Shown here in pieces: positions 1 through 64,000 of a stretch of DNA of 64,000 nucleotides. The stretch is from the NCBI GenBank assembly GCA_016194445.1, contig JACQBP010000035.1, positions 4,396 to 68,395 on the forward strand, written 5' to 3'. A program made the translations under genes and the position numbers. The stretch comes from Candidatus Liptonbacteria bacterium (lineage in GTDB: Bacteria > Patescibacteriota > Minisyncoccia > UBA6257 > 2-01-FULL-56-20). How positions within the stretch are numbered: position 1 is the first letter of the stretch; each line of letters begins with the position of its first letter. Below the pieces are notes generated by a model. The model was not told the origin of the DNA. It did no database searches and saw only the letters and a list, made by a program, of their open reading frames with translations.

Positions 1-168
1 ACGGCGTTTGGCTCAAGCGATTAAGCGGGCGAGGTTTTTGGGTCTTTTGTCGTTTGTTAGTCGCTAAAGCTCCGCTACGAAATACGAAAATGTACGAATA
101 TGCGAGAAGGCTCCATCCTTTCATTCGTATATTGGTAACGGATTCGTATTCTGTAGCTAAGAAGGATA

Positions 169-735
169 ATGCGTAGTTTGAATGAAGAACTTTTTCTTTG
201 GATTTTTAATCTGGCTCATCAGAATATCTGGCTGGACCGGCTTTTGATTTTTACGGCGCAGTATTTGCCCTACATTCTTTTTCTCTCGGCGCTCGTACTC
301 ATTTTTTCAGAGCCGGGGTGGAAGCGGCGGATTTTTTTCGCTTCCCACTTAGTTTTAGTGATAGTCGTAGCGAGAGGAATAATCGTGGAAGCTCTAAATT
401 ACTTCTACCCCACCCTGCGGCCCTTTGAAGTTTTAGAAATCCAGCCTCTTTTTACGGTGGTTGGATCGTCTTTTCCTTCGAGTCACGCAACGATATTCTT
501 TGGGTTGACAGCGGTGATTTTTTACCTGAATAGAAAGTGGGGCTGGTGGTATTTTTTGCTGGTGACCATCAATGCTTTAGCCAGAGTGGCAGTGGGAGTC
601 CACTGGCCCCTCGATATTGCGGTCGGAGCTCTTATAGGAGTTTTAAGCGCGGTGATGGTTTACCAGTTGCTCGAAGTTTACTTCAAGAAAATTAGTTTGC
701 CTCAGGCGGTGAAAGGATGGGAAGTAGAAAAATAA
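169..735 (+). CDS. PAP2-family phosphatase (membrane protein)
   Basis: Polytopic hydrophobic protein with PAP2 motifs PSSHA and ARVAVGVHWPLD. Confidence 0.6.
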   Translation: MRSLNEELFLWIFNLAHQNIWLDRLLIFTAQYLPYILFLSALVLIFSEPGWKRRIFFASHLVLVIVVARGIIVEALNYFYPTLRPFEVLEIQPLFTVVGSSFPSSHATIFFGLTAVIFYLNRKWGWWYFLLVTINALARVAVGVHWPLDIAVGALIGVLSAVMVYQLLEVYFKKISLPQAVKGWEVEK

Positions 736-764
736 AAAAAGAAGCCTAAAAAGATACCCCCGCT

Positions 765-1526
765 TCAAGTTGAAACGGGGGCGGTCATCGGTTTTTGCCT
801 GAGGCTGTCGCGAAGCCTGACAAGTTCGGTTACGATTCGCTCGGTAACCACGCGGCGGATATCTTCGTCTTTGGAGGTCGAAGAGCGGTCGAAGCGAATG
901 GGTTCTCCGAAGACAACCGTGGTTCGGCGACCAAAACCGGGGAATCTGGGCAACCAACGAGCCAGACCACTGTGTTTACCCGGCTGGCCGCCGAAAAGCC
1001 GGTCCGTGCCTTCGATGTAGGCTGGGATGACGACTGGGCTAGGGTTGCTTTTAGCCACCAAGTACCCTAGGCCATCTCTCATGTCTTCGAGGTTGTAGCT
1101 ACGGGTGCCTTGGGGAAAGATGTGAATGATACCGCCACCCACAATCCTCAAGAGGCGGGCAATCAACTCCCGGTTAAACCTGCCTCGATCAACCGGAATG
1201 GCTCGCCAGGCCTTCAAGATCAGTCTTACCAGCCAGAAGCCGAAGTAGTTTTCCCTGGCGGCCAGATGGTATGGTCGCACTCCGGGCCTCACGATGATTA
1301 CCGGTAAAAATCCGGCGATGCCGACGGCAAACGAATCAAACATGCTTAAGTGATTCGAGGCGACGATGGCGTTTCTTTCAATGCCTTCCAAGTTTCCCCG
1401 CCCGTAGACCCGCATTCGATTTAAAACCCGGAAATAAAAGAGACTGATGGCAACTCCGGCAATGACGGTGAAGTGTTCTGCCCAGATTTCAAGGCGGCGC
1501 AAGGCGGCTCGGACGGTCTTTTTCAT
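765..1526 (-). CDS. 1-acyl-sn-glycerol-3-phosphate acyltransferase-like (PlsC family)
   Basis: NHLSMFD (HX4D acyltransferase motif) and a later FPQGTRS-type motif. Confidence 0.6.
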   Translation of the reverse strand: MKKTVRAALRRLEIWAEHFTVIAGVAISLFYFRVLNRMRVYGRGNLEGIERNAIVASNHLSMFDSFAVGIAGFLPVIIVRPGVRPYHLAARENYFGFWLVRLILKAWRAIPVDRGRFNRELIARLLRIVGGGIIHIFPQGTRSYNLEDMRDGLGYLVAKSNPSPVVIPAYIEGTDRLFGGQPGKHSGLARWLPRFPGFGRRTTVVFGEPIRFDRSSTSKDEDIRRVVTERIVTELVRLRDSLRQKPMTAPVST

Positions 1527-1999
1527 TGGTTACCCTCCTTTGGGTGCTAAGGGATATTTTAAAGAAGTTTGGGTTAGCTGACAACTGGACAAGTCATTAG
1601 GTTTCCCCAGCTTGCCCCGTAGAACAAGGTGGATAGCAATTTTTACGAAGCCGTTTTCTTAAACCAAGTCTTTGCAAAAAAATGTTCATTTTATTTTTGA
1701 GCCATTTTATCCTAAAAATTGGATGGGCTTCGCAATCCACTTTGTTATACGGGGCTTGCGTATTTTAATTATTTTTGGTAGGGTTACAGATAGTAATTCT
1801 TTTTGACATCTTGGTTTACGCTGAACTGATAAGAGAAGCTGGCTTGATTCGCACTCTTTTGGGGAACGGGGGATGAGGTTTCCCTTTAGAGTTTTCAATC
1901 ACGACTAGTGCTCGGACTAAAGGAGGCCGAGCGAAAAGAACTGGGAGCGAACTTAAGCTGGACGCAGTCATCCCTTTTCACTGTAGTAAGGAGGGCTTT

Positions 2000-2746
2000 A
2001 TGACGAGGAAGTGGCCTTGGCTGATGGCCATCGCGGTCGTATTTTTGGCGCTTCTTGTTGGCGGTTTCGATATGTCGCCGGCGTTCGCCAATTATCCGAA
2101 TCCGGTGGCTGTCACGACGAACGATCTCTGGGTCGAGTTTGTGGCCGACACGTCACCGCCGATTTCTGCTTTTGCGGTGTACCCAAACCCTTTAACTTTC
2201 GTCTCGGTCAATTCGGGCAGCGGGTACGGCAACTACACTTACGGTATCAATGTCGTCGAGTGCACGCTCGCAGGGGAATGTTCGGATTGCGCGGAAATCT
2301 CATCGGTGTGGAATGTCCAAGCGTCGAGTTCATTGGCGATCATGACCGGTACGGCGGCAAACTGCGGCGCATCACCGAGATTGGTGAGGCCAGCTTGCCT
2401 AGCTTCTTCTTCCGACGCGGACGATTACACAATGATGGCGACGATGCCTGTCGATAAGCCGGAGAACACGCGGACGATCATGTCAGCGCGTGACGCGATG
2501 ATTTCCGATCCGACGACGTGCCTGGCGGCAATGAAAATCGGCGGATATCGAGGCGAAGGTCTCGGGTCCGGCAATGTTCGCGCCAGTCCGATCTACTGCG
2601 GGGCGAAAATCGGTGGCTGTTACGGCGGCGGTCTGCGTGGGCCTGGCCCTGCTTCTCTCATCGACGGTTTGCCGGTAGGGGTCGTCAACAAGGAAACGAC
2701 GATCGCGGCGCCTCCATTCTCTTCGAAGACAGCGCGCTGGGCGTAG
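2000..2746 (+). CDS. secreted hypothetical protein
   Basis: N-terminal signal peptide (MTRKWPWLMAIAVVFLALLVGG) and a Gly/Ser-rich body. Overlapping ORFs in other frames are treated as spurious. Confidence 0.4.
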   Translation: MTRKWPWLMAIAVVFLALLVGGFDMSPAFANYPNPVAVTTNDLWVEFVADTSPPISAFAVYPNPLTFVSVNSGSGYGNYTYGINVVECTLAGECSDCAEISSVWNVQASSSLAIMTGTAANCGASPRLVRPACLASSSDADDYTMMATMPVDKPENTRTIMSARDAMISDPTTCLAAMKIGGYRGEGLGSGNVRASPIYCGAKIGGCYGGGLRGPGPASLIDGLPVGVVNKETTIAAPPFSSKTARWA

Positions 2747-2789
2747 ATCCCGAACCGGGATGAAACCTGCAAGCGCGCGAAATACAAAA

Positions 2790-2829
2790 CCCTCGGGTGT
2801 ACAACACTGCACCCGGGGGTTTCTTTTTC
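2790..2829 (+). terminator. rho-independent terminator-like hairpin followed by a T-run
   Basis: CCCTCGGGTG...CACCCGGGGG stem followed by TTTCTTTTT directly after the stop of the 2000..2746 CDS. Confidence 0.4.
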
Positions 2830-2896
2830 CCAGGTAGTAGAAACTCGACTTTGTTTTTTTGGAAGTAAAATGCCCAGTCGAGTTTTCACTACCCGG
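2829..2896. repeat. GTAGTAGAA/TTTCACTAC hairpin element, copy 1
   Basis: CCCAGGTAGTAGAAACTCGACT ... AGTCGAGTTTTCACTACCCGG forms a 21-bp imperfect inverted repeat. The same stem with the same mismatches recurs at 40148..40208 and 43492..43550. Confidence 0.6.
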
Positions 2897-2999
2897 TGTT
2901 AATTTGACTCAACCCCTAGTTCGGGTATATTGACGGAAGCTGGAGGTTTGGGGAAGATCGACTTTGACACAGTAAAAACAGGAAGGAGGTGACCCCTAA

Positions 3000-3653
3000 G
3001 TGCTCTATCTTTTCGTTTTAACGGTTGCAATTTTCGCCTTTATTCTCGTGAGGCGAAAAAGCGAACGGGCTCTCGTGAACAGAGTCGAAGACTTGGCGAA
3101 GCTCGGGAAGGTGAAAAAGATCCGGGTTTTATCGAGTTGGTTTATCCCGGCGATTCTTGAAGAGTACTTAGTCGAGCCGGAGAGAGAAACGCGAGAAAGG
3201 GAGGAGGCAAGAGATTTAAAAGTGGCCTGGCCGGCCGAAGAGCCGGAGATGATCGAGATCAAGGTTTCAGCGCACTCAACTTTTTCCATACCGAGGTATT
3301 TTCCGGCGAGTATTATGGGGAAGCTTGAGTGGTACGAATTCTGGCCAATTATTGCCGAGCACGCAGGAGTTTGGCACTTGGCTCAAGTGGAGGAAGAGGT
3401 AGTCACGGCCGGCCGGACTCGCAAAGTGAAGCGAGTGATCTCAACGCGAGATTTTCTTCACACTGGAGAGAGGATCGGAGTCATTGTCCGAAAAGCCTTA
3501 ATGGAAGAAAAGGAGGAACATCACTATCGGGCGCCAAACCAGGGTTACTTGTTTTCACTTCAAGTCTCAAGTGGGATGGAAGTGGAGCCGGGGAACGTAC
3601 TGGTGGTAATGGCGATTCCTACCGGTCGACCAGCGACCAAGAAACCAGACTAG
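3000..3653 (+). CDS. hypothetical membrane-anchored protein (GTG start)
   Basis: ORF with an N-terminal TM helix. The overlapping ORF 3329..3748 in another frame has a non-protein-like composition and is judged spurious. Confidence 0.4.
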   Translation: MLYLFVLTVAIFAFILVRRKSERALVNRVEDLAKLGKVKKIRVLSSWFIPAILEEYLVEPERETREREEARDLKVAWPAEEPEMIEIKVSAHSTFSIPRYFPASIMGKLEWYEFWPIIAEHAGVWHLAQVEEEVVTAGRTRKVKRVISTRDFLHTGERIGVIVRKALMEEKEEHHYRAPNQGYLFSLQVSSGMEVEPGNVLVVMAIPTGRPATKKPD

Positions 3654-3692
3654 CCCGCCTTTTCTCTCTCAAGAGGGAGGCGGGTTTTTTGT
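3654..3692 (+). terminator. rho-independent terminator
   Basis: CCCGCCTTTTCTCTCTCAAGAGGGAGGCGGG hairpin followed by TTTTTTGTTT. Confidence 0.55.
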
Positions 3693-3707
3693 TTGGTGGT
3701 AAAATCA

Positions 3708-4265
3708 TTATTTATAAAAATACCGATAAAAAATATATAAAATTATAACCCAGACAACATACAAAACCGTTCCGATCGTGACTAACTTTAAGTAGGTTCT
3801 AAAACCGGACTGTTCAACATTCGCTAATTTTTCTCCATACGCCGCTGTTTGTTTATGTCTTCTTAAAAAACTTGCGGAATACATCATCATGCCGAAGACT
3901 AGAACTGGAGCAATGAATTCAAGATATCGTAATTTTTTGATGTGATAAAGATAAACAGAAATGATTAACATCAAAAACAAAGTTGCACCAGCAACTACCC
4001 GAACCTTAAAGAAATCTGGAAATTGGCGAGCTATTTTCACCGCTTCTTTACTTTCTTCTTCCTGCGCTAGAAATTCTTTATTTTTTGACACGCGCGGATA
4101 GATGAGAAAGAAAAAAATTACAAGACAAATTCCAATGATAGTGCCAAAGTATTTTGCATTAAATTCAACTCCTAGTAGTATGAGAGTTATGGGTAAAACA
4201 AAAAGCACGAGAATAAAAATAATCCATACGAGTTTATTGGGATTCATTTCCAATGGAGATTTCAT
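3708..4265 (-). CDS. hypothetical polytopic membrane protein
   Basis: Several hydrophobic helices and AT-rich codons; no recognisable motif. Confidence 0.4.
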   Translation of the reverse strand: MKSPLEMNPNKLVWIIFILVLFVLPITLILLGVEFNAKYFGTIIGICLVIFFFLIYPRVSKNKEFLAQEEESKEAVKIARQFPDFFKVRVVAGATLFLMLIISVYLYHIKKLRYLEFIAPVLVFGMMMYSASFLRRHKQTAAYGEKLANVEQSGFRTYLKLVTIGTVLYVVWVIILYIFYRYFYK

Positions 4266-4327
4266 GTAGTCTGTAGTTTCTTAGATTAAAAATTTTTTTC
4301 CTCAAAAATGAAGTTGCCACTCATCAG

Positions 4328-4410
4328 TGGGCAGAGAGGGATTTGAACCCTCAAGGAGTTGCCTCCATAGGTTTTTGAGACCTACGCGTATACCGTTCCG
4401 CCACCTGCCC
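4328..4410 (-). tRNA. tRNA-Leu(CAA)
   Basis: Reverse complement GGGCAGGTGG...CTCTGCCCA folds as a cloverleaf. Anticodon loop CTCAAAA gives CAA, there is a long variable arm, and the T-arm is GAGGGTTCAAATCCCTC. Confidence 0.8.
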
Positions 4411-4457
4411 CGTTTTATTGATTGATAATATGTTAAAAATTGATTAGAGTAAAGACA

Positions 4458-7052
4458 ATGGCGAGGGTGATTTCTATTTGTAATCAAAAAGGCGGGGTGG
4501 GGAAATGTTTGGCGCCAGGGACGCCGGTGCTTCTTTCGTCTGGAGAACTGGTGCCTATCGACAGGGTTTTTGAAAAGCACTGGGGAGATAATTTAGTGAA
4601 GAGGCTTGATAGCGACGGCGGAGTTTTTATTAAACCGAAACATGAGATCGGGGTTTTTTCTTTAGATGACGAACTTAAGATCGTTGAGGGCAAGGTGGAG
4701 GCTTTATACCGAGGAAGAGCGGAAAAGCTTCTCGAGATTAGAAGTAGTAGAGGTAAAACAGTAAAGGTAACCCCCACACACCCTTTCTTGTCGTTCAGGA
4801 ATGGTAAGCCAGGGTGGGTGTGTGCCAATGACTTGGAGGAAGGTGATTTTATTGCGGTACCCCGACAGGTCGAAGTCAGAAGTCGGAATAGCGCCGTAGA
4901 TCTGATTCCGATGGTTCCAGATGAAATTTATCTTTGGGTTAAGGACAAAGACTTTGTGGATGTTCATTTGGCCGACATTCTTTCCCGATCGAGTTTGAAT
5001 CTTGAGGATAAAATATTGTTTCAGCTCTTACAACAAGAAGAGGTGTCCGCTTCCAAACTTTATGCCACAGGAGGCAAGCCAGCTGTTTTTAAGCATCTGC
5101 GGTCGCTTTTGGCCAAAAATGTTGTAAGCCGAAGGAGGAGAGGGGAATATGTTTACTCACTCATTCGGGAAGGGGCCGTTGATTATATGTATCGGAGAGG
5201 TTTTTCGGTTCGAGTTTTTAAGGAGTGTGGTTGGGATAAAAATATGATTGCTAAGATGGGCTATCGCACTCGTTTTGGTTACACGTGTATTCCTATAAAC
5301 CCAATCTGGGAATTGGATAGAGATTTGGCGATTTTCCTCGCTATTATTTTAGCCGAAGGATATCTTGGGCCGTCGCGGATTGTGCTGTTTCATACCTCGC
5401 CTGAGATATTGGATTTTTTTAGCGCCTACTGTAGGAGGGTTGGGCTCCGATGCCAAAAAGAGTGGGTTGGTAATCAGTGGAAAGCGACGGTTAATCAAGC
5501 CGGAACCTTGATGAAGATTCTTCACGAGGTAGGGGAGGTGCCAATACGAGGCAATCGGAAATCATTTAAGGTTAAGGTTCCGGGGGTGGTGCTACGGGCA
5601 CCCAGAGAAATCTTAGCCGCTTATCTTGGCGCCTACATCGGCTGCGAGGGGTATATTGCAAAGGACAGGTCTACGGTTGAAGTGACCAGCGCTAGTTTTG
5701 AGAATATTATTGGGCTACAATATGCTTTTTTGAGATTTGGAATTAACAGTACTTTGAGGAGTGGATGGAAGTGGGCTACTAATTCTCCTGCGCCAAAGAA
5801 AAGGATGTATCACTTTCTTACCATTACCGGCTCTCATGATCTGCGGATTATTTTGGAAGGTTTGCCGATTTTGATTGAGGAAAAAGTCGAGAAACTCAAG
5901 AGGGTCTGTGAACTGAAACCAAACACTAATGTTGACGTAGTGCCAGGGGTAGGGTATTTGATAAAGTCGGTTCGGCAAAGCTTGGGGTTGCGGCAAAGAG
6001 ATGTCGGCATCCAAGGAACAATTACTGATTATGAAGATGGCAGTAATAATCCGTCAAGAACGGCGATCCAGGGAATGGTGGCCACTCTTTCGAGGAGCCC
6101 TTTGTTTTCTTATCAGGATCTCGAGGTAGAACTTTTGGATCGACTGGGATTCTCGGATGTGTTTTGGGAGCGGGTAACTTCTAAAACTTCTAGCGATTAC
6201 GATGGCTACGTTTATGATTTAACTGTTGGTAAATTCCATAATTTCATAGCTGGACAGGGTGGGTTGGTGGTGCACAATACGACGACGGCCGTTAATTTGG
6301 GGAGCTATTTGGCGGCGCTCGGTCGGCGGGTGTTACTCGTGGATTTTGACCCGCAGGCGAACGCGAGTTCGGCTTTGGGTTATGATCCTTTGCGGACGGA
6401 GCTTAGCGTTTATCACGGCATTATTAACGCCGCGCCGCACGAACACGTGATCCGGCCAACCGCCCTATTTAACTTTCATTTAGTGCCGGCGGCGCCGCAT
6501 TTGGCCGGAGCTTTAGTTGAGTTTGTGAATTTGCCGGAGCGGGAATATTTCCTTCGAAAGTTTATTAATCGCGTCAGACATAGCTACGATTATGTTTTAG
6601 TGGACTTGCCGCCGTCCTTGAGTCTGCTCACCGTGAACGGTTTGGTGGCATCGGATGAAGTTTTGGTGCCGGTGCAGGCGGAGTATTATAGCTTAGAAGG
6701 ATTGGGTCAGCTTTTGCAGACGATTGATTTGATTCGAAATAATTTGGGACACAACATTAAGGTTAGCGGCGCGGTGCTTACCATGTACAATAAGGGCGAA
6801 CGGTTGAGTCGGGAAGTGGCGACGAATTTAAGGAAAAATTTTCCGTACACTGTTTTCAACACTGAAATCCCCAGAAGTGTGGCGCTCGCGGAGGCGCCCA
6901 GTTTTTCGAAGCCGGTGATGCTTTACCGGCCGGATTCGATCGGGGCTTTAGCATATCGGAATTTGGCGGCGGAGGTTATGGCTCAAGAGAAGGAATTGAT
7001 TGCGGGGGCGATGGTAGCGAGTCAAGATTTTGGAAATTTTAATGTTATTTAG
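4458..7052 (+). CDS. soj: chromosome-partitioning ATPase ParA/Soj interrupted by an intein (possible alternative start at 4440)
   Basis: MARVISICNQKGGVGK then C...; after residues VVHN the extein resumes TTTAVNLGSYLAALGRRVLLVDFDPQANASS, a typical ParA. The Walker A motif KGGVGK|T is split by the insertion. Confidence 0.85.
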   Translation: MARVISICNQKGGVGKCLAPGTPVLLSSGELVPIDRVFEKHWGDNLVKRLDSDGGVFIKPKHEIGVFSLDDELKIVEGKVEALYRGRAEKLLEIRSSRGKTVKVTPTHPFLSFRNGKPGWVCANDLEEGDFIAVPRQVEVRSRNSAVDLIPMVPDEIYLWVKDKDFVDVHLADILSRSSLNLEDKILFQLLQQEEVSASKLYATGGKPAVFKHLRSLLAKNVVSRRRRGEYVYSLIREGAVDYMYRRGFSVRVFKECGWDKNMIAKMGYRTRFGYTCIPINPIWELDRDLAIFLAIILAEGYLGPSRIVLFHTSPEILDFFSAYCRRVGLRCQKEWVGNQWKATVNQAGTLMKILHEVGEVPIRGNRKSFKVKVPGVVLRAPREILAAYLGAYIGCEGYIAKDRSTVEVTSASFENIIGLQYAFLRFGINSTLRSGWKWATNSPAPKKRMYHFLTITGSHDLRIILEGLPILIEEKVEKLKRVCELKPNTNVDVVPGVGYLIKSVRQSLGLRQRDVGIQGTITDYEDGSNNPSRTAIQGMVATLSRSPLFSYQDLEVELLDRLGFSDVFWERVTSKTSSDYDGYVYDLTVGKFHNFIAGQGGLVVHNTTTAVNLGSYLAALGRRVLLVDFDPQANASSALGYDPLRTELSVYHGIINAAPHEHVIRPTALFNFHLVPAAPHLAGALVEFVNLPEREYFLRKFINRVRHSYDYVLVDLPPSLSLLTVNGLVASDEVLVPVQAEYYSLEGLGQLLQTIDLIRNNLGHNIKVSGAVLTMYNKGERLSREVATNLRKNFPYTVFNTEIPRSVALAEAPSFSKPVMLYRPDSIGALAYRNLAAEVMAQEKELIAGAMVASQDFGNFNVI
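4506..6278 (+). mobile_element. large intein (591 aa) with a LAGLIDADG homing-endonuclease domain inserted in the parA P-loop
   Basis: Starts with Cys (CLAPGTPVLL). Block B is VTPTHPF. LAGLIDADG-like blocks are LAIFLAIILAEGYL and LGAYIGCEGYI. Block F/G is VYDLTVGKFHNFIAG...VVHN, followed by the +1 Thr. Confidence 0.8.
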
Positions 7053-7066
7053 CTACGAAATACGAA
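7052..7066. repeat. GCTACGAAATACGAA motif (half-site copy) between the parA stop and the parB start
   Basis: Identical 15-mer to position 74..88 and one mismatch from 16736..16750. Confidence 0.5.
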
Positions 7067-7094
7067 TTTTTTACTAATATACTAATAAAAAATC

Positions 7095-8228
7095 ATGCTA
7101 GGCAAAGGATTAGAATCTTTAATTCCGCCGGGGGGTGGACAGAAGCCGAATGATGGCGGATCCAGCCAGTCTCAAGATGCGGGTTTGACGGGACAGGCCC
7201 CGATACTAGAATTTCGAAAACCTGAAGGTTCGATAAGTTCGAAATTCAGTACGGGACAGGCCCAGCCCCACTTTCGAGAGAAAGATGGAGCTGGGCAAGC
7301 CCGGATAGTAGAAACTCGGAAGCCTGAAGGTTCGACGAGTTCGAAATTCAGTACGGAACAAGCCCAGCCCCACCTTGTGGATAAAAGTGGAGCTGGGCAA
7401 CCGCGCCTTCGCGAGCACGCTTCGGCGGGCGAGGCGATTTTTCAGATTGAAGTTTCAAAAATTAAACCGAATCCGCATCAACCGAGAAAAGATTTCGACG
7501 AGGAGTCAATCAAGGAACTCGCGGCGTCAATTAGCGAGGTAGGGATTTTACAGCCCTTGGTGGTCACTAAAGTTGAAAAAGAGACGCCGACGGGGACGGA
7601 TGTTGAATACATACTGATCGCTGGGGAGAGGCGGCTTTTAGCATCCAAGAGATTGGGGTTAGAGAGGGTGCCGGCTATTATTAAAAAATTGGATTTTGAA
7701 AGAGAGAGACTCGAGATGGCCATTGTCGAGAATCTCCAAAGGGAAGATCTGAACCCCATTGAAACCGCGAGGGCCTTTTCGAGACTGCAAGATGAATTCA
7801 ATTTAACCCAACGAGAAATTGCCACTCGTTTAGGCAAAAGCCGAGAGGCGGTGGCGAACACCGTCAGACTTTTAGATTTGCCGGTCTTTATACAAGAGGC
7901 GCTGGCGAGAATCCAGATCACGGAGACGCACGGAAGATTGTTACTGGCGGTGGCTGATCCGGCGGCGCAGAGGAAACTTTTTGATGATATTTTACTCAAA
8001 AGAATGACCACTCGGGAGCTCAAAGAAAGAGTCAAACCTCAAAAAGGGAACAGCGGAATTTTAACTGGGAACGATTTACCTCCCGAACTTCAGAGTTTGC
8101 AAGAAGAATTAGTCTCGAAATTAGGAGCGCCAGTGCGGATTCAGCAGCAGGGTAAAACTGGGAAAATTACGATCAGCTTCTTTTCCGAAGAAGAACTCCG
8201 AAGCATTGTCGAGAAGTTAGGCAATTAG
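7095..8228 (+). CDS. spo0J: chromosome-partitioning protein ParB/Spo0J with an N-terminal repeat insertion
   Basis: MLGKGLESLIP start; ParB box IKPNPHQPRKDFDE and GERRLLASKRLGLERVPAII; HTH region. Roughly 95 aa of tandem repeats sit between the N-terminus and the ParB-N domain. Confidence 0.85.
   Translation: MLGKGLESLIPPGGGQKPNDGGSSQSQDAGLTGQAPILEFRKPEGSISSKFSTGQAQPHFREKDGAGQARIVETRKPEGSTSSKFSTEQAQPHLVDKSGAGQPRLREHASAGEAIFQIEVSKIKPNPHQPRKDFDEESIKELAASISEVGILQPLVVTKVEKETPTGTDVEYILIAGERRLLASKRLGLERVPAIIKKLDFERERLEMAIVENLQREDLNPIETARAFSRLQDEFNLTQREIATRLGKSREAVANTVRLLDLPVFIQEALARIQITETHGRLLLAVADPAAQRKLFDDILLKRMTTRELKERVKPQKGNSGILTGNDLPPELQSLQEELVSKLGAPVRIQQQGKTGKITISFFSEEELRSIVEKLGN
7198..7261. 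repeat. MITE-like element with terminal inverted repeats (CCCCGATAC...GTACGGG), in frame within parB
   Basis: About 75-80% identical to 14215..14280. A second partial copy lies at 7300..7365, giving a tandem repeat with a period of about 120 bp. Confidence 0.6.
7300..7365. repeat. second (partial) tandem copy of the MITE-like element inside parB
   Basis: AAGCCTGAAGGTTCGACGAGTTCGAAATTCAGTACGGAACAAGCCC is near-identical to 7214..7261. Confidence 0.55.
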
Positions 8229-9686
8229 GAGTTTCTCAAATTGTTCTTTCTTTTTATGGATGGCGTTTCGGATGTGTTCGCGGGCGTGAGCCGTTTTGAC
8301 GAAAGTGAGCCACCGGGCTTGAGGCTTCCGGTTTTTTTGAGTGAGGATTTCAATCACATCACCGGATTTGAGTTCAACGTCGAGAGATTTTAAGGCGCCA
8401 TTAATTTTGGCTTTGAAGGCGGTTTCGCCAATCACGGTATGGATGCTGTAGGCAAAGTCGACGGGGGTGGAACCCTTTGGCAGATCGATCACGTCGCCTT
8501 TGGGAGTGATCACGAAGAGACGGTTGTTGAAGAAATCAATTTTCATCGCCTCGATGAATTCCTGATAGCTTAAGGCGGGGTCAAGTTTGTTATTTTCCCA
8601 TCTTCTTAAGTATTTTAAGAGACCAACCTCTTCTAAGATATTTTTGAGGGATTTTTTGGACGGCGCTTCTTTTTGGATTTTTTGTTTATAGAGCCAATGA
8701 GCCGCGAGGCCGTTTTTGTTTTCTTCGTGCATCTTTTCAGTATGAATTTGGATTTCGATGTGTTTGCCTTCGGGGCCAACCACGGTGGTATGGAGAGAGC
8801 GATAACCGTTCGGTTTAGGCGAGGCAATGTAGTCTTTGATGCGACCGGGGAGGGGCGGCCAAGTTTGGTGGATGACGCCTAAAGCTTCATAGCAATCTTT
8901 GACGTCTTTAAAAACTATCCAGGTGGTGACGAGGTCGTAGATTCTCTCGAGATCCATATTGTACTCGCGGAGTTTGAAGTAGAGGCTCGAGTAGCGTTTG
9001 GCTCGGAAATCGATGAAAAGGGGAACCAAACCATTTTCCTTTAAGGTGTTCTCGAGGACGGGTTTGATTCTTTTTAAGTATTCATGGCGAGCTTCATACT
9101 GTTCTTTCACATTTTCTGTGAGCCATTCGTACTCTTTAGGGTGGAGAATGGGAAAACAGAGATCATACAATTGTCCAGAGAGGTTTTGCATGCCGATTTG
9201 GTAGGCGAGGGGCGCGTAGATTTCGTTGGTTTCGAGAGCAAAGTATTTCCATTTACTTTCCGGAATGCCTTCGATGGTTTTTAAATTATGGAGACGGTTA
9301 GCGAGTTTGATAAAGACGATTCTTAAGTCACCGCTTAAGGCTAAAATCATCTTGCGCAAGTTTTCGATTTTGGTGGCGGTGTTCTTATATTTAACCAGAG
9401 AAAGTTTGATGAGGCCGTCTAAGAGGAACGCCACCTCGCGGCCGAATTCTTTTTCGATTTCACTAACGCTGATTTTAGTGGTTTGGGGGACGTCGTGCAG
9501 GAGCCCGGCGGCAATGGTGGTTTCATCAAGGTGCCACTGATCGAGGAATTCAGCGGTCATTAAGGCGTGGTTAAAAAAAGGCTCGCCATTTTCGCGTTTC
9601 TGGCTCGAGTGAGCTTTTTTGGCGAACGCAAAGGCTCGGCCAATCAAGCTTTTAGGGTCTTTTTGGGCAGTTTCTTGAACGGTCAT
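8217..9686 (-). CDS. rel: bifunctional (p)ppGpp synthetase/hydrolase (Rel/SpoT family, short form)
   Basis: HD motif LLHDVPQ; synthetase motif YRSLHTTVVGPEGKHIEIQIHT; C-terminal TGS-like GDVIDLPKGSTPVDFAYSIH. Convergent 12-nt overlap with parB. Confidence 0.85.
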   Translation of the reverse strand: MTVQETAQKDPKSLIGRAFAFAKKAHSSQKRENGEPFFNHALMTAEFLDQWHLDETTIAAGLLHDVPQTTKISVSEIEKEFGREVAFLLDGLIKLSLVKYKNTATKIENLRKMILALSGDLRIVFIKLANRLHNLKTIEGIPESKWKYFALETNEIYAPLAYQIGMQNLSGQLYDLCFPILHPKEYEWLTENVKEQYEARHEYLKRIKPVLENTLKENGLVPLFIDFRAKRYSSLYFKLREYNMDLERIYDLVTTWIVFKDVKDCYEALGVIHQTWPPLPGRIKDYIASPKPNGYRSLHTTVVGPEGKHIEIQIHTEKMHEENKNGLAAHWLYKQKIQKEAPSKKSLKNILEEVGLLKYLRRWENNKLDPALSYQEFIEAMKIDFFNNRLFVITPKGDVIDLPKGSTPVDFAYSIHTVIGETAFKAKINGALKSLDVELKSGDVIEILTQKNRKPQARWLTFVKTAHAREHIRNAIHKKKEQFEKLLIA

Positions 9687-9725
9687 ACAGAGAGAAGTAT
9701 GAAAGATACTTTCGAGAGAATCAAG

Positions 9726-11783
9726 TTACTCCGATTCTAAATTAGCTTCGGCTGATGTTTTGATTTTCTCATCTTCTTCTTTTTTCTCTAAGGGATTAGT
9801 CCAAGAAGCGTAGTCGCAGTCGGGGTATCTTGAGCAACCCCAGAAGATTTTGCCGCGGGCGCGACCCTTCTTATTCACTCTTTTTTCAATCACGTCACCC
9901 TCATGACACTTAGGACATTTCAAACCGATAGTTTTATCACCCCCCTTTAGGTTTTTAGTGTTTTTACAATCCGGGAAACCGGAACAGGCGATGAATTTTC
10001 CGAAGCGACCGAATTTGACAATCATCGGTTTACCGCATTTTTCGCAGACTTCATCGGTTTTTTCATCGACGATCTCTTGCTTGGAAACGGCTTCGTATTT
10101 TTGTTCCAGATTTTTAGAGAAAGGTTCGTAGAATTCCTTGATGGTGGTTTGCCAGTTTTTTTTGCCTTCGGCAATTTCATCGAGTTCCTCCTCCATTTTA
10201 GCCGTGAAATCAATGTCCACGATTTTGGGAAAATTTTCACTCAAAACTTTGTTGACGAGAGTGCCGATTTCGGTGGGGTGAAAATACCGAGCCAGTTTTT
10301 CAACGTAGTTTCGGTCTTGAATTACAGAAATGGTGGGGGCGTAAGTGGAGGGCCGGCCGATGCCAAATTTTTCTAAAGTTTTAATAAGACTAGCTTCGTT
10401 GTAGCGAGGAGGCGGTTCGGTGAAGTGCTCTAAAGGATTGATTTCAATGAGATTGAGCTCGTCTCCTTTGGCCACGGCTGGCAAAGTTTTTTCTTCAAGT
10501 TTGGTTGGCCAAACTTTTAAAAAACCATCAAAACGCATGACATTTCCTGTAGCATGTAACATGTAACATGTAGCAGTATTTTTTGGTTGGGCCGAGATTT
10601 CGATGCGGGTGGCGTCTAAGATGGCGGGAGGAAGTTGAGAAGCGATGAAACGTCGCCAGATAAGGTCGTAAAGTTTTTGCTCGTCTTTTTCTAAGTTTTT
10701 CTTGGTCTTGATTTGACCGAATTCGAGCGGGGCGAAGTCAACATTTGAAGGGCGGATGGCTTCGTGCGCCTCTTGGGCTAACTTGGATTTGCCATGGTAG
10801 GTTTTTGGTCCTTGGCTGTATTTGGATCCGAGATGGTTTTTAACCCAGCTTTCAGCAGATAAAAGGGCGTCTTGAGCAAGATTCACCGAATCAGTTCGCA
10901 TGTAAGTAATGTGACCTTTTTCGTAAAGGGATTGAGCGAGGTACATAGTTTTCTTCGAGGAGAAACCAAAAGCTCGGGAGGCTGTTTGCTGGAGAGTGCT
11001 CGTAATAAAAGGAGGCATCGGGTTTTTCCGGAGTTCGCTTTGATTGACCGCTGCGATTTCGTAGAGCGATTGCATAAGATCGGTTTTGATGACTTCCACT
11101 TGATCCTTAGTTTTAAGGCTCAATTTGGGAATGGTTTCATGATTAATTTTGACGAGGGTGGCTTCGAGTTTCTCATTTTTTTTCGTTTCTAAAAGAGCCG
11201 TCAGAGTCCAGTATTCTTCCGGATGGAATTTTTTGATTTCTTCTTCGCGTTCAACGATCAACCTTAAAGCGACGGATTGAACCCGGCCGGCGGAGAGGCC
11301 GCGGGCGATTTTTTTCCAAAGGAAGGGGGAGAGTTTGTAGCCGACGAGACGATCTAAAACACGTCTGGCTTGCTGAGCGTCAACTAAATGGAGGTCAATC
11401 TCGCGGGGGTTTTTGAGGGCGCTATCAATAGCGGTTTTGGTGATTTCGTGAAAGACGATGCGTTTAACGCGGTCAATTTTACTTTCTTCAAGCTTCAAGG
11501 CGTGGAGGAGATGCCAGGCAATGGCTTCACCTTCGCGATCCTCGTCGGTCGCGAGAATGACGGATTCGGCTTTTTCAGCCACCTTTTTCAGGGCGGTAAC
11601 CTGTTTTTGATTTTTTTTGGGGATAATATATTGAGGCTCAAAGTTTTTTTCAACTTCGACGCCGAGTTTGCTTTTCGGTAAATCTCGGACATGGCCAAAA
11701 GAAGACTCCACTTGGTAATGGGAGCCTAAAAATTTACTGATAGTTTTGGCCTTAGTAGGGGACTCGACGATGACGAGGTTCAT
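9726..11783 (-). CDS. topA: DNA topoisomerase I
   Basis: Toprim MNLVIVESPTKAKTISKFLG and catalytic YMRTDS. C-terminal zinc ribbons CEKCGKPM..C and CPKCHEG. The ORF track extends to 11822; start chosen at MNLVIVESP. Confidence 0.88.
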   Translation of the reverse strand: MNLVIVESPTKAKTISKFLGSHYQVESSFGHVRDLPKSKLGVEVEKNFEPQYIIPKKNQKQVTALKKVAEKAESVILATDEDREGEAIAWHLLHALKLEESKIDRVKRIVFHEITKTAIDSALKNPREIDLHLVDAQQARRVLDRLVGYKLSPFLWKKIARGLSAGRVQSVALRLIVEREEEIKKFHPEEYWTLTALLETKKNEKLEATLVKINHETIPKLSLKTKDQVEVIKTDLMQSLYEIAAVNQSELRKNPMPPFITSTLQQTASRAFGFSSKKTMYLAQSLYEKGHITYMRTDSVNLAQDALLSAESWVKNHLGSKYSQGPKTYHGKSKLAQEAHEAIRPSNVDFAPLEFGQIKTKKNLEKDEQKLYDLIWRRFIASQLPPAILDATRIEISAQPKNTATCYMLHATGNVMRFDGFLKVWPTKLEEKTLPAVAKGDELNLIEINPLEHFTEPPPRYNEASLIKTLEKFGIGRPSTYAPTISVIQDRNYVEKLARYFHPTEIGTLVNKVLSENFPKIVDIDFTAKMEEELDEIAEGKKNWQTTIKEFYEPFSKNLEQKYEAVSKQEIVDEKTDEVCEKCGKPMIVKFGRFGKFIACSGFPDCKNTKNLKGGDKTIGLKCPKCHEGDVIEKRVNKKGRARGKIFWGCSRYPDCDYASWTNPLEKKEEDEKIKTSAEANLESE

Positions 11784-11792
11784 GATTTCTCT

Positions 11793-11851
11793 ATAGATTA
11801 CGGATTTTTTACGAATATACAAATTTTTTTTGGGTTCGTTTTTTCGTACTC
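11793..11851. repeat. degenerate TACGGAT/TACGAATATAC motif copy upstream of topA
   Basis: ATTACGGATTTTTTACGAATATAC ... TTCGTTTTTTCGTACTC resembles the inner arms of the 74..157 and 16736..16828 palindromes. Confidence 0.35.
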
Positions 11852-11867
11852 TTTGGGATTTTTAATT

Positions 11868-12902
11868 TTAGAGAGTGTAACCTTGGTCAGTTTCTTGAAT
11901 AGAATTTTTTAAAGTGAGAAAGCTTAGGGTTTGATTGATGATTTTGGCATTAAGATTAGTGAGTTCGATGATTTTGTCAATAGTAACCGGTTTTCCTGAC
12001 TTTAACAAAACTTCCAGGATGATTTTTTCTTCTTCAGTTTCGGGATTGACCCGACGAGGAGAGTTTTCTTTTTCGAGGAGAGCCGGAGCGAGGATTTCTA
12101 GAATTTCTTCCGGTTTAGTGACTAAAGCCGCGCCTTGGCGGATAAGCTCGTGGGAACCGATGAAGTTGGGATGAGTGATCGGGCCCGGAACCACAAAAAC
12201 GTCTCGGTTTTGATCGAGGGCAAAGCGAGTAGTGGCGAGCGCGCCAGAACCTTGAGGCGCTTCGATAACAAGAAGGCCATGAGCAAGACCGCTCACCAAT
12301 CGGTTGCGCTCGATGAAGCGTTGGGGAAGGGAGGGGCTGCCTAGGGGATATTCAGAGATAATGGCGCCGCCAGACCCCAAGATTTTTTGGGCGAGTTTTT
12401 CGTTGGTCTTGGGGTAGAGTTTGTCTAGACCGCTCGCAATTACCGCCACGGTGTAGCCTTTAGCTTCAAGGGCGCCTTCGTGACTTTTGGCGTCGATACC
12501 TAAGGCCAAGCCGCTTATGACGTTAATGCCCCAGCCAGCGATTTTTCTCGCAAATTTTTTGGCGATTTCTCGGCCGCTTTCGCTCGCCTTTCTGGTCCCG
12601 ACGATGGCGAGGGAGGTTTGGTTGATTTTATTTAAGTTGCCGAGCGAGTAAATTCCAAAAGGGGTCCAAGGAATTTCTTTGAGGAGCGCGGGGAAATGAG
12701 GGTGATGGCTTAAAGTAAGGCTCACCCCGGCTTTTTCGAGCTTAGCCCATTCTTTTTCGGGGGAGCAAGATTTTTTTACTTCCGTGGAGAGGCTGGCCCA
12801 AACTTTTTGCCAGGTGGAGTATTTTTTCTTCAGGTTTTCAAGTTCGCGAAAGTTACTCCATTTTACGAGAGTTGCGGCGTTGTAGAAAATTTCTTCGGTC
12901 AC
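11868..12902 (-). CDS. dprA: DNA processing protein DprA/Smf
   Basis: Rossmann-like GLALGIDAKSHEGAL and YPLGSPSLPQRFIERNRL motifs. Confidence 0.8.
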   Translation of the reverse strand: MTEEIFYNAATLVKWSNFRELENLKKKYSTWQKVWASLSTEVKKSCSPEKEWAKLEKAGVSLTLSHHPHFPALLKEIPWTPFGIYSLGNLNKINQTSLAIVGTRKASESGREIAKKFARKIAGWGINVISGLALGIDAKSHEGALEAKGYTVAVIASGLDKLYPKTNEKLAQKILGSGGAIISEYPLGSPSLPQRFIERNRLVSGLAHGLLVIEAPQGSGALATTRFALDQNRDVFVVPGPITHPNFIGSHELIRQGAALVTKPEEILEILAPALLEKENSPRRVNPETEEEKIILEVLLKSGKPVTIDKIIELTNLNAKIINQTLSFLTLKNSIQETDQGYTL

Positions 12903-12981
12903 CTTAGTATTATGGCATACCCACTAGGAAATTACCTGGGGGGCATATTTTGAAGATTGAGTTATGTTATAATAGGCTGAA

Positions 12982-13515
12982 ATGGTTAATGATTTCAAAA
13001 AGCAAGTTTGGTTGACATTGGCGATTTTAGGAGGAGCGGGGCTGGTTTTTGGTTCGGCTTATTATTTTTCGGTTCAGAGGATCAATGCTCAGGTCCAGGA
13101 GATTGTTCGCCAAAGAGCTTTAATAAGACAAAGTTCGACTATCACTCAAACCCTAGCGAATCTTAAGCAGGAAGGTCAAGCGGCAGAACCCTATAAACAA
13201 GCGATGGAAAGATTGGTGGCGACGAGAGACCAATTGATCGTTAACTTTTCCGATTGGCTGACAAGGGAAGCCAGCATCTACGGCGCGGGAGTTTCTTTCA
13301 GCTTTCAGGGATCAGAAACTAAGCCGACCCCGGATGATTTTGGCTCCGCTGGTTTCTCGATTAAACTCAGTGGTCACTTCAGGGATATAGTCGGATTGCT
13401 CAAATACCTTGAGTTAGAATCTCCCCAGTTTTTGATCACTTTTAATGATTTTGATGTTAGCCAATCAAATGGTGGTTACAATGTGGCGGCGGACGGGAAA
13501 GTTTTCTTTAACTAA
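12982..13515 (+). CDS. hypothetical membrane-anchored protein (PilO-like topology?)
   Basis: N-terminal TM followed by a coiled-coil-like region; no diagnostic motif. Confidence 0.3.
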   Translation: MVNDFKKQVWLTLAILGGAGLVFGSAYYFSVQRINAQVQEIVRQRALIRQSSTITQTLANLKQEGQAAEPYKQAMERLVATRDQLIVNFSDWLTREASIYGAGVSFSFQGSETKPTPDDFGSAGFSIKLSGHFRDIVGLLKYLELESPQFLITFNDFDVSQSNGGYNVAADGKVFFN

Positions 13516-13520
13516 CATTA

Positions 13521-13724
13521 ATGAAAAATTTTTTTAGAAATCAATATGATAAGATATTAGTTTTGATGGCGGTGGTTTTTTTGGTGGGTTTGACGATTTT
13601 TTACGTGTGGGGCGCGCGGTTTCTAGTGGTTGGTTTTAATAGGACAACCGAGATTAAGGGTGGACCAGAGGATTTAGTGCATTTTGATGTAGGTGGGGCG
13701 GCTAAGTTAAACTTAGTTCACTAA
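13521..13724 (+). CDS. small hypothetical membrane protein
   Basis: 67 aa with a single TM helix. Confidence 0.3.
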   Translation: MKNFFRNQYDKILVLMAVVFLVGLTIFYVWGARFLVVGFNRTTEIKGGPEDLVHFDVGGAAKLNLVH

Positions 13725-13956
13725 AGTAACTGTGCCATCAGTGCTCCCGTAGAACGTTTTCTACGGGCTTGACTTGGGCTTGGGTTGACGCTCGTGGAGT
13801 TTTGGTTTTTAATGTTAGTGGATTGAGCTTAACAAAGAACGGGCGGATGATTTATTAGGGAATCTCATTAATTGAGATTATGGGGCAATGGTCCGTTTTT
13901 CTATTTTTAACAACGTTGGTTAGAGTGGTACTCTGGTGTTAAATTTCCAAGTTAAT

Positions 13957-14028
13957 GCGCACATAGTTCAGTGGTAGAACGCGTTCCTGATAAGAACGAG
14001 GTCCTTGGTTCGATTCCAAGTGTGCGCA
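13957..14028 (+). tRNA. tRNA-Ile(GAT)
   Basis: GCGCACATAGTTCAGTGGTAGAACG..CTGATAA..GGTTCGATTCC..TGTGCGCA; anticodon GAT. Confidence 0.85.
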
Positions 14029-14106
14029 CCGGAAGCTGAAAGGTAGCCCCGCTGTGAGAGGGACAAAAGAATTTGTGAAGCTTAAGATTCGCTAACAAAT
14101 TCTAAC

Positions 14107-14178
14107 GCGCGGTTAGCTCAGTGGTAGAGCGCTTCGTTGACATCGAAGAGGTCAGAAGTTCGATCCTTCTACCGCGCA
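14107..14178 (+). tRNA. tRNA-Val(GAC)
   Basis: GCGCGGTTAGCTCAGTGGTAGAGCG..TTGACAT..GTTCGATCC..ACCGCGCA; anticodon GAC. Confidence 0.85.
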
Positions 14179-14214
14179 CAGTCTCCCATAAATCATATAG
14201 CATGAAACATGAAA

Positions 14215-14280
14215 CCCCGATACTAGAAGTTTGGAAAAACTTAAGTTTTAAGAAGTTCCAGACTTCAGTACGGGGCAGGC
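14215..14280. repeat. MITE-like element (CCCCGATACTAGAAG...TTCAGTACGGGGCAGGC) abutting the RBS of the rluA-family gene
   Basis: Aligns over about 66 nt with 7198..7261. Terminal inverted repeats are CCCCGATAC / GTACGGGG. Confidence 0.6.
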
Positions 14281-14292
14281 AGAAGGAGAAAT

Positions 14293-15024
14293 ATGAAAAA
14301 TAGAGAAAAGTTTGAACCGGAAGTGATTTATGAAGATCGGAATTTTTTGGCGGTGAATAAGCCGGCGGGACTTTTGGTGCATGCTAGCAATTTAAAGTTA
14401 AAAAATAAAAATGAAAAATTATTGGAGCCAACTTTGGTCAGTTGGCTTTTATATAGGTACAAAGAGATAAGTAAAGTGGGAGATGATCCAAAGGTGAGGC
14501 CGGGGATTGTGCACCGGTTGGACAAGGACACTTCTGGGGTAATGCTAATAGCGCGAAACCAAAAATACTTTGATTATCTCAAGAAACTTTTTCAAGAACA
14601 CAAAATCAGGAAAACTTATTTGGCTTTGGTTTATGGGATACCGAAAGAAAAAAAGGGAGTGATAAACAAACCTATCGCTTTAAAACCAGGTACGACGAAG
14701 CGGTCAGTTTTTGGCGGGAAGATGGAGAAGGAAGCGGTGACGGAGTACAATTTAGTAGAAGGTTTTAACGAGACAAGCGACAAGGTTTTTTCTCTATTAG
14801 AAGTGCATCCGAGAACAGGTAGGACGCATCAGATTCGAGTGCACCTCGCGAGTATTGGTTGTCCGGTTTTGAATGACCAAATTTACGCTCCGAAAAAAGA
14901 GAAAGTTGGGAGTGGAAGGTTGATGTTACACGCGCTGTCTTTGGAGTTTACGAATGAAACCGGTAAAAAGATTTTGATTGAGAGCGAATTGCCAAAGGAG
15001 TTTAGGGAAGTGACCGACAACTAA
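14293..15024 (+). CDS. RluA-family pseudouridine synthase
   Basis: Catalytic HRLDKDTSGVMLIA motif. Confidence 0.85.
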   Translation: MKNREKFEPEVIYEDRNFLAVNKPAGLLVHASNLKLKNKNEKLLEPTLVSWLLYRYKEISKVGDDPKVRPGIVHRLDKDTSGVMLIARNQKYFDYLKKLFQEHKIRKTYLALVYGIPKEKKGVINKPIALKPGTTKRSVFGGKMEKEAVTEYNLVEGFNETSDKVFSLLEVHPRTGRTHQIRVHLASIGCPVLNDQIYAPKKEKVGSGRLMLHALSLEFTNETGKKILIESELPKEFREVTDN

Positions 15025-15027
15025 CAG

Positions 15028-15049
15028 CTTATAACTTACGACAAATAAC
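15028..15049. repeat. CTTATAACTTACGACAAATAAC motif (also at 20650..20671)
   Basis: 21 of 22 nt identical to the copy downstream of the pseudopilin gene. Both lie upstream of pilin genes. Confidence 0.5.
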
Positions 15050-15259
15050 GAGGAAGATACACAAGAAAGATAATTGTTTCCAGCACCACTTTTTTAGCTT
15101 GAAAAAGGGTGCTCGAATCCTCAATTTTGTTGCTTCGTTGAACCAAGTAGTCCCTCGTCGCAAGGCTTCTCGGGACGATTGAAAACCTAAGTTCGTACCT
15201 CACTAATGTTTTCTAATCGGAGTTATCCACAATCCATTTTTAAAGGGGTTTTGAAGCTG

Positions 15260-15268
15260 TGCTATAAT
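15260..15268 (+). promoter_or_regulatory. extended -10 promoter element (TGcTATAAT) upstream of the major pilin gene
   Basis: TGCTATAAT lies 48 nt upstream of the pilin ATG. Confidence 0.35.
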
Positions 15269-15315
15269 ACTCAAGTAAATCTTCTAGAAAGGTCGAATTT
15301 AAAGAAAAAATTGAA

Positions 15316-15987
15316 ATGCAAAGTAAACAAGTAAAAGGCTTTACTCTGATCGAGCTTCTGATTGTGATCGGGATTATTGCCATTCTCGCTACGGTGGTCA
15401 TTTTAACTTTAAATCCGGCCGAGCTTTTGAGGCAGGCGCGAGATTCAACGAGGACTTCTGATTTTGCGACTATAAAGAGCGCAGTTTCGCTTTTTGGGGC
15501 TGATGTGGCTACGTCTTCAGCTGCTTACGGCGCAAGTATACTTGCCGCCGGTCCTCTTCCGACTTGTTATGTTTCTATCACACAAGGTGCGGCTCAATCA
15601 GGTGGAGCGGCTCCGGTTTGGGGAGCAAATTGTGGTGGCCGCTTTACTACTCGTGGTGTTGCAGCTAATTGGACGATAGCCAGTAGTTCGGAGACTAATA
15701 AAAGACTCGTGAATGGTGGTGGCTGGATTCCAATTAATCTGAATGCGATTAGTTCTGGGGCGCCGATTTCAGCTTGGCCAGTTGATCCAGTGTCCCCCAA
15801 CGCTTCCACTTCTTATTACGCTTACGCCACGGACGGTTCTGGGGGTTTTGAAATTAACGGAGTTTTAGAAAGTACTAAGTTCGCTAGCAGTTCCGCAAAT
15901 GATGGCGGAGATATGAACGCGGTTGGCGGGCCGGTTGGCACTTCTCTTCTTTATGAAGTCGGAACGCAGCCTGGATTAAATCTCTAG
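15316..15987 (+). CDS. type IV pilin (prepilin)
   Basis: Class III signal MQSKQVKG|FTLIELLIVIGIIAILA with Glu at +5. Confidence 0.8.
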   Translation: MQSKQVKGFTLIELLIVIGIIAILATVVILTLNPAELLRQARDSTRTSDFATIKSAVSLFGADVATSSAAYGASILAAGPLPTCYVSITQGAAQSGGAAPVWGANCGGRFTTRGVAANWTIASSSETNKRLVNGGGWIPINLNAISSGAPISAWPVDPVSPNASTSYYAYATDGSGGFEINGVLESTKFASSSANDGGDMNAVGGPVGTSLLYEVGTQPGLNL

Positions 15988-16070
15988 TTTAAACAGAGAG
16001 TGTTGAGTATGAAAGAACCCAGCCTGTGCGTTGGGTTCTTTTTTGCTATAATTGAGGGGGTTGGAATGAT

Positions 16071-16730
16071 ATGGCTTGGCTAAATTTATACACTTTATGC
16101 ATTTTGGCTTTAGTTTTAGCGGCCCAGTTTTTTTATCGTTTTTCTTCGGGGCGCTTGGCGGCTTTTTTTATCAAATTTAAGTTCCATACTTTTTTGAGAT
16201 GGATTTGGATTCTAAGCGGGGTTTTGATTTTTTCACTTTTAACTTATTGGTCGTATTTGCAGTATGAACTTTGGTCGGGTGAGGGCGGGTTTGGCAAATT
16301 TCTTTTGCCGCCGTATCAAAGCATCTACTATTTCTTTTCTTATGTGGGAGTCAGGTTTTTCGGGCCGTGGATTTTGGCGTTTTTCGCGGCTATTTTAGTC
16401 AGCCGTTTGGCGAAATTTTTGAATAGACGTTTTGAGGAAAGGTTTTTTGAGCCGGAGGAGATAGAACTGATCGCTTTGGGAACCTTTTTGGCTGGCTACC
16501 CGGGATTTTTCTTTTACCTAGCTTTGATTTTGACAGTGGGAGTTCTGTTTTCTGCGTTCTACCTTCTGCTTTCAAAGGGGCGATTACCGCTTTATTATTT
16601 TTGGATACCTTTGGCTATATTTGCTATCATTATGAAGATTTGGTTTTTGGGTTATTTGGGCAACGGTTTTGTTTCGTTTTGGGGGAGCTTTTCGCTCGGA
16701 GATTTTTATAAATTGATTTTCGGTTTCTAA
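16071..16730 (+). CDS. polytopic membrane protein, possibly a degenerate prepilin-peptidase-like protein
   Basis: Several TM helices. The C-terminal GDFYKLI resembles the second catalytic Asp motif of A24 peptidases (GDxKLL). The first Asp motif was not found. Confidence 0.3.
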   Translation: MAWLNLYTLCILALVLAAQFFYRFSSGRLAAFFIKFKFHTFLRWIWILSGVLIFSLLTYWSYLQYELWSGEGGFGKFLLPPYQSIYYFFSYVGVRFFGPWILAFFAAILVSRLAKFLNRRFEERFFEPEEIELIALGTFLAGYPGFFFYLALILTVGVLFSAFYLLLSKGRLPLYYFWIPLAIFAIIMKIWFLGYLGNGFVSFWGSFSLGDFYKLIFGF

Positions 16731-16735
16731 AGTTT

Positions 16736-16828
16736 GCTACGGAATACGAAAAAATACGGATATACAGATGTAGCGAAAGTATTTATGCTGTTTAATGTCT
16801 ATTCGTATAGAAATTCGTATTCAGTAGC
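16736..16828. repeat. GCTACGGAATACGAA...TTCGTATTCAGTAGC nested palindrome upstream of pilB
   Basis: Outer arms and inner TACGGATATAC/TATTCGTATA arms match the 74..157 element. Confidence 0.55.
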
Positions 16829-16836
16829 CTTATAAC

Positions 16837-18552
16837 ATGCGATTACCAGTGCCGGCGGATCAACTTAAAAAAAAACTAGTTCAGGAGGGCTTGATTACGG
16901 CCGAGCGATTTGATGAAATTGCGGTGGATGCCGGGAGGAAGAACCAAGATTTTTTGGACTTAATTATTTCGCAAGGCGTGGCCGAGCAGGGTTACTTGAA
17001 CAATACGCTGGCGGCGCTTTTGGGAGTGCCGCTCGCGAATTTGGAAGAGCGAAAAGTTGATCCAGAGGTGGTGAAGGTACTTTCGGAGGATATTGCCCGA
17101 CAAAGAGAAGTGATTATTTTTGATCGGGAACCGGACGGCAGTTATGACGCGGCGATGGCTGATCCCAACAATCTCGAGACCATTAAGTTTTTATTCCAAC
17201 ATCTTCAGGCGAAAGTTAATCCTTTTTTTGCGAGTAACAGCGATTTGAATCGCGGGTTTGCCATTTACGGTTCTCAAAGCGCTAAAGATTTCAAGAAGTT
17301 AATCGAGGAAAATATTCAGCAGTCCTTAGCGGGCCAGGCGAAGACGATTGAAGAGGCGGCCTCGCTACTACCCATTGTTTCGATTGTGGAAAATCTTTTG
17401 TCTTACGCCATGGCTTCCAGGTCGTCGGATATTCACCTTGAAGTTTTGGAGGACGTGACTTTGGTGCGCTATCGCGTGGACGGCATTCTTTTTGAAATTA
17501 TGAGGATGCCGAAGGCGATTCATCCGGCACTCGTGGCTAGGATCAAGATTTTGTCCGGGTTAAAGATCGATGAGCATTTTCGGCCTCAAGACGGACGCTT
17601 TCATTATCAAATTGCCACTCAAATGATCGACGTAAGAGTTTCAATTTTGCCGACTTTCTATGGAGAGAAAATTGTGATGAGACTGCTTGAGGCGGCGCAG
17701 AAACCTTTGTCGCTTGAGGAATTGGGCATGCTACCGGAGACGGCCAAAGTGATTACGGAAAATTTGAAGAAAGCTTACGGAATGGTTTTGTCGGTGGGGC
17801 CAACGGGTTCAGGGAAAACCACGACCCTCTACGCCTTAATGGATATCTTGAATCGGCCAAACGTGAATATTGTTACCGTTGAGGATCCAATTGAATACAA
17901 CATGCGGTATGTGAATCAGACTCAAATCAACGTCCAAGCGGGGATTACTTTTGCCAATGGTCTGCGAGCCATCCTGCGACAAGATCCGAATATCATTATG
18001 GTCGGTGAGATTCGGGACGCAGAGACAGCGGGGATTGCGGTGCAGGCGGCCTTAACCGGACACTTGCTTTTGTCATCGCTTCACACCAATGACGCGCCGA
18101 CGGTGGTGCCCAGACTTTTTGATTTGGAAGTGCCGCCATTTTTGGTGGTTTCGGTTTTAAACGTGATTGTCGCCCAAAGGTTGGTCCGAAGAATTTGCCA
18201 TTCATGCATCTACTCTTATGAAGTTGGTCAGGAGGTGATGGGGATTATTCGCAGCCAGCTCGAGGAACTAAGTCTCGATCCGGCTAAAGTTAAGTTGCCC
18301 AAAAACTTTTTTAAAGGAAAAGGATGTCCGAGTTGCGGGATGACCGGCTACCGAGGGCGTTTAGGTATTTTTGAAGCGTTAGAGATTAACGAGCAGATAA
18401 AGAGAATCATCATCGGTCCGGATTTCACTTTAGAGAAGTTAAGGTTGGCAGCCCGAGAGCACGGTATGACAACCATGTTTGAAGATGGCTTGAAGAAAGT
18501 GGAACTGGCCATGACGACTTTGGATGAAGTGCTGCGGGTGATTAGGGAGTAA
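16837..18552 (+). CDS. pilB: type IV pilus assembly ATPase PilB/GspE
   Basis: Walker A GPTGSGKTTT, Asp/His boxes and a C-terminal CxxC...CxxC zinc finger. Confidence 0.9.
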   Translation: MRLPVPADQLKKKLVQEGLITAERFDEIAVDAGRKNQDFLDLIISQGVAEQGYLNNTLAALLGVPLANLEERKVDPEVVKVLSEDIARQREVIIFDREPDGSYDAAMADPNNLETIKFLFQHLQAKVNPFFASNSDLNRGFAIYGSQSAKDFKKLIEENIQQSLAGQAKTIEEAASLLPIVSIVENLLSYAMASRSSDIHLEVLEDVTLVRYRVDGILFEIMRMPKAIHPALVARIKILSGLKIDEHFRPQDGRFHYQIATQMIDVRVSILPTFYGEKIVMRLLEAAQKPLSLEELGMLPETAKVITENLKKAYGMVLSVGPTGSGKTTTLYALMDILNRPNVNIVTVEDPIEYNMRYVNQTQINVQAGITFANGLRAILRQDPNIIMVGEIRDAETAGIAVQAALTGHLLLSSLHTNDAPTVVPRLFDLEVPPFLVVSVLNVIVAQRLVRRICHSCIYSYEVGQEVMGIIRSQLEELSLDPAKVKLPKNFFKGKGCPSCGMTGYRGRLGIFEALEINEQIKRIIIGPDFTLEKLRLAAREHGMTTMFEDGLKKVELAMTTLDEVLRVIRE

Positions 18553-18617
18553 GTTTTAAGCAAACTCTACTTTCCTCAACCCGCTTCATTCCTCCAGCGA
18601 AGGACTCGCTTGTCCTC

Positions 18618-18669
18618 GCCGGCTTGCCGCTCGTAAAAACAGAAAACGAGCGGACCGTGCCAAGCCGGC
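18618..18669 (+). other. stable bipartite stem-loop between pilB and pilC
   Basis: GCCGGCTTG/CAAGCCGGC (9 bp) and CCGCTCGT/ACGAGCGG (8 bp) nested stems. Confidence 0.45.
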
Positions 18670-18746
18670 TCCGGGGGTTTCGGAAAGTAAAGTTTGCTTG
18701 GTTTGGGTGGTTAATATATGAAAAGTTGTTTATAATTATAGTAACA

Positions 18747-19958
18747 ATGCTTTTTCATTACCTTGCGGCGGATAAAAATGGGAAGATCACGGAGGGGGAT
18801 TTAGAAGTGGATAATTTCAACCAAGCTCTTCAGTACCTAGCCGGGAAGGAACTCCGGCCGATTTCGGTGAAGCCCATTAAAGAAGCCGGGGCGGGAGCGG
18901 CGCATCATCGGATTTTTGGCAACATCAATTTAACTGATAAAATTTTTTTGACCAGGTACCTGGCTCTCATGCTTCGAGTCGGGACGGATCTTTTATCGGC
19001 GATCGATATTTTGATCGCTGATTTTGATAAGCCGGCCATGAAAAGTTTTCTCTTGGAAGTGCGGGATAATCTAGGTCGAGGCCAGCCTTTCAACCAAACT
19101 TTTGCCCGCTACCCTAAAATTTTTTCACCGGTGTTTATCAGTCTCGTCAAAGCGGCGGAAGCTTCGGGTAATCTTCAGAAAACTTTTGAAGATGCGAGCG
19201 TGTCTTTGGAGAGGGAGGCGGCGCTCAAAAACAGCATTAAGTCGGCGATGATTTATCCGATTATACTTTTGGTCACATCGGTTATGATCTTTGTTTTTTT
19301 GGTAGCTTTTGCTTTGCCCAAAATCGCGAATATTTTTAATGAAAGCGGTATCCACCCGCCGCTTTTTTCGAAAGTAGTTTTTACAATCGGACTTTTTGTG
19401 CACGATCACGCTCTGGCTTTTGGAGGAGGAGCGGTGTTCGTGGTTGGTTTTGGAATTTATTTTTTCTTTAAAAATTCAGTCGGACACCGCTTGGCGCAAA
19501 GATTGTTTGCCCGTTTGCCGATCGTGCGGAAGGTTTATAAAGAACTGGCGGTCCAGCGATTTGCCGCGACCACCAGTTCGCTCATGAAAGCGGGTTTGCC
19601 GATTGTGCAGACTATTAATATCGCGGCTGATACAGTGAACGTGGAAGAGTTTAAGTTTAGTTTAAGGCGGATTAGCGAAGAGGGACTGGCCAAGGGGCTC
19701 ACGGTGAGCGAGGCTTTTAAGCGGGAGGTGGTTTTCCCGAAGCTAGTGACGAATTTGATAGCGGTTTCGGAGAAGGCGGGGCATTTAGAAGAAGTGCTCG
19801 AAACACTCGCGAACTTTTACGCCTCGCGGGTCGAGTCGGCGATCAAGTCGCTAGTTTCGATTTTGGAACCAGTGATGCTCCTCGCGATGGGAGTTTTGGT
19901 CGGGACAGTGGCCCTCTCGATTATCGTGCCGATTTATCAGCTCACTTCGCAGTTTTAG
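18747..19958 (+). CDS. pilC: type IV pilus platform protein PilC/GspF
   Basis: Two GspF repeats and three TM segments. Start moved to MLFHYLAADKNG because the upstream part of the ORF covers the structured intergenic region. Confidence 0.85.
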   Translation: MLFHYLAADKNGKITEGDLEVDNFNQALQYLAGKELRPISVKPIKEAGAGAAHHRIFGNINLTDKIFLTRYLALMLRVGTDLLSAIDILIADFDKPAMKSFLLEVRDNLGRGQPFNQTFARYPKIFSPVFISLVKAAEASGNLQKTFEDASVSLEREAALKNSIKSAMIYPIILLVTSVMIFVFLVAFALPKIANIFNESGIHPPLFSKVVFTIGLFVHDHALAFGGGAVFVVGFGIYFFFKNSVGHRLAQRLFARLPIVRKVYKELAVQRFAATTSSLMKAGLPIVQTINIAADTVNVEEFKFSLRRISEEGLAKGLTVSEAFKREVVFPKLVTNLIAVSEKAGHLEEVLETLANFYASRVESAIKSLVSILEPVMLLAMGVLVGTVALSIIVPIYQLTSQF

Positions 19959-20021
19959 GTGAGGTTAGGATTTTGGGGATTGGTGAGAGAGCGGGGCAGC
20001 GGTTATAATTAAAGAAAGGCA

Positions 20022-20639
20022 ATGCGGCACCTTTTTCGAGCGAGGAAAAAAAGGAGAGGTTTTACTTTGGTGGAGCTGCTCATCGTAGTGGCTTTAATGA
20101 CGATTATGACGGTGATTGTCGTGCCGAATCTGCTCTCTCGGAATATCCGCAAAGAATTTGACAGCACTGTGGACGACATCGTCGCGACTTTGAATCAAGC
20201 GAGGGATAACGCCATTACTTGGCAGAAGGGGACGGTCTGGGGGGTGTTTTTTGAGAGATACAATGTGAATAAAACCTGCGCATTTCATCAGCCACGGTTT
20301 GGTCTTTACTATACAAATGCCGGTTTTAATATTCAGGGTAATGGCGCTTTTAATGACTCAAGTAAGGTAACGCAAATTTACTATATACCCAAGTCGGTGG
20401 CTTTTAATGAGACATCGACATTTTCTGATTACGATGCAACTAAGTGTACTAACCAGAATTGTTTTTGCTTTGCGGTGATGCCGTTTAAAGAAATTACAGG
20501 CAGTTGGTGGAATCAACCCGCTGTGCCGCCAGCAACAACCACGGTTACACTTTATCTTCCAAAAAGCCCACAAGTTTCATCAACCATCACCATTTCGCCA
20601 AATGGGTTTATCAGTTACACCACTTCTTCGGCGCAATAA
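20022..20639 (+). CDS. prepilin-type (pseudopilin) protein
   Basis: RG|FTLVELLIVVALMTIM class III signal. Confidence 0.7.
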   Translation: MRHLFRARKKRRGFTLVELLIVVALMTIMTVIVVPNLLSRNIRKEFDSTVDDIVATLNQARDNAITWQKGTVWGVFFERYNVNKTCAFHQPRFGLYYTNAGFNIQGNGAFNDSSKVTQIYYIPKSVAFNETSTFSDYDATKCTNQNCFCFAVMPFKEITGSWWNQPAVPPATTTVTLYLPKSPQVSSTITISPNGFISYTTSSAQ

Positions 20640-20649
20640 CGACTAATGA

Positions 20650-20690
20650 CTTATAACTTACGACTAATAACTTATGACCAATAACTTATT
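20650..20690. repeat. CTTATAACTTACGACTAATAAC plus degenerate tandem TTATGACCAATAAC repeats
   Basis: Matches 15028..15049 and is followed by roughly 14-bp periodic AATAAC repeats. Confidence 0.5.
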
Positions 20691-20770
20691 AAGAAAAGGG
20701 CAGTCCCGGTGCTACCAAGTGGGACTTTTTTGCTTTTTGGAATTTGCTTACTAGAAATTGAAAATCTGTA

Positions 20771-21457
20771 ATGTTTAACTTAGAAACCATGTTGAATAAG
20801 AACCACTATCCCACTTGTAGCACCGGGCAGTCACTCATGGAACTGATTTTGGCGATGGCGATTGGAGTGGTTTTAGTAGGGGCGGCGATTGTGATTATCG
20901 CGCCAGCCTTAAAGATCGATACGACGACTAATCAAGTGAAAGTGGGGTCGGCTTTAGGGAGGGAACTGGTGGAAGATTTGCGGGTTTTTGCCGAGAGCGA
21001 TTGGCACAATATTGATACCTTAGCCACTGGCACCGCTAACCCTTATTATTTAGCGACCACAACGACGGGGGCGTTTTTTTCTACTCCTGGGGTACAGAGC
21101 GTAAGAGTGGGCACGACGACCTTTACCCGTTACTTTTATTTGACGGATGTTTGCCGGGAAGTGGGCGTTAGTACTGATTACGTGACGAGTACATTGCTCT
21201 GCGTGTTTCCACTTAAAGCTGATCCGGGGACGAAGGAGGCGACGGTGGTTTTTCAATGGCCGCAGAGCGCGACCAACACTTTTTCGACTTATTTTACCCG
21301 GTTTAAAAATAGAAATTACAGCCAGACGGACTGGTCACAGGGGCCCAATCAATACACGCCCGGTTCGAGTTCGTTCCAAGGATTTGGAACGTCTTCAAAT
21401 TTGGATTACTCGAGCACCACCGGTTCTTTTAGAATAATATTAGAAGCCAATCCATAA
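20771..21457 (+). CDS. pilin-like protein
   Basis: N-terminal TG|QSLMELILAMAIGVVLVGAAI prepilin-like hydrophobic segment. Confidence 0.5.
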   Translation: MFNLETMLNKNHYPTCSTGQSLMELILAMAIGVVLVGAAIVIIAPALKIDTTTNQVKVGSALGRELVEDLRVFAESDWHNIDTLATGTANPYYLATTTTGAFFSTPGVQSVRVGTTTFTRYFYLTDVCREVGVSTDYVTSTLLCVFPLKADPGTKEATVVFQWPQSATNTFSTYFTRFKNRNYSQTDWSQGPNQYTPGSSSFQGFGTSSNLDYSSTTGSFRIILEANP

Positions 21458-21458
21458 A

Positions 21459-22484
21459 ATGAGGAAAATTTTCAAACGAAATCAGATTTTTTTGGCGGTC
21501 GGTTTAGGTTTGGCTGCTTTTTCGATCCTTTTAGTTCGAGAGATTAGAGAGGCGCCGCGAGTTCGGGCGAGTAACATCACTAACATCTGTCCGGGAGACA
21601 GCAGTTGCTTGGGTTCGACTGATCACTGGGCGTGGAACGATATAGTGGGGTGGATAGATTTTTATAACCCACCCGGTGACCCCGGGGTGTTGGTTCAATC
21701 GAAAAGAGTGGTTGGTTGGGCCAGTTCGTCGGTGGGAGATCTTTCTTTGAACTGTGAAAATACAGGAAACTCATCTGGCAACGATTTTTGCAGTCAGAGT
21801 AACTACAAAGTTTATAATAATGGAGCGGGCTATCTTTCCGGCTGGGCTTGGAATGATGTGGTGGGCTGGATTAGTTTTTGCGGAGATCCGAATTCAATCT
21901 CAACCGATAAGTGTCCACAAGTTGCTCAAAAATATCAGGTGGTTCTCCTACCTTCTGGGACCGATGCTAACGGCAACGATTTGCCACCCAGTACTTTTAA
22001 CGGGTGGGCGTGGAATGACGCCGTGGGTTGGATTAGTTTTAACTGCCTTGATCCTGGGTTTTGCGGCACCTCTGATTACAAGGTGAAAACTGGCTGGTAC
22101 GCCACTTCAACTTACGGGGACGTTTATTCTTCGATTTTTGATACCGGAGTGACCGGAGGCGCGCAGTTTAATTCGATCACCGTGATTGGCGATATACCAT
22201 CCGGAACTAATTTTTTATTTCAATTAGCGACTACCTGCACGAATAGCGGGAGTAGTCCGCCGAGTTGCTCAAGTAATGATTGGAAATTTATAGGACCTGA
22301 CGGGACCACTAACACTTTTTATCAAGGGTCGGGTGTGGGGAGTTGCTCAACTTGCTACGTTAAGTTGGATTATCAGGTCCACAATAACGCCCGATACTTT
22401 CGCTACCGAGTGAGACTAAAGTCGGATAAAACGCAAAACATTACCCCGAGAGTGGACGATGTGATTGTGAATTGGAGTCCGTAG
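21459..22484 (+). CDS. secreted repeat protein with three GWAWNDxVGWIxF repeats (candidate pilus-associated adhesin)
   Basis: Signal anchor. Repeats are WAWNDIVGWIDF, WAWNDVVGWISF and WAWNDAVGWISF. Cys-rich, located inside the T4P cluster. Confidence 0.5.
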   Translation: MRKIFKRNQIFLAVGLGLAAFSILLVREIREAPRVRASNITNICPGDSSCLGSTDHWAWNDIVGWIDFYNPPGDPGVLVQSKRVVGWASSSVGDLSLNCENTGNSSGNDFCSQSNYKVYNNGAGYLSGWAWNDVVGWISFCGDPNSISTDKCPQVAQKYQVVLLPSGTDANGNDLPPSTFNGWAWNDAVGWISFNCLDPGFCGTSDYKVKTGWYATSTYGDVYSSIFDTGVTGGAQFNSITVIGDIPSGTNFLFQLATTCTNSGSSPPSCSSNDWKFIGPDGTTNTFYQGSGVGSCSTCYVKLDYQVHNNARYFRYRVRLKSDKTQNITPRVDDVIVNWSP

Positions 22485-22509
22485 AATTAGGTGATAGGTT
22501 GTAGGTTAT

Positions 22510-22518
22510 AGGGTATAA
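22510..22518 (+). promoter_or_regulatory. -10-like GGTATAAT box followed by AAAGGAG
   Basis: Lies between the inverted GTTGTAG copies and the CTACAAC tract. Confidence 0.3.
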
Positions 22519-22548
22519 TTATGAAAGGAGAAAGTTACTTTCTAAATA

Positions 22549-23124
22549 ATGCTTTTTCTACAACCTACAACCTACAACCTACAACATGTGCGAGGACAAG
22601 CGGCGTTGGCGCTCATTTTCCTGATCGGGGGGACGGTGGTGCTACTTGCGGCCACGCTGGCTTTTCTGATTTTTAACTTTATTAATTCCACCTACGGTTA
22701 TCAAGCCGTTAACAGGGCGCTCGGGGTAGCGATGGCGGGGGCGAATGACGCGTTAATTAAGCTAGTGAGAAATAGAGATTATAATAGTGGTGATATGAAC
22801 TCCAGCAATAAGTATTGGCTTGGTAATGGTGGTGCTCTTCTCGGTAGTTGTAGGTATTACCTTAGTGTTGAGAAAGACCGAGCTGAAATAGAGATACTTC
22901 GGCAAGACACTAATAATTATTGTACTCCCAGCAACGGCATTGTAGTAGCCAATATTCCAACTAATGAAGCATTTGTAAATGTTGAGGCGGCTGTTTCGGG
23001 GAGGAGAAGGAGGATAGAGATGGTAATTTCGATTAATCAAACAACGGGCGAGGTGAAGGTGGTTTACTTGAGGCAATTTTTGAGCGGTCAAGGAGGAGGC
23101 GTTTGTTATCCGTCCTGTAACTAA
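22549..23124 (+). CDS. pilin-like/pseudopilin protein with a 5' heptanucleotide repeat tract
   Basis: VRGQAALALIFLIGGTVVLLAATLAFLIF hydrophobic N-terminus. The codons for TTYNLQ are (CTACAAC)x4. Confidence 0.5.
   Translation: MLFLQPTTYNLQHVRGQAALALIFLIGGTVVLLAATLAFLIFNFINSTYGYQAVNRALGVAMAGANDALIKLVRNRDYNSGDMNSSNKYWLGNGGALLGSCRYYLSVEKDRAEIEILRQDTNNYCTPSNGIVVANIPTNEAFVNVEAAVSGRRRRIEMVISINQTTGEVKVVYLRQFLSGQGGGVCYPSCN
22558..22585 (+). repeat. (CTACAAC)x4 heptanucleotide tandem repeat inside the 5' end of the CDS
   Basis: Four perfect 7-nt units. Two inverted copies (GTTGTAGGTTaTAG) lie 46 bp upstream at 22497..22510. Confidence 0.8.
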
Positions 23125-23125
23125 A

Positions 23126-24643
23126 ATGTGGCTTAATAACTATTTAAACAAATTACTGGTTTTACTGCGAGCCCAGCCGCAGGTGGGAGGTTTGGAGATT
23201 GCTGACTCGGCTTTGCGTTTTGCCCGCTTTATCGGTCGGGAGTGGCAAATGGTGAGTTTAAGGTTGCCGCCGGGAGTTGTAAAGGCCGGCCAGGTGGCGG
23301 ATTACGGGCAACTAGTTTTAACCTTGAAGCAACTCAAAGGTCAATTACCTCACGCCGGGAGCGATCGTCAAAATATATCAGCGGTGGTTTGTTTGGGGTC
23401 CTTAAATGTTTACACGCAAGTGATGAGTTTGCCGGACATCGAAGAGAGTCGGTTGGATGAGGCAGTGCGGTTGAATATCCAGATGGTTTCGCCGGCGAAC
23501 GCGGCGGAGATTTATTCTGGCTGGCAAATAGTTGGTAAAAATGAAAGCGAAAGGAAGCTCGATATCCTAAGCGCTTTCGTGAATCGTTCGGTGGTAGATG
23601 AGATAAGCAAAGCGCTCAAAGAAGCCGGTTTTTTAGGAGTGGTTTTTGAGTCCCGGGCGATGGCGATAGCAAGATTGGTGAGAGAGAAAGCTGTGGGAAT
23701 CAACCAAGCTCGATCGCATTTGATTTTTATTTTGGACAACGACGTGTTTGATATTTTAGTGACGAGAGGCGGAGAACTTTATTTTGAATACTTGAATTAC
23801 TGGAAAGATTTAAGGGGGGAGAATAAATTAATTTCCCTTTTGGATTTTCGAAATATGGTGGTGAGTAACTTACGAAAAGTTTTTAACTTTTACAGTCAGC
23901 ATTGGTCGCAAGATATTGAAAATGTTATCCTCGTCGCCACGGGCTTAAACGATGAGATCAAAAAAATCGTTAAAGAAAACTTTTCTCTGGAAGCTAGGGA
24001 GTTGGAGATCAGTTTAGATCGGCCGGTGACTTCAGAGTGGTATAACGTTTTAGGCAGTGGGCTGCGAGGGATAAAAAGCCGAAAAGACGATCGGGAAATC
24101 AGTCTTTTCGTTACCAGCGCTCGAGACGAATTTAGAGAAGAGCAGGTGGTCAGTTTCATGAAATTTTGGCGACTATTGATTCCGGTGGCCTTAGGGTGGC
24201 TTTTGATTTTTTTCTTGGCGACTAATTTTATATTGATGAGGAAGGTCGGCACGCTTAAGTCTTCCGGCTTGATGTTTGATAGCGTAAAGTCGAAAGAGGT
24301 GGAAAATTTACAGAACGAAGCCAAGTTGTTTAATCGTTATCTGGGTTTAATCAGCGCTCGGCGGAGTTTGAATGGATCAAAAACATTGGCGCTTGAGAGA
24401 ATCAGCAAACTCATGAGTGATAATAACATTACCCCTGATCGGTTTAGTTTCCGGGATTTTAATTCCAGAATAGTGTTGCTCGGAGAAGCAAAAACGAACG
24501 CTCAAATCTTAGACTTTGAGAAAGCGCTCCAGACGGATCCTCAGATATCCCAGGTTGATTTGTCACTCACCGAGATCAAGCCCAGTCCTCAAGGTTTTTC
24601 TTTTTCGATTAGCTTCGCAATCATCCCTGGAAAAAGTGAGTAG
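23126..24643 (+). CDS. PilM-like actin-fold protein fused to a PilN-like TM/periplasmic segment
   Basis: N-terminal FtsA/PilM-like region, central TM helix (LLIPVALGWLLIFFLATNFIL) and a C-terminal coiled/periplasmic part. Confidence 0.55.
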   Translation: MWLNNYLNKLLVLLRAQPQVGGLEIADSALRFARFIGREWQMVSLRLPPGVVKAGQVADYGQLVLTLKQLKGQLPHAGSDRQNISAVVCLGSLNVYTQVMSLPDIEESRLDEAVRLNIQMVSPANAAEIYSGWQIVGKNESERKLDILSAFVNRSVVDEISKALKEAGFLGVVFESRAMAIARLVREKAVGINQARSHLIFILDNDVFDILVTRGGELYFEYLNYWKDLRGENKLISLLDFRNMVVSNLRKVFNFYSQHWSQDIENVILVATGLNDEIKKIVKENFSLEARELEISLDRPVTSEWYNVLGSGLRGIKSRKDDREISLFVTSARDEFREEQVVSFMKFWRLLIPVALGWLLIFFLATNFILMRKVGTLKSSGLMFDSVKSKEVENLQNEAKLFNRYLGLISARRSLNGSKTLALERISKLMSDNNITPDRFSFRDFNSRIVLLGEAKTNAQILDFEKALQTDPQISQVDLSLTEIKPSPQGFSFSISFAIIPGKSE

Positions 24644-25149
24644 ATCCGTTTTTTGTCATCGGCTTTGATTTTACTCAGAACGAATTTTCCAGCCTTGATT
24701 CTAGATAGAGAGGAGGCGGATAGACTTAAGGTTGACTTCGGTTCAGGCGGACGGATGCCAATCCGGAGCCGCCAAACCTCTTTGGTTTTTAAGGAGTCAA
24801 AAATTGACTGAACGCCTTTATGGCCAGCCGCTCCTCGGTGGTGAGAAAGTTTAGATGATCCGATCGCAAGATCACTGTCATCATGAATAACTAAGACTTC
24901 TGGTAAAGAAACTTTAAAAATTTTTAGGGTTTCTTTCACGGCGGGGCCGGATTGGTTCATAAAGGTCGCAGTTTTCACAAAAATAAGGTTGCTCGCTTTG
25001 GAGTAAGTGGACTTTTTTGAAGGCAGAGTTTTAAATCTGGCACTTTTTAGTTCTTTCGACAAGTAGTCGACAGCGGCGTGGCCGACATTGTGGTAAGTAT
25101 CTTGGTATTCTTCGCCCGGATTGCCGAGGCCGATAATTAACTTGAACAT
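24589..25149 (-). CDS. pth: peptidyl-tRNA hydrolase
   Basis: MFKLIIGLGNPGEEYQDTYHNVGH. Confidence 0.88.
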   Translation of the reverse strand: MFKLIIGLGNPGEEYQDTYHNVGHAAVDYLSKELKSARFKTLPSKKSTYSKASNLIFVKTATFMNQSGPAVKETLKIFKVSLPEVLVIHDDSDLAIGSSKLSHHRGAAGHKGVQSIFDSLKTKEVWRLRIGIRPPEPKSTLSLSASSLSRIKAGKFVLSKIKADDKKRIYSLFPGMIAKLIEKEKP

Positions 25150-25267
25150 GTCATAGTGAGGTTCCCCTTGATCGGGATTGATTTTTATTATAGAATAACG
25201 CCAATAGATTAAATTGTAAAAGTTGGCCTGGGGAGGCCAGTTTTTAAACCTTCGATTAGATTGAATA

Positions 25268-25825
25268 ATGAGGAAATTTTTCTCTTCTTTTTTAGAAGTT
25301 TTAGAGGTAGCACTCGTAGCGGTGGTGTCAGTTTTTTTGATTAGAACCTTCTTGGTGCAGCCTTTTTTGGTGAGTGGAGAGAGTATGGCGCCGAATTTTT
25401 CTAATGGTGACTACCTACTAGTGGATGAACTCACGTATCGATTGAGACCGCCAGAGAGGGGAGAGGTGATAGTTTTTCGTTACCCCAACGACGAGTCCAC
25501 TTATTTTATTAAACGGCTGGTGGGTCTGCCGGGAGAGACGGTTCAGGTTAAAGATGGAAAGGTGACTATTTTTAATAAGCTCAATCCGGATGGGCTTTCG
25601 CTTCAAGAGGCGTATTTGCCGCCAGGAACCAAAACGAATAGCCAGGGCGAGTTGACGAAACTGGGGAGCAAGGAGTATTTTGTTTTAGGCGATAATCGGT
25701 CGGCTAGTTTTGACTCTAGGAGCTGGGGGGTTTTGAAGGAAAAAGAATTAGTGGGACTAGCAAGGTTTCGACTGTGGCCAGTAAATGATTTTCGAGCTTT
25801 CGCGGCGCCAAATTATTCAAAGTAA
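25268..25825 (+). CDS. lepB: signal peptidase I
   Basis: GESMAPNF (catalytic Ser), KRLVGLPGE (Lys) and GDNRSASFDSR. Confidence 0.85.
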   Translation: MRKFFSSFLEVLEVALVAVVSVFLIRTFLVQPFLVSGESMAPNFSNGDYLLVDELTYRLRPPERGEVIVFRYPNDESTYFIKRLVGLPGETVQVKDGKVTIFNKLNPDGLSLQEAYLPPGTKTNSQGELTKLGSKEYFVLGDNRSASFDSRSWGVLKEKELVGLARFRLWPVNDFRAFAAPNYSK

Positions 25826-25836
25826 ATTTTTTAAAA

Positions 25837-27168
25837 ATGACACCGAGAAAAGTGGCTATAAAAAAGAAAGCTCCCACGGAGGAGAATCTTTTTAGGATCC
25901 CGAGGGGGATGCACGATATCCTACCGGCGGATCAGGTGTGGTGGGAGAGAATTGATAAAACGGCCAGAGAGCTAGCGGATTTTTATAACTTTCAAAGAAT
26001 CGAGACACCGATTTTGGAGCAGGTGAGTCTTTTTGAGCGGACAGTGGGAGGCGATACCGATATTGTTCAGAAAGAGATGTACACCTTAAAGACTAAGGGG
26101 GGAGATTTTTTGGCGCTCCGACCAGAAGGGACGGCGCCGGTCATGCGGGCTTATTTGGACCACGGTTTAGGTTCGCTCGGGCAACCTCAAAAGTTTTTTT
26201 ACCAAGGACCTTTTTTCCGGCACGAAAATCCCCAGGCGGGGAGGTTTCGGCAGTTTTATCAGATCGGTTTTGAGATTATTGGCGGAGTGAATGATCCTAT
26301 CTACGACGCGCAGGTGATTTTAATTTTTGATAGACTTTTAAAAGGCCTCAAAATTAAAAATACGATTTTGAAGGTTAATTCGATTGGTTGTAAGATTTGC
26401 CGGCCGAACTATAAAAGACAGCTAGCGAATTATTATAAACGTTATGAAAAAGATCTTTGCAACAATTGTTTGCGGCGTTTGAAAGTTAACCCGCTAAGGC
26501 TTTTGGATTGTAAAAATCAAAATTGCCAACCCTTTAAGGAAAAAGCGCCCAATTTGTTTGATAAAATTTGTACAAGTTGCGGTCGACACTTGAGAGCGGT
26601 CCTTGAATACTTAGATGAGCTCGAGATAGTTTACGAGTTAGACAATACCTTGGTGAGAGGCCTGGACTATTACAGCCAAACAGTTTTTGAATTCTACGCG
26701 ACGGACTCGAATATCGGAGCTTTACCGGGCGGGGGCCGCTACGACTACTTGGCAGAATTTTTGGGCAGCAAGGCGACGGCAGCGGTGGGAGGAGCCACAG
26801 GAGTGGAGAGACTGATTGAAGTGATGAAAACCCAAGAAGTGAAATGGCCAAGTCGGACTCCTAGAAAAGTATTTTTGGTGCACGTGGGTGATTTGGCTAA
26901 AAAGAAGTCGCTTAAAATTGTTGAGGAGCTAAGATCGGCGGGAATTCCGGTCGGTGAGGCCTTAGGAAAGGAATCGGTGAAAGCTCAACTCAAACAAGCG
27001 GATAAACAGGGGAGCGTCCTTGCGATTATTTTTGGCCAGAAAGAGATTTTTGAGGAAAGCGTGATTATTCGAGATTTGCGGACTGGCTTGCAAGAGAGCG
27101 TGATTTTGTCTAAAATGGTGTTCGAAATCCAGAAACGGCTTAAAGAAAGACCCGTTGAAAATAAATGA
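25837..27168 (+). CDS. hisS: histidyl-tRNA synthetase
   Basis: Class II motifs LRPEGTAP, FRHENPQAGRFRQFYQ, GGGRYD and GGATGVERL. Confidence 0.9.
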   Translation: MTPRKVAIKKKAPTEENLFRIPRGMHDILPADQVWWERIDKTARELADFYNFQRIETPILEQVSLFERTVGGDTDIVQKEMYTLKTKGGDFLALRPEGTAPVMRAYLDHGLGSLGQPQKFFYQGPFFRHENPQAGRFRQFYQIGFEIIGGVNDPIYDAQVILIFDRLLKGLKIKNTILKVNSIGCKICRPNYKRQLANYYKRYEKDLCNNCLRRLKVNPLRLLDCKNQNCQPFKEKAPNLFDKICTSCGRHLRAVLEYLDELEIVYELDNTLVRGLDYYSQTVFEFYATDSNIGALPGGGRYDYLAEFLGSKATAAVGGATGVERLIEVMKTQEVKWPSRTPRKVFLVHVGDLAKKKSLKIVEELRSAGIPVGEALGKESVKAQLKQADKQGSVLAIIFGQKEIFEESVIIRDLRTGLQESVILSKMVFEIQKRLKERPVENK

Positions 27169-27581
27169 AAAGCTGCCTTTTTTGCGCGATAGCTAAGAAA
27201 GAGATTCCAGCCAACGTGGTTTACGAGGATAAGGACAATCTGGCTTTTCTGGATGTTAAACCGAGGGCGCCGGGGCACGTGTTGGTGGTTCCAAAAATTC
27301 ACACCGAAACGATTCTGGACTTAAAGGAGGGCCAGGGACCATCACTTTTAAAGGCTTTGGTCAAAGTCGAGCAGAAGCTTTACGAGGTTTTAAGTCCCGA
27401 TGGACTCACGGTGGGTATTAATGAAAAGGAGGCAGCGGGACAGGAAATCAATCATCTCCATATTCACATCATCCCTCGGTTTTTCGGAGACGGCGGCGGT
27501 TCCATACAAAGTGTAGTCGACAATCAGCCTAAAGAGTCGTTGAATGAAGTCTTAAAAAAATTTAAATTGACCAATGGTTAA
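27165..27581 (+). CDS. HIT-family hydrolase
   Basis: Histidine triad HLHIHIIP. Confidence 0.85.
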   Translation: MKSCLFCAIAKKEIPANVVYEDKDNLAFLDVKPRAPGHVLVVPKIHTETILDLKEGQGPSLLKALVKVEQKLYEVLSPDGLTVGINEKEAAGQEINHLHIHIIPRFFGDGGGSIQSVVDNQPKESLNEVLKKFKLTNG

Positions 27582-27786
27582 AGTATTAAAGAAAGAAGGG
27601 GAATCGGCGAGCGCCCTGCTTTTTCGATTCTCAAAAAAAATAAAGCAAAGTGGAGTCCTCCGGGAAGCTAAACGGAGGCGTTTTAGGCAGAGGCCGCTTA
27701 ATAAACGAAAAAGATTGGTTTCGGCTCTCCACCGCGAAAAAAAGAAAAGTGAAATTGAGAGATTGAAGAAGTTGGGCTTGGCATAA
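27574..27786 (+). CDS. rpsU: 30S ribosomal protein S21
   Basis: MVKVLKKEGESASALLFRFSKKIKQSGVLREAKRRRF, a typical S21. Confidence 0.85.
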   Translation: MVKVLKKEGESASALLFRFSKKIKQSGVLREAKRRRFRQRPLNKRKRLVSALHREKKKSEIERLKKLGLA

Positions 27787-27794
27787 CTAATCTC

Positions 27795-28247
27795 ATGACG
27801 CTCCAAGAAAAGATTAACCAAGATCTGAAGGAGGCAATGAAAGCCGGAGAAAAAGAAAGAACTCAAGTCCTTCGATTCATTTTAGCTCAAATTCACAATC
27901 GAGAAATTGAAAAGAGATCTAAGGGCCAAGAGGGTGCTTTATCCGAAGAAGAGGCATTAGAGGTTCTAAATAAAGAGGTTAAAAAAAGGAAGGAGGCCCT
28001 CGAGCTTTTCCGGAGGAGTGGTCGAGCTGATCTGGTCGGTAAAGAGGAAAAAGAACTCACTTTTTTCGGAGGTTACTTGCCAGAACCGATTTCAAATCAA
28101 GAAATTGAAGCGGCGGTTGAGGATATTTTAAAAAAGGGTGGCCGAGATTTTGGGTTGGTGATGAAAGAGGCTAAGGCGAGACTAGGATCCCGCGCTGATG
28201 GGAAAATACTCAGCGAGATTGTGAAAGCGAAACTTGGGAAGGTTTAA
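27795..28247 (+). CDS. GatB/YqeY-domain protein
   Basis: YqeY-like helical protein; weak sequence match. Confidence 0.65.
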   Translation: MTLQEKINQDLKEAMKAGEKERTQVLRFILAQIHNREIEKRSKGQEGALSEEEALEVLNKEVKKRKEALELFRRSGRADLVGKEEKELTFFGGYLPEPISNQEIEAAVEDILKKGGRDFGLVMKEAKARLGSRADGKILSEIVKAKLGKV

Positions 28248-28261
28248 ATTGGGATTGGCTT

Positions 28262-28708
28262 ATGATAAACAAGGTAAAAGTTTTTGTTCAGCACAATCGA
28301 TACCAGAACTTTGAAAACCCAACCAGGAGAGTCGCCAAAGAAACTTTAAGAATTTTAAAAAAAGAAGGGTTGGTTTTGGAGATCAACTTGGTGGATAGTC
28401 GACGGATGAGGTTTCTAAACAAGAAGTTTAGAGGTAAGAACGTCGCGACTAACGTCTTAAGTTTTGAGGGAATGAGAAAGGGGGAATTTTTTGAACCTGG
28501 AATAAGTTTGGAGAAAGGGTGGCGGGATCTAGGCGAGATTTATTTGAACCCAGGGTATATTTTAAAGCAGAAGGAAGATTTAGGGAGGATGGTTATCCAC
28601 GGCATTCTTCATCTACTTGGCTATCAACACGATAAAAAAGATGATACTATTAGGATGGAAAAATTGGAAAAAAGCTTGAAGGGTTTGATTAGGGTAGGTT
28701 TTTCGTAA
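28262..28708 (+). CDS. ybeY: rRNA maturation endoribonuclease YbeY
   Basis: HGILHLLGYQHD metal-binding motif. Confidence 0.85.
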   Translation: MINKVKVFVQHNRYQNFENPTRRVAKETLRILKKEGLVLEINLVDSRRMRFLNKKFRGKNVATNVLSFEGMRKGEFFEPGISLEKGWRDLGEIYLNPGYILKQKEDLGRMVIHGILHLLGYQHDKKDDTIRMEKLEKSLKGLIRVGFS

Positions 28709-28728
28709 ATTAATCTGATTTAAATTAA

Positions 28729-29964
28729 ATGGGGAAGGATTTTATTGTTGGGTTAGACATTGGCACTTCGAGCATTAAAGCCGCCGTGGCGGAGAATAAA
28801 AAAGGGTACCCGGTACTCCGAGGGGTTTTTGCGGAGCCTTCTTTGGGTCTTCAGAGAGGCAGCGTTTTTGATTTAACGGAGGCATCGCAGAGTATTGGTC
28901 GGGTGCTTTCAGAGATAAGGAAGATTCACCGGAGGGCGGTTAAAAACATTTACGTGGGGATTGGCACCCCTCAAGTTAAGGTGCAGAGTTCCAAAGGAGT
29001 AGTGGCGGTTTCTAGGGCGGACAACGAAATTTACCGAGATGACGTGGATAGAGTAGTGCGCGCCAGCCAGGCGATTAATTTATTGCCGAATCGGATGATT
29101 ATCCATACCATCACTCGGGATTTCGTGATTGATGGAATAGGGGATATCAGCGACCCCTTGGGACTCAGTGGCAATCGCTTAGAAGTGAACGCGCTCGTGG
29201 TGGACGCTTTTACGCCGCATATTAAGGGTTTGATCAAAGTGATCGATTTGGTGGGCGGAGAAATTGGGGGATTAGTTTTTGCACCGCTTGCGAGCAGCCG
29301 CTCAGTTTTAAGCAAAGTTCAGAAAGATTTAGGTACGGTTCTCGTGGACATTGGTTTTGGGACGACGGGGATGAGTGTGTATGAAGAAAACCGGTTGGTG
29401 GGTTTAGGAAAATTTCCAGTGGGAGCCCACAATATTTCGAAAGACTTAGCTGTCGGTTTAAAAATCCCATTACTAGCGGCGGAGAATTTGAAACTTAATT
29501 ATGGTTCGGCGATGTCTCGGGAGGTGGCCGCCAGAGAAATGATCGAACTCAAAAAATTTTCGCCGGAGACTCACGGTTCGGTATCGCGGCGATTTATCGC
29601 TGAGATCATCGAAGCTCGACTTGCAGAAATTTTTGATTTCGTTAATAATGAGCTGAAATTAATAGGGAGAGCTGGAAAGCTGGCCGGGGGTGTAGTTTTG
29701 GTAGGTGGGGGAGCGAAGCTACCGGGCATCACCGAACTAGCTCGCCAAGAGCTCAAGCTTTTCAGTCAGGTTGGATTTACCAACCAAAATGAGTGGTTTA
29801 AAGAGGTGACCGGTTTTACCGAGGCGATGGAGGATCCTGAATATGTCAACGCTTTGGGTTTAGTGCTTTGGGGAGCGGATCAGGAGCATTGGTGGCCCAC
29901 CTCCCAAGGAGCGAGTAATTTTATGGGGAGCATGAAAGATTTTTTGAGCTACTTCAAACCTTGA
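28729..29964 (+). CDS. ftsA: cell division protein FtsA
   Basis: Actin-fold GLDIGTSSIKAAV, VDIGFGTT and VLVGGGAKLPG. Confidence 0.85.
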   Translation: MGKDFIVGLDIGTSSIKAAVAENKKGYPVLRGVFAEPSLGLQRGSVFDLTEASQSIGRVLSEIRKIHRRAVKNIYVGIGTPQVKVQSSKGVVAVSRADNEIYRDDVDRVVRASQAINLLPNRMIIHTITRDFVIDGIGDISDPLGLSGNRLEVNALVVDAFTPHIKGLIKVIDLVGGEIGGLVFAPLASSRSVLSKVQKDLGTVLVDIGFGTTGMSVYEENRLVGLGKFPVGAHNISKDLAVGLKIPLLAAENLKLNYGSAMSREVAAREMIELKKFSPETHGSVSRRFIAEIIEARLAEIFDFVNNELKLIGRAGKLAGGVVLVGGGAKLPGITELARQELKLFSQVGFTNQNEWFKEVTGFTEAMEDPEYVNALGLVLWGADQEHWWPTSQGASNFMGSMKDFLSYFKP

Positions 29965-29971
29965 GAAAGAA

Positions 29972-31210
29972 ATGAAAAAAGCAAAAAAAATTAAAAAAGA
30001 GAAGAGCGAAAAAGCTTACGTACCTTTGGCTAATATTAAGGTAGTGGGTATTGGCGGTGGAGGAGGAAACGTGATTTCTAGAATGAGTCGGGATTTTTCG
30101 CGAAGCATTGATTTTATTGCCATCAACACTGACCATCAAGATTTGGATCATTGCGAAGTCAGAAAAAAAATTTATATTGGGAATAATTTGACTAAAGGTT
30201 TGGGGACGGGGATGAGCCCAGAGTTGGGACGGCAGGCGACCGAGGAGAATCGTTCGGAAGTGGCGGAGTCTTTGGCGGGAGCCGATTTGATTTTCATCGC
30301 GGCGTGTTTAGGGGGCGGGACGGGAACGGGAGCTTCGCCAGTAGTGGCGGAGGCGGCTAAGCAGACCGGAGCTTTGACTATAGCTTTTGTGACCAAGCCT
30401 TTTGGTTTTGAAGGCAGCCAGCGCGACAGGATTGCGCAGGATGGCCTCGCTAAGCTGAAAGATAAGGTAGACGCCTTGATAGTGGTGCCGAATGACCGGA
30501 TTTTTACCGTGATTAACAAGGATACGCCGATTGTTAAAGCTTTTGAGGTGATTGACGATGTTTTAAAAAATGCGCTTAAGGGAATCGTGGAGTTAATTGT
30601 GACACCGGGGATTATTAACGTGGATTTTGCGGACGTGAAGAATGTCATTCAAGATGCCGGTTCGGCGATTGTGGGGATGGGCGTGGCGAGCGGCCAAGAT
30701 CGAGCGGTCGCAGCGGTCAATCTTGCTTTGAATTCGCCGCTCTTCGAGATTAGCGCCGAAGGAGCGAAGGGTGTGATTTTGGGCATTTCCGGGAGCCGAG
30801 ATCTTAAAATGACCGAGATAAACGACGCCGCGAAAGTGGTGGCCCAGGTGGCGGACGCGTCCGCTCGGATTATTTTTGGAGCTTATTATGATCGACGACT
30901 CCGACCGAACCAAATCAAGGTTACCTTGATTGCCACCGGTTTTAACAGCGCTGGGCAGCAAGGCCACTCGCTTTTCGACAGCAGTTTTCAGTCAAAAAAG
31001 AGCGATTTTTTTGAGCCAATGAAGATGGGTGGCACTTATGGTGAAGAAGAGGAGGAAAAGAAAAGACCGCCGAAGACGGAAGGGACAGTGGTAAAGAGAA
31101 CCGAGAAAGACTCTTTGGTTGATCGAGGCGCAAAGTCAGAAGTGAAGAATAAAGATCGCGAGAGCGATATTTGGGATATTCCCACTTTTTTGCGGAAGAG
31201 GAAGAAGTAA
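29972..31210 (+). CDS. ftsZ: cell division protein FtsZ
   Basis: Tubulin signature GGGTGTGASPVVA and a C-terminal basic tail. Confidence 0.92.
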   Translation: MKKAKKIKKEKSEKAYVPLANIKVVGIGGGGGNVISRMSRDFSRSIDFIAINTDHQDLDHCEVRKKIYIGNNLTKGLGTGMSPELGRQATEENRSEVAESLAGADLIFIAACLGGGTGTGASPVVAEAAKQTGALTIAFVTKPFGFEGSQRDRIAQDGLAKLKDKVDALIVVPNDRIFTVINKDTPIVKAFEVIDDVLKNALKGIVELIVTPGIINVDFADVKNVIQDAGSAIVGMGVASGQDRAVAAVNLALNSPLFEISAEGAKGVILGISGSRDLKMTEINDAAKVVAQVADASARIIFGAYYDRRLRPNQIKVTLIATGFNSAGQQGHSLFDSSFQSKKSDFFEPMKMGGTYGEEEEEKKRPPKTEGTVVKRTEKDSLVDRGAKSEVKNKDRESDIWDIPTFLRKRKK

Positions 31211-31229
31211 GAGTCGATTGGTTTGTTAG

Positions 31230-31925
31230 TTGGAAGAAGGCACAATGAATAAATTTGAGGGCATACAAAATTTTTCTTCTCCAGAAGGCCAAGCCATTGA
31301 GAGTGAGGTTGCCATTGAAATTGAGAAACCAGAAATGAAAGATTGCGAGAATTTAGTGACGGATGCGAGAGCTTTTCAAGAAGTTATGAAGATGCGCGAA
31401 GATGATGCTATTATGGCAGAGTATGTTAGGCAGGGTTTGGTAAGTTTTATTGGGGAGATGACCGAGGAAGAAATGCATCAGAAAGCATTAAAAGATGGTT
31501 GGCCTAACAACTGGGATGATGCTCATCCTATTTACGATAGTAATGGTATTCATCAGGAAAGATGGAAAGTTTACGAATTTAGTGAAGGACTTATTAATAC
31601 TGCAGCGAAAGTTAGAAATGGACAGAGTTTATCGCAAAACGAAACAAAGATTTTAAATGTGGCACAAAAATTAAATCAGGTAATTGACACACAGTTTTCC
31701 CAAGAGGATTTGTATATTCGTTCGTCTGACTATCAACTAAAAATATTAGAAGACTTAGTAGGTACAGATCAAGCTGAATATTTGGGTGAGTACAGTCAGA
31801 CAGAAGGATACGAAAAGTTACCGAATTTTGGCCCTTGGGTAGATAAGAATCATTTAAGGATACCAACTAAACTAAAGAATAAATTAGGCGAGAGGATATT
31901 TGAGTATTACCGGTTTATTAAATAA
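31230..31925 (+). CDS. hypothetical acidic protein
   Basis: Follows ftsZ with a 20-nt gap; no recognisable motif. Confidence 0.4.
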   Translation: MEEGTMNKFEGIQNFSSPEGQAIESEVAIEIEKPEMKDCENLVTDARAFQEVMKMREDDAIMAEYVRQGLVSFIGEMTEEEMHQKALKDGWPNNWDDAHPIYDSNGIHQERWKVYEFSEGLINTAAKVRNGQSLSQNETKILNVAQKLNQVIDTQFSQEDLYIRSSDYQLKILEDLVGTDQAEYLGEYSQTEGYEKLPNFGPWVDKNHLRIPTKLKNKLGERIFEYYRFIK

Positions 31926-31971
31926 CGTACTTTGTTTTTGACCGTTGCTTTACTACGAGGTAGCAGAGTGA

Positions 31972-33021
31972 TTACTCAACTTCCTCGAGTTCGAGGGGTT
32001 TTTCGAGAGAGATGGGTTCGGTGCCGACAGTGACGCCGGTGATTTTTAGGACATCCTTATCAATTTTAGAAAGTTCCTTGTAGGCGGAGTTGTACATACC
32101 GACGGTGGTACCAAGGTGGGTGCCTAGTTTTTTCATGTAGGTTTCGTAGGAGATCAAGTGGCGGCCAAGTTCTTCGACACGCTTGCGGATTTCTTTGGCG
32201 GACTCTTCAATTTGCATAGCCTTGAGGCCCTGGAGAACGGTTTGGAGGTAGGCTAAAAAGGAAGTAGGGGAGACGACGATGACTTTTTTCTCGTTAATAG
32301 CATATTCAATTAAATCGCGAGTGTTGGCTTTGACTACGCCGATTTTGTTGACTAGTAAGTCGTAGTAGATAGCTTCCGAAGGAATAAACATGAAAGCGAA
32401 TTCCATGGTGCCTTCACTTGGTTTTATATATTTTGAAGTTTCTTCGATGCGGTTTTTGAGGTCTTGTCTAAAGGCTTCTTCAAGGCGTTTTCTTTCAGAT
32501 TCATCTGAGGTTTCTAGGATTCGATTATAGTTTTCTAAGGAAAATTTCGAATCAATAGGAATGATTTTATCTTTCACAAAAATAACCGCGTCAACTTTAG
32601 TGCCGTCTTTGAATTCGTATTGGGTAGACCAAGTGCCGGGCGGGAGAACATTTTCTAAGACAGTGTTTAAATAATATTCGCCCAAGACGCCGCGTTGCTT
32701 CGGGTTTTTCAAGATATCCTGAAGGTTCTTGAGTTGATCGGTGACATTCATCACTTGTTTCTGGCCTTCGCCGACTTTGGTGAGTTCTTGGGTGATTTCT
32801 TTGATGATTTTGGCGGATTCTGAGAATTGGCGTTCGAGAATGCGGGCGGATTCGCCAAGCTTAGAGTCAAGGGTGCGGTTCAGTTCATTCAACTGGTTTT
32901 GCAAAAGTAAGAGAGATTTATCTTCGGCTTTGTCTTGTTTTTGGGATTTTAGAAGTTGCCAAATTAGGCCGAAGCCGATGACGAGAATAACAAGTATGAA
33001 GATTAAGAAAATACTTTGCAT
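31972..33021 (-). CDS. rmuC: DNA recombination protein RmuC
   Basis: N-terminal TM, a long coiled coil and a C-terminal RmuC nuclease-like domain. Confidence 0.7.
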   Translation of the reverse strand: MQSIFLIFILVILVIGFGLIWQLLKSQKQDKAEDKSLLLLQNQLNELNRTLDSKLGESARILERQFSESAKIIKEITQELTKVGEGQKQVMNVTDQLKNLQDILKNPKQRGVLGEYYLNTVLENVLPPGTWSTQYEFKDGTKVDAVIFVKDKIIPIDSKFSLENYNRILETSDESERKRLEEAFRQDLKNRIEETSKYIKPSEGTMEFAFMFIPSEAIYYDLLVNKIGVVKANTRDLIEYAINEKKVIVVSPTSFLAYLQTVLQGLKAMQIEESAKEIRKRVEELGRHLISYETYMKKLGTHLGTTVGMYNSAYKELSKIDKDVLKITGVTVGTEPISLEKPLELEEVE

Positions 33022-33025
33022 ACAG

Positions 33026-33409
33026 TTACCGACTGTTGGTTGAAGTAGGAGTTTCGTTTTTCAATGAGGTTGGTTGGGAGGTTTTGGGCGTACCAGACAA
33101 AAGCGATAAGGCGTAATAAAGTCCACCGATGACGGCGATAATAATGATGGATAAAAATATAGTTTTTCCTAACCGAGTGGGATTACTATGGACACTAGGT
33201 GAGATTTGGCCTTGGAATTTTTTGATGGTTTCTTCTTTGTAATTGGATTGATTAGGGAGGGGATCGGTTTGGCTTTTGGTCAGACTTAAAGCTTCGTCAA
33301 CCTCACGCTCGGGCCAGCCGAAGGCAATGAGTTCCTCGCGGATTTTGCTCTCGGGTTTGCCATTCACAATCATTTGCTGAATGTAATTTGTGATTTCGCT
33401 CGAGATCAT
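33026..33409 (-). CDS. hypothetical membrane protein
   Basis: Soluble N-domain followed by a TM helix. Confidence 0.35.
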   Translation of the reverse strand: MISSEITNYIQQMIVNGKPESKIREELIAFGWPEREVDEALSLTKSQTDPLPNQSNYKEETIKKFQGQISPSVHSNPTRLGKTIFLSIIIIAVIGGLYYALSLLSGTPKTSQPTSLKNETPTSTNSR

Positions 33410-33813
33410 GAGAGTTAATTATACCACTTTAATTTGGTTTTTTAGGCCTGGTTTTGACTTGGATGTATTTTCTGAGTCGAAAGCTGGCCGAGGTTCGATA
33501 AGAGGGCCCCGCACTAAATTGGGCGTGAAAGTTTCGTTTAGGTTTGGCGTTTGGTTGGTGCCTCATTTACTTCCAGTTTATAATCGGTTCAAGGTTGTTT
33601 TTGAGAGACAAAACGCCCAAGTTAGTGACGGGGTAAATTTGCCTCGACGATTGCCAACTTGGGAGTGGTTTTTCATTTTTAATTTTGAGATACAAACTTT
33701 ATTCGGATCTTTTAATTTTATACTAAAAAGAGGCGGCCGTCACAAAGTAAAAAGCCGCTCCCTTCGGGCACCCCTCCTTTACTGAAAAATCAGTCTGATT
33801 TCAAGTTCGGACT

Positions 33814-34053
33814 TTAGTCGACGAGGACGTTGATTTTGTTGCGGGGGGCCACTTCCAAAAAGCCACCGTTGATTTCCATTTCTTTTTTTTGGTTTTTTTG
33901 CTCAATGATAACGGCCAAACCTGGTTTCAGAAGCGTGATGAGCGGGCGGTGATTTTCTAAAACGGTAATTTCGCCACTTGTAGTTTGGATGTTTAAAGAG
34001 ACGACGTCACCTTCGTATTCGATACCTTTTAGAGAAATTACTTTTAAAAGCAT
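33814..34053 (-). CDS. atpC: ATP synthase epsilon chain (short)
   Basis: MLLKVISLKGIEYEGDVVSLNIQTTSGEITVLENHRPLIT. Confidence 0.8.
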   Translation of the reverse strand: MLLKVISLKGIEYEGDVVSLNIQTTSGEITVLENHRPLITLLKPGLAVIIEQKNQKKEMEINGGFLEVAPRNKINVLVD

Positions 34054-34067
34054 TTTTAACTTCCGCC

Positions 34068-35462
<1,395 letters not shown>

Positions 35463-36386
35463 TTAGTTTAGGGCAGTTTGGGTCGACGTGATTTCGATAA
35501 GTTCCCGCGTGATATTGCTTTGGCGGGCTTTATTGTATTCAAGAGTGAGAGTGTTGGCTAGATCCTCGGCGTTGTCGGAAGCGGTTTTCATGGCCACTCT
35601 GCGAGCCGAGTGTTCAGAGGCGTTGGCTTCGAGGATGAGGTGATAAATTTGGAGTTTCACTAAATGGGGGATCAGGAATTCGATGGCGGTCGCGGGGGTG
35701 GGTTCAAAAATATATTCAGTTTCAACATGATTGCCATTTTGCTTTTCAATAATATCCGAATAGCGGCCGTGCTCCGGGACGATTTCTTTGATGGTTTCTC
35801 GGATTTTTTCAAAATCAACCGGCAGGATTTGGCGAGTCAATGTTTCTTGTTTCAAGGCCGTTCGGAAATGAGTGGAGATGGTGATAACTTTATCCCAGTC
35901 GCCTTTTTTGAAACCGTCGATTAGAAATTTGGCAATGGGTTCGACCTCGCCGGGTTTAACGAAGTCGCCAACGCCATAAAAGCTACTGATTAAGTTAAGT
36001 TTTTTTCTTATAGCGTAGGCGTGAGTTTTTTTGCCAACCGCCACGACAGTGAGATTGTCACTGGTAAAATGCTCTGATTCCAAAAGGCGATCCGTTACTC
36101 TGAAAACCTGGGTATTGAAGGCGCCGGTTAAGCCTTTATCCGAGGCGATGATTACTAAAAGAGTTTTTTTAACCGGGCGTTCAGTGGTAAGAATAGTTTG
36201 GACCGGAGTATTTTTAGAAAGTTTTTCGAGTAAATGGATAGCTTCGAAGGCGTAAGGTCGAGAGTTTAGAGCCACTTCTTGGGCGCGGCGCATTTTGGTG
36301 GCCGAAACTACCTCCATGGCTTTGGTGATCTGACCAACGTTTTCTACGGCTCGGCGTCTGGTTTTAGTGGTTTGTAGGGATTCCAT
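35463..36386 (-). CDS. atpG: ATP synthase gamma subunit
   Basis: ITKAMEVVSATKMRRAQ N-terminus and a typical C-terminal helix. Confidence 0.9.
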   Translation of the reverse strand: MESLQTTKTRRRAVENVGQITKAMEVVSATKMRRAQEVALNSRPYAFEAIHLLEKLSKNTPVQTILTTERPVKKTLLVIIASDKGLTGAFNTQVFRVTDRLLESEHFTSDNLTVVAVGKKTHAYAIRKKLNLISSFYGVGDFVKPGEVEPIAKFLIDGFKKGDWDKVITISTHFRTALKQETLTRQILPVDFEKIRETIKEIVPEHGRYSDIIEKQNGNHVETEYIFEPTPATAIEFLIPHLVKLQIYHLILEANASEHSARRVAMKTASDNAEDLANTLTLEYNKARQSNITRELIEITSTQTALN

Positions 36387-36424
36387 AATATTAATTAAAA
36401 GTGAAATGAGACATGAGACAAGTT

Positions 36425-37966
36425 TTAAAAAATCTTTTTAAACTCGGCTAGGGAAGACTTTAAATTTTTTTCGGTTTCTTCGCTTAATTCAGTGGATTTC
36501 TGAATTGCCCCTAGCACTTTCTCGTGGTGCATTTTTCCCAAGAAATCTACAAGCTTAGCTTCAAATTCTTTGATGCGATCTTTGGGAACGTCATCTAGAA
36601 AACCGTTAATCCCAGCGTAAAGGGCCACCACCTGTTTTTCGAAAGAGACGGGTTCGCGGTCGTTTTGTTTTAGAAGTTCGGTGAGGCGGTCGCCGCGTTC
36701 GATTTTTTGTTTGGTATTTTCATCTAAATCCGAAGCAAACTGGACGAAGGCTTGGAGTTCCCTGAATTGAGCCAGTTCGAGGCGGAGGCGGCCGGCGACT
36801 TTTTTCATAGCCTTGGTTTGGGCAGAGGAACCGACGCGCGAGACCGAGAATCCGACGTTGACCGCGGGACGGAGGCCTTGGTAGAAAAGATTGGACTCTA
36901 AATAAATTTGGCCGTCGGTAATCGAGATGACGTTAGTGGGGATGTAGGCTGAGATGTCGCCGAGCTGGGTTTCGATAATGGGCAGAGCAGTGAGGGATCC
37001 GCCGCCCTTTTCTTTAGAAAGTTTAGCCGCCCGTTCGAGGAGACGGGAATGGAGGTAGAAGATGTCACCGGGGTAGGCTTCACGGCCGGGGGGACGGCGC
37101 AAAAGGAGAGAGAGCTCTCGGTAACTTTGAGCGTGTTTTGAAAGGTCGTCGTAGATAACAATCGCGTCCCCGCCCTTTTCCATAAAGTATTCGCCAATGG
37201 CGCAGCCGGCAAAGGGAGCGAGGTACTGGAGAGCGGCTGGGGCGGAGGCGGGAGCCGAGACGATGATGGTATATTTAAGGGCGCCGGCTTCTTCTAGAAC
37301 TTTGACGATTTTAGCAACTTTGGAATTTTTTTGACCGATAGCGACATAGACACAGATGGCTGGTTTCGACACCGAATCCTTGCCTTGATTTAAAATTGTG
37401 TCTAGAGCAATAGCCGTTTTACCGGTACCGCGGTCGCCGATGATGAGTTCTCTCTGGCCTCGGCCGATTGGAATCATGGCATCAATCGCTTTGACACCGG
37501 TGTGGACTGGGACGCGGACCGATTCGCGATCGATAACCGAAGGAGCCAAACGTTCGAGAAAATAATCCTCGGCTTTTTCTGGTTGATCAAAGATAACACC
37601 TTTATTATCAAGGGGAAGGCCCAAGGGGTTGACCACTCGGCCGATCATTTCAGGGCCCACTTTAATGGACAAGACTTGGCCAGTTTGACGGACGCGCTGG
37701 CCAATTTTGACTTTCTCAAAGTCGCCTAAGATAATGGCGCCGATGGAGCTTTCTTCTAGGTTTGAAGCGAGACAAGGCACATCGCCGGATTCAGTTTCAA
37801 TCGTGAGAATTTCTTGGCTTAAACTTTGAGAGAGACCAGAGATTTTAGCAATACCATCGGAGGTTTCAATGACGATTCCAACTTTCTCAAATTCGGCATC
37901 ATCCTTGAAGCCTTCGATTTCTTTTTTTAGTTTTTCGATAATGTCGTAGGCCATATAATAATTCAA
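36425..37966 (-). CDS. atpA: ATP synthase alpha subunit
   Basis: [10 protein letters not shown]-loop. Confidence 0.95.
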
Positions 37967-38011
37967 AATTTAAAAGTTAAAATGAAAAATTTTGGTAATC
38001 TTTCAGATTTT

Positions 38012-38383
38012 TTATTTAAAAAGTTTGTGTAATTTTCTGTTTAGTGAACCATCAAGTTCGCGCTCGTCGTCGAAAGTGATTCTGACGCCCGCCACGAGAG
38101 ATGGATTCAGCGAAGTTTCAATCCAGTCTTTACGGGAAAATTTTTTGGTGATGGATTTGATTTGGGCTTCACTGGCTTCACGGGCAAATTCGATTTTGAT
38201 TTGCGAACCGCCGTTTTTTTTGATCTCGATTTTTTTGAAAGCCTCAAGAATTTTGGGGAAACTTTTTTGATCGCCATTTTTCTTGACCAATTTCAAGAAG
38301 TTCGAGATCAGAGGCTTTTCATCTTTAGCTTTTTCTAGAGATTTTGCGAGAGCTAAAGCATAATTTTTAGGGGAGTATTTCAT
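38012..38383 (-). CDS. atpH: ATP synthase delta (OSCP) subunit, short
   Basis: Sits between atpF and atpA; 123 aa, shorter than the usual delta subunit. Confidence 0.55.
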   Translation of the reverse strand: MKYSPKNYALALAKSLEKAKDEKPLISNFLKLVKKNGDQKSFPKILEAFKKIEIKKNGGSQIKIEFAREASEAQIKSITKKFSRKDWIETSLNPSLVAGVRITFDDERELDGSLNRKLHKLFK

Positions 38384-38883
38384 GCTTTTTCTTTGATGAC
38401 TTCGGCAGCGCGACTAATTAACTTGTCGTCGATGTATTTTGGATCGAGTTCGACCATCTTCACAATCGCTTCCTTGATTAAAGCGTTAGCTTTTTCAAAA
38501 AGTCGATCTAATTCCTCTTGTTTTTTGTGTTCCGCGATCCGAGCCGCTTCGGCGAGAGTGCCGTCCGCTTTTTCTTCGGCCACTTTTATAATTTCGTCGA
38601 AGCGTTTTTGACCCTTTTTTTCCGCTTCGCTGATTAATTTTAACGCGTTTTTATCGGCTTCGGTCATTTTTTCTTCTTTCAGTTGGTCAATTTCTTTTAG
38701 TCGCCGTTCGGCTTCTTCGGCGCCGACGAGGCCAAACTCGATCTTTTTGCGGCGCTCTTCCATGACTTTGGCGAGAGGTCGGTAAACCAGGAGCGTGAGG
38801 ACGATGAGTAGGATCAAGAAATTTGCCCCTTGAGATAATAGGAGTTTCCAGTTAATGCCTAGTTGATGAACTAATTCTTGCAT
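38380..38883 (-). CDS. atpF: ATP synthase B subunit
   Basis: N-terminal TM followed by a long charged helix. Confidence 0.75.
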   Translation of the reverse strand: MQELVHQLGINWKLLLSQGANFLILLIVLTLLVYRPLAKVMEERRKKIEFGLVGAEEAERRLKEIDQLKEEKMTEADKNALKLISEAEKKGQKRFDEIIKVAEEKADGTLAEAARIAEHKKQEELDRLFEKANALIKEAIVKMVELDPKYIDDKLISRAAEVIKEKA

Positions 38884-38945
38884 GCCGATTTTGTCTGAAT
38901 TTTAGAGCCGTCTTGAGGTGAATAAAATTCAGCCACAAAAACGAG

Positions 38946-39049
38946 CACCCCGCCCCACTTTTTACAAAGCGGGTTTTTCGACTTAATATTTTTTAAATCT
39001 AGTTTGAACATTTTTTTATACCGTGCCCTTATAAAAAGTGGGGCGGGGT
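38946..39049. repeat. perfect 18-bp inverted repeat (ACCCCGCCCCACTTTTTA / TAAAAAGTGGGGCGGGGT) between atpE and atpF
   Basis: The arms at 38947..38964 and 39032..39049 are exact reverse complements, separated by 67 nt. Confidence 0.8.
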
Positions 39050-39103
39050 ATAGGTTTTGTCAACAAAATTTTTTCGCATTCGCTCTAAATTTTGTACAAA
39101 GCC

Positions 39104-39331
39104 CTATACGAACTTTAAGATTAAAGAAACGACCAACGCGTAAATGGCGATGGCTTCGGCGAAGGCGATCGCTAAGATCATCGCCGTCTGAACTTTCGGA
39201 GCGGCTTCCGGATTGCGGCCGATAGCGTCGGCGCCTTTGGATCCGATCAGGCCGATAGCGATGGCGGGACAAATAGTACCGACCGCCATAACGATAGCGA
39301 TGGCTAATAACTTCATTGATTCTGCGTCCAT
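39104..39331 (-). CDS. atpE: ATP synthase C subunit
   Basis: Two TM helices; GRNPE loop; conserved carboxylate in FAEAIAIYAL. Confidence 0.9.
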   Translation of the reverse strand: MDAESMKLLAIAIVMAVGTICPAIAIGLIGSKGADAIGRNPEAAPKVQTAMILAIAFAEAIAIYALVVSLILKFV

Positions 39332-39366
39332 TTTATTTTTTATTTATTTTTCGATTTTTCGACCGT

Positions 39367-40116
39367 TTAGTGGCCTCCGTCTTTGGCTGTGGCCATAGCC
39401 ACAAAGACAAGAGTCAACATTGAAAAAATGAAGGCTTGAATGAAGCCTACAAAAACCTCTAAAAACATAAACGGCAGAGGGACGACGTAGGGGACTAGGA
39501 AGCCCACAATCACCAAGAGCACCTCGCCAGCAAACACGTTCCCGAATAACCGAAACGAGAACGACACTATTTTAACAAATTCGGATAAGAATTCAAGAAC
39601 GCCGACGAAGGAGATGACTGGGAAGGGTTTGTGAAAATTAAAAAATTTTGAGAAATGTTTTTTAAAGCCAATAGCGAGAATGCCCAGCAGGTTAATGGAA
39701 ATTAAGGAGATGACGGCGAGGGCCACAGTGAAGTTGAGGTCGCTCGCGGGAGAGCGGAAGAGAGGAATCACGGAAGGTAGACCCTGGTGAGTAGTGTTTA
39801 GGCCAATGGAGCCGAGAGGCAAAAGACCCAACCAGTTGGAGGTCATTATAAACAGAAAGATGGTGGCCACGATAGGCAGGTATTTCTCTGAGAGTTTGCG
39901 ATCGCCGAGAACTGAGTCCATGAGTTTCAGGATTTGCTCTAAAAGGAGTTCAAAAACGCTCTGGAGCTTGCCCGGCACCATTTTTAATCTGTTTTTGATG
40001 AGAAAACTTAATATAACCAGGATTAAGAGGCTGACAAAAGAAAGGAGGAGGGCATTGGTGACTGGAAAGCTACCAATATGGAATATCTCTTCGGCTTTTA
40101 AAGATATTTCGGGCAC
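39367..40116 (-). CDS. atpB: ATP synthase A subunit
   Basis: Polytopic protein with a conserved Arg in the ...FRLFGNVFAG region. Confidence 0.85.
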   Translation of the reverse strand: MPEISLKAEEIFHIGSFPVTNALLLSFVSLLILVILSFLIKNRLKMVPGKLQSVFELLLEQILKLMDSVLGDRKLSEKYLPIVATIFLFIMTSNWLGLLPLGSIGLNTTHQGLPSVIPLFRSPASDLNFTVALAVISLISINLLGILAIGFKKHFSKFFNFHKPFPVISFVGVLEFLSEFVKIVSFSFRLFGNVFAGEVLLVIVGFLVPYVVPLPFMFLEVFVGFIQAFIFSMLTLVFVAMATAKDGGH

Positions 40117-40147
40117 GGAAGTTTAGACTATTTGGGTTTAATACGGG

Positions 40148-40208
40148 CCCAGATAGTAGAAGTTCAGAACGCTAAAGCATATTGAAAAATCTGAACTTCA
40201 CTACCGGG
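40148..40208. repeat. GTAGTAGAA/TTCACTAC hairpin element, copy 2 (upstream of the atp operon)
   Basis: CCCAGATAGTAGAAGTTCAG ... CTGAACTTCACTACCGGG. Confidence 0.5.
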
Positions 40209-40340
40209 AGGGCGTTATTTTAGCAGATTAATGCTGTTTTGAGAAGAGGGAAAAAACGGCTCAAGGACGAAGCTCCTCGCGCCGTTACCGTGACCGCTCT
40301 CCCTCCTGGTCCAGGGGGCTCAAATTAATTATATCTCGAT

Positions 40341-40589
40341 TTAGAAAATCAGCCAGAAGAAAATTAGGGCGGCGAGGACGCGATAAACGCCAAAAGAGGT
40401 GAAGACGCTTCTGGATTCGATTTTGGAGGACCGGCGGTTCAATTGCTCCAGCGGCAATTGCCCGTCTGCGCTCTCGGCGCTAAAATTTTTCCATGAAAAA
40501 ACCAAGCTTTTAGCGCCTGCGAGAGCCCCTCCAAAATCGAATCTTTCGCTTAGGTGTGAAGAAAAGATATTTAAAAAACAATTAGCCAT
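40341..40589 (-). pseudogene. small ORF whose C-terminus duplicates the UppP C-terminal helix (possible gene remnant)
   Basis: Ends FTSFGVYRVLAALIFFWLIF, against the UppP end FTSFGIYRVIVAIILWLIVF. GC-richer than the flanks; the N-terminal part is unrelated to UppP. Confidence 0.3.
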
Positions 40590-41383
40590 AAGATAATTGC
40601 GACTATCACTCGATAGATGCCAAAGGAAGTGAAAGTGTGATTACTGATAAATTTAAGGAGAAACTTGATGGCGAAGAGAGCGACGACGAAAGAGGTGATA
40701 AAGCCAACGGCGAGCAGGCTGAATTGATCTGAAGAAAAACTGCTGGCGTTTTTGATTAAATCTAAACCAGTGGCGGCAAGCATGGTCGGAACGGCTAAGA
40801 GAAAAGAAAACTCAACGATAGTTTGACGTTTCAGGCCGAGGAAAAGACCGCCGACGATGGTGGCGGCGGCCCGAGAAACGCCGGGAACAACGGCGATGGA
40901 TTGGAAAAGGCCGATGATGAACGATTGTTTGTAGGAAATGTTTTCGAGGTTTTCGGTGGCGTCGGTTTTTTCTTGGTGGAATTTTTCAAAAATAATGAGG
41001 AAAATACCACCGAGGAGTAGACTAACTAAAACAATAGTCGTGTTGTCCAAGAAGTATTTTTTTACGACTTTGTAGAGAGCGAGTCCGATTACGGCTGTGG
41101 GCAGGAAAGCTACGAAGAGACGCTTGATGATTTCAAAGTTTTTAGTGAGGGTTTTGAAGTAGAGGACGATGACTGACAAGATTGCGCCGAGCTGGATGAA
41201 AATCTCGAAGGTTTTTAGAAATTCGGTTGAGGAAAGGTTTAAAAGTTTTGAAGTGAGGATGAGATGGCCAGTCGAGGAGATTGGCAAGAATTCGGTGATG
41301 CCTTCGACGAGGCCGAGGATGATGGAATGGATGAAGGTCATAGGTTTATTTTGACATAATGGAGGAGACTTGCCCAGCACCAC
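40571..41383 (-). CDS. uppP: undecaprenyl-diphosphatase
   Basis: MTFIHSIILGLVEGITEFLPISSTGHLIL and AAT..GVSRAA.TIVGGL motifs. Confidence 0.85.
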   Translation of the reverse strand: MVLGKSPPLCQNKPMTFIHSIILGLVEGITEFLPISSTGHLILTSKLLNLSSTEFLKTFEIFIQLGAILSVIVLYFKTLTKNFEIIKRLFVAFLPTAVIGLALYKVVKKYFLDNTTIVLVSLLLGGIFLIIFEKFHQEKTDATENLENISYKQSFIIGLFQSIAVVPGVSRAAATIVGGLFLGLKRQTIVEFSFLLAVPTMLAATGLDLIKNASSFSSDQFSLLAVGFITSFVVALFAIKFLLKFISNHTFTSFGIYRVIVAIILWLIVF

Positions 41384-41515
41384 AAGTGGAATAAAGAAGA
41401 AGTCGCGGTGGGTTGACTCGCCGTTTGAGGAGAGCCCCGGCGATCCTTTCTAAATTAAAATGGCGGTCAAGTTTTGAGCTTGACCGCCATTCGACTAATT
41501 ATAGGTGAGTTTTTA

Positions 41516-41941
41516 TTACCAGAGGGCGAGGATCGAGCCCATGATAATGAGTGAGACGAGATAGTAACCGCTGTTTAAAAACCAAACTTTCCAAGATTTG
41601 CCTTCCCAGAGAGTGGGGCCGAGAGTGACCGGAGCGATGAAGCCGAGCCAGTTTAAAAAGCCAACCATCACGCCAGATGAGAGGCCGCTTGAGTGAAGGT
41701 AGGCGTTCGCGAAAACAAGGGCGTGAGCGAGAATATAACTCATCACAAGCGCGCCAAGCGCGTTTAGGGCGTAGACTTTGCCCATACCTTTGGCTTTTGA
41801 CGCTTCAACTTTATCTGGGGTGATGCCTGAGAGAGCCATCCAAGTTTTGCCGAAGAGCGGACCGTACCATAAAAATCCGATGGCCATACTCGAGGCGGTG
41901 GCGACGATGAGGGCTAAATAATTAATAGGAACTTGAGGCAT
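41516..41941 (-). CDS. hypothetical membrane protein (DUF1761-like)
   Basis: Four TM helices. Confidence 0.4.
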   Translation of the reverse strand: MPQVPINYLALIVATASSMAIGFLWYGPLFGKTWMALSGITPDKVEASKAKGMGKVYALNALGALVMSYILAHALVFANAYLHSSGLSSGVMVGFLNWLGFIAPVTLGPTLWEGKSWKVWFLNSGYYLVSLIIMGSILALW

Positions 41942-42129
41942 ATTGATTTGTGAATGGAATTGAGTTCACCCGCCAAAATTTTCCAAATGAAAACTTAGGA
42001 GGGCAAGCGACCCCAGCCCCACTGCTTTTGGAGCTGGATTTCGCTCTCCGAATGGAAGAAAGATTTTTAATTGCGGAGAGCTCAACTTTTCCGACCTTTG
42101 GATTATTTTCTCACAAGTTATAAAAAAGA

Positions 42130-42165
42130 TACAGCCCCGCTCTTTGCTAGCAAAGAGCGGGGCTC
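42130..42165 (-). terminator. rho-independent terminator (perfect palindrome CCCCGCTCTTTGCTAGCAAAGAGCGGGG) with a T-run on the minus strand
   Basis: The hairpin is followed by TATCTTTTTTAT on the minus strand, 3' of the 42183..42569 CDS. Confidence 0.6.
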
Positions 42166-42182
42166 GTGATGCGTGATCGCTA

Positions 42183-42569
42183 TTATCCCTCGGGGAGATG
42201 ATAGGGTTTTTGGAGAGGGGCGATTTGGGTTTCGCCGGCTGGTCCAACTCCAAGCGTTCGGGAGATGGTGATGAAGTAGGGCTTTGGTAGCGAGCCCCAT
42301 TCAATGGTGAATTTTTCTCCCACAAGACTCATGGAATCCAGAAAGTCACCAACCAATCTCTTGCAGTCGGTCCAGGTGTCGGGAGCTAATTCAGCATCGA
42401 TAACCAGTTGAACTTTCGGGCAGCCGCATCGCAAGAAGTTGACTGCCGCGACCAGGTCGAGGCCTGGCTCTATGGGATTGTTTAAGACCAGGATTGGTAT
42501 CCCACCCTCGAGCATGGTGACAGTGTTTCCTCTTTGCTGGATGAGCCTGGGTCTGGGGTTGTTCTCCAT
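42183..42569 (-). CDS. hypothetical protein (GC-rich, possibly acquired)
   Basis: 128-aa ORF with a clean terminator; no recognisable motif. Overlapping ORFs are treated as spurious. Confidence 0.35.
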   Translation of the reverse strand: MENNPRPRLIQQRGNTVTMLEGGIPILVLNNPIEPGLDLVAAVNFLRCGCPKVQLVIDAELAPDTWTDCKRLVGDFLDSMSLVGEKFTIEWGSLPKPYFITISRTLGVGPAGETQIAPLQKPYHLPEG

Positions 42570-42668
42570 ACAACACTCCTTTCTATCATTTAGGTGTTTT
42601 ATCTACCTTCTTTGTTCCGATGGTATTTTTGATTATTTATGGATATTTGTCAAACATTTTAGCCCTTT

Positions 42669-42962
42669 TTATTTTAAAGCCGATTTGATTCTCACGGCTT
42701 CATCGCGGACAGTTTCGGAATCGTAGTCGCCGGCGTGGGCGTGGGTGCCAGAGTACGAAGGTTTTTTTTGGTCGAGGTGGAGGTTGATGACGATTTCATT
42801 TCCTTCTTCTTTTGAGTAAACATGAAAGCGCGGGTAGTCGCCACCCATCAGCGAACGAACGCAGTTCATCTCGCCGCGATCGGTCATGTCGATTGGGTTG
42901 TAGCCAATCTTGCGCATGGCGTTTTGGAGATTTTCGTTGCCGGATTTTACGCGGAAGGTCAT
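42669..42962 (-). CDS. hypothetical protein
   Basis: 97 aa; no recognisable motif. Confidence 0.3.
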   Translation of the reverse strand: MTFRVKSGNENLQNAMRKIGYNPIDMTDRGEMNCVRSLMGGDYPRFHVYSKEEGNEIVINLHLDQKKPSYSGTHAHAGDYDSETVRDEAVRIKSALK

Positions 42963-43050
42963 ATCAGAAGTTTATCGTTTAGTTCTCGAAATGGAAAGGC
43001 CGCAGACGAATTGCCTGCGGCCGGTGAGAAGGTGGTTTCCTGGCGGGCTT

Positions 43051-43305
43051 TCAGTGTTCTGCGCTGAGCGCGGCTCGACCAAGCATGACAGTGAGTTTCC
43101 ATGCTGACCGGATTGCGAATGTGGTGATGACAGCGCACACCAGTAGATTCACGTAAAGTTCTGGGTCTCCCAAAACGAAGCTGGCAAGTCCCGGGTTTTC
43201 GGCCGCAAACTTTACCACAGATTGATAGCTGTCGATCCACACTACATCAAAGATAGTCGCGATCGCTATCAGCAGCAGGTGTCCAGACACATTTACGTAC
43301 CGCAC
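43051..43305 (-). CDS. small hypothetical membrane protein
   Basis: Two TM helices. Confidence 0.3.
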   Translation of the reverse strand: MRYVNVSGHLLLIAIATIFDVVWIDSYQSVVKFAAENPGLASFVLGDPELYVNLLVCAVITTFAIRSAWKLTVMLGRAALSAEH

Positions 43306-43491
43306 TTTTTCCTCCTTGTCGAGTTATGAGTTAAACTTAGCTGGCTTTAAGGTAACATAGTTTTGGTAATTATTACAAGCGAGCCCTCGCGGCCTCTAAC
43401 AGGATTGACAAATTCTATACCTTTGGTATGATCGTTCAACACTATCAGACCAAGAGGCATAGTCGAGTTTCTAGGTAAAAACCAGGTAGTA

Positions 43492-43550
43492 GAACTTCGG
43501 CGTGTCGCTTTTCGCGACTGCGTTTAATCGGCCGAAGTTTCACTACCTGG
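43492..43550 (+). promoter_or_regulatory. long imperfect hairpin in the cspA 5' leader (GTAGTAGAA/TTTCACTAC element, copy 3)
   Basis: CCAGGTAGTAGAACTTCGGC ... GCCGAAGTTTCACTACCTGG, 14 nt upstream of the csp ATG. Confidence 0.55.
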
Positions 43551-43563
43551 AAAAAATAATCAA

Positions 43564-43761
43564 ATGAAAGGAACTATCAAAACGCTCACGGACAGGGGAT
43601 TTGGATTCATTGCCCGTGATGGCGAAGCGAAAGATCTCTTCTTTCACTCCAATGAATTAAAGGGAGTGACGTTTGACGAACTTAAGGTCGGCGATGCCGT
43701 TACCTTTGAAGTCGTGGATGGAGAGAAGGGTCCGAGCGCTAAGAATGTGTCACGTGAATAA
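43564..43761 (+). CDS. cspA: cold-shock protein (CspA family)
   Basis: RNP motifs KGFGFI and LFFHSNEL. Confidence 0.9.
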   Translation: MKGTIKTLTDRGFGFIARDGEAKDLFFHSNELKGVTFDELKVGDAVTFEVVDGEKGPSAKNVSRE

Positions 43762-43817
43762 AGTAGCCTGACTCTTAAAAACCACCCTCCTTGAATTAAG
43801 GAGGGTGGTTTTTATTT

Positions 43818-44783
43818 CTAGTGGGGTTTAGCCTTGATGTGATTTAAAATCTTTTCCACATTTTTGATGCTCTCGGGATCGTTCATCGAGATGGCGATCA
43901 CGTGAGGATCTATTTTTTTGAGCGCCGATAATTTTTGATTGAGTTCTTTGGGTGTGGCCAAGTCGCTTTTAGTCAGAAAAAGACGTTCGGGTTTTTTAAG
44001 GAGTGCCGAGTTCCACGCGCCGAGTTCCTGACGGATGGTTTGATAGTCTTTGGAAGGAGTGGGGGATTCCGATGAAATAAAGTGGAAAAGAAGATGCGTT
44101 CGCTCGATGTGGCGGAGGAACTTGATGCCTAAGCCCTTACCACTCGATGACCCTTCGATGAGTCCGGGAATATCCGCGAGGATAAGTTCGTAGTAGGCAC
44201 CGAGGTGGGGCTCAAGCGTGGTGAAGGGATAATTAGCCACTTTACTTCTTGCGCTCGTCAGTTTGTTCAACAAGCTTGATTTGCCGACATTTGGAAAGCC
44301 CACGAAGCCGATATCGGCAATGAACTTAAGCTCGAGCCGGAGGGCAAAATTATCTCCGGGTAGGCCCGGCTGCGCCTGTTTTGGGGTGGTGTTACGAGAA
44401 GAACGAAACTGGAAATTGCCTTTTCCACCGATGCCGCCTTTGGCGAGGAGGACCAGCTCGTCGATTTTTTCAAAGTTAATTTCTGCGCCGTTGGTAAGGT
44501 TGTGGGCGACAGTGCCAATCGGCAATTTCAAAATAAGGTCACGTCCATCTCGGCCGTCGAGAAACTGGCCGCGACCGTCCCGACCATCTTCAGCAAAAAA
44601 TTCTTTTTTAAAGCGGAATTGCCAGAGCGCGCCCAGATCGGAGACACCGAGGCCGTAGATGCTGCCGCCTTTGCCGCCCGATCCTCCGGTCGGTCCGAGA
44701 CTCTTCAAGTTCTTATTAAAAGCCACGGCGCCTTTTCCGCCGTGGCCGGCGCTGATTTTTATTTTGACATCATCGATGAGCAT
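43818..44783 (-). CDS. obg: GTPase Obg (lacks the C-terminal extension)
   Basis: Obg-fold Gly-rich N-domain; G1 GFPNVGKSS; DIPG; NKSD. Confidence 0.88.
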   Translation of the reverse strand: MLIDDVKIKISAGHGGKGAVAFNKNLKSLGPTGGSGGKGGSIYGLGVSDLGALWQFRFKKEFFAEDGRDGRGQFLDGRDGRDLILKLPIGTVAHNLTNGAEINFEKIDELVLLAKGGIGGKGNFQFRSSRNTTPKQAQPGLPGDNFALRLELKFIADIGFVGFPNVGKSSLLNKLTSARSKVANYPFTTLEPHLGAYYELILADIPGLIEGSSSGKGLGIKFLRHIERTHLLFHFISSESPTPSKDYQTIRQELGAWNSALLKKPERLFLTKSDLATPKELNQKLSALKKIDPHVIAISMNDPESIKNVEKILNHIKAKPH

Positions 44784-44813
44784 ATAAAGGAGAATCTAAA
44801 TAAATTCGGGATT

Positions 44814-45407
44814 TTAGAGGGTATTGGTTTGTTCCCGGCCGGTTGAAGTTCGATACACCCTACACGCTGCCCAAAGACCAAGTCCGTTTCCGCGAGCTTC
44901 AGTTTCGGCTTCGTTAAAATCTTTAACCCGAGAAGTATCCGGTTCGTAGGGGTAGCTAAAGGCCAATCCCTGTTTGACTAGCGCCAAATTCACAAAAGTG
45001 CCGTCGCTAAGATACACAAAGCCTAGCCAGCGGCCGTACTTATCTCGATCCGATACATCTTTGTAAAAAATAATCGACTGGCCTTCGACTAGAGCTTGAT
45101 TGGCGGCGGCCGCTTCTTTGGCAAAACATTGAACTGGCTTTCTCGGATCGACTTCCTCGGGCGTATCGATGCCGATGTAGCGCAACCGATCGCCATTCAC
45201 CAGTTCAACCGTGTCGCCATCGATCACTCTTACCACTTTAATCGCGTGGCCAGCTTCCGTTTTGAAGGAAGCGTCATAGAGCGTCGCGGTATTTTTACCT
45301 AACCCGCCGATCAGAGCCGGAGACGCGTAGTGATAAAACAAAAAAGCCGCAATCAATGCGCCAGCCAGAAAATAAAATTTCTTCAATGTCATCGGCCTAA
45401 TATTCAA
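44814..45407 (-). CDS. secreted thermonuclease (SNase-like)
   Basis: Signal peptide; VIDGDTVEL ... RYIGIDTPE ... GRWLG catalytic pattern. Confidence 0.75.
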   Translation of the reverse strand: MNIRPMTLKKFYFLAGALIAAFLFYHYASPALIGGLGKNTATLYDASFKTEAGHAIKVVRVIDGDTVELVNGDRLRYIGIDTPEEVDPRKPVQCFAKEAAAANQALVEGQSIIFYKDVSDRDKYGRWLGFVYLSDGTFVNLALVKQGLAFSYPYEPDTSRVKDFNEAETEARGNGLGLWAACRVYRTSTGREQTNTL

Positions 45408-45496
45408 AAATACAGTTTTTACTTCCTTTATTAGATGCGTTCAGAACTTTGATTGGAGGAAAGATAGGGTGAGAAGTGGAAGAACTGCGGTTAGAG

Positions 45497-45715
45497 TTAA
45501 GATTTGCCGTTTAGATACTTACTTGCAACACTTAACGCAAATGAAGGCAGTATAATAAAGACCGCCGTAAATAGAAGTTTCATTAATAATATATGTAGAC
45601 TCGAGCTATTGGCATCCCCTCCATCCGGCAATGTCAAAACTACTAATATTCCAATAATTCCAAAAGCAATGGATGAGTAAACAAATATTCGTGTCACTAT
45701 TTTTTGTTTCGACAT
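45497..45715 (-). CDS. small hypothetical membrane protein
   Basis: Two TM helices. Confidence 0.3.
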   Translation of the reverse strand: MSKQKIVTRIFVYSSIAFGIIGILVVLTLPDGGDANSSSLHILLMKLLFTAVFIILPSFALSVASKYLNGKS

Positions 45716-46155
45716 GGTCGGGGATCCTCGATAAATTCAAATCTTTAAATTTATCGGGACATAGTTTTAGTATATCTGTGTATTTTAATCATCAAAGGTC
45801 GAATCAAAAATTCAAAATTTTAACGCCGCCGATTCTATCTAACTTATCCACAACTACTGTCTTGACGAGTGGGACCACTTAAGGAGCTATTAGAGATACC
45901 GAGCTTTTTGGGGAGTACAATTGGCCTTTCAGGGTCAATTAAGGCAACTAATCAGGGTCAATATACGGCATAGAAAGTATTCAAGCCTTGTCTAGTCAAA
46001 CTGATATATCAACAGCCGAACGAGCACTCTTTTCAATCGGCGCACCAATAATTACTACTTTAGGAGCTATAGGCACGGCATATTTCGGTTCCGCTATTGG
46101 TCTAAAAATTAAGAAGGTGCTTGAATCTAAAAAAGCTCGATAATGACAACTAAAA

Positions 46156-46452
46156 ATGCCATCAATATTTAGAGAATTTTTAAATAAGTCTGGATTAAGC
46201 GATGACAAAATCAAAGAGTTTGAAAAAGAATTCGCGATAGTAATCTTGCTTAAAATCCTTAGCGAGACCTACGAAAAACTTTCGACAGATGACAGAGAAA
46301 AAGTTAAACAACTTTTCGACCAAAGAAAGATGGATGAGATAATTGAATTTATCGAAGGAAAATACCCAATCGAAGAGTGGAAACAACTCCTTGAATCAAA
46401 AATCGCGCCAATTTTTGAAAGCTACATAAAAGAGGTCGTATTCGGAAAATAA
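46156..46452 (+). CDS. hypothetical protein
   Basis: 98 aa, helical, charged. Confidence 0.35.
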   Translation: MPSIFREFLNKSGLSDDKIKEFEKEFAIVILLKILSETYEKLSTDDREKVKQLFDQRKMDEIIEFIEGKYPIEEWKQLLESKIAPIFESYIKEVVFGK

Positions 46453-46500
46453 TTTAGAATATCTAACCATATTCTATCGTCACCACAGCTTTCGCGATTA

Positions 46501-47439
46501 TTACTGTGAATTTTTAGCTTTAGGTGTTCCGCCTTTAACTAACGAAGTGTGCCAGCCAAAATCGTTTACATTTCGCTCCAGAGTTTGCTTTGTCTTGTTG
46601 TCTCCCCCAAAAGTCCCCCATCCCGAGAGTGCGTTAACTTCATCCACTACCTTGCAATCTTGATCAAAAAGTTTCAGCCATTCGCCGTCGTTCGACATCG
46701 CGCCCACATAAATTTTATCCGCCGGAATTCCCGGCACCGAATTATCATCCGTCCGCTCCAACAAGAAAAGCCCGCCGGAGGAAATTTTTTCATTACTTCT
46801 AAAAACAATCTTAATCGTGCCTTTAGAATTTTTTATCTGCCAACCCTTCAAACTAACTTCGCCGGAAAAATTATTTTTCAGTTCCATCCATTCGTTGTTC
46901 GATGAACTCGCGCTCCCCATCCACGCTACCTCATTCAATAAAACTTTTCCGCTCGGCGTACTCGAAACCGAAAAATCACAATCTTGGATCGTCGGCTGAC
47001 TCGGTACTACTCGACTCACCGAAGATGTCGCCGTAGTTGTCGCGACCGGAACTTCTAAAGTAGAATTTTTAAAACTTTTAGCATTGTTTTTACCGAAACT
47101 GCGCGTGGTTGAAGTCATTCCACTCTCGCTCGCGCTTGTTTTCACCGATTTTCGAGAAACGTCGCCACCCTCCGGCGTCAAAACTTTCGTCGAAGTCGAA
47201 TTTTTATTTTGTGAACCACCCAGTTCGACTTCGTAAACCGGTTTCTCACTCTTAAAACCAAAAACGTCCTTCAGAGTTTGCGAGACTGACACCGAAAAAT
47301 TCCCTAAAAGAGAGTTTTCTCCCGAAATTTTCCCGCCGAAAACAAAAACTAAGACTAACAAGCCAGCTAAACCTGAACCAATCCAAAACTTCGGTCGCGT
47401 CCAAAATTTTTTCTTCCCTAAATCAAATTCTTCCTCCAT
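46501..47439 (-). CDS. secreted lamin-tail-domain (LTD) protein
   Basis: N-terminal TM/signal. The C-terminal region LLNEVAWMGSASSSNNEWMELKN...LKGWQIKN...LFLLER is typical of LTD proteins. Confidence 0.65.
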   Translation of the reverse strand: MEEEFDLGKKKFWTRPKFWIGSGLAGLLVLVFVFGGKISGENSLLGNFSVSVSQTLKDVFGFKSEKPVYEVELGGSQNKNSTSTKVLTPEGGDVSRKSVKTSASESGMTSTTRSFGKNNAKSFKNSTLEVPVATTTATSSVSRVVPSQPTIQDCDFSVSSTPSGKVLLNEVAWMGSASSSNNEWMELKNNFSGEVSLKGWQIKNSKGTIKIVFRSNEKISSGGLFLLERTDDNSVPGIPADKIYVGAMSNDGEWLKLFDQDCKVVDEVNALSGWGTFGGDNKTKQTLERNVNDFGWHTSLVKGGTPKAKNSQ

Positions 47440-47719
47440 CTTTGATAAAATTTCTTAAAAATAAAACTGGCCCGCCCTTCCCAAAACCCTGTCAAGGGGG
47501 AAAGCCTCCTTCCCCTTGCCAAAACTCGAACCTATCCTTAAAACTTAGTTCGATTCGGCTCTGATTTTTAAGAGCTCCCCGTGTCGCGAAAAGTCTCTAG
47601 CGGTTATCATAATGATTTCCCTAAAAAGTAGCAAATGTCTCGGACTTATCCACAAGACTTAAAAAAAATCTCGGTGGTAAACTTATCCTGTCAAAAAAAA
47701 TTTAGTGAGGCCAGGAATT

Positions 47720-50011
47720 ATGTCCCCAAAGAGAAATCATTTCGCCGAAGTTAGAAAAAGAGATGGCCGCATCGTCGCCTTTGATCAAGATCGTATCACA
47801 AGCGCCATCAAAAAAGCCATGTTGGCTGCCGGAGAAGATCACCCCGAAGTCGACGCCGAGCGAGTTTCTGATCAAGTGGTCAATGCCCTCGCCCACAAAT
47901 TCACCGCCACTCACCTTCCCTCGATCGAACAGATTCAGGATATGGTGGAAACCCAACTCATGGCCACCGGTTTCACCCAAACCGCCAAATCTTACATTCT
48001 CTACCGCAACGAACGCGCCCGACTAAGAGAAGAAAAGCGCGAAGTCCCTGAACACGTCCGCGATTTAGCCGCGGAGAGTAAAAAATATTTCCGTAACCCC
48101 TTGGGCGAATTTATTTTCTACCGCACTTACTCCCGTTGGATCGAAGAAGAAAACCGCCGCGAAACTTGGATTGAGACGATTGATCGCTACCTGGATTTCA
48201 TGAAAGAAAATCTTGGCAACAAATTAACCGATGCCGAGTACAGCGAAATCCGTGAAGGTATTTTAAATCAAGAAGCCATGCCTTCGATGCGCCTCCTGCA
48301 ATTTGCCGGCAAAGCTGCTCGCTCGACCAACGTTGCCGCCTACAACTGCTCCTTCATCGCTCCCTCAAAACTTCAAGACTTCGCCGAAATTATGTACATC
48401 TCCATGTGCGGCACCGGTGTCGGCTTCTCGGTTGAAAATCAAAACGTTCAGCAACTTCCCCAAATCAAAAAACAAGGCGGTGAGAAATTGCCTACTCACG
48501 TGATCACCGACTCCAAAGAAGGCTGGGCTGACTCTTTGGCTTTCGGTATGCAAACCTGGTTCAATGGTAAAGACGTTGAGTTTGATTATTCCGAACTCCG
48601 GCCTGCCGGCGCGAGATTGAAAACTATGGGCGGCAAAAGCTCCGGTCCTGATCCGATCCGCTCACTCTTAAATTTCACGCGCGCTAAAATCCTAAAGAAG
48701 CAGGGTCGCCGTCTCTCCAACCTCGACGTCCACGACGTGATCTGTAAAATCGGCGAGATCGTGGTCGCTGGCGGCGTCAGGCGCTCCGCTTTAATTTCTC
48801 TCTCCGATCTCGACGACATCGAAATGCGCGATGCTAAAAAAGGCCAGTTTTATACGACCGAACCCCAACGCTCGCTCGCTAACAACTCTGCCGTCTACAA
48901 TCAAAAACCCTCCGCCGCTGAATTTATGGACGAGTGGATCGCGCTTATAAAAAGCGGCTCCGGGGAGCGCGGTATCTTCAACCGCGGCGGCCTGGCCAAA
49001 ACCCTGCCCGAACGCCGTCTCAAAGTCCTCAAGGGCTACGTGGGCGATCTGGGCACCAACCCTTGCGGTGAAATTATTTTGCAATCCAAACAATTCTGTA
49101 ACCTCTCCGAAGTGGTTTGCCGCGCCGAAGACACCGAGGAATCCTTGCTCCGTAAGGTTCGTCTAGCCACCATCTTAGGCACCTATCAAGCCACCCTCAC
49201 TAAGCTTCCCTATCTTTCCAAAGAATGGACCGAAAATTGTGAAACCGAAAGGCTCTTGGGGGTATCCATGACCGGCCAATGGGACTCGGTGGTCGCCCGC
49301 GAGCCCGAAGTTTTAAATAAGTTAAGAGAAGAAGCTATTAAAATTAACCAAGAATATTCCAAACGCTTCAAAATCAATGAATCCACCTGTATCACTTGTG
49401 TCAAACCCAGTGGCAATCTCTCGCAAACTGTCGACTGCGCCTCGGGCCTTCACCCTCGCCACTCGAAATACTATATCAGAAGAGTTCGTATCGCTCACAC
49501 CGACTCCCTTTTCAAAATGCTCCGCGACCAAAAAATTCCCTATCACCCCGAAGTGGGCCAATCGATGGAAACCGCCACCACCTACGTCGTTGATTTCCCA
49601 GTCAAATCTCCCGAAGGCGCCGTCTTCAAAAATAACGTCACCGCTCTCGAACTTCTCGAACATTGGAAAACGGTGAAAACTAAATTCACCGAACACAATC
49701 CTTCGGTCACCATCTCCGTGGGCGACGAAGAGTGGATTGCGGTGGCCGACTGGCTCTATGAAAATTGGGAAGTCATCGGTGGCCTCTCCTTCCTCCCTCG
49801 CTCCAACCATGTTTACCAGTTAGCTCCCTACGAAGAAATAAATGTTGATCAATACCAAGAAATGCTAGAAAAATTTGAAGGTTTAGATTTTTCCCAAATC
49901 ATGGCCTACGAAAAACGGGATGAAACCGACTTGAAAAAAGAACTGGCGTGCGTGGGCGGCGTTTGCGAGATCGACGAAGTCACCACCGAAGCCACCGCCG
50001 TAGCCGCTTAA
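47720..50011 (+). CDS. nrdJ: ribonucleotide reductase, class II-like, with an N-terminal ATP-cone
   Basis: ATP-cone VRKRDGRIVAFDQDRITSAIKKA; active-site loop NPCGEI; C-terminal CVGGVC. No adjacent nrdB. The ORF track starts at GTG 47705; ATG 47720 with GAGG 9 nt upstream is preferred. Confidence 0.8.
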   Translation: MSPKRNHFAEVRKRDGRIVAFDQDRITSAIKKAMLAAGEDHPEVDAERVSDQVVNALAHKFTATHLPSIEQIQDMVETQLMATGFTQTAKSYILYRNERARLREEKREVPEHVRDLAAESKKYFRNPLGEFIFYRTYSRWIEEENRRETWIETIDRYLDFMKENLGNKLTDAEYSEIREGILNQEAMPSMRLLQFAGKAARSTNVAAYNCSFIAPSKLQDFAEIMYISMCGTGVGFSVENQNVQQLPQIKKQGGEKLPTHVITDSKEGWADSLAFGMQTWFNGKDVEFDYSELRPAGARLKTMGGKSSGPDPIRSLLNFTRAKILKKQGRRLSNLDVHDVICKIGEIVVAGGVRRSALISLSDLDDIEMRDAKKGQFYTTEPQRSLANNSAVYNQKPSAAEFMDEWIALIKSGSGERGIFNRGGLAKTLPERRLKVLKGYVGDLGTNPCGEIILQSKQFCNLSEVVCRAEDTEESLLRKVRLATILGTYQATLTKLPYLSKEWTENCETERLLGVSMTGQWDSVVAREPEVLNKLREEAIKINQEYSKRFKINESTCITCVKPSGNLSQTVDCASGLHPRHSKYYIRRVRIAHTDSLFKMLRDQKIPYHPEVGQSMETATTYVVDFPVKSPEGAVFKNNVTALELLEHWKTVKTKFTEHNPSVTISVGDEEWIAVADWLYENWEVIGGLSFLPRSNHVYQLAPYEEINVDQYQEMLEKFEGLDFSQIMAYEKRDETDLKKELACVGGVCEIDEVTTEATAVAA

Positions 50012-50159
50012 AAGAAATCACTTTTTCTTGAAATCAAAAAGTTGCTTGGTAAAGCAAAAGATTTTTTGATTTCAACCCGATACTTTCTCATTTCTTTAAT
50101 AACGCCTTACAAAATCATCTCTTGAAAAACTAATTTAATCTGTTAAGCTAGATTGGCAT

Positions 50160-50429
50160 TCCCCGGTAGCTCAGTGGTAGAGCGGATCCCTGTCGGATAG
50201 GCAGCCTACAAGAGTAATCTTGTTTGAAAATTTCGGGATAACGGTGAACCCTTCGATACGCTTTGGCATATAAAGGTAACACCGTGGGAACCTCGCAATT
50301 TGCGGGGGCACCGTAGAGACTAGATACCGAAACATCCCAGTTGGGATGATGATATAGTCCGCGCCCTTTGGAAACTTTGGGATAAGTGTAAGGATAAGGT
50401 CGTAGGTTCGAATCCTACCCGGGGAGCCA
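50160..50429 (+). tRNA. tRNA gene interrupted by a group I intron; most likely tRNA-Asn(GUU)
   Basis: 5' exon (50160..50193) is TCCCCGGTAGCTCAGTGGTAGAGCGGATCCCTGT. 3' exon (50389..50426, plus CCA) is TAAGGATAAGGTCGTAGGTTCGAATCCTACCCGGGGAG+CCA. Joining them gives the anticodon loop CUGUUAA. U1:A72 and G73 match bacterial tRNA-Asn. Confidence 0.75.
50194..50388 (+). ncRNA. group I self-splicing intron (about 195 nt, small IC3-like) in the tRNA anticodon loop
   Basis: Conserved core elements are present: P-like AATTTGCGGG, R-like GTAGAGACTAGA and S-like GATATAGTCC. The 5' exon ends in U and the intron ends in G. A possible P1 pairs exon CUGU with intron GCAG. Confidence 0.7.
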
Positions 50430-52016
50430 GATGGGATGAGTGTCGCGAAAAGCGGCACTTTTCTCTTTATTGGTGGGCTTTTTCGCAGGTTCGAAAGTGC
50501 TTTTTTCGGTGTTTTTCTCGGAAAGCTCTTGTTGAACTCGATCATGTATGAGTTTAAAGGCTTTTTGGTAAGAAACCTCGACATTCTTGCCGTTTATCTT
50601 GGGGTTCGAAAATAGAAATGACAGCAGGGTTCGTTTTTGCTCAACCGTTCGCCGGGGTTTTAGATAAGTGTCGCGGGCCTCTTTTGCTATTTGAAGCACG
50701 GCCACACCCATCTCAAAATATTTGAGATTCGCGTTGCGATGGCGGTTTAAGCTGTCCAGCGTTTCTTCTTGCTCTTTTTTGTATTGCTGGAGTTTTTTGT
50801 CATAAAAATCGTGGCTGATTCGGCCGTCGATTTTATCGTCATAAAGTTTATCTATTCTCTGGGTGGCCGTCTGATATCTTCGTTCAAGTTCGGCCGATGA
50901 TTTTTCACGGAAGGCGATCTCGCCGGCATGGCTTTCTTTGAGTGCCTCTTGGACCCACGAGAGCATCCGTTCAATGCGTTTATCTTCGTGGCTTACTTCA
51001 ACCACCGATTTGGCCACTTGAGTATTGATATCTTCTTGCTTTACCCAATCATAATTCGGGCAGTTTTTGTAATGATTGCAGTGGCCGTACCAATGGCCTT
51101 TTTGTATTTCCCAAGTAATCGTTCCTCCGCATTCACTGCATCGGAATACGCTTTTAAACAGCGAATTGTGCTTTCGCATCCTCGGAGCTCCGTAACTGTG
51201 CAATCTATCCTGCACTTTTTGAAAAAGTTCTTTACTGATAAGCGGTTCGTGGTGACCCGGGGTGATCTGATTTTTCCATCGGTTCATGCCGTAGTAGAAC
51301 GGATCACCGAGAAGCTGATGGATTCGGGCATGGCTTACTTTGTGACTGGTACGCGAGCGCAGGCCTTTTTCATACATCGCATTGCAGAGTGTCTTGGTTG
51401 AGTATTGGCCGGATGCATATAATTCAAACATCTTTTTAATGAGTGGTGATTTTTCCTCGTCAATCACATGAACTTTATGTCCCTTCTCGCCGTCGGTTTT
51501 ATATCCGAGCGGAGGCTTTGTCGGCAACCATCCCTGCGCCAGTTTTTCTTTTTGCCCCTTTTTTACATTTTCAGAGAGCAGTCGGATATAGTATTCGGCT
51601 GTTGCCACTTTTACTCGCCACATAAACCACTCGTGCGATTTTGATTCTTTGTGCAGGGTGCATCCTTCTTTGACCAGATGAATTTTATGATTATCATCGG
51701 CCAGTATCCAATTATCAATAACCGGTACATCGGCGAAGTTTCTGGTGAGCCGGTCGGTGGTCTCTACGATGATGGTGTTGATTTTGTTTTTTACCACATG
51801 CGCCATCATCTCGCCGAAGATTTTTCGCTGGATTTTGCCGGCGGCCGACTCTTGGATGGCAAAAACTTTCGTGAGCTCGAAGTTATTGCGTTCGGCATAG
51901 TCGCGAAGGAATTTTTCTTGGGCCGGTAGTGAATAGCCGGTATCCTCTTGATCTTTTGAGGACACGCGGGCGTATCCCACGGTCTTTGGCATTTCGTTAT
52001 TGTTTATCATTGTCAT
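50415..52016 (-). CDS. large serine recombinase (integrase)
   Basis: N-terminal resolvase catalytic domain with VGYARVSSKDQ; recombinase domain; zinc ribbon CSECGG...HCNHY. The 3' end overlaps the tRNA 3' end by 15 nt. Confidence 0.85.
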   Translation of the reverse strand: MTMINNNEMPKTVGYARVSSKDQEDTGYSLPAQEKFLRDYAERNNFELTKVFAIQESAAGKIQRKIFGEMMAHVVKNKINTIIVETTDRLTRNFADVPVIDNWILADDNHKIHLVKEGCTLHKESKSHEWFMWRVKVATAEYYIRLLSENVKKGQKEKLAQGWLPTKPPLGYKTDGEKGHKVHVIDEEKSPLIKKMFELYASGQYSTKTLCNAMYEKGLRSRTSHKVSHARIHQLLGDPFYYGMNRWKNQITPGHHEPLISKELFQKVQDRLHSYGAPRMRKHNSLFKSVFRCSECGGTITWEIQKGHWYGHCNHYKNCPNYDWVKQEDINTQVAKSVVEVSHEDKRIERMLSWVQEALKESHAGEIAFREKSSAELERRYQTATQRIDKLYDDKIDGRISHDFYDKKLQQYKKEQEETLDSLNRHRNANLKYFEMGVAVLQIAKEARDTYLKPRRTVEQKRTLLSFLFSNPKINGKNVEVSYQKAFKLIHDRVQQELSEKNTEKSTFEPAKKPTNKEKSAAFRDTHPIWLPG

Positions 52017-52109
52017 TTTTGGTTAATTTTTTGGTTCGAAATCGACCTTTGGTCTCAAGACAACCCCTATGCCAATTCTCGATATCCATCAAGCTGATTT
52101 GCCCACAGC

Positions 52110-52646
52110 TCAAACACCGGTGTCTATCCAGTCAAAAAGTCGGTTTTCCGCATCTTCTGGATATTCTTTTCGAGCCAGCTTGAGCCGTACTTCGTAAGGG
52201 ACGAGATACCACCTTTCCATTGATGTCATTTTTGAGAGCGCTTCTTTGCTTAAATTCATTTCTTCTTTGGGCCTGCCTTCGACGCGATCCAGAAGCTCTT
52301 TTATGGCGCCGAGCTTCACATTGTCTTGCTGGCTTCCCATTAAAGCTACGAGCATTTCGTTGGCAAGCCGGAAGTTCTTCTCGCGAATTTGAACGCCGGC
52401 CTTGAGAAGCATCTGCATCGTTTCCCCGTGGATTGTATCCATTTCTTTCTCGTAAAGCTTGTATGTCTCGCAGAGCGTTCCCGTGTCTTTAAACCAATCT
52501 TTTGCTGTTTGCTCGGAAAACTTGCCTTTTCTACTTTTTTCAAACTGGGAATTCAAAGTTTCGGCAATGTCTTGGTAGGAATTGCCTTTATATTTCAGCT
52601 CTAACGCTTTCTTGTGGTATTCGGCTAAATGTTTGAGTTTCGGCAT
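52110..52646 (-). CDS. hypothetical HTH protein (element-encoded)
   Basis: GNSYQDIAETLN helix-turn-helix-like segment. Confidence 0.35.
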   Translation of the reverse strand: MPKLKHLAEYHKKALELKYKGNSYQDIAETLNSQFEKSRKGKFSEQTAKDWFKDTGTLCETYKLYEKEMDTIHGETMQMLLKAGVQIREKNFRLANEMLVALMGSQQDNVKLGAIKELLDRVEGRPKEEMNLSKEALSKMTSMERWYLVPYEVRLKLARKEYPEDAENRLFDWIDTGV

Positions 52647-52657
52647 GAAAAGTTGTG

Positions 52658-52855
52658 TTAAGTAGAGTGTTTGGCTGATTCATGGCGAATAGGTTGGACC
52701 GGCTTCCCCAGCACATACTCAATAATAATTATTGCCGCTTGAAGCCGTATTGATTCGTCTTTGCTTTCCAAAAGCGAAACCAGCACTTTTGTCGCTTTCA
52801 CTACATTTTTTCGTAGTATTTCTATCGCGATTTCTTCTGGCTTTTTATTTTTCAT
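52658..52855 (-). CDS. small hypothetical protein
   Basis: 65 aa, overlaps the next gene by 4 nt. Confidence 0.25.
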   Translation of the reverse strand: MKNKKPEEIAIEILRKNVVKATKVLVSLLESKDESIRLQAAIIIIEYVLGKPVQPIRHESAKHST

Positions 52856-53346
52856 GGTTTTGGCGTCATTGATTTTATTAATGTCTCGCGACCTCTTGCG
52901 AGCGCATCCAATGATTCCTGGTCTTTTTCTTGGGCGTATTGACGGCGGTATTTTAGATCATCGAGCGCGCGTTTCTTTTGGCAAAATTCTTCGTATGCCT
53001 TAAGGCCTGGGCCTACCGCCCAGCTCCAGCCCGGGTGTTCTGGCTTAACCCAGCGACGAGATATCGCTTTATTTCGAAGCAGATATTGGACGATACCGGC
53101 ATCGGTTAGGCCGGTAACATCGTTGCGAACTCGACGCGTGTCTTGGCTTTCGGGGAATTCTCGCTTGCCGATCTTAAAGGCGTTTATAACCGGCACCGTC
53201 TCTCCGTAGAAGCTCATTGGTCTTTCCAGCGGTTCTTTTTTCAGTTGCTCAAGCTCGGCCTCAAATTCTCGAATAGCTTTTCGATCTTCTTCGATATCCA
53301 AGTCGTACCCGACTTTTATTGGTTTTTGTTCTTCATTTAATTTCAT
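52852..53346 (-). CDS. hypothetical protein
   Basis: Charged helical protein; no recognisable motif. Confidence 0.35.
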   Translation of the reverse strand: MKLNEEQKPIKVGYDLDIEEDRKAIREFEAELEQLKKEPLERPMSFYGETVPVINAFKIGKREFPESQDTRRVRNDVTGLTDAGIVQYLLRNKAISRRWVKPEHPGWSWAVGPGLKAYEEFCQKKRALDDLKYRRQYAQEKDQESLDALARGRETLIKSMTPKP

Positions 53347-53349
53347 GGC

Positions 53350-54117
53350 TTAGACAATAAATTTAAGAAGTGTCTCAAGGCTATATTTCTTGAGCCATCC
53401 TTCTTTGACCGCTTCTTGCATCCGCTTATAGCCTTGCTTCAACCGCTCGTCCTCAAACGGCATAAGGTTTTTAGCGGCTCGCAGATTTCTTCGGATAAAA
53501 GTTTCCCATTGCCTTTTAGTGGTGAAATCAGGCTCCTCGGTATCCGCCCAAATTCCGATAATCTGAATATGGCGTTGCGGACTTTGATTGCACCACTCAA
53601 CGAATTCTTTTAAATCCATAGGCATATCCGCATTCACCGAAGGTGTTGCAATATCTTCTTTATTAATTTTCTTTATTGATTCTTCTTTGTTGCCATCCAT
53701 TGGCTTTTCTAAAATCACCGGATGACTTTTCATAACGCACCCAGTGCCTTTTCTATGAGAAAAATCATCTGGTGACTTTTCTTTTTTGGCATAGTATTTG
53801 GCGTTCAGTTGCCATAAATCGACGATCTTGTACTCAATGGTCGGCTTAGTTTTGCCGGCAACGCCGACTTTTTCTATCCAACCTCTTTGCACTAAAGTTT
53901 TCTGATACTTTCTGACGGTACCCGGAGCGATATCGAGTTTCTTTGCGATATTAATCGGCGACTCCCAGCAGGTGCCGGTCTCGCCGGCAACGCGCTTCAT
54001 GTAAAGATAAATTGCCTGCTCGTAGACGGTTGAATGGTTCACGATATAGTTCGGAATGATCGTGAAATATTTGCGGTCACCGCTTTTATCTATGATTTTG
54101 AAGGGATCACTTTTCAT
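53350..54117 (-). CDS. winged-helix DNA-binding protein (replication or regulatory function, element-encoded)
   Basis: wHTH-like segment PGTVRKYQKTLVQRGWIEK. Confidence 0.35.
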   Translation of the reverse strand: MKSDPFKIIDKSGDRKYFTIIPNYIVNHSTVYEQAIYLYMKRVAGETGTCWESPINIAKKLDIAPGTVRKYQKTLVQRGWIEKVGVAGKTKPTIEYKIVDLWQLNAKYYAKKEKSPDDFSHRKGTGCVMKSHPVILEKPMDGNKEESIKKINKEDIATPSVNADMPMDLKEFVEWCNQSPQRHIQIIGIWADTEEPDFTTKRQWETFIRRNLRAAKNLMPFEDERLKQGYKRMQEAVKEGWLKKYSLETLLKFIV

Positions 54118-54288
54118 GGCTTTGTTGTTCGGCGATTAAATCCTCGCAGTAGCACTGCATCAGCGTGTCGTAAAAGCCCACGAGACAAAATGCGATGTCG
54201 TGCAAATCCTGATCATTGACCTCTTCGCCAAAATCTTCTTTGAGAATGACGCGGAGCTTCTCCAGCGTTTCTGGTTTTAAGTTCACGG

Positions 54289-54549
54289 CTATTCGTGGGC
54301 ATAAATCCTGACTTTGGCGAGTTTAAGCTGGTTGAAAAATGCTTGCGGCTCGACCTTGAGTTCGCGCTTCCAATACTTGGCGACAAGCTCATCCAGCTCG
54401 TCGCTTTTCTTGAACGCGAATAGGACTTTATGCGGGTTTGTCCGATCGCAGACCTCGAGCGAATCGGGAATAAATAATAAAAGCACCGCCACCAACGCTA
54501 AATCGGCGGATTTATAAACTTCGGTTTGTTCAGTTGTTTTCATCGTCAT
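54289..54549 (-). CDS. small hypothetical protein
   Basis: 86-aa ORF. Confidence 0.3.
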   Translation of the reverse strand: MTMKTTEQTEVYKSADLALVAVLLLFIPDSLEVCDRTNPHKVLFAFKKSDELDELVAKYWKRELKVEPQAFFNQLKLAKVRIYAHE

Positions 54550-54651
54550 TATTCGCTAAACCGATGTTCCGTTTCGGGGCCTCACCCAAAACAAAACACA
54601 CTCCCATGTTAAGGGAGTGCATTCATTCAATTTTCAGTTATGAATTGATTT

Positions 54652-55353
54652 TTAGGGCTTAAAATACCATCCTTCCTGCTTTTGATTGAAAATTACATCT
54701 TTTTTGAAATGAAGTTTTAATAGGTTGTGGAGCTCGCTTACATACTTTGCGATTGTAATTCTGGGCGTGGATTTTCTTCTGTCCGCATTGATAATCGCGT
54801 CTTGTATGTCATCTCTTGTGAGCATCCGATTCGGGTGATCCATAAAAAGTCGGCATAAATCTTTTATCTGACTTCGCATTTCAATCATTTCGCCTTGATA
54901 TCGGATCGTTCCATCGGAATAGCCGGCAAGGCCTTTTATTTCAATCTCTGGCTTCAAATCTTGAACATACAGCAAGTCCTTTTTGTGCCGGCGCGTAGGA
55001 GCTGTACTGAAGATTTCCTCATCAGATTTCTTGGGTGGCGCAACCAGATCCATCAATTTTTGCCGTTCCTTATACAAAAGCATCTTTATCGGTCTAATCA
55101 AATAAAAACAATCTTGATCCTCTTCAAAATTGCCAATAATTTTCTTCTTTTTGAGGTCTTTAAGCCACCGTCTCTGTTCGTCCCAAGAGTGGAGCGGAAA
55201 AGGGTTGAGCCAGACCTTTTTTCGTTTAGAGTAAAATTCGGGATCATCCTCGCCGGCCACTTCAACTCTTTTGATAACCTCGTTGATAAAATCAATTTTT
55301 CTTTGGGCCTCCCGCCTGATTTTTACTACATCATCATTAATAGTCATTGTCAT
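54652..55353 (-). CDS. hypothetical protein
   Basis: 233 aa; the C-terminal part may be winged-helix-like. Confidence 0.35.
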   Translation of the reverse strand: MTMTINDDVVKIRREAQRKIDFINEVIKRVEVAGEDDPEFYSKRKKVWLNPFPLHSWDEQRRWLKDLKKKKIIGNFEEDQDCFYLIRPIKMLLYKERQKLMDLVAPPKKSDEEIFSTAPTRRHKKDLLYVQDLKPEIEIKGLAGYSDGTIRYQGEMIEMRSQIKDLCRLFMDHPNRMLTRDDIQDAIINADRRKSTPRITIAKYVSELHNLLKLHFKKDVIFNQKQEGWYFKP

Positions 55354-55440
55354 AGTGTTAAATCCATTGTGTCAGATTTTGCCACTTTTGAAAATAAATA
55401 CGAGCGGACGGTAACAGTTTCAATGAGCTAAAGCGACGGA

Positions 55441-56070
55441 TTGTCGGAAAAAGAAATAAGTGATATGGTAAAAAATATTTCCATAGCTTCTATGCCCAAA
55501 CCACAACTTACCTACAATCCCAATTATTATGACGGAACAAACCTCATGCAGCTGAGACCGCGCGAGGTTGCTTTCAAAACATATAAAATGCGCGACGGTA
55601 CTCTGATAGGCTTATTTCAGGGAAGTCGTGGAGTGCGACCAGACATTGATTTCGTTATAAAAATTCTTATTCCCGGATCCGATAAAAAATTAAGACCACC
55701 AACTCACACCTTTTGGGTTGTGGATCTATTACTTAAAATCCCGCAATACAAGAACGAGGTGAAAGAAATTGTGCAATATTATATAGATTATTACGAACGG
55801 ACGGTTCCTTTTGCTTCTGTTCAGGAAAGAAATAATTACCAGCTTGAAACCGTTGAGGAAATTACAACTCGTTATGCGCAACTGGAGCAACCATATACAC
55901 TTTCACTCGATTATGTCGCGACGGTCATTGAACTTTTTTGTAAGAACGAGAAAATCAACCCCGGCGCATATATGTTCCGAAATCTCTTGCTCGTGTTGAG
56001 AGATTATATTGACGGCAATAAGCACTATACAGAAGTGCTTCAGGCCGCAATGCCTGGCTACAGAAATTAG
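55441..56070 (+). CDS. hypothetical protein
   Basis: 209 aa; no recognisable motif. Confidence 0.35.
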   Translation: MSEKEISDMVKNISIASMPKPQLTYNPNYYDGTNLMQLRPREVAFKTYKMRDGTLIGLFQGSRGVRPDIDFVIKILIPGSDKKLRPPTHTFWVVDLLLKIPQYKNEVKEIVQYYIDYYERTVPFASVQERNNYQLETVEEITTRYAQLEQPYTLSLDYVATVIELFCKNEKINPGAYMFRNLLLVLRDYIDGNKHYTEVLQAAMPGYRN

Positions 56071-56711
56071 CTTGCTGTCTCAAAAATCTTTTTTACTAGC
56101 CCTGTGCGAGCATAGAATGCCCGAGTAATAGGGCGACGCTTTCCAGTTCGCGGATTAATACCACCAATGCCTTTTGTGCGAGCCTGTATCCACTTGCCGT
56201 CTTTCCCGGTTAAGGCATCAAAACCCTTCTTAATCAGTTTGTCGCGGATAAAATCGTAGTCGGCCTTGATTTCTTTTATCAATTCACCGTCCTCGGCGAA
56301 ATCCAAGCTTGCCACGCTCAGCAACTCCGCTTTCTTGGAATTCATGCCATTCCATTTTACGGCACAAAAAATAATAGTTTTAAATTTTGCCCAAACATGA
56401 CTTTCAAAAAACGAATGATCCTTTAATTCTTCGGGGTGGACCATTGTTATCGCCATCGTTTCTTTTGGTACGAGTTTATTGTTCACATAATGAAAGGCGA
56501 CGGATTTGAGTTCGTAAGTAAGCCCATTCGGTGCTTTTGAGACATTTGTTTGTAGCCCCGCCAACCGTTCTAAGACAAGACCCTTCCAGCCTTTATTTTG
56601 CTTTCCATTCTTAAACGAATTGATACCGAATTGCAAAGCAAGATCGGCAAGGTCTCTACCAATATATTTCTTCAGATTTTTTATCGCAGTTGCCCGAGTT
56701 ACAATTTTCAT
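56067..56711 (-). CDS. MutH/Sau3AI-family GATC endonuclease (restriction subunit)
   Basis: Similar to MutH. NKGWKGLVLERLAG aligns with MutH DKGWIGVLLEIWLG, TYELKSVAF with GVELKTIPV, and the C-terminal ITRAFYARTGLVKKIF with RGFYLKKNF. Translationally coupled (ATGA) to the upstream methyltransferase. Confidence 0.75.
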   Translation of the reverse strand: MKIVTRATAIKNLKKYIGRDLADLALQFGINSFKNGKQNKGWKGLVLERLAGLQTNVSKAPNGLTYELKSVAFHYVNNKLVPKETMAITMVHPEELKDHSFFESHVWAKFKTIIFCAVKWNGMNSKKAELLSVASLDFAEDGELIKEIKADYDFIRDKLIKKGFDALTGKDGKWIQARTKGIGGINPRTGKRRPITRAFYARTGLVKKIFETAS

Positions 56712-58177
56712 GCCTCTTTGATAAGTTTATTGTTTAAATTGCGATCCAATTCCTCGAATCGTTTAATAGATAGCTCTAAAAATTTTGATTCGGTATCAAT
56801 ACCTATAAATTTTCTTCCATGAAGATAGGCCGCAATGCCGGTAGTGGAACTTCCTGTAAATGGGTCAATGACCAGATCACCTTTATTCGTGCTTGCGAGT
56901 ACTATTCTTTTTAACAAATCTTCTGGTTTTTGTGTAGGGTGTTTTCCAAACTTTTTTTCTATCGGCTTGGGAGTGCCCATTGACCAAACCGAGCGCATTT
57001 GGAGCCCTGGCTTTTTTAAATTATCCTCCGTCCAATGGCCGTTTTTCATCAGATCATAATTGAATGTGTGTTTCGCCTTTCTTTCTTTTCTTGCCCAAAT
57101 TAAAGTTTCGTGACTTGCGGTAAAGTATCGGCAACTAAGATTCGGTGACGCGTTTGGTTTAAACCATGCGATGTCGTTTAAGATATGATATCCGAGTGCC
57201 TGTAGAGCATGGCCGCACTGGTAAATTGAGTGATAGGTACCGCTAACCCAGAGAGTACCGTGCGGCTTCAAAACTCTTCGACACGCCTCCATCCATTTGT
57301 AATGAAAATCATAGTCATCTTTAAACCCCTTACTCTTGTCCCAATCTCCCTTATTCACGCTAACCATTCGTCCGGCGTGAACCGTAAAGCCGCCGTTGGA
57401 AAGGTTGTAGGGTGGATCGGCAAAAATCATATCCACAGAATTTTCTGGAAGTCGTGCTATCACATCTAAGCAATTTGCTTGAAAGAGTTTGAATTTTGGT
57501 TTTTCGTAATAGGGCTTTAGTGCTACTGTACCTTGGTCTGTTTTTTCGATAACAATTTCGGGGATATTTACACTTGCTTCTTGAATCACATCCAGCACTA
57601 TCCCTTGGATCGAGACATCTCGTCCGTTTCTAAATATAAGCGGCTCCATGCTTTTGTTTGCTGGTTGTAAGCGAATATGTCCGCGTTCTCTATAAAATTT
57701 CTTTAGCGTTGCTTCGTGGTTATCGATGAGGGCGACTACCTTTTGTCCGTTATCGGCAACAGCTTGTTGCTTTACCAATACAACATCGCCATTATTGATT
57801 CCTTCATCGATCATACTATCGCCGAGCACGCGCAGGGCATAGAATTCACCGCTTCGTGGTAGCTTGTTTTGAGGGATCGCAATAGTTTCCTTTTCTTGTA
57901 TTGCCTCTATCGGCTGGCCCGCGGCTATGGTGCCCAAAAGAGGAATTTTTACCAGTTTAGCGGTTTTTTCTATTAAACTAATGCCACGCGCTGAATTATC
58001 GTTTTTTGCAACGAATCCTTTATCTGCCAAAACTCCGATATGCTGGTGGATCGTTGAAAGAGAGGAGAGTCGGAAGTGTTTTTTGATTTCTTCCAAAGTC
58101 GGTGAAAAGCCCTTCTTGTTGATATAAGACTCGGTGTAGTCGTAGATTTGTTTTTGTCGCTTGGTTAGTGTGGCCAT
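56708..58177 (-). CDS. LexA-like repressor (wHTH plus S24 peptidase) fused to a DpnA-like GATC N6-adenine DNA methyltransferase
   Basis: The N-terminal 200 aa align with E. coli LexA, including the AAG cleavage site and GDSM/K catalytic residues (LTKRQKQIYDY, GTIAAGQP, LRVLGDSMIDEGINNGDVVLV, TLKKF). The C-terminal 285 aa align with M.DpnIIB/DpnA: DMIFADPPYNLSNGG, VSVNKGDWDK, NLSCRYFTASHETLIWARK, GKHPTQKPEDLLKRIVLAST and VIDPFTGSSTTG. Confidence 0.8.
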   Translation of the reverse strand: MATLTKRQKQIYDYTESYINKKGFSPTLEEIKKHFRLSSLSTIHQHIGVLADKGFVAKNDNSARGISLIEKTAKLVKIPLLGTIAAGQPIEAIQEKETIAIPQNKLPRSGEFYALRVLGDSMIDEGINNGDVVLVKQQAVADNGQKVVALIDNHEATLKKFYRERGHIRLQPANKSMEPLIFRNGRDVSIQGIVLDVIQEASVNIPEIVIEKTDQGTVALKPYYEKPKFKLFQANCLDVIARLPENSVDMIFADPPYNLSNGGFTVHAGRMVSVNKGDWDKSKGFKDDYDFHYKWMEACRRVLKPHGTLWVSGTYHSIYQCGHALQALGYHILNDIAWFKPNASPNLSCRYFTASHETLIWARKERKAKHTFNYDLMKNGHWTEDNLKKPGLQMRSVWSMGTPKPIEKKFGKHPTQKPEDLLKRIVLASTNKGDLVIDPFTGSSTTGIAAYLHGRKFIGIDTESKFLELSIKRFEELDRNLNNKLIKEA

Positions 58178-58276
58178 AAACGATTGACTCGGTGTATTTA
58201 TTTTCTTACACTATCAGTATACCGAAGATTTGCCGAAGATGTAATAGCCCACTTATCCACATGCAGAGAAATAGCA

Positions 58277-58294
58277 AACAAGTCGACAAACTTG
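58277..58294. promoter_or_regulatory. ACAAGT-N6-ACTTGT palindrome (with central GTCGAC) in the divergent promoter region; candidate operator
   Basis: Only strong palindrome in the 170-bp region between the LexA-methyltransferase start and the 1205-aa gene start. Confidence 0.35.
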
Positions 58295-58347
58295 TCTATA
58301 AACTCTACGGCCTCACTTCGGAGGAGTTAAGATTGTAGAACAAAACC

Positions 58348-61300
58348 ATGCCGGAAAACGATAAAGAAATACCAGTTCCATATGAGAAGCCACTAATTTT
58401 AAGCGAGAAGCAAAAATGGCTTTGCTCACATTTGGATGCACTCAACGGCATTGAAAATTTTTGTCCAAACGCAATCCCATCCGATCTTTTTGTAGGCGCA
58501 CTGTCTTTGGTTAAATCAAAAAACAGAAAGACAAACCCTGATTGGATGGCACAGGCAGCTCATTCTTTGCGAGAAATATTATATGGAGTGGGGCAGGTCA
58601 GACGACCCAAAAATAAACTTATCCTGGCTTGGCAAGTTTTCTTGGGAAAAGGTGAAAATTCTCTGACTCGAAGAGCGAGGATTGAAAATTTATTGAAAGT
58701 ATACCAAGAGGAACAGCGGGCTTCAGAATTAGCTCATGTTTTAAATGATTTACATTTTATATTTACCAATATCGCTCATCATTTGCAGGATAGTCAAAAA
58801 CATAAGTATGTAAAAAAGAAACTAATAAAAATAGGGATTTCAAATCCAGAACCTTCCTTGATAGTAACTGAAGCTGTATTTGAACAATTGATGGATACTC
58901 TGGAAAATGCTTGGGCACAATCTATTCCTCGACAACTTACCATTCATGAACAAATCGATTCTCTGTTAAGCCGCGATCCAAAATTAGTCAGCAAAGGAGT
59001 TTTGAATGTTCTTTTATCTTTTAACCCCGACGCGCGGTACTACTTTTATACCAAAGCCGATGAGCGTTGGCTTGGTTGGCTTTGGGGAAATGGTTTTCTG
59101 GATGTTATCAAACAAAAAGCAGAAGATCCTACGCGCTATGGCTATAGAACACCAGAAGTTAATTACCTCGTAAAAGTTTCTGAAAAAGAGCCGGCAAAGG
59201 TGGTTGATATTATGCTGGCCGTACCGATTTCTACGGAGAACTTTAATCCAGAAGTGGTGGACAGGTTCTTACGCATTTGTAGTGGCTTGCCAGCACCAGA
59301 ACTCAAACGGATGGTAAAGAAAATTCGTGATGATGGATTGGTGCGACTTATGGGTGCATTCAACGATTGGGGTTTTGAGTATGAAAAAATGCTTAAAACT
59401 TTAACTGATGTCAATGACTTTGATAGCGTTCTTGTTCTTGCAGAGGCAGTACTTTCCATTCGTACAAAAAAAGAAGCCGAACAAACTTCGCGCGGCTTTT
59501 TGTCCGACAATCCTTTCTACTTCAAAGAACTAAGCTATACAAAAGTATTCGAATACTTACTCAAGGTGGATGAGAAAAACATTGAAAATGCACTCACCTT
59601 GGTAACCAGCACGATGAAAGAGGTTGTACTCTTTGGAGAAAAAGAAGGCAAGGATGAAGTGTTTAAGGTTTATGATAGCTACTTTTTATTAGATGTAGAT
59701 TTTTTTGAGCTTGAACTTACCGAAAAAGACAGGCTTTCGCACAGAGACGATGTTAAAAATCTCGCAGCTGTTATTAAGCATTATGCAGAGCAAACCATCG
59801 GGAAGAAATGTGACGATGTCGAATCGGCAGTTAAGCTGTATAACCAGTATTTTAATCATCTCCCGGATAGCCGCTCTATGTGGCGTCTCCGATTATTTGT
59901 ATTGAGTTTGTGCCCCGGCGCATTTAAAGAAGAGCTTAAAAAGGCATTCTTCCGATTGTTTGAGATTGAGCGTTACTATAACGAGATTATTTCTGGCACA
60001 GAATATTTGAAGGCGCTCCGTATTGGATTTCCTGTTTTATCTGATGATGATAAGCGTAAATATGTAAAACAGGTTATAGATTACTTTGTAAAAAAAGACC
60101 AAGAAAAAGAGAACGAAAAAGAAAATTGGCATATAGGGTATGGCTCGAGAATTATTTCAGTAATAGCCGATCAGCTTACTGAAGAAGAAAAACAAACAGC
60201 CAAAGACGCTGGATTTACGCTCGATCCTAACTATAAGCCAGAGCCATCCATAAAGATGGGTGGTTTTGCTGGTAGCATAAGACCAAGGGGACCGATAATC
60301 CAAGAAGAATTTGGAAATCTCTCGATAACTGATATTGCAGGGAAATTAAGAGTTGAATGGACGCCAGAAGAGTTGAGAAAAGAAAATACAAACGAGGATT
60401 TTCATAATCCCTTAAATGCAGAGGGTGTCGGCGAAATGTTGCGAATTGATATAACTAAGCGTCTACAAGATTATATAAATAACGCAAACATCTTTTTTGA
60501 ACGAGATAAATTAGACCAGCACTATACTTATTCTTTTCTGCGAGGCATACAAGAGGTTCTTCGAGGCAATAAAACCGAGGTCAGTGGTATAAATTGGGAT
60601 AATTTGATAGCTCTTTGCGTCACGATAAAGAAATCTGGCGAGACAAAACCCTTCGATAGCGGAAATCGCGAGCGCGATACTTTTGATGCGTGGCTTTCTG
60701 GCTGGACAGGCGTTCATTCTGCTATGACAGATGTTGTCCAAGAACTACTGACCGAAGAAAGGGGTGCTAAAATCGACTTTCCTAAATATCGCGATGACCT
60801 GTTTGGGGTCATAGGATATCTCCTTTCTTATCCCGATCCAGTTCCCGCCGACGAAGAGCCGAAAACAGCAAAAATGACTACAACGCCTCCTGGCGCAAAA
60901 GAACAAATGGTAAGCGATCCTTATTCGATGGCAATCAACACGGTACGGGGTAGAGCATTTCAAGCTTTTGCGTTGTTTATGTATCAAGACGGGAAGAAGT
61001 TCTCTAAAAACGAAAAAATAAAGATTTCCCTCGATGTTAAGGGACTGTACGAGGCTGTTCTCAAAAAAGAAAATACCCGGGCCCTTATGTTTATGTTCGG
61101 GCATTATCTGCCGTCGTTCTACTTTCGAGATAAAGAGTGGATGCAGAGCCTTTTCTCGCAGATTTTTTCTGCAGAGCCAACAAAGAAAAATCTCTATACG
61201 GCCGCATGGGAGGGCTATGTTTCAGCAAATCTTTATGATGAGATATTCTTCAACCCAGATACTCAGAAGTTATACGAACGGGGTCTTGCTCTGACAGATT

Positions 61301-61965
61301 CGGACTATCCACAACAAAAGCATTTCAAAGAACCGGACGAAGGCGTTGCTGTTCATGTTGCGCTTGCCTTCATGCACTTCTCGAAATTTGATTTTGACCA
61401 CGATCTATTCAAAAAATTCTGGAGTATGCCAAACCCGGAATATCACAAAGAATTTATCTCCTTTATCGGTCGCCACTCTATTTCACGAAAATCGGCTGCG
61501 GAATGGATAAAATACAATAAAGTCGATATTGAGAAACTTAAAAAGTTCTGGGATTGGGCGCTTAAAAATTGCAACATAGATGCGCTTACCGGCTTTGGTT
61601 TCTGGATTAATATGGAGCGTAGCCCATTGGATACAAAATGGCTCGCAAGTCACGCACGCCAAACGCTTGAGAAAACAAAGGGATATGTTGAGTGGGAATA
61701 TGGATTAATGCGCTCACTTGCGGCATTTGCAAAAGAGGCGCCGGAAGACACGCTTGCCATTTTGCGCGCTCATCTCCTTGAAGAGGTTGCAAAACATGAG
61801 CCAGTGAGAACATGGCTTCACATGGATGCCGAAGTTTATGACACCTTCAAAGAACTCTATAAAAATGAAGCGACAAAAGAAGGGGTGCGCACGCTTGTTA
61901 ACGACCTCTTGCCTTATCGTAATGGGATGTTTTGGGGGTTGAAATCTATCTTGGAAGAAAAATGA
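58348..61965 (+). CDS. large (1205 aa) uncharacterised alpha-helical protein, element-encoded
   Basis: Long uninterrupted ORF with no P-loop or nuclease motif found. Its stop overlaps the start of the PrimPol-helicase (ATGA). Confidence 0.5.
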   Translation: MPENDKEIPVPYEKPLILSEKQKWLCSHLDALNGIENFCPNAIPSDLFVGALSLVKSKNRKTNPDWMAQAAHSLREILYGVGQVRRPKNKLILAWQVFLGKGENSLTRRARIENLLKVYQEEQRASELAHVLNDLHFIFTNIAHHLQDSQKHKYVKKKLIKIGISNPEPSLIVTEAVFEQLMDTLENAWAQSIPRQLTIHEQIDSLLSRDPKLVSKGVLNVLLSFNPDARYYFYTKADERWLGWLWGNGFLDVIKQKAEDPTRYGYRTPEVNYLVKVSEKEPAKVVDIMLAVPISTENFNPEVVDRFLRICSGLPAPELKRMVKKIRDDGLVRLMGAFNDWGFEYEKMLKTLTDVNDFDSVLVLAEAVLSIRTKKEAEQTSRGFLSDNPFYFKELSYTKVFEYLLKVDEKNIENALTLVTSTMKEVVLFGEKEGKDEVFKVYDSYFLLDVDFFELELTEKDRLSHRDDVKNLAAVIKHYAEQTIGKKCDDVESAVKLYNQYFNHLPDSRSMWRLRLFVLSLCPGAFKEELKKAFFRLFEIERYYNEIISGTEYLKALRIGFPVLSDDDKRKYVKQVIDYFVKKDQEKENEKENWHIGYGSRIISVIADQLTEEEKQTAKDAGFTLDPNYKPEPSIKMGGFAGSIRPRGPIIQEEFGNLSITDIAGKLRVEWTPEELRKENTNEDFHNPLNAEGVGEMLRIDITKRLQDYINNANIFFERDKLDQHYTYSFLRGIQEVLRGNKTEVSGINWDNLIALCVTIKKSGETKPFDSGNRERDTFDAWLSGWTGVHSAMTDVVQELLTEERGAKIDFPKYRDDLFGVIGYLLSYPDPVPADEEPKTAKMTTTPPGAKEQMVSDPYSMAINTVRGRAFQAFALFMYQDGKKFSKNEKIKISLDVKGLYEAVLKKENTRALMFMFGHYLPSFYFRDKEWMQSLFSQIFSAEPTKKNLYTAAWEGYVSANLYDEIFFNPDTQKLYERGLALTDSDYPQQKHFKEPDEGVAVHVALAFMHFSKFDFDHDLFKKFWSMPNPEYHKEFISFIGRHSISRKSAAEWIKYNKVDIEKLKKFWDWALKNCNIDALTGFGFWINMERSPLDTKWLASHARQTLEKTKGYVEWEYGLMRSLAAFAKEAPEDTLAILRAHLLEEVAKHEPVRTWLHMDAEVYDTFKELYKNEATKEGVRTLVNDLLPYRNGMFWGLKSILEEK

Positions 61966-64000
61966 TCAATATAACCGAGCAACAACTTGAGTTATTTATG
62001 TCCTTATTTCGCGGCCGCGAAGATGTTTATGCGCGTCGCTGGGAAAAAGGTGATAAGTCAGGCTATAGCCCGGCGTACGATTTTAATTGGGACGAGTTCA
62101 TGTCGCATAAACGCCGAGGCGGATCAATGAAGGATTTCGATAATAAAACATTGCTTCCTCTTGCTAGAGAAGTGGTTAAAAAGCATCTTTTGGGACAGCT
62201 TGTTGTCGGAATTTATCCAATACTTACCGAAAATACTTCGTATTTTATTACGGCTGACTTCGATGGGGAAACTTGGAATAATGATGCAAAAGCGTTTCTT
62301 CGTATTTGCAAGGAAGAGTGTATCAATGCCTATCTGGAGCGCTCTCGATCAGGTAATGGCGGACATGTTTGGATATTCTTTTCTGAACCGTACCCATGCT
62401 ATAAAAGCCGGCAAATTGTTCTTGAATTAATACGCCGCGCATTTCATATCTCCGAATTTGAGAAAGAAGTTAGTTTTGACCGCTTATTTCCAAACCAAGA
62501 TACTCTTACGAAAAATGGGTTCGGTAATTTGATAGCTTTACCATTACAGGGAAGATCATTCGAACACGGAAATGCGTTATTTGTTGATGCTGCCACGAAC
62601 AAACCCTTCTCGGATCAATGGGCCTTTTTACAAAATGCGAAGCGCCACACACCTCAGGAATTAGAAACAATGCATAGCAAGCTTTTTAATACCGCAGATA
62701 AACCAATTCAATCTTTACCAAAAGACAATAGCTTCCAAATTACGGTCAGCAATCAAATAACATTGCCGCGCGCACAACTTACGCCAACGATTATTCATTT
62801 CCTTAAAAACGAACTTAATTTTTTAAATACCGAATATCTAACCAAGCGACGACTCGGTAAATCAACTTATAAGATACAAAAATATTTCAAATTAATTGAT
62901 GAGGCGGGAGATACCATTTCGTTACCGTGTGGTTTCTTAACCCAACTGAGTGCGTTTTTGGATCAAAATCATATTGCTTATGCTTTAACGGAAAACCATG
63001 CTCTTCTGGATGAAGCGACTTTTAATAACGACATTAAGCTAACACCCGCGCAGACAAAAGTTGTAGAACAAGCCACTGGCTATAATCAAGGAGTTATCGT
63101 GGCACCTTCTGGAAGTGGTAAAACGATAATGGGACTGGAACTAATCGCCCGGAGAAAACAGCCGGCCTTAATTCTTGTACACCGCAAACAAATTCTTGAT
63201 CAGTGGGTTGACCGCATACAAGCATTTTTGGGTATCGCAAAAACACATATCGGCCAGTATTCTGGTGTCAAGAAGAAAATCGGTAAGCAAATCAGCGTTG
63301 GCCTACTTCAAAGCTTTGCAAGAAAAGGTGATTTATCCGAGCTACAAAATTCTTTCGGCACAATAATTGTTGACGAATGCCATCACATCCCCGCATCAAC
63401 TTTTCGAGAGGTTATTGCCCAGTTGAATCCACAATATCTCTATGGGCTTACGGCTACGCCCAAACGCAAACATAACGACGAAAAGCTTATCTATGTTTAT
63501 ATTGGCGACATTGTTGCTCAAATGGCCGTATCTGATGTGCCTATTCACGAAACAAAAGTAAGTGTGTACACGCCAGAAGTTTTAATACGAACCACCAATT
63601 TAGAAATACCATTCAAATTTACCACCGACTACTTTCAATTACTGGCAAAAATCATTTCTTGCGATACTGGGCGTAATCGCTTAGTTGTCGATAACATACT
63701 TAGCGAGGTTGAGAAAAATAGAAAAATCCTTGTGTTGAGCGAACGAAAAGAACACCTCGAGATTTTAAACATGTATCTTAAAAGTAAATGCGAAACTATT
63801 GTTATTTCTGGAGATGATTCTGCTCGAGCGCGGAAATCAAAACTTGCACAAATTCAAAGCGGTCATTATCAGGTTATTCTTTCAACGGGGCAATTTTTTG
63901 GTGAAGGTATCGATATTCGAGGCACAACCTGTCTTGTACTGGCTTTTCCTTTCTCGTTCGAAGGCAAGCTCATCCAGTATATGGGGCGCCTACGCGATAT
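61962..64000 (+). CDS. PrimPol (archaeo-eukaryotic primase-polymerase domain) fused to an SF2 DEAH-box helicase; partial, runs off the window
   Basis: Manual translation: PrimPol motifs GIYP...YFITADFDGE and SRSGNGGHVWIFF; helicase motif I APSGSGKT, motif II IIVDECHH, motif III LYGLTATP. Confidence 0.65.
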   Translation, partial: MINITEQQLELFMSLFRGREDVYARRWEKGDKSGYSPAYDFNWDEFMSHKRRGGSMKDFDNKTLLPLAREVVKKHLLGQLVVGIYPILTENTSYFITADFDGETWNNDAKAFLRICKEECINAYLERSRSGNGGHVWIFFSEPYPCYKSRQIVLELIRRAFHISEFEKEVSFDRLFPNQDTLTKNGFGNLIALPLQGRSFEHGNALFVDAATNKPFSDQWAFLQNAKRHTPQELETMHSKLFNTADKPIQSLPKDNSFQITVSNQITLPRAQLTPTIIHFLKNELNFLNTEYLTKRRLGKSTYKIQKYFKLIDEAGDTISLPCGFLTQLSAFLDQNHIAYALTENHALLDEATFNNDIKLTPAQTKVVEQATGYNQGVIVAPSGSGKTIMGLELIARRKQPALILVHRKQILDQWVDRIQAFLGIAKTHIGQYSGVKKKIGKQISVGLLQSFARKGDLSELQNSFGTIIVDECHHIPASTFREVIAQLNPQYLYGLTATPKRKHNDEKLIYVYIGDIVAQMAVSDVPIHETKVSVYTPEVLIRTTNLEIPFKFTTDYFQLLAKIISCDTGRNRLVVDNILSEVEKNRKILVLSERKEHLEILNMYLKSKCETIVISGDDSARARKSKLAQIQSGHYQVILSTGQFFGEGIDIRGTTCLVLAFPFSFEGKLIQYMGRLRD

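What the first reader, a model, noticed from the sequence alone, without database searches (positions are those of the whole stretch)
2829..2896. Family of imperfect hairpins with conserved GTAGTAGAA / TTTCACTAC arms and conserved mismatches
Three copies share the same stem including the same A.C and G.U positions, while the loops differ. They are at 2829..2896 after a terminator, 40148..40208 upstream of the atp operon, and 43492..43550 in the csp leader. Conserved mismatches argue for selection on a structure or a protein-binding site.
Basis: seen in the sequence. Interest (0 to 1): 0.55.

Follow-up and report, generated by a model that had tools for sequence, protein, structure and literature searches.

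The report
Tiny foldback transposon family of CPR bacteria
The three hairpins are real and belong to a family of 60-160 bp inverted-repeat mobile elements (six copies in this window, two of them inside the parB gene) found across the small-genome Patescibacteria, so the conserved arms are most likely transposon ends rather than a dedicated regulatory RNA.

Summary
The window, from a Candidatus Liptonbacteria MAG, holds six copies, all on the + strand. Three are the reported ones. The others are one upstream of an rluA-like gene and two read in frame inside parB.

Each copy has CC...GG termini and a short covarying outer stem. Next come a conserved 4-bp box (UAGU/ACUA, or UACU/AGUA, or CAGU/ACUG), an always-unpaired A, GAA/UUC, a variable complementary inner stem, and a loop.

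An exact-pattern scan of 185,579 species genomes found about 50 true hairpins. All but one or two are in Patescibacteria-labelled or unclassified MAGs.

The family behaves as mobile DNA:
- Copies sit nested inside other copies, with 4-bp duplications.
- Flanking 3-5 bp direct repeats are far above permutation controls.
- One orthologous site, the parB 3' end, is empty in one lineage and filled in two others.
- Versions of 135-160 bp carry the same ~21-bp ends.
- There are no copies in 42 kb of the nearest relatives.
- Orientation is not tied to flanking genes.

No Rfam match and no cognate transposase were found. Verdict: a new MITE-like family, not described in the library searched. Some strand bias and one strongly conserved copy remain unexplained.

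The parts
2829..2896 (+). Copy 1 (type A, CCAGG...CCCGG ends, lacks the first bulged A). It lies between a strong terminator-like hairpin (2787-2822) and a promoter-like site (2904-2931).
   Evidence: -28.5 kcal/mol, z -6.1; 45.1 bits
7198..7261 (+). Copy 4 (type B, TACTAGAA...TTCAGTAC, with 3' tail ACAGGC). It is read in frame inside parB (ORF 7095-8228) and forms the first unit of a 102-nt tandem duplication.
   Evidence: z -4.6; 63.4 bits
7300..7363 (+). Copy 5, a degenerate hybrid copy (TAGTAGAA...TTCAGTAC, no stable fold). It is the second unit of the 102-nt duplication inside parB.
   Evidence: z +0.16; 19.5 bits
14215..14280 (+). Copy 6 (type B with 3' tail CAGGC). It lies between tRNA 14107-14178 and the rluA-like gene, and its tail ends 13 nt before the ATG at 14293.
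   Evidence: -31.3 kcal/mol, z -7.3; 63.8 bits
40148..40208 (+). Copy 2 (type A, CCCAG...CCGGG). It lies between uppP/bacA and atpB, both on the - strand, 31 nt upstream of the atpB start. It is antisense to them, and a - strand promoter-like site (40245-40217) abuts it.
   Evidence: z -3.2; 65.3 bits
43482..43550 (+). Copy 3 (type A, CCAGG...CCTGG) flanked by AAAAA/AAAAA. It sits in the csp 5' leader, downstream of a near-consensus promoter-like site (43405-43432) and 14 nt before the ATG at 43564.
   Evidence: -39 kcal/mol, z -7.7; 39.7 bits

Best explanation
The hairpins are copies of a non-autonomous, foldback-type miniature inverted-repeat transposable element (MITE-like) that is specific to Patescibacteria (CPR).

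Structure. An element is little more than two imperfect terminal inverted repeats of about 20 bp around a short, free interior.
- Left end: CC-N-GG-(A)-TAGT-A-GAA-NNNNNNN.
- Right end: the same without the one or two extra A.
- Total length is 60-85 bp in most copies and up to 135-160 bp in some.

Shown here:
- It inserts as DNA. Copies are nested in other copies, flanked by 3-5 bp target duplications, and present or absent at an orthologous site.
- It accumulates in intergenic spacers, next to or inside earlier copies, and in tolerant coding DNA (the disordered ParB linker; the ParB C-terminus in other lineages).
- Both arms stay complementary while their sequence drifts.

Inferred, not shown:
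- A trans-acting transposase recognises the conserved TAGT-A-GAA box about 5 bp from each CC/GG terminus and makes staggered cuts.
- Arm complementarity is kept because a hairpin or both-ends match is needed for mobility.
- Once transcribed, the copies form very stable RNA hairpins. These may incidentally affect the csp, atp and rluA leaders.
For: Anatomy and family.
- Alignments A1 and A2 and the consensus fold.
- The covariance model finds six copies in the window.

Taxonomic range.
- The exact-pattern scan returned 114 loci.
- Inner-stem length is bimodal. 45 matches have at least 5 consecutive pairs. All but one (Veillonella, taken as a chance hit) are in Patescibacteria-labelled or unclassified MAGs. 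L094 is labelled Gammaproteobacteria.
- The covariance model adds further true copies with interrupted stems, two of them in a MAG labelled Methylomirabilis (L067, L107).
- Nearly all other non-CPR hits have 0-3 pairs.
- Several MAGs carry 3-8 hit loci.

Nested insertions.
- In L060 one copy splits the consensus 3' arm of another (GTCGAATTTT|...|TTTTCACTACCTGG). A second copy is flanked by CCAG/CCAG.
- L102 and L054 also show nesting.

Target duplications.
- Exact 5-bp flanking repeats: 5 observed against 0.26 expected (maximum 3 in 2000 permutations).
- 4-bp repeats with +/-1 boundary slack: 18 against 2.5 (maximum 10).
- Examples: TGTTA, TGAAG, TTCAA, CTTCG, CTAA, TTAA, and AAAAA at window copy 3.

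Filled and empty orthologous site (the ParBs are 81-82% identical).
- The parB 3' end is uninterrupted in L125 and in the window.
- It carries one decayed copy in L124 and three copies in L102.

Other support.
- The 68 codons supplied by the two parB copies are absent from all 23 aligned ParB homologues.
- Longer 135-160 bp versions have the same ~21-bp ends and non-hairpin interiors.
- Near-identical paralogues 350 nt apart in L044 suggest recent copying.
- There are no copies in 42 kb around obg in the two closest relatives.
- Orientation is independent of flanking genes, and 58 of 64 copies are intergenic.
- No Rfam family matches.
Against: - No autonomous element or transposase with these ends was found. 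It is absent from the window, from orphan-end searches in about 120 loci, and from the genes recurring near copies.
- The subfamily with CCCCG...CGGGG ends, especially type B, carries a 3' tail CARGC and usually no target duplication. This does not fit a simple staggered-cut model.
- Five copies in one genome have five different inner arms that are each self-complementary. This points to selection for a single-stranded hairpin rather than for one transposase footprint.
- Loops often contain a small covarying stem with UUCG/UGAA/UAAA-type loops.
- One orthologous pair (L027/L097) keeps the element at 72/73 identity while the adjacent terminator hairpin is only about 85% identical and the upstream ORF is far more diverged.
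- The top strand lies on the G-rich strand in 44 of 64 copies, and in 6 of 6 window copies.
- The empty csp site was not found in metagenomes.
Confidence: 0.68

Rival explanations
1. A functional structured RNA motif. The hairpin, with its invariant bulged A, would be a binding or processing site for a CPR-specific RNA-binding protein or RNase. It would control mRNA stability or translation of adjacent genes such as csp, atp and rluA.
For: - Predicted RNA folds are very stable.
- 10 of 18 pairs show compensatory changes, including in the conserved box: G-C/C-G and U-A/C-G.
- Covarying small stems with tetraloop-like loops occur in many copies.
- Window copies lie 13-31 nt from start codons, one of them just downstream of a strong promoter-like site.
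- The L027/L097 copy is far more conserved than its surroundings.
Against: - No Rfam match.
- Orientation relative to flanking genes is random, 20 opp/opp against 16 same/same. Copy 2 is antisense to both neighbouring genes.
- Copy 1 sits between a terminator-like hairpin and the next promoter-like site.
- Copies occur in frame in parB, nested in each other, and with target duplications.
- Copies are absent from the nearest relatives and from an orthologous site.
- The genes next to copies are unrelated.
Confidence: 0.12
2. A single-stranded-DNA hairpin substrate of the REP/REPIN-RAYT, IS200/IS605 or integron-attC kind. The folded top strand, marked by its extrahelical A residues, would be recognised and moved by an HUH (Y1) transposase or a tyrosine recombinase at the replication fork.
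For: - The asymmetry is strand-specific: the extra A is always on the same arm.
- Arm complementarity is kept with free sequence.
- The ssDNA folds are stable.
- The top strand is on the G-rich strand in 44/64 copies, in 10/11 type B copies by my tally of the table, and in 6/6 window copies.
- Type B copies have a 3' tail and no target duplication.
- Copies cluster head to tail in BIME-like mosaics, for example the parB linker and L102.
Against: - Clear 3-5 bp target duplications occur in the CCNGG-ended copies and in nested insertions. HUH transposases and integron integrases do not make these (established knowledge).
- The REP hallmark GTAG lies inside the stem and is CTAG in type B.
- There are no attC R boxes (GTTRRRY) and no cassette array.
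- No Y1 transposase or integrase was seen in the window or recurring near copies.
- The skew analysis is confounded with gene orientation.
Confidence: 0.13
3. A double-stranded DNA operator or partition-type site. The two arms would be half-sites for a dimeric DNA-binding protein; for example, the GTTTCAC in the 3' arm resembles a parS half-site.
For: - The arms are conserved as sequence in duplex DNA.
- Several copies lie in or next to parB.
Against: - Half-site spacing varies from 33 to more than 100 bp.
- The interior is complementary, which an operator does not require.
- Copies have target duplications and nest in one another.
- The resemblance to parS is one heptamer recalled from memory.
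Confidence: 0.03

Closest known systems
Bacterial MITEs that form hairpins when transcribed (Neisseria Correia/NEMIS elements, enterobacterial ERIC/IRU, pneumococcal RUP). Comparison from my own knowledge.
   Same: - Short and non-coding.
- Terminal inverted repeats.
- Target-site duplication.
- Dispersed mostly in intergenic DNA in either orientation.
- Transcribed copies fold into long RNA hairpins.
   Different: - Those families have a conserved interior, a TA duplication, and a narrow host range (genus or family).
- This family is usually only 60-85 bp.
- Its interior and inner arms are free but self-complementary.
- Its duplications are 3-5 bp.
- The same 8-9 nt box is found across many CPR lineages.
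- No parent IS is known.
Rickettsia palindromic elements (RPE). Comparison from my own knowledge.
   Same: - Palindromic repeats in reduced genomes.
- They insert in frame into protein-coding genes and add peptide segments. Here these are the ParB linker (68 codons) and ParB C-terminal extensions in L102/L124.
   Different: - RPEs are 100-150 bp with family-specific conserved sequence.
- No sequence relationship was tested or is expected.
- Most copies here are intergenic.
REP/REPIN elements with RAYT transposases, and BIME mosaics. Comparison from my own knowledge.
   Same: - Short imperfect palindromes at high copy number in intergenic DNA.
- Compensatory evolution of the stems.
- Clusters of alternating hairpin types joined by short linkers. 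In the parB linker, hairpin A, ACAGG, hairpin C, CAAGC are repeated twice.
   Different: - Target duplications are present.
- GTAG is not at the stem foot.
- No RAYT was found.
- The conserved box is shared across phylum-level lineages instead of being genome-specific.
IS1380-family insertion sequences. This is a lead from my memory of the ISfinder family table: ends beginning CC, 4-5 bp duplications.
   Same: - The element ends always read 5'-CC inward.
- Duplications of 4-5 bp are the commonest clear class.
   Different: - 3-bp repeats also occur.
- No IS1380-type transposase or full-length element with these ends was seen.
- No comparison with real IS1380 terminal repeats could be made with these tools.
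TIGR stem-loop arrays (TIGR-Tas systems, PMC12045711)
   Same: - Occur in CPR bacteria.
- Consist of variable but consistently palindromic stems with conserved short motifs.
   Different: - TIGR units are tandem arrays next to a Tas (Nop-domain) gene.
- They carry box C/D motifs and two 8-12 nt spacers in the loop.
- The elements here are dispersed, lack box C/D, and show transposon hallmarks.

Membership tests
MITE (miniature inverted-repeat transposable element) | Small (tens to a few hundred bp) with no coding capacity of its own | tested here: met
   Elements are 60-85 bp in most copies and 135-160 bp in some. None has an ORF of its own.
MITE (miniature inverted-repeat transposable element) | Terminal inverted repeats | tested here: met
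   The ends are imperfect inverted repeats of about 20 bp, CC-NGG-(A)TAGT-A-GAA+7 against its complement without the extra A. They are the same in short and long versions.
MITE (miniature inverted-repeat transposable element) | Target-site duplication flanking the element | tested here: met
   - Exact 5-bp repeats: 5 observed against 0.26 expected.
- Flexible 4-bp repeats: 18 against 2.5, in 2000 permutations.
- Unambiguous TTTT and CCAG duplications occur at nested insertions.
- Caveat: the CCCCG-ended, type B subfamily mostly lacks them.
MITE (miniature inverted-repeat transposable element) | Multiple dispersed copies with insertion polymorphism between related genomes | tested here: met
   - Six copies in the window.
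- 3-8 hit loci in several MAGs.
- The parB 3' end is empty in L125 and the window and filled in L124 and L102.
- None in 42 kb of the nearest relatives.
MITE (miniature inverted-repeat transposable element) | A cognate autonomous IS/transposase with the same ends | tested here: inconclusive
   None was found in the window, in the orphan-end scan of about 120 loci, or among recurrent neighbouring genes. Whole genomes could not be scanned.
REP/REPIN-RAYT | Conserved GTAG-type tetranucleotide at the foot of the palindrome, outside the stem | tested here: not met
   GTAG lies inside the paired box (UA-GUAG-AA) and is CUAG in type B and in the CAGU variant.
REP/REPIN-RAYT | Insertion without target-site duplication | tested here: not met
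   Duplications of 3-5 bp are present at many copies. They are absent only in the tailed subfamily.
REP/REPIN-RAYT | A RAYT (Y1 HUH) gene in the genome, typically flanked by REPs | not tested
   Only 21 window ORFs were scanned against Pfam, and none is a Y1 transposase. The rest of the genome is not available.
Integron attC site | R''/R' core boxes (RYYYAAC / GTTRRRY) and location in a cassette array next to intI | tested here: not met
   The termini are CCNGG or CCCCG with no GTTRRRY. Copies are dispersed among housekeeping genes.
Curated structured RNA family (Rfam 15) | Match to a covariance model at or near its gathering score | tested here: not met
   Only three tRNAs pass the gathering score in the window. 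In the E-value scan around copy 3 the best hits are miRNA models at 17 bits against thresholds of 70 or more.
Cis-regulatory RNA element | Fixed sense orientation and fixed position relative to a particular gene class | tested here: not met
   Flanking genes are 20 opp/opp against 16 same/same. Neighbouring genes are diverse. In the fusA-tuf spacer, L002 and L035 carry copies in opposite orientations.
TIGR stem-loop array | Tandem array of units with box C/D motifs and dual spacers, next to a Tas gene | tested here: not met
   Copies are dispersed. There is no RUGAUGA/CUGA pair in the arms.

The most novel reading that the evidence does not exclude
The element is not an ordinary cut-and-paste MITE. 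It would instead be a hairpin-structured mobile unit whose folded top strand is the active form. That strand is marked by an invariant extrahelical A and, in one subfamily, a 3' CARGC tail. It would be either a single-stranded DNA substrate handled at the replication fork by an as yet unrecognised CPR enzyme, or a transcribed RNA that has been domesticated across the radiation. This would account for the free but complementary arms, the tetraloop-like inner stems, the G-rich-strand bias, the copies without target duplication, and the near-perfect conservation of at least one orthologous copy.
Probability: 0.17. Interest if true: 0.72.

Novelty: new member of a known kind. Interest (0 to 1): 0.42.

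Why it matters
CPR/Patescibacteria genomes are about 1 Mb and streamlined. A repeat family whose 8-9 nt core is shared across many of their lineages is therefore a useful fact in itself.

- It implies either a widely shared transposase or frequent exchange within the radiation.
- It remodels genes. It adds 68 codons to the ParB linker here and new ParB C-termini elsewhere.
- It places very stable hairpins in the csp, atp and rluA leaders.
- It is the kind of sequence that would be mistaken for a novel riboswitch or small RNA in comparative screens of CPR intergenic regions.

If the hairpin itself is the mobile or functional form, it would point to a new hairpin-recognising enzyme in organisms that cannot yet be grown alone.

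Tried and rejected
- **Rfam.** The gathering-score scan of the whole window and the permissive scan around copy 3 gave only tRNAs and miRNA noise.
- **Same-species contigs.** I fetched contigs through exact csp, rluA and atpB proteins to look for empty alleles. All were 99.6-100% identical with the elements present.
- **Nearest relatives by Obg (82-85%).** Synteny around obg is not conserved, so no orthologous csp or atp spacers could be compared. These loci hold no copies.
- **Predicted empty csp site.** Not found in metagenomes.
- **IMG/VR scan.** Two exact-pattern hits, neither accepted by the model, so the element is not evidently phage-borne.
- **Autonomous element.** The orphan-end scan found only decayed or longer non-coding copies. 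A left-end-only metagenome scan gave 12 loci, again all non-coding, at most 160 bp.
- **Recurrent genes near copies.** Only housekeeping genes recur: EF-G/Tu, ribosomal proteins, RNase III, NusA.
- **Pseudoknot idea.** I considered pairing between the CAGG tail and CCUG in type B loops. It was rejected by eye because the two do not covary.
- **K-turn, sarcin-ricin, box C/D and parS readings of the conserved box.** Considered from memory and rejected. The box is a plain Watson-Crick helix with compensatory changes.
- **TIGR arrays.** Rejected after reading PMC12045711.
- **Literature.** Searches for MITE or REP elements in Patescibacteria, Parcubacteria and Saccharibacteria found nothing relevant.

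Full report

Yes. The three sites read as described.
- 2829-2896: CCCAGGTAGTAGAA-ACTCGACT...AGTCGAGT-TTTCACTACCCGG
- 40148-40208: CCCAGATAGTAGAA-GTTCAGA...TCTGAAC-TTCACTACCGGG
- 43482-43550: CCAGGTAGTAGAA-CTTCGGC...GCCGAAG-TTTCACTACCTGG

TAGTAGAA-N15-45-TTCACTAC occurs three times in the window and never in 100 dinucleotide-preserving shuffles.

As RNA the three fold at -28.5, -20.5 and -39.0 kcal/mol, with z-scores of -6.1, -3.2 and -7.7. As DNA they are also far more stable than shuffles.

The 'same A.C and G.U positions' is true of copies 1 and 3. Their 3' arm has one more T, so the fold can be drawn either as A.C plus G.U or as a bulged A plus a bulged U. Copy 2 has a simple bulged A followed by G-C.

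**2. The family in the window is larger.**

A relaxed search and then a covariance model run without filters (R1) find exactly six copies, all on the + strand. The three additional copies are at 7197-7261, 7299-7363 and 14214-14280.
- The additional copies use TACTAGAA...TTCAGTAC. This is a compensatory G-C to C-G exchange inside the 'conserved' box.
- The copy at 7299-7363 is a decayed hybrid that no longer folds (z +0.16).

The two copies at 7.2-7.4 kb lie inside the parB reading frame (7095-8228). They sit in a 102-nt tandem duplication. Read in frame, they contribute about 68 residues (APILEFRKPEGS...GAGQP) to the disordered linker between the MLGKGLESLIPP motif and the ParB N-terminal domain. 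None of 23 aligned ParB homologues has this stretch.

**3. Anatomy.**

The alignment has 49 copies (A2). From outside to inside:
- Termini that always read CC...GG.
- An outer stem of 4-5 bp that covaries (CCCCG/CGGGG, CCAGG/CCTGG, CCGGG/CCCGG). At one outer-stem position the counts are C-G 21 and G-C 16.
- Usually an unpaired A, absent in window copies 1 and 3.
- A 4-bp box UAGU/ACUA. It appears as UACU/AGUA in 10 of 49 copies, and as CAGU/ACUG in two further copies found only by the model.
- An unpaired A present in every copy seen.
- GAA/UUC.
- A 6-8 bp inner stem whose consensus is AUUYGR/YCRAAU but which differs from copy to copy while staying complementary.
- A loop of 10-30 nt that often contains a small stem with a UUCG, UCCG, UGAA or UAAA loop.

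Ten of 18 consensus pairs show changes on both sides.

Two caveats apply. The arms are invariant in A2 because the search pattern fixed them. The first five inner pairs were a selection criterion. The outer stem, the box variants and the remaining inner pairs were not selected.

**4. Distribution.**

One scan of 185,579 species-representative genomes used GATASTAGAA-N25-55-TTCASTACSNG. The matches fall into two classes.
- 45 matches have at least 5 consecutive inner pairs, with folding energies around -20 to -40 kcal/mol.
- The rest have 0-3 pairs, as chance predicts.

All but one of the first class are in MAGs labelled Patescibacteria/CPR or merely 'bacterium'. One of these, L094, is labelled Gammaproteobacteria. 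The CPR labels include Paceibacterota, Liptonbacteria, Moranbacteria, Doudnabacteria, Portnoybacteria, Yanofskybacteria, Wolfebacteria, Nealsonbacteria, Colwellbacteria, Wildermuthbacteria, Kazan and 'Saccharibacteria'. The one exception, a Veillonella hit, matches the number expected by chance. The covariance model recovers several more true copies with interrupted stems. Two of these are in a MAG labelled Methylomirabilis (L067, L107).

Several MAGs contribute 3-8 loci each. The window itself comes from a Candidatus Liptonbacteria MAG contig of 70,218 bp. Rfam has no matching family. The pattern is essentially absent from IMG/VR.

**5. Evidence that it is mobile DNA.**

(a) Nested insertions.
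- In L060 one copy interrupts the 3' arm of another exactly within its consensus: GTCGAATTTT[CCAGATAG...CTACCTGG]TTTTCACTACCTGG. This duplicates TTTT.
- A second copy sits in the same host's loop, flanked by CCAG on both sides.
- L102 has a type A copy inside the loop of a type B copy, and L054 has a copy inside a truncated one.

(b) Flanking direct repeats.
- With boundaries fixed at the CC/GG termini, 19 of 51 copies have an exact 3-5 bp repeat. About 3 are expected.
- For 5 bp the count is 5 against 0.26 (maximum 3 in 2000 permutations).
- For 4 bp with one base of boundary slack it is 18 against 2.5 (maximum 10).
- Window copy 3 is flanked by AAAAA.

(c) A filled and an empty orthologous site.
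- At the 3' end of parB, which converges with relA/spoT, L125 reads ...CTGAAATTAGAATAG.
- L124 has a decayed type B copy plus tail inserted between ...TTAAA and TAGAATAG.
- L102 has three copies at the same point.
- The window is uninterrupted there.
- The three ParBs are 81-82% identical to one another. In L124 and L102 the insertion rewrites the ParB C-terminus (...RLNPDTKTSTR...RLNPDSRNSE).

(d) Longer versions. Elements of 135-160 bp from several metagenomes carry the same ~21-bp ends around interiors that are not simple hairpins.

(e) Patchiness and recent copying.
- There are no copies in 42 kb around obg in the two nearest relatives (82-85% Obg identity).
- L044 holds near-identical paralogues 350 nt apart.

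(f) Placement.
- 58 of 64 copies are intergenic.
- Orientation relative to flanking genes is 20 opposite/opposite against 16 same/same.
- The fusA-tuf spacer carries copies in opposite orientations in L002 and L035.

**6. Context of the window copies.**
- Copy 1 lies between a strong terminator-like hairpin (2787-2822) and the promoter-like site of the next gene (2904-2931).
- Copy 3 lies in the csp leader. It is downstream of an 11/12 promoter-like site with an extended -10 (43405-43432) and 14 nt before the ATG.
- Copy 2 is 31 nt upstream of the atpB start but antisense to it, and a - strand promoter-like site abuts it.
- The tail of copy 6 ends 13 nt before the rluA-like ATG.

These are consensus matches, not mapped transcripts. 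Any effect on expression is inference.

**7. Most likely mechanism.**

The family fits a non-autonomous foldback MITE. It has two imperfect terminal inverted repeats, the left one carrying one or two extra A. It has a free interior and 3-5 bp staggered-cut duplications. It prefers spacers and earlier copies. The conserved TAGT-A-GAA box about 5 bp from each terminus is the obvious candidate for a transposase footprint.

That a DDE-type enzyme acts in trans is inferred. None was found in the window, in an orphan-end search of the fetched loci, or among genes recurring near copies. From memory of the ISfinder family table, ends beginning CC with 4-5 bp duplications resemble the IS1380 family. 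This is a lead I could not test.

**8. What this does not explain.**
- Five copies in one genome have five different, each self-complementary, inner arms. Paralogues in one MAG (L033/L078) differ by compensatory changes in the outer stem. Selection for a single-stranded hairpin explains this more easily than one protein footprint does.
- Copies with CCCCG...CGGGG ends, above all type B, carry a 3' tail CARGC that belongs to the inserted DNA. They usually lack a duplication. Where CARGC also precedes them, it looks like the tail of an earlier copy.
- The top strand lies on the G-rich strand in 44 of 64 copies. By my tally of the table it does so in 10 of 11 type B copies. In the window it does so in 6 of 6, and there the skew is strongly positive from 1 to about 45 kb regardless of gene strand. 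In 8-kb loci this cannot be separated from gene orientation.
- The orthologous copies in L027 and L097 are 72/73 identical. The adjacent terminator hairpin is only about 85% identical, and the upstream ORF is far more diverged.

These points keep two rivals alive. One is an ssDNA-hairpin substrate of the REP/RAYT or attC kind. The other is a domesticated RNA hairpin. Neither is favoured, because of the duplications, the nesting and the random gene-relative orientation.

**9. Comparison with known systems, and novelty.**

It works like the hairpin-forming bacterial MITEs (Correia, ERIC, RUP). In its in-frame insertions it resembles Rickettsia palindromic elements.

It fails the tested defining features of several other classes:
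- REP/RAYT: GTAG is misplaced and duplications are present.
- attC: no R boxes and no cassette array.
- Any Rfam family.
- TIGR stem-loop arrays: no box C/D, no tandem array, no Tas gene.

Four literature searches found no description of such repeats in Patescibacteria. I therefore file it as a new member of a known kind. It is of moderate interest for its unusually small size, its free complementary arms, and its spread across the CPR. There is a minority chance that the hairpin itself is the active form.

Noticed in passing
window 7262-7294, 7364-7396, 42013-42037 (+): A second small hairpin family, CCAGC(C)CCAC...TGG(A)GCTGG, also has CC...GG ends and a conserved arm asymmetry. Two copies alternate with the main elements in the parB linker, joined by ACAGG/CAAGC linkers in a BIME-like mosaic. 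A third lies in the 41.9-42.2 kb spacer and is preceded by GGGCAAGC. It was not found in the other fetched loci with a strict pattern.
   Followed up: partly
window 4440-7052 (+): The ParA/Soj ATPase is interrupted in its P-loop (KGGVGK|C...HN|TTTAVNLG) by an intein with a LAGLIDADG homing-endonuclease domain (Pfam Intein_splicing 2.5e-24, LAGLIDADG_3 2e-11).
   Followed up: yes
window ~45000 and 45000-64000: - GC skew is strongly positive (+0.1 to +0.3) from 1 to about 45 kb on both gene strands, then flips or collapses.
- GC content falls to about 41% after about 52 kb.
- The distal part encodes a large serine recombinase (50415-52016, -), a LexA-S24 peptidase fused to an N6/N4 DNA methylase (56708-58177, -), several ORFs with no Pfam match, and a 1205-aa ORF with no Pfam match (58348-61965).
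- This could be a replication terminus or origin, an integrated element, or both.
- No hairpin copies occur beyond 45 kb.
   Followed up: partly
window 40209-40570: The non-coding spacer between uppP/bacA and atpB is about 360 nt, unusually long. It contains terminator-like and promoter-like sites on both strands. A Logan assembly calls an 82-aa gene there (L121 1528-1776). Its content was not resolved.
   Followed up: no
L027 ~7860-7980 and L097 ~1010-1130: Just downstream of the conserved element and a TTGACT...TATAAT promoter-like site there is a stretch of about 110 nt. It ends in a GC-rich hairpin plus a T-run (CTCCGCCACCCAGCAATGGGTGGCGGAGTTTTT). It is nearly identical between the two MAGs although the flanks diverge. 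It looks like a conserved small RNA gene.
   Followed up: no
L082 1907-2050; L102 2500-2690; L127; L093 7427-7551: Copies often sit head to tail or back to back. The next copy starts directly after the previous copy's GGGCARGC tail. This suggests that the tail or the end of a copy is itself a preferred target.
   Followed up: partly
L074 6606-7184 (-): A type B copy immediately upstream of a gene start is absorbed into the longest ORF. It adds LILEFRRPKDQKGSKFSTGQA, almost the same peptide as in the window's ParB (PILEFRKPEGSISSKFSTGQA). Such copies can create spurious or real N-terminal extensions in gene calls.
   Followed up: partly

Follow-up and report, generated by a model that had tools for sequence, protein, structure and literature searches.

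How does a block of palindromic DNA come to be translated inside parB, the partition gene of a small genome? The question is raised by a 64,000-nt stretch of a Candidatus Liptonbacteria genome (hereafter the window), in which an ORF call places parB at 7095-8228 on the + strand. The gene encodes 377 aa, 100% identical to a ParB/RepB/Spo0J-named protein of a Candidatus Liptonbacteria MAG (70-kb contig) with the precomputed domains PF02195, PF17762 and PF23552 (ParB_N, HTH_ParB and ParB_C), and it is the host of an in-frame insertion. The first-pass annotation had described this insertion as a MITE-like element. We argue below that its ~60-nt unit is probably a mobile palindromic repeat of the REP/Rickettsia palindromic element (RPE) kind, tolerated in frame in the hypervariable ParB linker.

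The repeated block is a tandem duplication of 2 x 102 nt (2 x 34 codons), lying at 7197-7400 on the + strand and encoding ParB residues ~33-100. Tandem Repeats Finder reports a period of 102 nt, 2.0 copies and 84% matches for 7197-7400, and a second repeat search aligns 7191-7292 with 7293-7394 at 81% identity; the block thus amounts to 68 aa (2 x 34), not the about 95 aa originally proposed. Each unit consists of a ~60-nt imperfect palindrome and a separate 37-nt hairpin. The first palindrome, CCCCGATACTAGAA-TTTCGAAAACCTGAAGGTTCGATAAGTTCGAAA-TTCAGTACGGG, occupies 7198-7256 and has a diverged twin at 7300-7358, so that the tandem ~65-nt inverted-repeat unit of the first-pass annotation was rightly seen as a palindrome in two copies, but with the 102-nt period and the second hairpin overlooked. 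The second hairpin, GCCCAGCCCCAC..GGAGCTGGGC, folds at -25.5 kcal/mol (z = -6.2) in the first unit (B1, 7258-7298, + strand) and at -21.6 kcal/mol (z = -3.75) in its duplicate (B2, 7360-7400, + strand). Searches of the window and about 90 loci with blastn-short found it nowhere else; it is confined to parB rather than dispersed. Between the two units there are 19 differences in 102 nt, with 9/34 codons changed non-synonymously and 5 synonymously, and the two peptide repeats accordingly differ at 9/34 residues. Units that are only 81-84% identical are not an assembly artefact, and the 19 differences indicate that the duplication is old and has been drifting as peptide.

The block is inserted between the N-terminal MLGKGLESLIP peptide, in which the LG(K/R)GL signature is present, and the folded ParB domain, and the invariant ParB motifs are kept in a 40-sequence alignment. 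The N-terminal peptide of ParB is taken as the contact with ParA. AlphaFold2, run on the same 40-sequence alignment, gives a confident ParB fold for residues 112-377 (pLDDT >86) and neither secondary structure nor confidence for residues 12-110 (pLDDT ~40-50), and hence predicts that the insert region is disordered. Among 120 Patescibacteria ParBs, the linker running from MLGKGLESLIP to (I/V)FQIE..KPNPHQPR is unalignable and varies from about 20 to 180 aa, the whole linker of the window ParB measuring ~100 aa. The earlier remark that such an insertion is unusual in an essential gene was thus overstated: in a linker this variable and predicted to be disordered, the event is expected to be harmless, a tolerated and fairly ordinary case of selfish DNA. 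Downstream of the duplication, the linker carries a further module, C (GQPRLREHASAGEA, 7395-7439, + strand), common to the ParBs P0002 and P0024 and lacking in P0047. Its DNA is 87% identical to loci L001-L004, its fold is not significant (z = -0.5), a 60-nt indel separates L001 from L005 at this place, and blastn-short of the window and all loci found it in parB only. At its other end, the window ParB terminates in ..EKLGN*.

To place the palindrome in the rest of the window, two covariance models, R1 from five copies and R2 from 52, were run with filters off. Each finds exactly six copies, 6/6 on the + strand, with E-values from 1e-6 to 1e-18 (a first covariance-model scoring of copies had given 49-82 bits, E 1e-9 to 1e-17). 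Copy c1 (7194-7262), an intact hairpin with its core at 7198-7256 and an ACAGGCC tail, scores 82.2 bits with R1 and 73.6 bits with R2, folds as RNA at -25.1 kcal/mol (z = -4.6 vs shuffles) and is translated in ParB as GQAPILEFRKPEGSISSKFSTGQA. Copy c2 (7296-7364; covariance-model scores of 70 and 48.8 bits), translated as GQARIVETRKPEGSTSSKFSTEQA, is decayed or chimeric; its fold is lost (z = 0.16), and over its first 22 nt the 5' arm matches a copy in the relative L079 exactly. Copy c3 (14211-14281; 74.5 and 67.2 bits; fold -31.3 kcal/mol, z = -7.3) is the third copy already reported before the pseudouridine synthase gene, and it stands: it runs over 14215-14275 with a tail to 14281, between tRNA-Val (14107-14179) and the GGAG that precedes the ATG (14293) of the PseudoU_synth_2 (rluA) gene, ending 11 nt before this ATG. 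The three copies noted earlier are therefore real, and three others had been missed. Copy c4 (40144-40214; 79.8 and 69.3 bits) lies 27 nt upstream of the start of a minus-strand atpB and is antisense to its neighbours, among which atpB and bacA were identified; c5 (2825-2898; 49 and 43 bits; fold z = -6.8) is intergenic and directly follows a terminator-like GC hairpin and T run; and c6 (43478-43552; 24.1 bits with R1, 33.3 bits and E 8e-7 with R2) lies ahead of a cold-shock protein gene (CSD domain), ending 11 nt from its ATG. The 16-nt 3' arm taken alone matches the window 3 times vs 0.63 expected.

Copies of the element are 59-80 nt long and build on a hairpin of ~60 nt, CCCNGATASTAGAA-stem-loop-TTCASTACN'GGG, many of them with a CAGGC(C) tail 3' of the hairpin. 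Sequence is conserved in the outer stem (CCCN-G(A)TAST(A)GAA / TTC-AS'TA-C-N'GGG), whose 5' arm carries two bulged bases; the inner stem is variable yet paired, and the loop is variable. In an alignment of 52 copies, which was fitted to the model and recovered with a search pattern fixing most outer-arm bases, 95.7% of cells form standard pairs vs 81.6% in shuffles, 11/18 pairs have changed on both sides, and 128 cells are double-changed vs 35 in shuffles (0/500 shuffles match). As a control, sliding the partner by 1-3 columns lowers pairing to 31-47%. The conservation of the outer arms is partly by construction, since most copies outside the window were found with the pattern that fixes them; the S/S' and N/N' positions are complementary though the pattern left both unforced. 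Judged by this covariation, the whole element is one hairpin whose stem is maintained. CRISPR repeats, integron attC sites and DNA-uptake sequences were rejected on anatomy, as only two tandem units occur, a GTTRRRY box is lacking and arms were seen only as parts of hairpins.

The anatomy also constrains how the element can be translated. Two of the three top-strand frames are closed, by TAG in CTAGAA or TGA in the loop, so that a tolerated sense insertion must use the third and read GQAP-ILEFRKPEG..SKFSTGQA. The core of 58-59 nt is not a multiple of three, and an in-frame event therefore needed either the 5-nt tail (63 nt in all, or 21 codons) or an accompanying indel.

A stem kept by compensatory changes is also what would be seen if the hairpin were a structured motif of the host under selection, acting as RNA (a stabiliser of mRNA 5' or 3' ends, a processing signal, a terminator-like structure) or as DNA (a protein-binding cruciform), with the parB copies accidental or exapted. 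Copies are often found right at start or stop codons (an ATG follows c3 and c6 after 11 nt, and many others are 0-25 nt from a stop), about ten are followed at once by a T-rich run, and apical loops are often of the UUCG or UACG type. On the opposite strand, however, UUCG and UACG read GCGAAGC and GCGTAGC, DNA mini-hairpins of great stability, so these loops do not single out RNA. Nor do the mismatches: on the top strand, those of the G-U type are no commoner than those of the A-C type (11 vs 18), which leaves no sign that the top-strand RNA alone matters. The loops are unconserved, and no Rfam family matches the element: a scan of the window returned three tRNAs only, with the element below the gathering score of every family, and a scan of 14000-14400 with permissive filters gave nothing above noise.

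The distribution of the family bears on the same alternative. The pattern GATASTAGAAN{25,55}TTCASTACNGG was scanned in 185,579 species, one genome each, and returned 81 loci, about 45 of them validated by covariance model. Validated loci belong to Patescibacteria-type MAGs, the exceptions being two short contigs from Gammaproteobacteria and Methylomirabilis bins; the MAG labels include Paceibacterota, Wolfe-, Nealson-, Moran-, Doudna- and Yanofskybacteria, Kazan and 'Patescibacteria group', and copies also occur in bins named only 'Saccharibacteria' or 'bacterium', with ParBs that share about 75-78% identity with that of the window over the conserved domain. Pattern matches from other phyla fail the covariance model, and of 8 matches of the same pattern in viral contigs, 0 pass it. 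A protein query with the 73-aa translated repeat gave no match at E <= 10, such a short biased peptide being unable to reach significance against 5.8 billion sequences. In an unbiased set of 50 metagenome parB loci retrieved by the ParB core domain alone (367 kb incl. L087), copies are present in 5/50 and absent from 45/50, which marks the family as patchy. The outer stem is alike across lineages as distant as Kazan and Doudna-, Moran-, Yanofsky-, Wolfe- and Nealsonbacteria; this sameness counts against mobility, and a host-function motif would explain it equally well. The patchiness, in contrast, speaks against a host motif.

Comparisons of orthologous sites point the other way, towards gain and loss. 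A relative carrying the ParB P0005 shares 21 kb of synteny with window positions ~1-18 kb (parA to pilin genes), and this stretch holds 0 copies in the relative vs 4 in the window. At locus L005 a copy stands right after the parB stop, and the close relative L001 lacks it; removing exactly 59 nt (CCCC...GGG) from L005 makes the two colinear and raises the alignment score from 132 to 191, with no duplication at the junction of the filled vs the empty site. Three copies follow parB in L079/L090, one of which, 64 nt long, is nested in the apical loop of another; once the nested copy of L079 is removed, the remaining element is 53/60 identical to c1, and here too there is no target-site duplication. 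L093 shows a decayed form of an L079-like nesting, and neighbouring copies in tail-to-head or inverted arrangement were seen in L060, L079, L012, L019 and L034. Nearly all copies lie outside long ORFs, in every orientation with respect to flanking genes (same/same 21, opposite/opposite 13, convergent 9, divergent 4). Sites empty in relatives, nested and clustered copies and this freedom of orientation all weigh against a host motif, which we regard as unlikely, and favor a mobile palindromic repeat.

Mobility does not by itself make the element a MITE. A classical MITE would be a deletion derivative of a DDE-type IS, whose transposase binds two terminal inverted repeats and makes target-site duplications, and the element resembles one in being small, non-coding and multi-copy with inverted termini (CCCCGATAC/GTACGGGG). 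Yet an exhaustive scan of the flanks of 52 copies found no direct repeat at any offset or length (the best case being 8/52 copies sharing a 3-mer), the 59-nt insertion of L005 was exact and duplication-free, the nested copy has no duplication either, and a single helix, its inner stem covarying, spans the whole element. No IS-like neighbour was found either: in the flanking genes, four per copy for ~57 copies (8-21 kb loci), no transposase recurs, and the families that do recur in all-against-all blastp are housekeeping only (EF-Tu, S10, ParA/ParB/RelA/TopA, IleRS and RluA). Within the window, 20 scanned proteins contain no transposase family, the sole recombinase being a serine recombinase in an unrelated island. 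The earlier term MITE-like thus holds in the loose sense of a dispersed, small, palindromic and apparently mobile unit; in the strict sense, with no target-site duplication, no parent IS nearby and a single covarying hairpin, a MITE is very improbable. The lack of a transposase or of any other recurrent gene beside the copies also counts against the mobile palindromic repeat that we favor.

The orientation of the copies gives a hint of how such a repeat could move. It follows the G-rich strand in 6/6 window copies, in 38/51 elsewhere and in 29/32 where |skew| >= 0.1, and the GC skew of the window is positive throughout, even over blocks of minus-strand genes. The G-rich strand is the lagging-strand template, and elements of the IS608 type use a single-strand mechanism. 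The bias, in part confounded with the strand of the genes, would be in keeping with such a mechanism acting on that template.

Is the recurrence at parB a sign that the repeats belong to the ParB system? They could be a peptide module with a function or an ancestral origin, for example added ParA contacts or spacers, or the hairpins could form with ParB a centromere-like site. Copies in or beside parB do recur in several lineages: besides the linker of the window ParB, translated copies occur within the linker of L001-L005, another stands at the 3' end of parB in L005, and in L129 a variant copy precedes the parB ATG by 55 nt (5' UTR). At the 3' end of parB in L079, L092 and L093, the element gives ParB its last 6-9 codons and stop (..RLNPDSRNSE*, ..RLNPDTKTSTR* and ..RLNPDARI*, respectively). 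In addition, the canonical parS (TGTTNCACGTGAAACA) is absent from the window at up to 2 mismatches and from all fetched Patescibacteria loci at up to 1 mismatch. The enrichment at parB is, however, only suggestive in a biased set and amounts to about 2/4 independent events in the unbiased 50-locus set, which is not significant, and the 45 unbiased parB loci without a copy weigh against any ParB role. The peptide repeats diverge freely and are predicted to be disordered, intergenic copies carry stops in the frame used within parB, and the element has nothing like a 16-bp ParB-type palindrome. Finally, the ParBs nearest to that of the window by conserved domain (P0002, P0003, P0005, P0011 and P0013; about 78% identity) contain no copy, so the insert is not an ancestral domain, the case that the first-pass annotation had named as contradicting its reading. 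A module or site of the ParB system is the least probable of the readings weighed here, and we return to inserted repeat DNA.

The history of that insertion is less sharply defined. The ParBs P0024 and P0047, with 64% core identity, each bear a single copy, decayed and scoring 32-38 bits, in the frame used by the window ParB. In a neighbor-joining tree of the core domain, the smallest clade uniting them with the window ParB has 34 members, the other 31 of which have no recognisable copy. Their shared frame is forced, and the inner stem that they share with the window copies is the subfamily consensus. One old insertion followed by many losses and independent insertions from the same subfamily therefore cannot be separated with these sequences. 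Under either history, the block is inserted DNA and not a conserved ParB domain.

Among known systems, the REP/BIME sequences of Proteobacteria offer the broadest likeness: they too are short imperfect palindromes, multi-copy and mostly extragenic, placed at gene ends singly or in tandem or inverted clusters, with no target-site duplication and with stems held by compensatory change. The element differs in being about 60-75 nt instead of 20-40 nt, in being confined to Patescibacteria and in having some copies translated. REP/BIME also have GTAG just 5' of the palindrome, whereas the element has no flanking GTAG and its 5' flanks are unconserved; GTAG occurs in it only within the 5' arm of GATAGTAGAA-type copies, other copies having CTAG, and c1 and c3 have GATACTAGAA. 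REP/BIME further have a cognate RAYT (Y1/HUH), and no recurrent RAYT/Y1 candidate lies beside the element in the 8-21 kb loci. MITEs and the ERIC/IRU, Correia, BOX, RUP and SPRITE repeats are likewise small and non-autonomous with inverted ends, sometimes intragenic or at terminators; the element is set apart from them by the lack of target-site duplications and, in the loci covered, of an identifiable parent IS, and by its single whole-length hairpin. With the ends of IS200/IS605 elements and with PATEs it shares hairpins with extrahelical bases, duplication-free insertion and orientation along the G-rich strand, but no TnpA/TnpB was found, nor any conserved target tetranucleotide 5' of the copies.

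The translated copies recall the RPE, in-frame palindromic repeats in protein genes of a reduced-genome bacterium, and the in-frame fusions made by intragenic ERIC, BOX and other small repeats (PMC10969869). As an analogy only, the element is also in frame and translated, in the window parB (7194-7364), in L001-L005 parB and in the C-terminal fusions of L079, L092 and L093; RPE are nevertheless larger (~100-150 bp), lie in ORFs about half of the time vs roughly 5% coding among ~60 copies of the element, and reside in Rickettsia, in a different phylum from Candidatus Liptonbacteria. After Rickettsia, this would be the second clear example of housekeeping proteins in reduced genomes that include translated palindromic selfish DNA. 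A literature search yielded, in the library covered, no paper linking CPR/Patescibacteria to REP, MITE or palindromic elements, and the family does not seem to have been described.

Taken as a mobile palindromic repeat, the element suggests the following course of events. Small non-coding hairpin repeats would spread within Patescibacteria genomes through a copying intermediate that may be a folded single strand, handled by a putative HUH/Y1-like or other enzyme. New copies would join as a bare hairpin, with no target-site duplication, landing mostly between genes and at times beside or within another copy. One of them would have landed in its stop-free frame in DNA encoding the disordered ParB linker, to be translated there as a neutral spacer, and the 102-nt block of element and neighbouring hairpin would later have been duplicated in tandem and have diverged. 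We infer that the insert has no function and is neutral for ParB.

The genomes of Patescibacteria (CPR) are regarded as streamlined and repeat-poor. Against this background, a family common to many of their lineages, self-nesting and gained or lost at orthologous sites, would serve as a marker of genome dynamics in an uncultivated group. It can pad the ParB linker or rewrite the ParB C-terminus, and assembly and annotation artefacts arise from it, such as odd low-complexity peptides and shifted stop codons. It also provides a handle toward the enzyme that moves it, and what recognises the conserved bulged stem phylum-wide is the question of real interest.

A more far-reaching proposal, which we hold to be possible though doubtful, is that a conserved, putative Patescibacteria enzyme for folded single-strand DNA or RNA recognises the hairpin, within a new type of REP/RAYT-like or processing system spread over the phylum, for which a native ParB sequence that mimics the element would act as a recurrent landing site. 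That sequence, GGGCAGGCG, contains G-Q-A before FQIE and resembles the 3' terminus of the element with its tail (GGGGCAGGC). Through such target mimicry, arrays would grow tail to head at the ParB linker, an idea put forward only as a hypothesis. In the linker of the window ParB, each module ends in G-Q/E-A.

Both partition genes of the window genome carry selfish insertions. In addition to the two copies of the hairpin element, a palindromic repeat of about 60 nt, that lie in frame within the parB linker, an intein carrying a LAGLIDADG homing endonuclease is found in the adjoining parA (window 4440-7052, plus strand), where it splits the Walker A motif (KGGVGK|C...HN|TTTA). This interruption accounts for the length of the parA product (870 aa), while the ParA proteins of relatives range from 273 to 293 aa and are devoid of intein.

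The two parB copies may not be related by a plain duplication followed by divergence. Over its first 22 nt (window 7300-7321, CCCGGATAGTAGAAACTCGGAA), the 5' arm of the second copy is identical to E1, one of the element copies in the relative L079, and the 3' part of this second copy matches the first copy, c1, a pattern suggesting that the second copy may be a chimera or a gene-conversion product.

The last codons and the stop codon of parB come from the element, which overlaps the 3' end of the gene, in the relatives L079 (2480-2720, equivalent to 6534-6693 of L090), L092 (1223-1297) and L093 (1010-1150). Nested arrangements, with one element copy located within the loop of another, occur in L079 and L093, the latter also containing the triplicated GATAGTAG. 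In the locus L057, a copy on the minus strand (7074-7142) ends right at the putative ATG start codon of a gene whose product displays a hydrophobic N-terminal segment; use of an alternative in-frame ATG upstream would yield a translated element (GQALILEFRRPKDQKGSKFSTGQA), in the same frame as in ParB. Resemblance to the element also extends to the codons G-Q-A (GGGCAGGCG) directly preceding (I/V)FQIE, which are similar to the element's 3' end and tail. These codons are conserved in the ParB clade of the window (parB linkers of L087, L090, L094, L095, L099 and the window itself), and GQA(P) is found repeatedly within many Patescibacteria ParB linkers.

Canonical parS (TGTTNCACGTGAAACA) was absent from the whole 64-kb window with up to two mismatches allowed, and from the sequence within ~6 kb of parB in all Patescibacteria loci fetched (L001-L005 and L087-L138) with up to one mismatch; the sole match, in L166, came from outside the Patescibacteria. 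For these ParBs, the centromere site may be non-canonical or distant.

The region from about 50100 to 64000 of the window looks like an integrated element. A gene for a large serine recombinase on the minus strand (50415-52016) adjoins a partial tRNA-like repeat (50167-50192). The region also encodes HTH proteins, a fusion of a LexA-S24 peptidase with a DNA methylase (56708-58177) and a 1205-aa product without Pfam matches, and its GC content falls to ~0.41. The sign of the GC skew switches at around 44-48 kb, and no copy of the hairpin element occurs in the window past 43.6 kb.

Other repeats were observed in the window. Two ORFs of the ATP synthase operon on the minus strand (38380-38883 and 39104-39331) are separated by a gap containing a perfect inverted repeat of 18 nt (ACCCCGCCCCACTTTTTA / TAAAAAGTGGGGCGGGGT; 38945-39050, ~55 nt between arms), which is unrelated to the element family. 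Tandem repeats of 7/14 nt, AT-rich and ACTTATGACTAATA-like, lie immediately 3' of the rluA stop (15017-15049) and of a pilin-like gene (20639-20689).

Follow-up and report, generated by a model that had tools for sequence, protein, structure and literature searches.

In the opa genes of Neisseria, CTCTT repeats lie in the leader-peptide coding region; these tracts are long, demonstrably polymorphic and have no inverted partner. Invertons of the fimS type carry inverted repeats that flank a promoter, with a spacer that is typically longer than 150 bp. In Haemophilus influenzae hmw1A and hmw2A, (ATCTTTC)n forms a 5'-UTR hairpin that is processed by RNase III, and the hairpin, not the DNA repeat alone, matters for expression (PMC12721329). 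The unit count varies in nature, no natural allele has fewer than 11 units, and the hairpin duplex is reported to drive gain and loss of units (PMC12721329). The complementary arm of hmw is purine/G-rich, and the two arms are situated past the promoter in the 5' UTR of the gene, the repeat being non-coding. The GGGAATC arrays of Xanthomonas and the STRR heptanucleotides of Nostoc/Calothrix are intergenic heptamer arrays with a modal number of four units, and Xanthomonas has 70-75 convergent inverted heptamer pairs of unexplained function, situated ~28 nt on average from the 3' end of the upstream ORF (PMC4692102). These arrays are single families dispersed genome-wide, and they are G-quadruplex-forming. 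The pil1 switch of Streptococcus gallolyticus combines GCAGA repeats in a leader peptide with a terminator stem-loop (PMC3894217); its leader is a separate upstream ORF, and its hairpin is a downstream intrinsic terminator that is melted by ribosomes.

The window analysed here is the whole 64-kb stretch of DNA from a Candidatus Liptonbacteria MAG. It contains a type IV pilus cluster (PilB, PilC, two N_methyl pilins and a PilM/N fusion) with a minor pilin gene that has a heptanucleotide repeat at its 5' end. The locus comprises the following features.

21459-22484, + strand: upstream gene of 341 aa with repeated GWAWND.VGWI motifs and the C-terminus ..VNWSP* (ORF list).
22488-22517, + strand: left arm, a degenerate inverse array of TAGGTGA, TAGGTTG, TAGGTTA and TAGGGTA (Tandem Repeats Finder, inverted-repeat search, MFE fold).
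22491-22519, + strand: sigma-70-like promoter GTGATA-17-TATAAT with the -10 box at 22514-22519, the top promoter match of a 6-kb scan (10/12).
22520-22548, + strand: spacer and predicted short 5' UTR with AAGGAG at 22525-22530 (sequence, fold).
22549-22551, + strand: ATG start of the prepilin-like gene (NCBI call of the 191-aa product; conserved in relatives).
22549-23124, + strand: prepilin-like minor pilin ORF of 191 aa, abutting the PilM/N gene at 23126 (ORF list, NCBI call, alignment, structure model).
22558-22585, + strand: right arm, a perfect (CTACAAC)x4, read as LQPTTYNLQ in the leader peptide (Tandem Repeats Finder, inverted-repeat search).
22588-22590, + strand: in-frame GTG, a possible alternative start by sequence, not conserved.
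22594-22599, + strand: Gly-Gln codons (G16, Q17) at the head of the conserved hydrophobic core GQAALALIFLIGG (invariant alignment columns).

The (CTACAAC)x4 tract that the sequence-only reading had placed at the 5' end of the gene is real and perfect (period 7, 4.0 copies, 100% matches in Tandem Repeats Finder) and starts 6 nt past the ATG at 22549. The inverted copies announced 46 bp upstream are also present, in degenerate form. They constitute a TAGGTTA x4.3 array (22488-22517, period 7, 82% matches), and the arms 22488-22511 and 22558-22581 are 24 nt long and 88% complementary across a spacer of 46 nt, with three other pairing registers besides this main one. The left arm, which the -35 region and the spacer of the internal promoter overlap, begins 3 nt past the upstream gene's stop codon. 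The right arm ends 8 nt before the Gly-Gln codons, at which a presumably dispensable leader gives way to the conserved core of the pilin. We refer to such a pair of arms as a bracket. Allowing up to two mismatches, CTACAACCTACAAC occurs five times on the two strands of the window, every time at this locus (expectation 0.22; five occurrences in 0 of 100 shuffles), and the other period-7 arrays of the window, one of them at 20642-20689, have different units. The hairpin of the locus is predicted at -42 kcal/mol (z = -5.5), and none of 200 shuffles folds as well. Its stability plateaus at exactly four right-arm units, matching the left arm of ~4 units, and the segment 22520-22548, which has a small internal stem, makes its top in the fold.

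As in hmw, where a surface adhesion gene lies downstream, a 7-nt repeat forms one arm of a long hairpin, here a stable predicted one. In contrast to hmw, the tract has four units without observed variation and is translated, and its partner arm is repetitive too. The promoter match, the conserved TATAAT and the start codon fall between the two arms, which would thus not both be in the 5' UTR of the gene's own transcript. The locus shares with the Xanthomonas and STRR arrays the 7-nt unit, the ~4 units and the convergent pair just past the upstream ORF; however, its unit is locus- and lineage-specific and does not recur elsewhere within the 64-kb window, one of its arms is translated, and a promoter and start codon of prepilin genes sit between the two. 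A G-quadruplex in the left arm was rejected, G3 tracts being found only in lineage L019 (TAGGGnn units) and most left arms having none. Like opa, the locus has a non-triplet repeat in the presumably cleavable leader of a surface protein, where a unit change shifts the frame, but the tract is short, invariant in all comparisons and provided with a conserved complementary partner. The pil1 switch is likewise a pilus locus with a frameshifting repeat in a leader ORF plus an RNA hairpin, whereas in the present locus one hairpin arm consists of the repeat, within the leader of the pilin gene itself, and no U-tract comes after it. An intrinsic terminator was dismissed on the 46-nt spacer, on the right arm being followed by ATGTGCGAGG rather than a U-tract, and on a terminator scan that gave no site here. 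The inverted repeats around a promoter upstream of a pilus gene recall invertons; however, the spacer is only 46 nt, the arms are tandem repeats, no recombinase is adjacent, and the flipped orientation was not found in the loci compared, so that this identity was discarded as well. A search of 18400-23300 against Rfam at E<=1 gave no known RNA family beyond sub-threshold let-7 matches on both strands (26.7 and 25.6 bits, with the gathering threshold at 53.5), which we regard as a chance resemblance of the TAGGTTGTA-containing hairpin. We class the locus as a variant on known heptamer-repeat hairpins.

The description of the gene as pilin-like is borne out by its pilus cluster, by an AlphaFold model with a 60-residue N-terminal helix (residues 15-74) followed by a five-stranded sheet, and by Foldseek, whose best matches, all weak, are ComZ, the S. 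sanguinis minor pilin PilA and GspK/XcpX. In the alignment of relatives, an invariant G16-Q17 is followed by a hydrophobic core, and the protein thus combines a leader ending in Gly, a hydrophobic helix, an alpha-beta fold and a pilus cluster, as type IV prepilins do, with G16|Q17 as the putative prepilin cleavage site. G|Q also precedes the E+5 motif in the neighbouring minor pilin. Searches of the minor pilin protein against Pfam and NCBIfam returned 0 matches, and it has no Glu+5 of the kind conserved in canonical pilins, suggesting that it is a divergent, PilX-like member. Exact-protein look-up of the 191-aa product and of the 178-aa product of the GTG start retrieved only the NCBI copy on record. 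The upstream 341-aa gene has 1113 homologues at E<=1e-10, and its ..NWSP* end is conserved in relatives, directly before the bracket.

Comparison of ~25 related lineages shows that the tract is coding and lies within a short leader that ends ..RG|Q. In all relatives compared, an in-frame ATG stands 5' of the array, and no start codon follows the array before Gly-Gln is reached. The GTG at 22588, raised earlier as an alternative start, finds no backing in them, since the equivalent site in L003, L009, L021 and L058 has no start codon of any kind. All 17 arrays tested are open in frame, and the five whose unit would give an in-frame stop all carry a substitution in exactly that unit, suggesting that gain or loss of a unit would truncate the protein. 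Here, three or five units give a product that stops after 22 or 44 residues; the sequence-only reading was therefore right that a change of one 7-nt unit shifts the frame just past the start.

These observations bear on slipped-strand phase variation, in which gain and loss of CTACAAC would switch the minor pilin, and probably the abutting PilM/N as well, in a subpopulation. A perfect 28-nt array of a 7-nt unit inside the ORF, close to the start, is what a contingency locus would have; 2, 3, 5 or 6 units truncate the product at 22-44 residues whereas 1, 4 or 7 restore the frame, and the leader peptide is a classic site of such tracts, cf. Neisseria opa. Period 7, which is no multiple of three, is found in 28 of 45 arrays and used by nearly all lineages. 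The right arrays are perfect (28/28) in 7 of 17 cases while the left arrays decay, and the purity of the right arrays counts for switching because it is what ongoing slippage with homogenisation produces. In addition, SRR12113410 as assembled independently in Logan has contig breaks within the tract, although the contig ends fit no simple branching between 3, 4 and 5 units at k = 31. Against switching, the tract has only four units, below the length for high-frequency slippage as judged from published systems; contingency loci with heptamers or tetramers that have been characterised have far more units. Related arrays have 3-4.7 units, with a single one of 6, and every lineage stays at ~4. This locus has four units in both of its two assemblies, and three relatives with arrays, represented by 4, 4 and 6 independent assemblies, gave no copy-number variant, in a population comparison that drew on neighbours' homologues. 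In the lineage with a perfect ATTCTAC x4.7, the copy number is the same in 4 assemblies. L025, L026 and L028 (78-92% protein identity) do not differ in leader length, and none of the ~25 lineages holds an out-of-frame (OFF) allele. Moreover, slippage leaves the conserved inverse array and the repeat-free brackets described below unexplained. The earlier description of a classic phase-variation architecture thus finds only partial support, and we consider switching by slippage unlikely to be the function of the tract.

Strong brackets are present in 12 of the 25 distinct Patescibacterial lineages and weaker ones in five; L004, L006, L010 and L013 have none. The units belong to different families in different lineages (CTAMAAC, TTCTACT/ATTCTAC, CTACCAA, CAYTATT, TTTGCCA, CTGGTCG, TTCGC.. 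and CTCTGTG..), and the left and right arms stay complementary in at least eight unrelated unit families. Each left arm pairs best with its own right arm (rank 1-3 of 25), the mean pairing score being 22.6 on the diagonal versus 12.6 +/- 4.9 off it. In relatives, the left arm begins 1-16 nt past the upstream stop codon, and the right arm runs from 3-25 nt past the ATG to 5-17 nt short of the G|Q codons, with 46-117 nt between the arms. A TATAAT-like box lies between left arm and start codon at nearly all related loci, and the position of the promoter within the bracket varies among lineages. L026 and L028 have a perfect right array and no left arm, which speaks against a pairing element. From the upstream stop codon to the -10 box, bracket-bearing loci have almost no local structure (0 to -0.17 kcal/nt), whereas six of nine bracket-less loci have strong local hairpins (-0.20 to -0.33 kcal/nt); we read brackets and local hairpins as alternatives, in a comparison that is small and confounded by G+C content.

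We tentatively propose, as a reading that may well need revision, that the tract serves as the translated 3' arm of a bracket built from an inverted repeat around the TATAAT and ATG of the gene itself, and that this bracket pairs on read-through RNA and insulates the cistron. RNA that continues past the end of the upstream gene would contain both arms and could form a duplex of ~24-28 bp, closing the initiation region into a stable hairpin that would block initiation and would be a likely substrate of RNase III. If so, the minor pilin would not be expressed from read-through transcripts. Transcripts from the gene's own promoter would start without the left arm, and their 5' coding region, which is free of G and predicted to be unpaired in the tract, would remain unstructured and translatable. 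The bracket may in this way take the role of the local hairpin found in bracket-less relatives. The sequence-only reading had suggested that the upstream copies pair with the tract in mRNA and occlude the start; pairing is upheld by the strong predicted hairpin and by co-varying arms conserved across lineages, while occlusion would have to be restricted to read-through RNA because the TATAAT between the arms would leave the own transcript without the upstream arm. No RNase III gene was seen among the ORFs scanned in the window, which is part of the genome. Some relatives are leaderless-like, with TATAAT 5-11 nt before the ATG, and an internal AUG on their read-through RNA might be left untranslated anyway, in which case occlusion would be redundant.

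Pairing by itself needs no 7-nt periodicity. Under the insulating bracket, the periodicity might arise from slippage-prone heptamers, which would also keep the array homogeneous, and frameshift switching would be a possible by-product or secondary property rather than the main function. Another possibility is that the whole arrangement is a mutational by-product without function: slippage-prone heptamers would be tolerated in the leader and spacer, quasi-palindrome correction would keep the two arrays alike, and selection would act only on the open frame. Heptamers do dominate the tandem repeats in 190 kb of Patescibacterial sequence and are over-represented across bacteria (PMC4692102), the leaders are not conserved as peptide sequences among relatives, and the lineages named above lack a bracket. 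However, the architecture recurs in many unrelated unit families and at two different prepilin genes, with protein divergence down to ~31-33% tblastn identity; the arms are uniform in length at ~4 units and constantly placed relative to the stop and start codons, and repeat-free brackets have the same geometry. An origin by mutation alone is therefore, in our view, quite improbable.

Two further brackets occur in the pilus cluster of the window.

18558-18699, + strand: inverted repeat at the PilB|PilC junction with arms 18558-18582 and 18675-18699 (25 nt, 88% complementary, 92-nt spacer).
20699-20833, + strand: repeat-free bracket at the minor pilin gene 20771-21457, in which the arm 20699-20725 pairs with 20811-20833 (fold, sequence).

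The latter folds at -49 kcal/mol (z = -4.1), and its right arm lies in the leader-coding region. The sequences of these two brackets and of that at 22488-22585 are unrelated, and the first two are without repeats, which suggests pairing in cis rather than a shared factor. This weighs on the idea that the heptads are an operator for a repressor that polymerises on 7-bp repeats flanking a promoter, like the omega repressor of inc18 plasmids. The 7-bp periodicity, the arrays in both orientations around a promoter, and the similar arrays at two genes per genome in L009, L012 and L029 would suit such an operator, but close relatives have radically different units, no regulator gene is conserved in the cluster, and in the window the three brackets have no common sequence and the CTACAAC unit is found at a single locus in 64 kb. 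A shared trans-acting factor was rejected on these grounds, and a protein operator appears highly improbable.

The arms could also work at the level of DNA: they might extrude as a cruciform or form a slipped structure and so modulate the promoter, or they might be substrates of recombination or template switching, with RNA pairing being incidental; in one variant, they may move between prepilin genes as a promoter-leader cassette. Mismatches between the arms on the + strand comprise 9 G.T, 14 A.C and 24 others, that is, no tolerance of G.U, and folding energies of the + and - strands give a mixed picture, so the complementarity could be maintained at the DNA level. The attempt to read the strand of a functional RNA from wobble pairs was uninformative, the 9 G.T versus 14 A.C being confounded by arm composition. 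Watson-Crick complementarity without strand-specific wobble bias would agree with a DNA element, as would the position of the arms on either side of a promoter and the like brackets at two genes of one genome in L009, L012 and L029. L025 and L029 have completely different brackets although their proteins are 80% identical, implying that both arms were replaced together; the promoter-ATG-arm module is duplicated in L032, and L037-L039 differ within the loop. On the other hand, promoter and ATG keep one orientation in all lineages and contigs examined, and it is the stop and start codons, not the promoter, that fix the position of the arms. With spacers of 46-117 nt, a cruciform would extrude poorly and a recombinase would have little room for synapsis. 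Apart from a large serine recombinase (50415-52016) situated 28 kb away amid hypothetical genes, the window has no recombinase, and none lies in the pilus cluster. Overall, a DNA-level element seems distinctly doubtful, and we retain the insulating RNA bracket as our provisional interpretation.

A further reading, which we also regard as rather improbable, is that prepilin genes of Patescibacteria share a promoter-leader cassette that is conserved and can be exchanged, in which two inverse four-unit heptamer arrays would flank promoter and start codon. The RNA duplex on read-through transcripts would both insulate minor-pilin expression and drive gain and loss of units. If true, the cassette would be a repeat switch that depends on an RNA hairpin but is placed in a coding region, and it would toggle components of the pilus tip in these episymbionts.

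Type IV pili are thought to be central to host attachment and DNA uptake in the ultra-small Patescibacteria, and to our knowledge almost nothing is known about the regulation of pilus genes in this group. The bracket offers a concrete, testable regulatory module of fixed geometry and freely co-varying sequence that recurs at prepilin genes in many lineages. It also cautions annotators that a short non-triplet repeat at the 5' end of a gene is not always a contingency locus. Furthermore, it connects the over-representation of heptamers in bacteria with the unexplained inverted pairs in Xanthomonas and cyanobacteria and with the repeat hairpin lately described for hmw; taken together, they hint that heptamer arrays in pairs may be a structural device of general use.

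The (CTACAAC)x4 tract and its inverted upstream copies lie in a type IV pilus cluster, at the 5' end of a pilX-like minor pilin gene (the target ORF, start ATG 22549). The features concerned are listed below.

Features of the cluster and the repeat pair
16837-18552, PilB
18624-19958, PilC
20022-20639, pilin with an N-methylation motif
20771-21457, minor pilin
21459-22484, 341-aa protein, function not assigned, directly 5' of the target ORF
22488-22517, + strand, degenerate left inverse array (TAGGTGA, TAGGTTG, TAGGTTA, TAGGGTA; tandem repeat detection)
22549-23124, target ORF
22558-22585, + strand, perfect right array (CTACAAC)x4 (tandem repeat detection)
23126-24643, PilM/PilN fusion

The 191-aa target product, already annotated identically in a Candidatus Liptonbacteria MAG (HY093_03540), has no match in Pfam or NCBIfam. 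In the alignment, Gly-Gln is invariant among its homologues and precedes a hydrophobic core (GQAALALVFLIGG). In the AlphaFold model (pLDDT 73), an N-terminal helix of 60 residues packs against a sheet of five strands, and the best Foldseek matches, which are weak (E about 0.1), are the pilins ComZ, S. sanguinis PilA and GspK/XcpX. Together with the cluster context, these features justify the label 'pilin-like' given in the sequence-only reading. By analogy with the neighbouring minor pilin (..STG/QSLME), prepilin cleavage would occur after Gly16.

Together the two arrays make up 24-nt inverted arms with 88% complementarity, a 46-nt spacer and three alternative registers; the reported heptamer array with inverted upstream copies was borne out. 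A 14-mer search allowing at most two mismatches gave five occurrences in 64 kb, all at this locus, against a chance expectation of 0.22, and the CTACAAC unit has no site elsewhere in the 64-kb window. The RNA of 22480-22610 is predicted to fold into a single long hairpin (-42 kcal/mol, z = -5.5), which none of 200 shuffled sequences equalled in stability; this stability saturates at exactly four units. An Rfam search returned let-7 microRNA precursor hits at 22488-22588 on both strands, below threshold (26.7 and 25.6 bits against a gathering score of 53.5); they were rejected as a fortuitous similarity of the hairpin, which contains TAGGTTGTA.

Related loci were collected from GTDB genomes (13) and metagenomes (17), with extra contigs added by exact-protein look-ups of upstream-gene homologues. 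In every array-bearing lineage, an ATG shortly 3' of a TATAAT box reads in frame across the array to the Gly-Gln codons. The coding status of the arrays was assessed from those whose unit holds a stop triplet in one phase, where a perfect array would make one unit an in-frame stop. In all five such arrays (units CTAAAAC, CTAAACC, CTAGATT twice, and TACTAAC), exactly the stop-creating unit carries a substitution, e.g. to CTATAAC or CTATGTT. Arrays of units without a stop in any phase are often perfect (28/28 positions in 7 of 17 arrays). The open frames and the stop-unit substitutions thus show that the arrays are translated, within a leader 9-24 residues long, and the comparison identifies ATG 22549 as the conserved start. 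Conservation lends no support to GTG 22588, which had been put forward as an alternative start: a start codon between array and core is found only in the window, the other lineages having none.

A strong inverted repeat is present in 12 of 25 distinct lineages, and a weaker one in five more, extending from the first nucleotides after the upstream stop (..NWSP*) to the leader-coding region. The units are lineage-specific (CTAMAAC/CCCTAMA, TTCTACT/ATTCTAC, CTACCAA, CAYTATT, TTTGCCA, CTGGTCG, TTCGC.., CTCTGTG..). When all arms were compared against all, each lineage's own left/right pair ranked 1-3 of 25, better partners occurring only within the same unit family, and mean complementarity was 22.6 on the diagonal versus 12.6 +/- 4.9 off it. 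The geometry is constant, in that the left arm begins 1-16 nt past the upstream stop; the right arm runs from 3-25 nt past the ATG to 5-17 nt short of Gly-Gln. Between the arms, nearly every locus has a consensus TATAAT, often 5-11 nt 5' of the ATG, which is leaderless-like spacing; in the window this box is 22514-22519 and forms part of the region's best promoter match. By these comparisons, it is the arms as a pair that are conserved, bracketing promoter and start codon. Five loci (L009, L012, L025, L029, L041) also carry a bracket at the cluster's second prepilin gene, and two (L026, L028) keep the coding array and lack the left arm. In L032 (1083-1294), TATAAT, ATG and right arm form a module that is tandemly duplicated 3' of one long left arm. 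Three ENA assemblies with an identical upstream protein (L037-L039) diverge from L033-L036 and L040 exactly after TATAATTAA in the bracket loop, about 55 nt past the upstream stop, where an unrelated small ORF on the minus strand follows; the difference is due either to a structural variant whose breakpoint falls in the loop or to a chimeric assembly.

Two further brackets, both repeat-free, occur in the window, each with its left arm just past a stop codon and its right arm within the 5' coding part of the gene that follows.

Repeat-free brackets
18558-18582 and 18675-18699, PilB/PilC junction
20699-20725 pairing with 20811-20833, + strand, pilin/minor pilin junction (-49 kcal/mol, z = -4.1)

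No common sequence was found among the window's three brackets. Since they are unrelated and the CTACAAC unit is unique to its locus, a site for a shared factor was rejected, and the property common to brackets is, on this evidence, complementarity in cis. Loci L025 and L029 encode proteins 80% identical and have entirely different brackets at the same gene, the L029 bracket resembling the one at the minor pilin gene of L029 itself. In L029 (pilX-like and minor pilin leaders), L009 (1113-1321 and 2940-3039) and L012, the brackets of two prepilin genes within one genome have an identical or closely similar unit. Like units at two genes per genome and unlike brackets in close relatives suggest that whole promoter-leader cassettes are replaced or gene-converted. 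The L025/L029 pair also speaks for a possible role of the brackets at the DNA level. Inversion found no support: all loci compared show a single orientation, and the sole recombinase in the window, a large serine recombinase, lies 28 kb away.

A role in RNA is favoured over one in DNA, because the arms keep their position relative to stop and start codons, not relative to the promoter, the hairpin gains no stability beyond exactly four units, and bracket loci lack local structure from stop to minus 10, whereas six of nine bracket-less loci have strong local hairpins there. Against it stand arm mismatches without G.U preference (9 G.T versus 14 A.C), mixed strand folding energies, and the right arrays without left arm in L026 and L028. 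Because the promoter lies between the arms, the gene's own transcript would lack the left arm. The 5' coding region of that transcript contains no G and is predicted to be unpaired. The hairpin could form only on DNA or on read-through RNA from the upstream gene; no terminator was found between that gene and the left arm. On the read-through transcript, a 24-28-bp duplex would close the initiation region and be an RNase III substrate, which would uncouple the minor pilin from upstream transcription.

The sequence-only reading had proposed slipped-strand phase variation. Its structural premise stands: the tract is coding, gain or loss of a unit shifts the frame after the start codon, and with 2, 3, 5 or 6 units the product would be truncated to 22-44 residues, the frame being restored by 1, 4 or 7 units. 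The comparative evidence does not show switching. Array size is 3-4.7 units in essentially all lineages, much shorter than in characterised heptamer switches, and no out-of-frame lineage was found among those compared. Leader length is the same in L025, L026 and L028 (mature proteins 78-92% identical), and the CTAMAAC family is common to the window, L003 and L021 (proteins 47-55% identical). A perfect ATTCTAC x4.7 array is unchanged in four independent assemblies with an identical upstream protein, as are the arrays of two other lineages across four and six; for two lineages with weak or no arrays, five assemblies each read through the junction and agree. Both existing assemblies of the target genome have four units. 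In the Logan assembly of SRR12113410, the tract is broken, one contig ending at 22583 and another starting at 22556 (28-nt overlap); these ends misfit a simple 3/4/5-unit mixture and may reflect heterogeneity or low coverage. Logan contigs L046 and L057 likewise end at or close to brackets. The coding arrays are of much higher purity than the non-coding arrays they pair with, which points to homogenisation still under way and favours some slippage activity.

Several other repeats and elements were observed in the window. A REP/RPE-like palindromic element (CCAGGTAGTAGAAACTCG...CGAGTTTTCACTACCCGG) occupies three sites (2830-2896, 43482-43550, 7197-7400), one being a 2 x 102-nt in-frame tandem within a ParB N-terminal extension. 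Relatives lie in frame in the pilX-like leader-peptide region of other Patescibacteria (L005, ~2940-3000; L020, ~1070-1177), bounded by duplicated GGNCAGGCC (Gly-Gln-Ala codons), and resemble Rickettsia palindromic elements, which insert into coding regions. A 14-nt array (ACTTATGACTAATA, x3.4) directly follows the major pilin stop (20642-20689), and a related sequence (CAGCTTATAACTTACGACAAATAAC) the pseudouridine synthase stop (~15025-15050); no complementary partner of either was found in the window. A TGTAACA x3.6 array (10548-10572, minus strand) is in frame within topoisomerase I. The window also holds a ParA/MinD-type ATPase split by an intein with a LAGLIDADG domain (4440-7052), a LexA-like/S24 domain fused to an N6/N4 DNA methylase (56067-58177) beside a MutH-like nuclease, and the serine recombinase (50415-52016) beside several ORFs without Pfam match, which may represent an integrated element.

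Of the 45 tandem arrays with at least 2.8 copies that were counted over 190 kb of these genomes, 28 have period 7 or 14. Heptamers are reported to be over-represented in bacteria, possibly via the polymerase active-site footprint (PMC4692102). Neither pairing nor switching accounts by itself for the periodicity of both arms at about four units. Among systems characterised by experiment, the nearest is H. influenzae hmw: in its 5' UTR, (ATCTTTC)n makes up the left arm of a long hairpin whose right arm is G-rich; the hairpin is cleaved by RNase III and required for repeat-number change, and natural alleles never have fewer than 11 units (PMC12721329). Descriptively, the nearest parallel is the Xanthomonas GGGAATC arrays, with a modal size of four units and 70-75 convergent inverted pairs just past the upstream ORF (PMC4692102). 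In the S. gallolyticus pil1 switch, a repeat in a leader peptide is combined with a terminator hairpin (PMC3894217). Unlike all three, the present element has one translated arm, encloses promoter and start codon, and uses a lineage-specific unit whose number was not seen to vary. A full-text literature search returned no paper that connects Patescibacteria with type IV pili and phase variation. The most fitting description of the element is a conserved inverted bracket of heptamer repeats, set around promoter and leader of a prepilin-like gene; it probably acts by pairing, and slippage switching is a possible secondary role.
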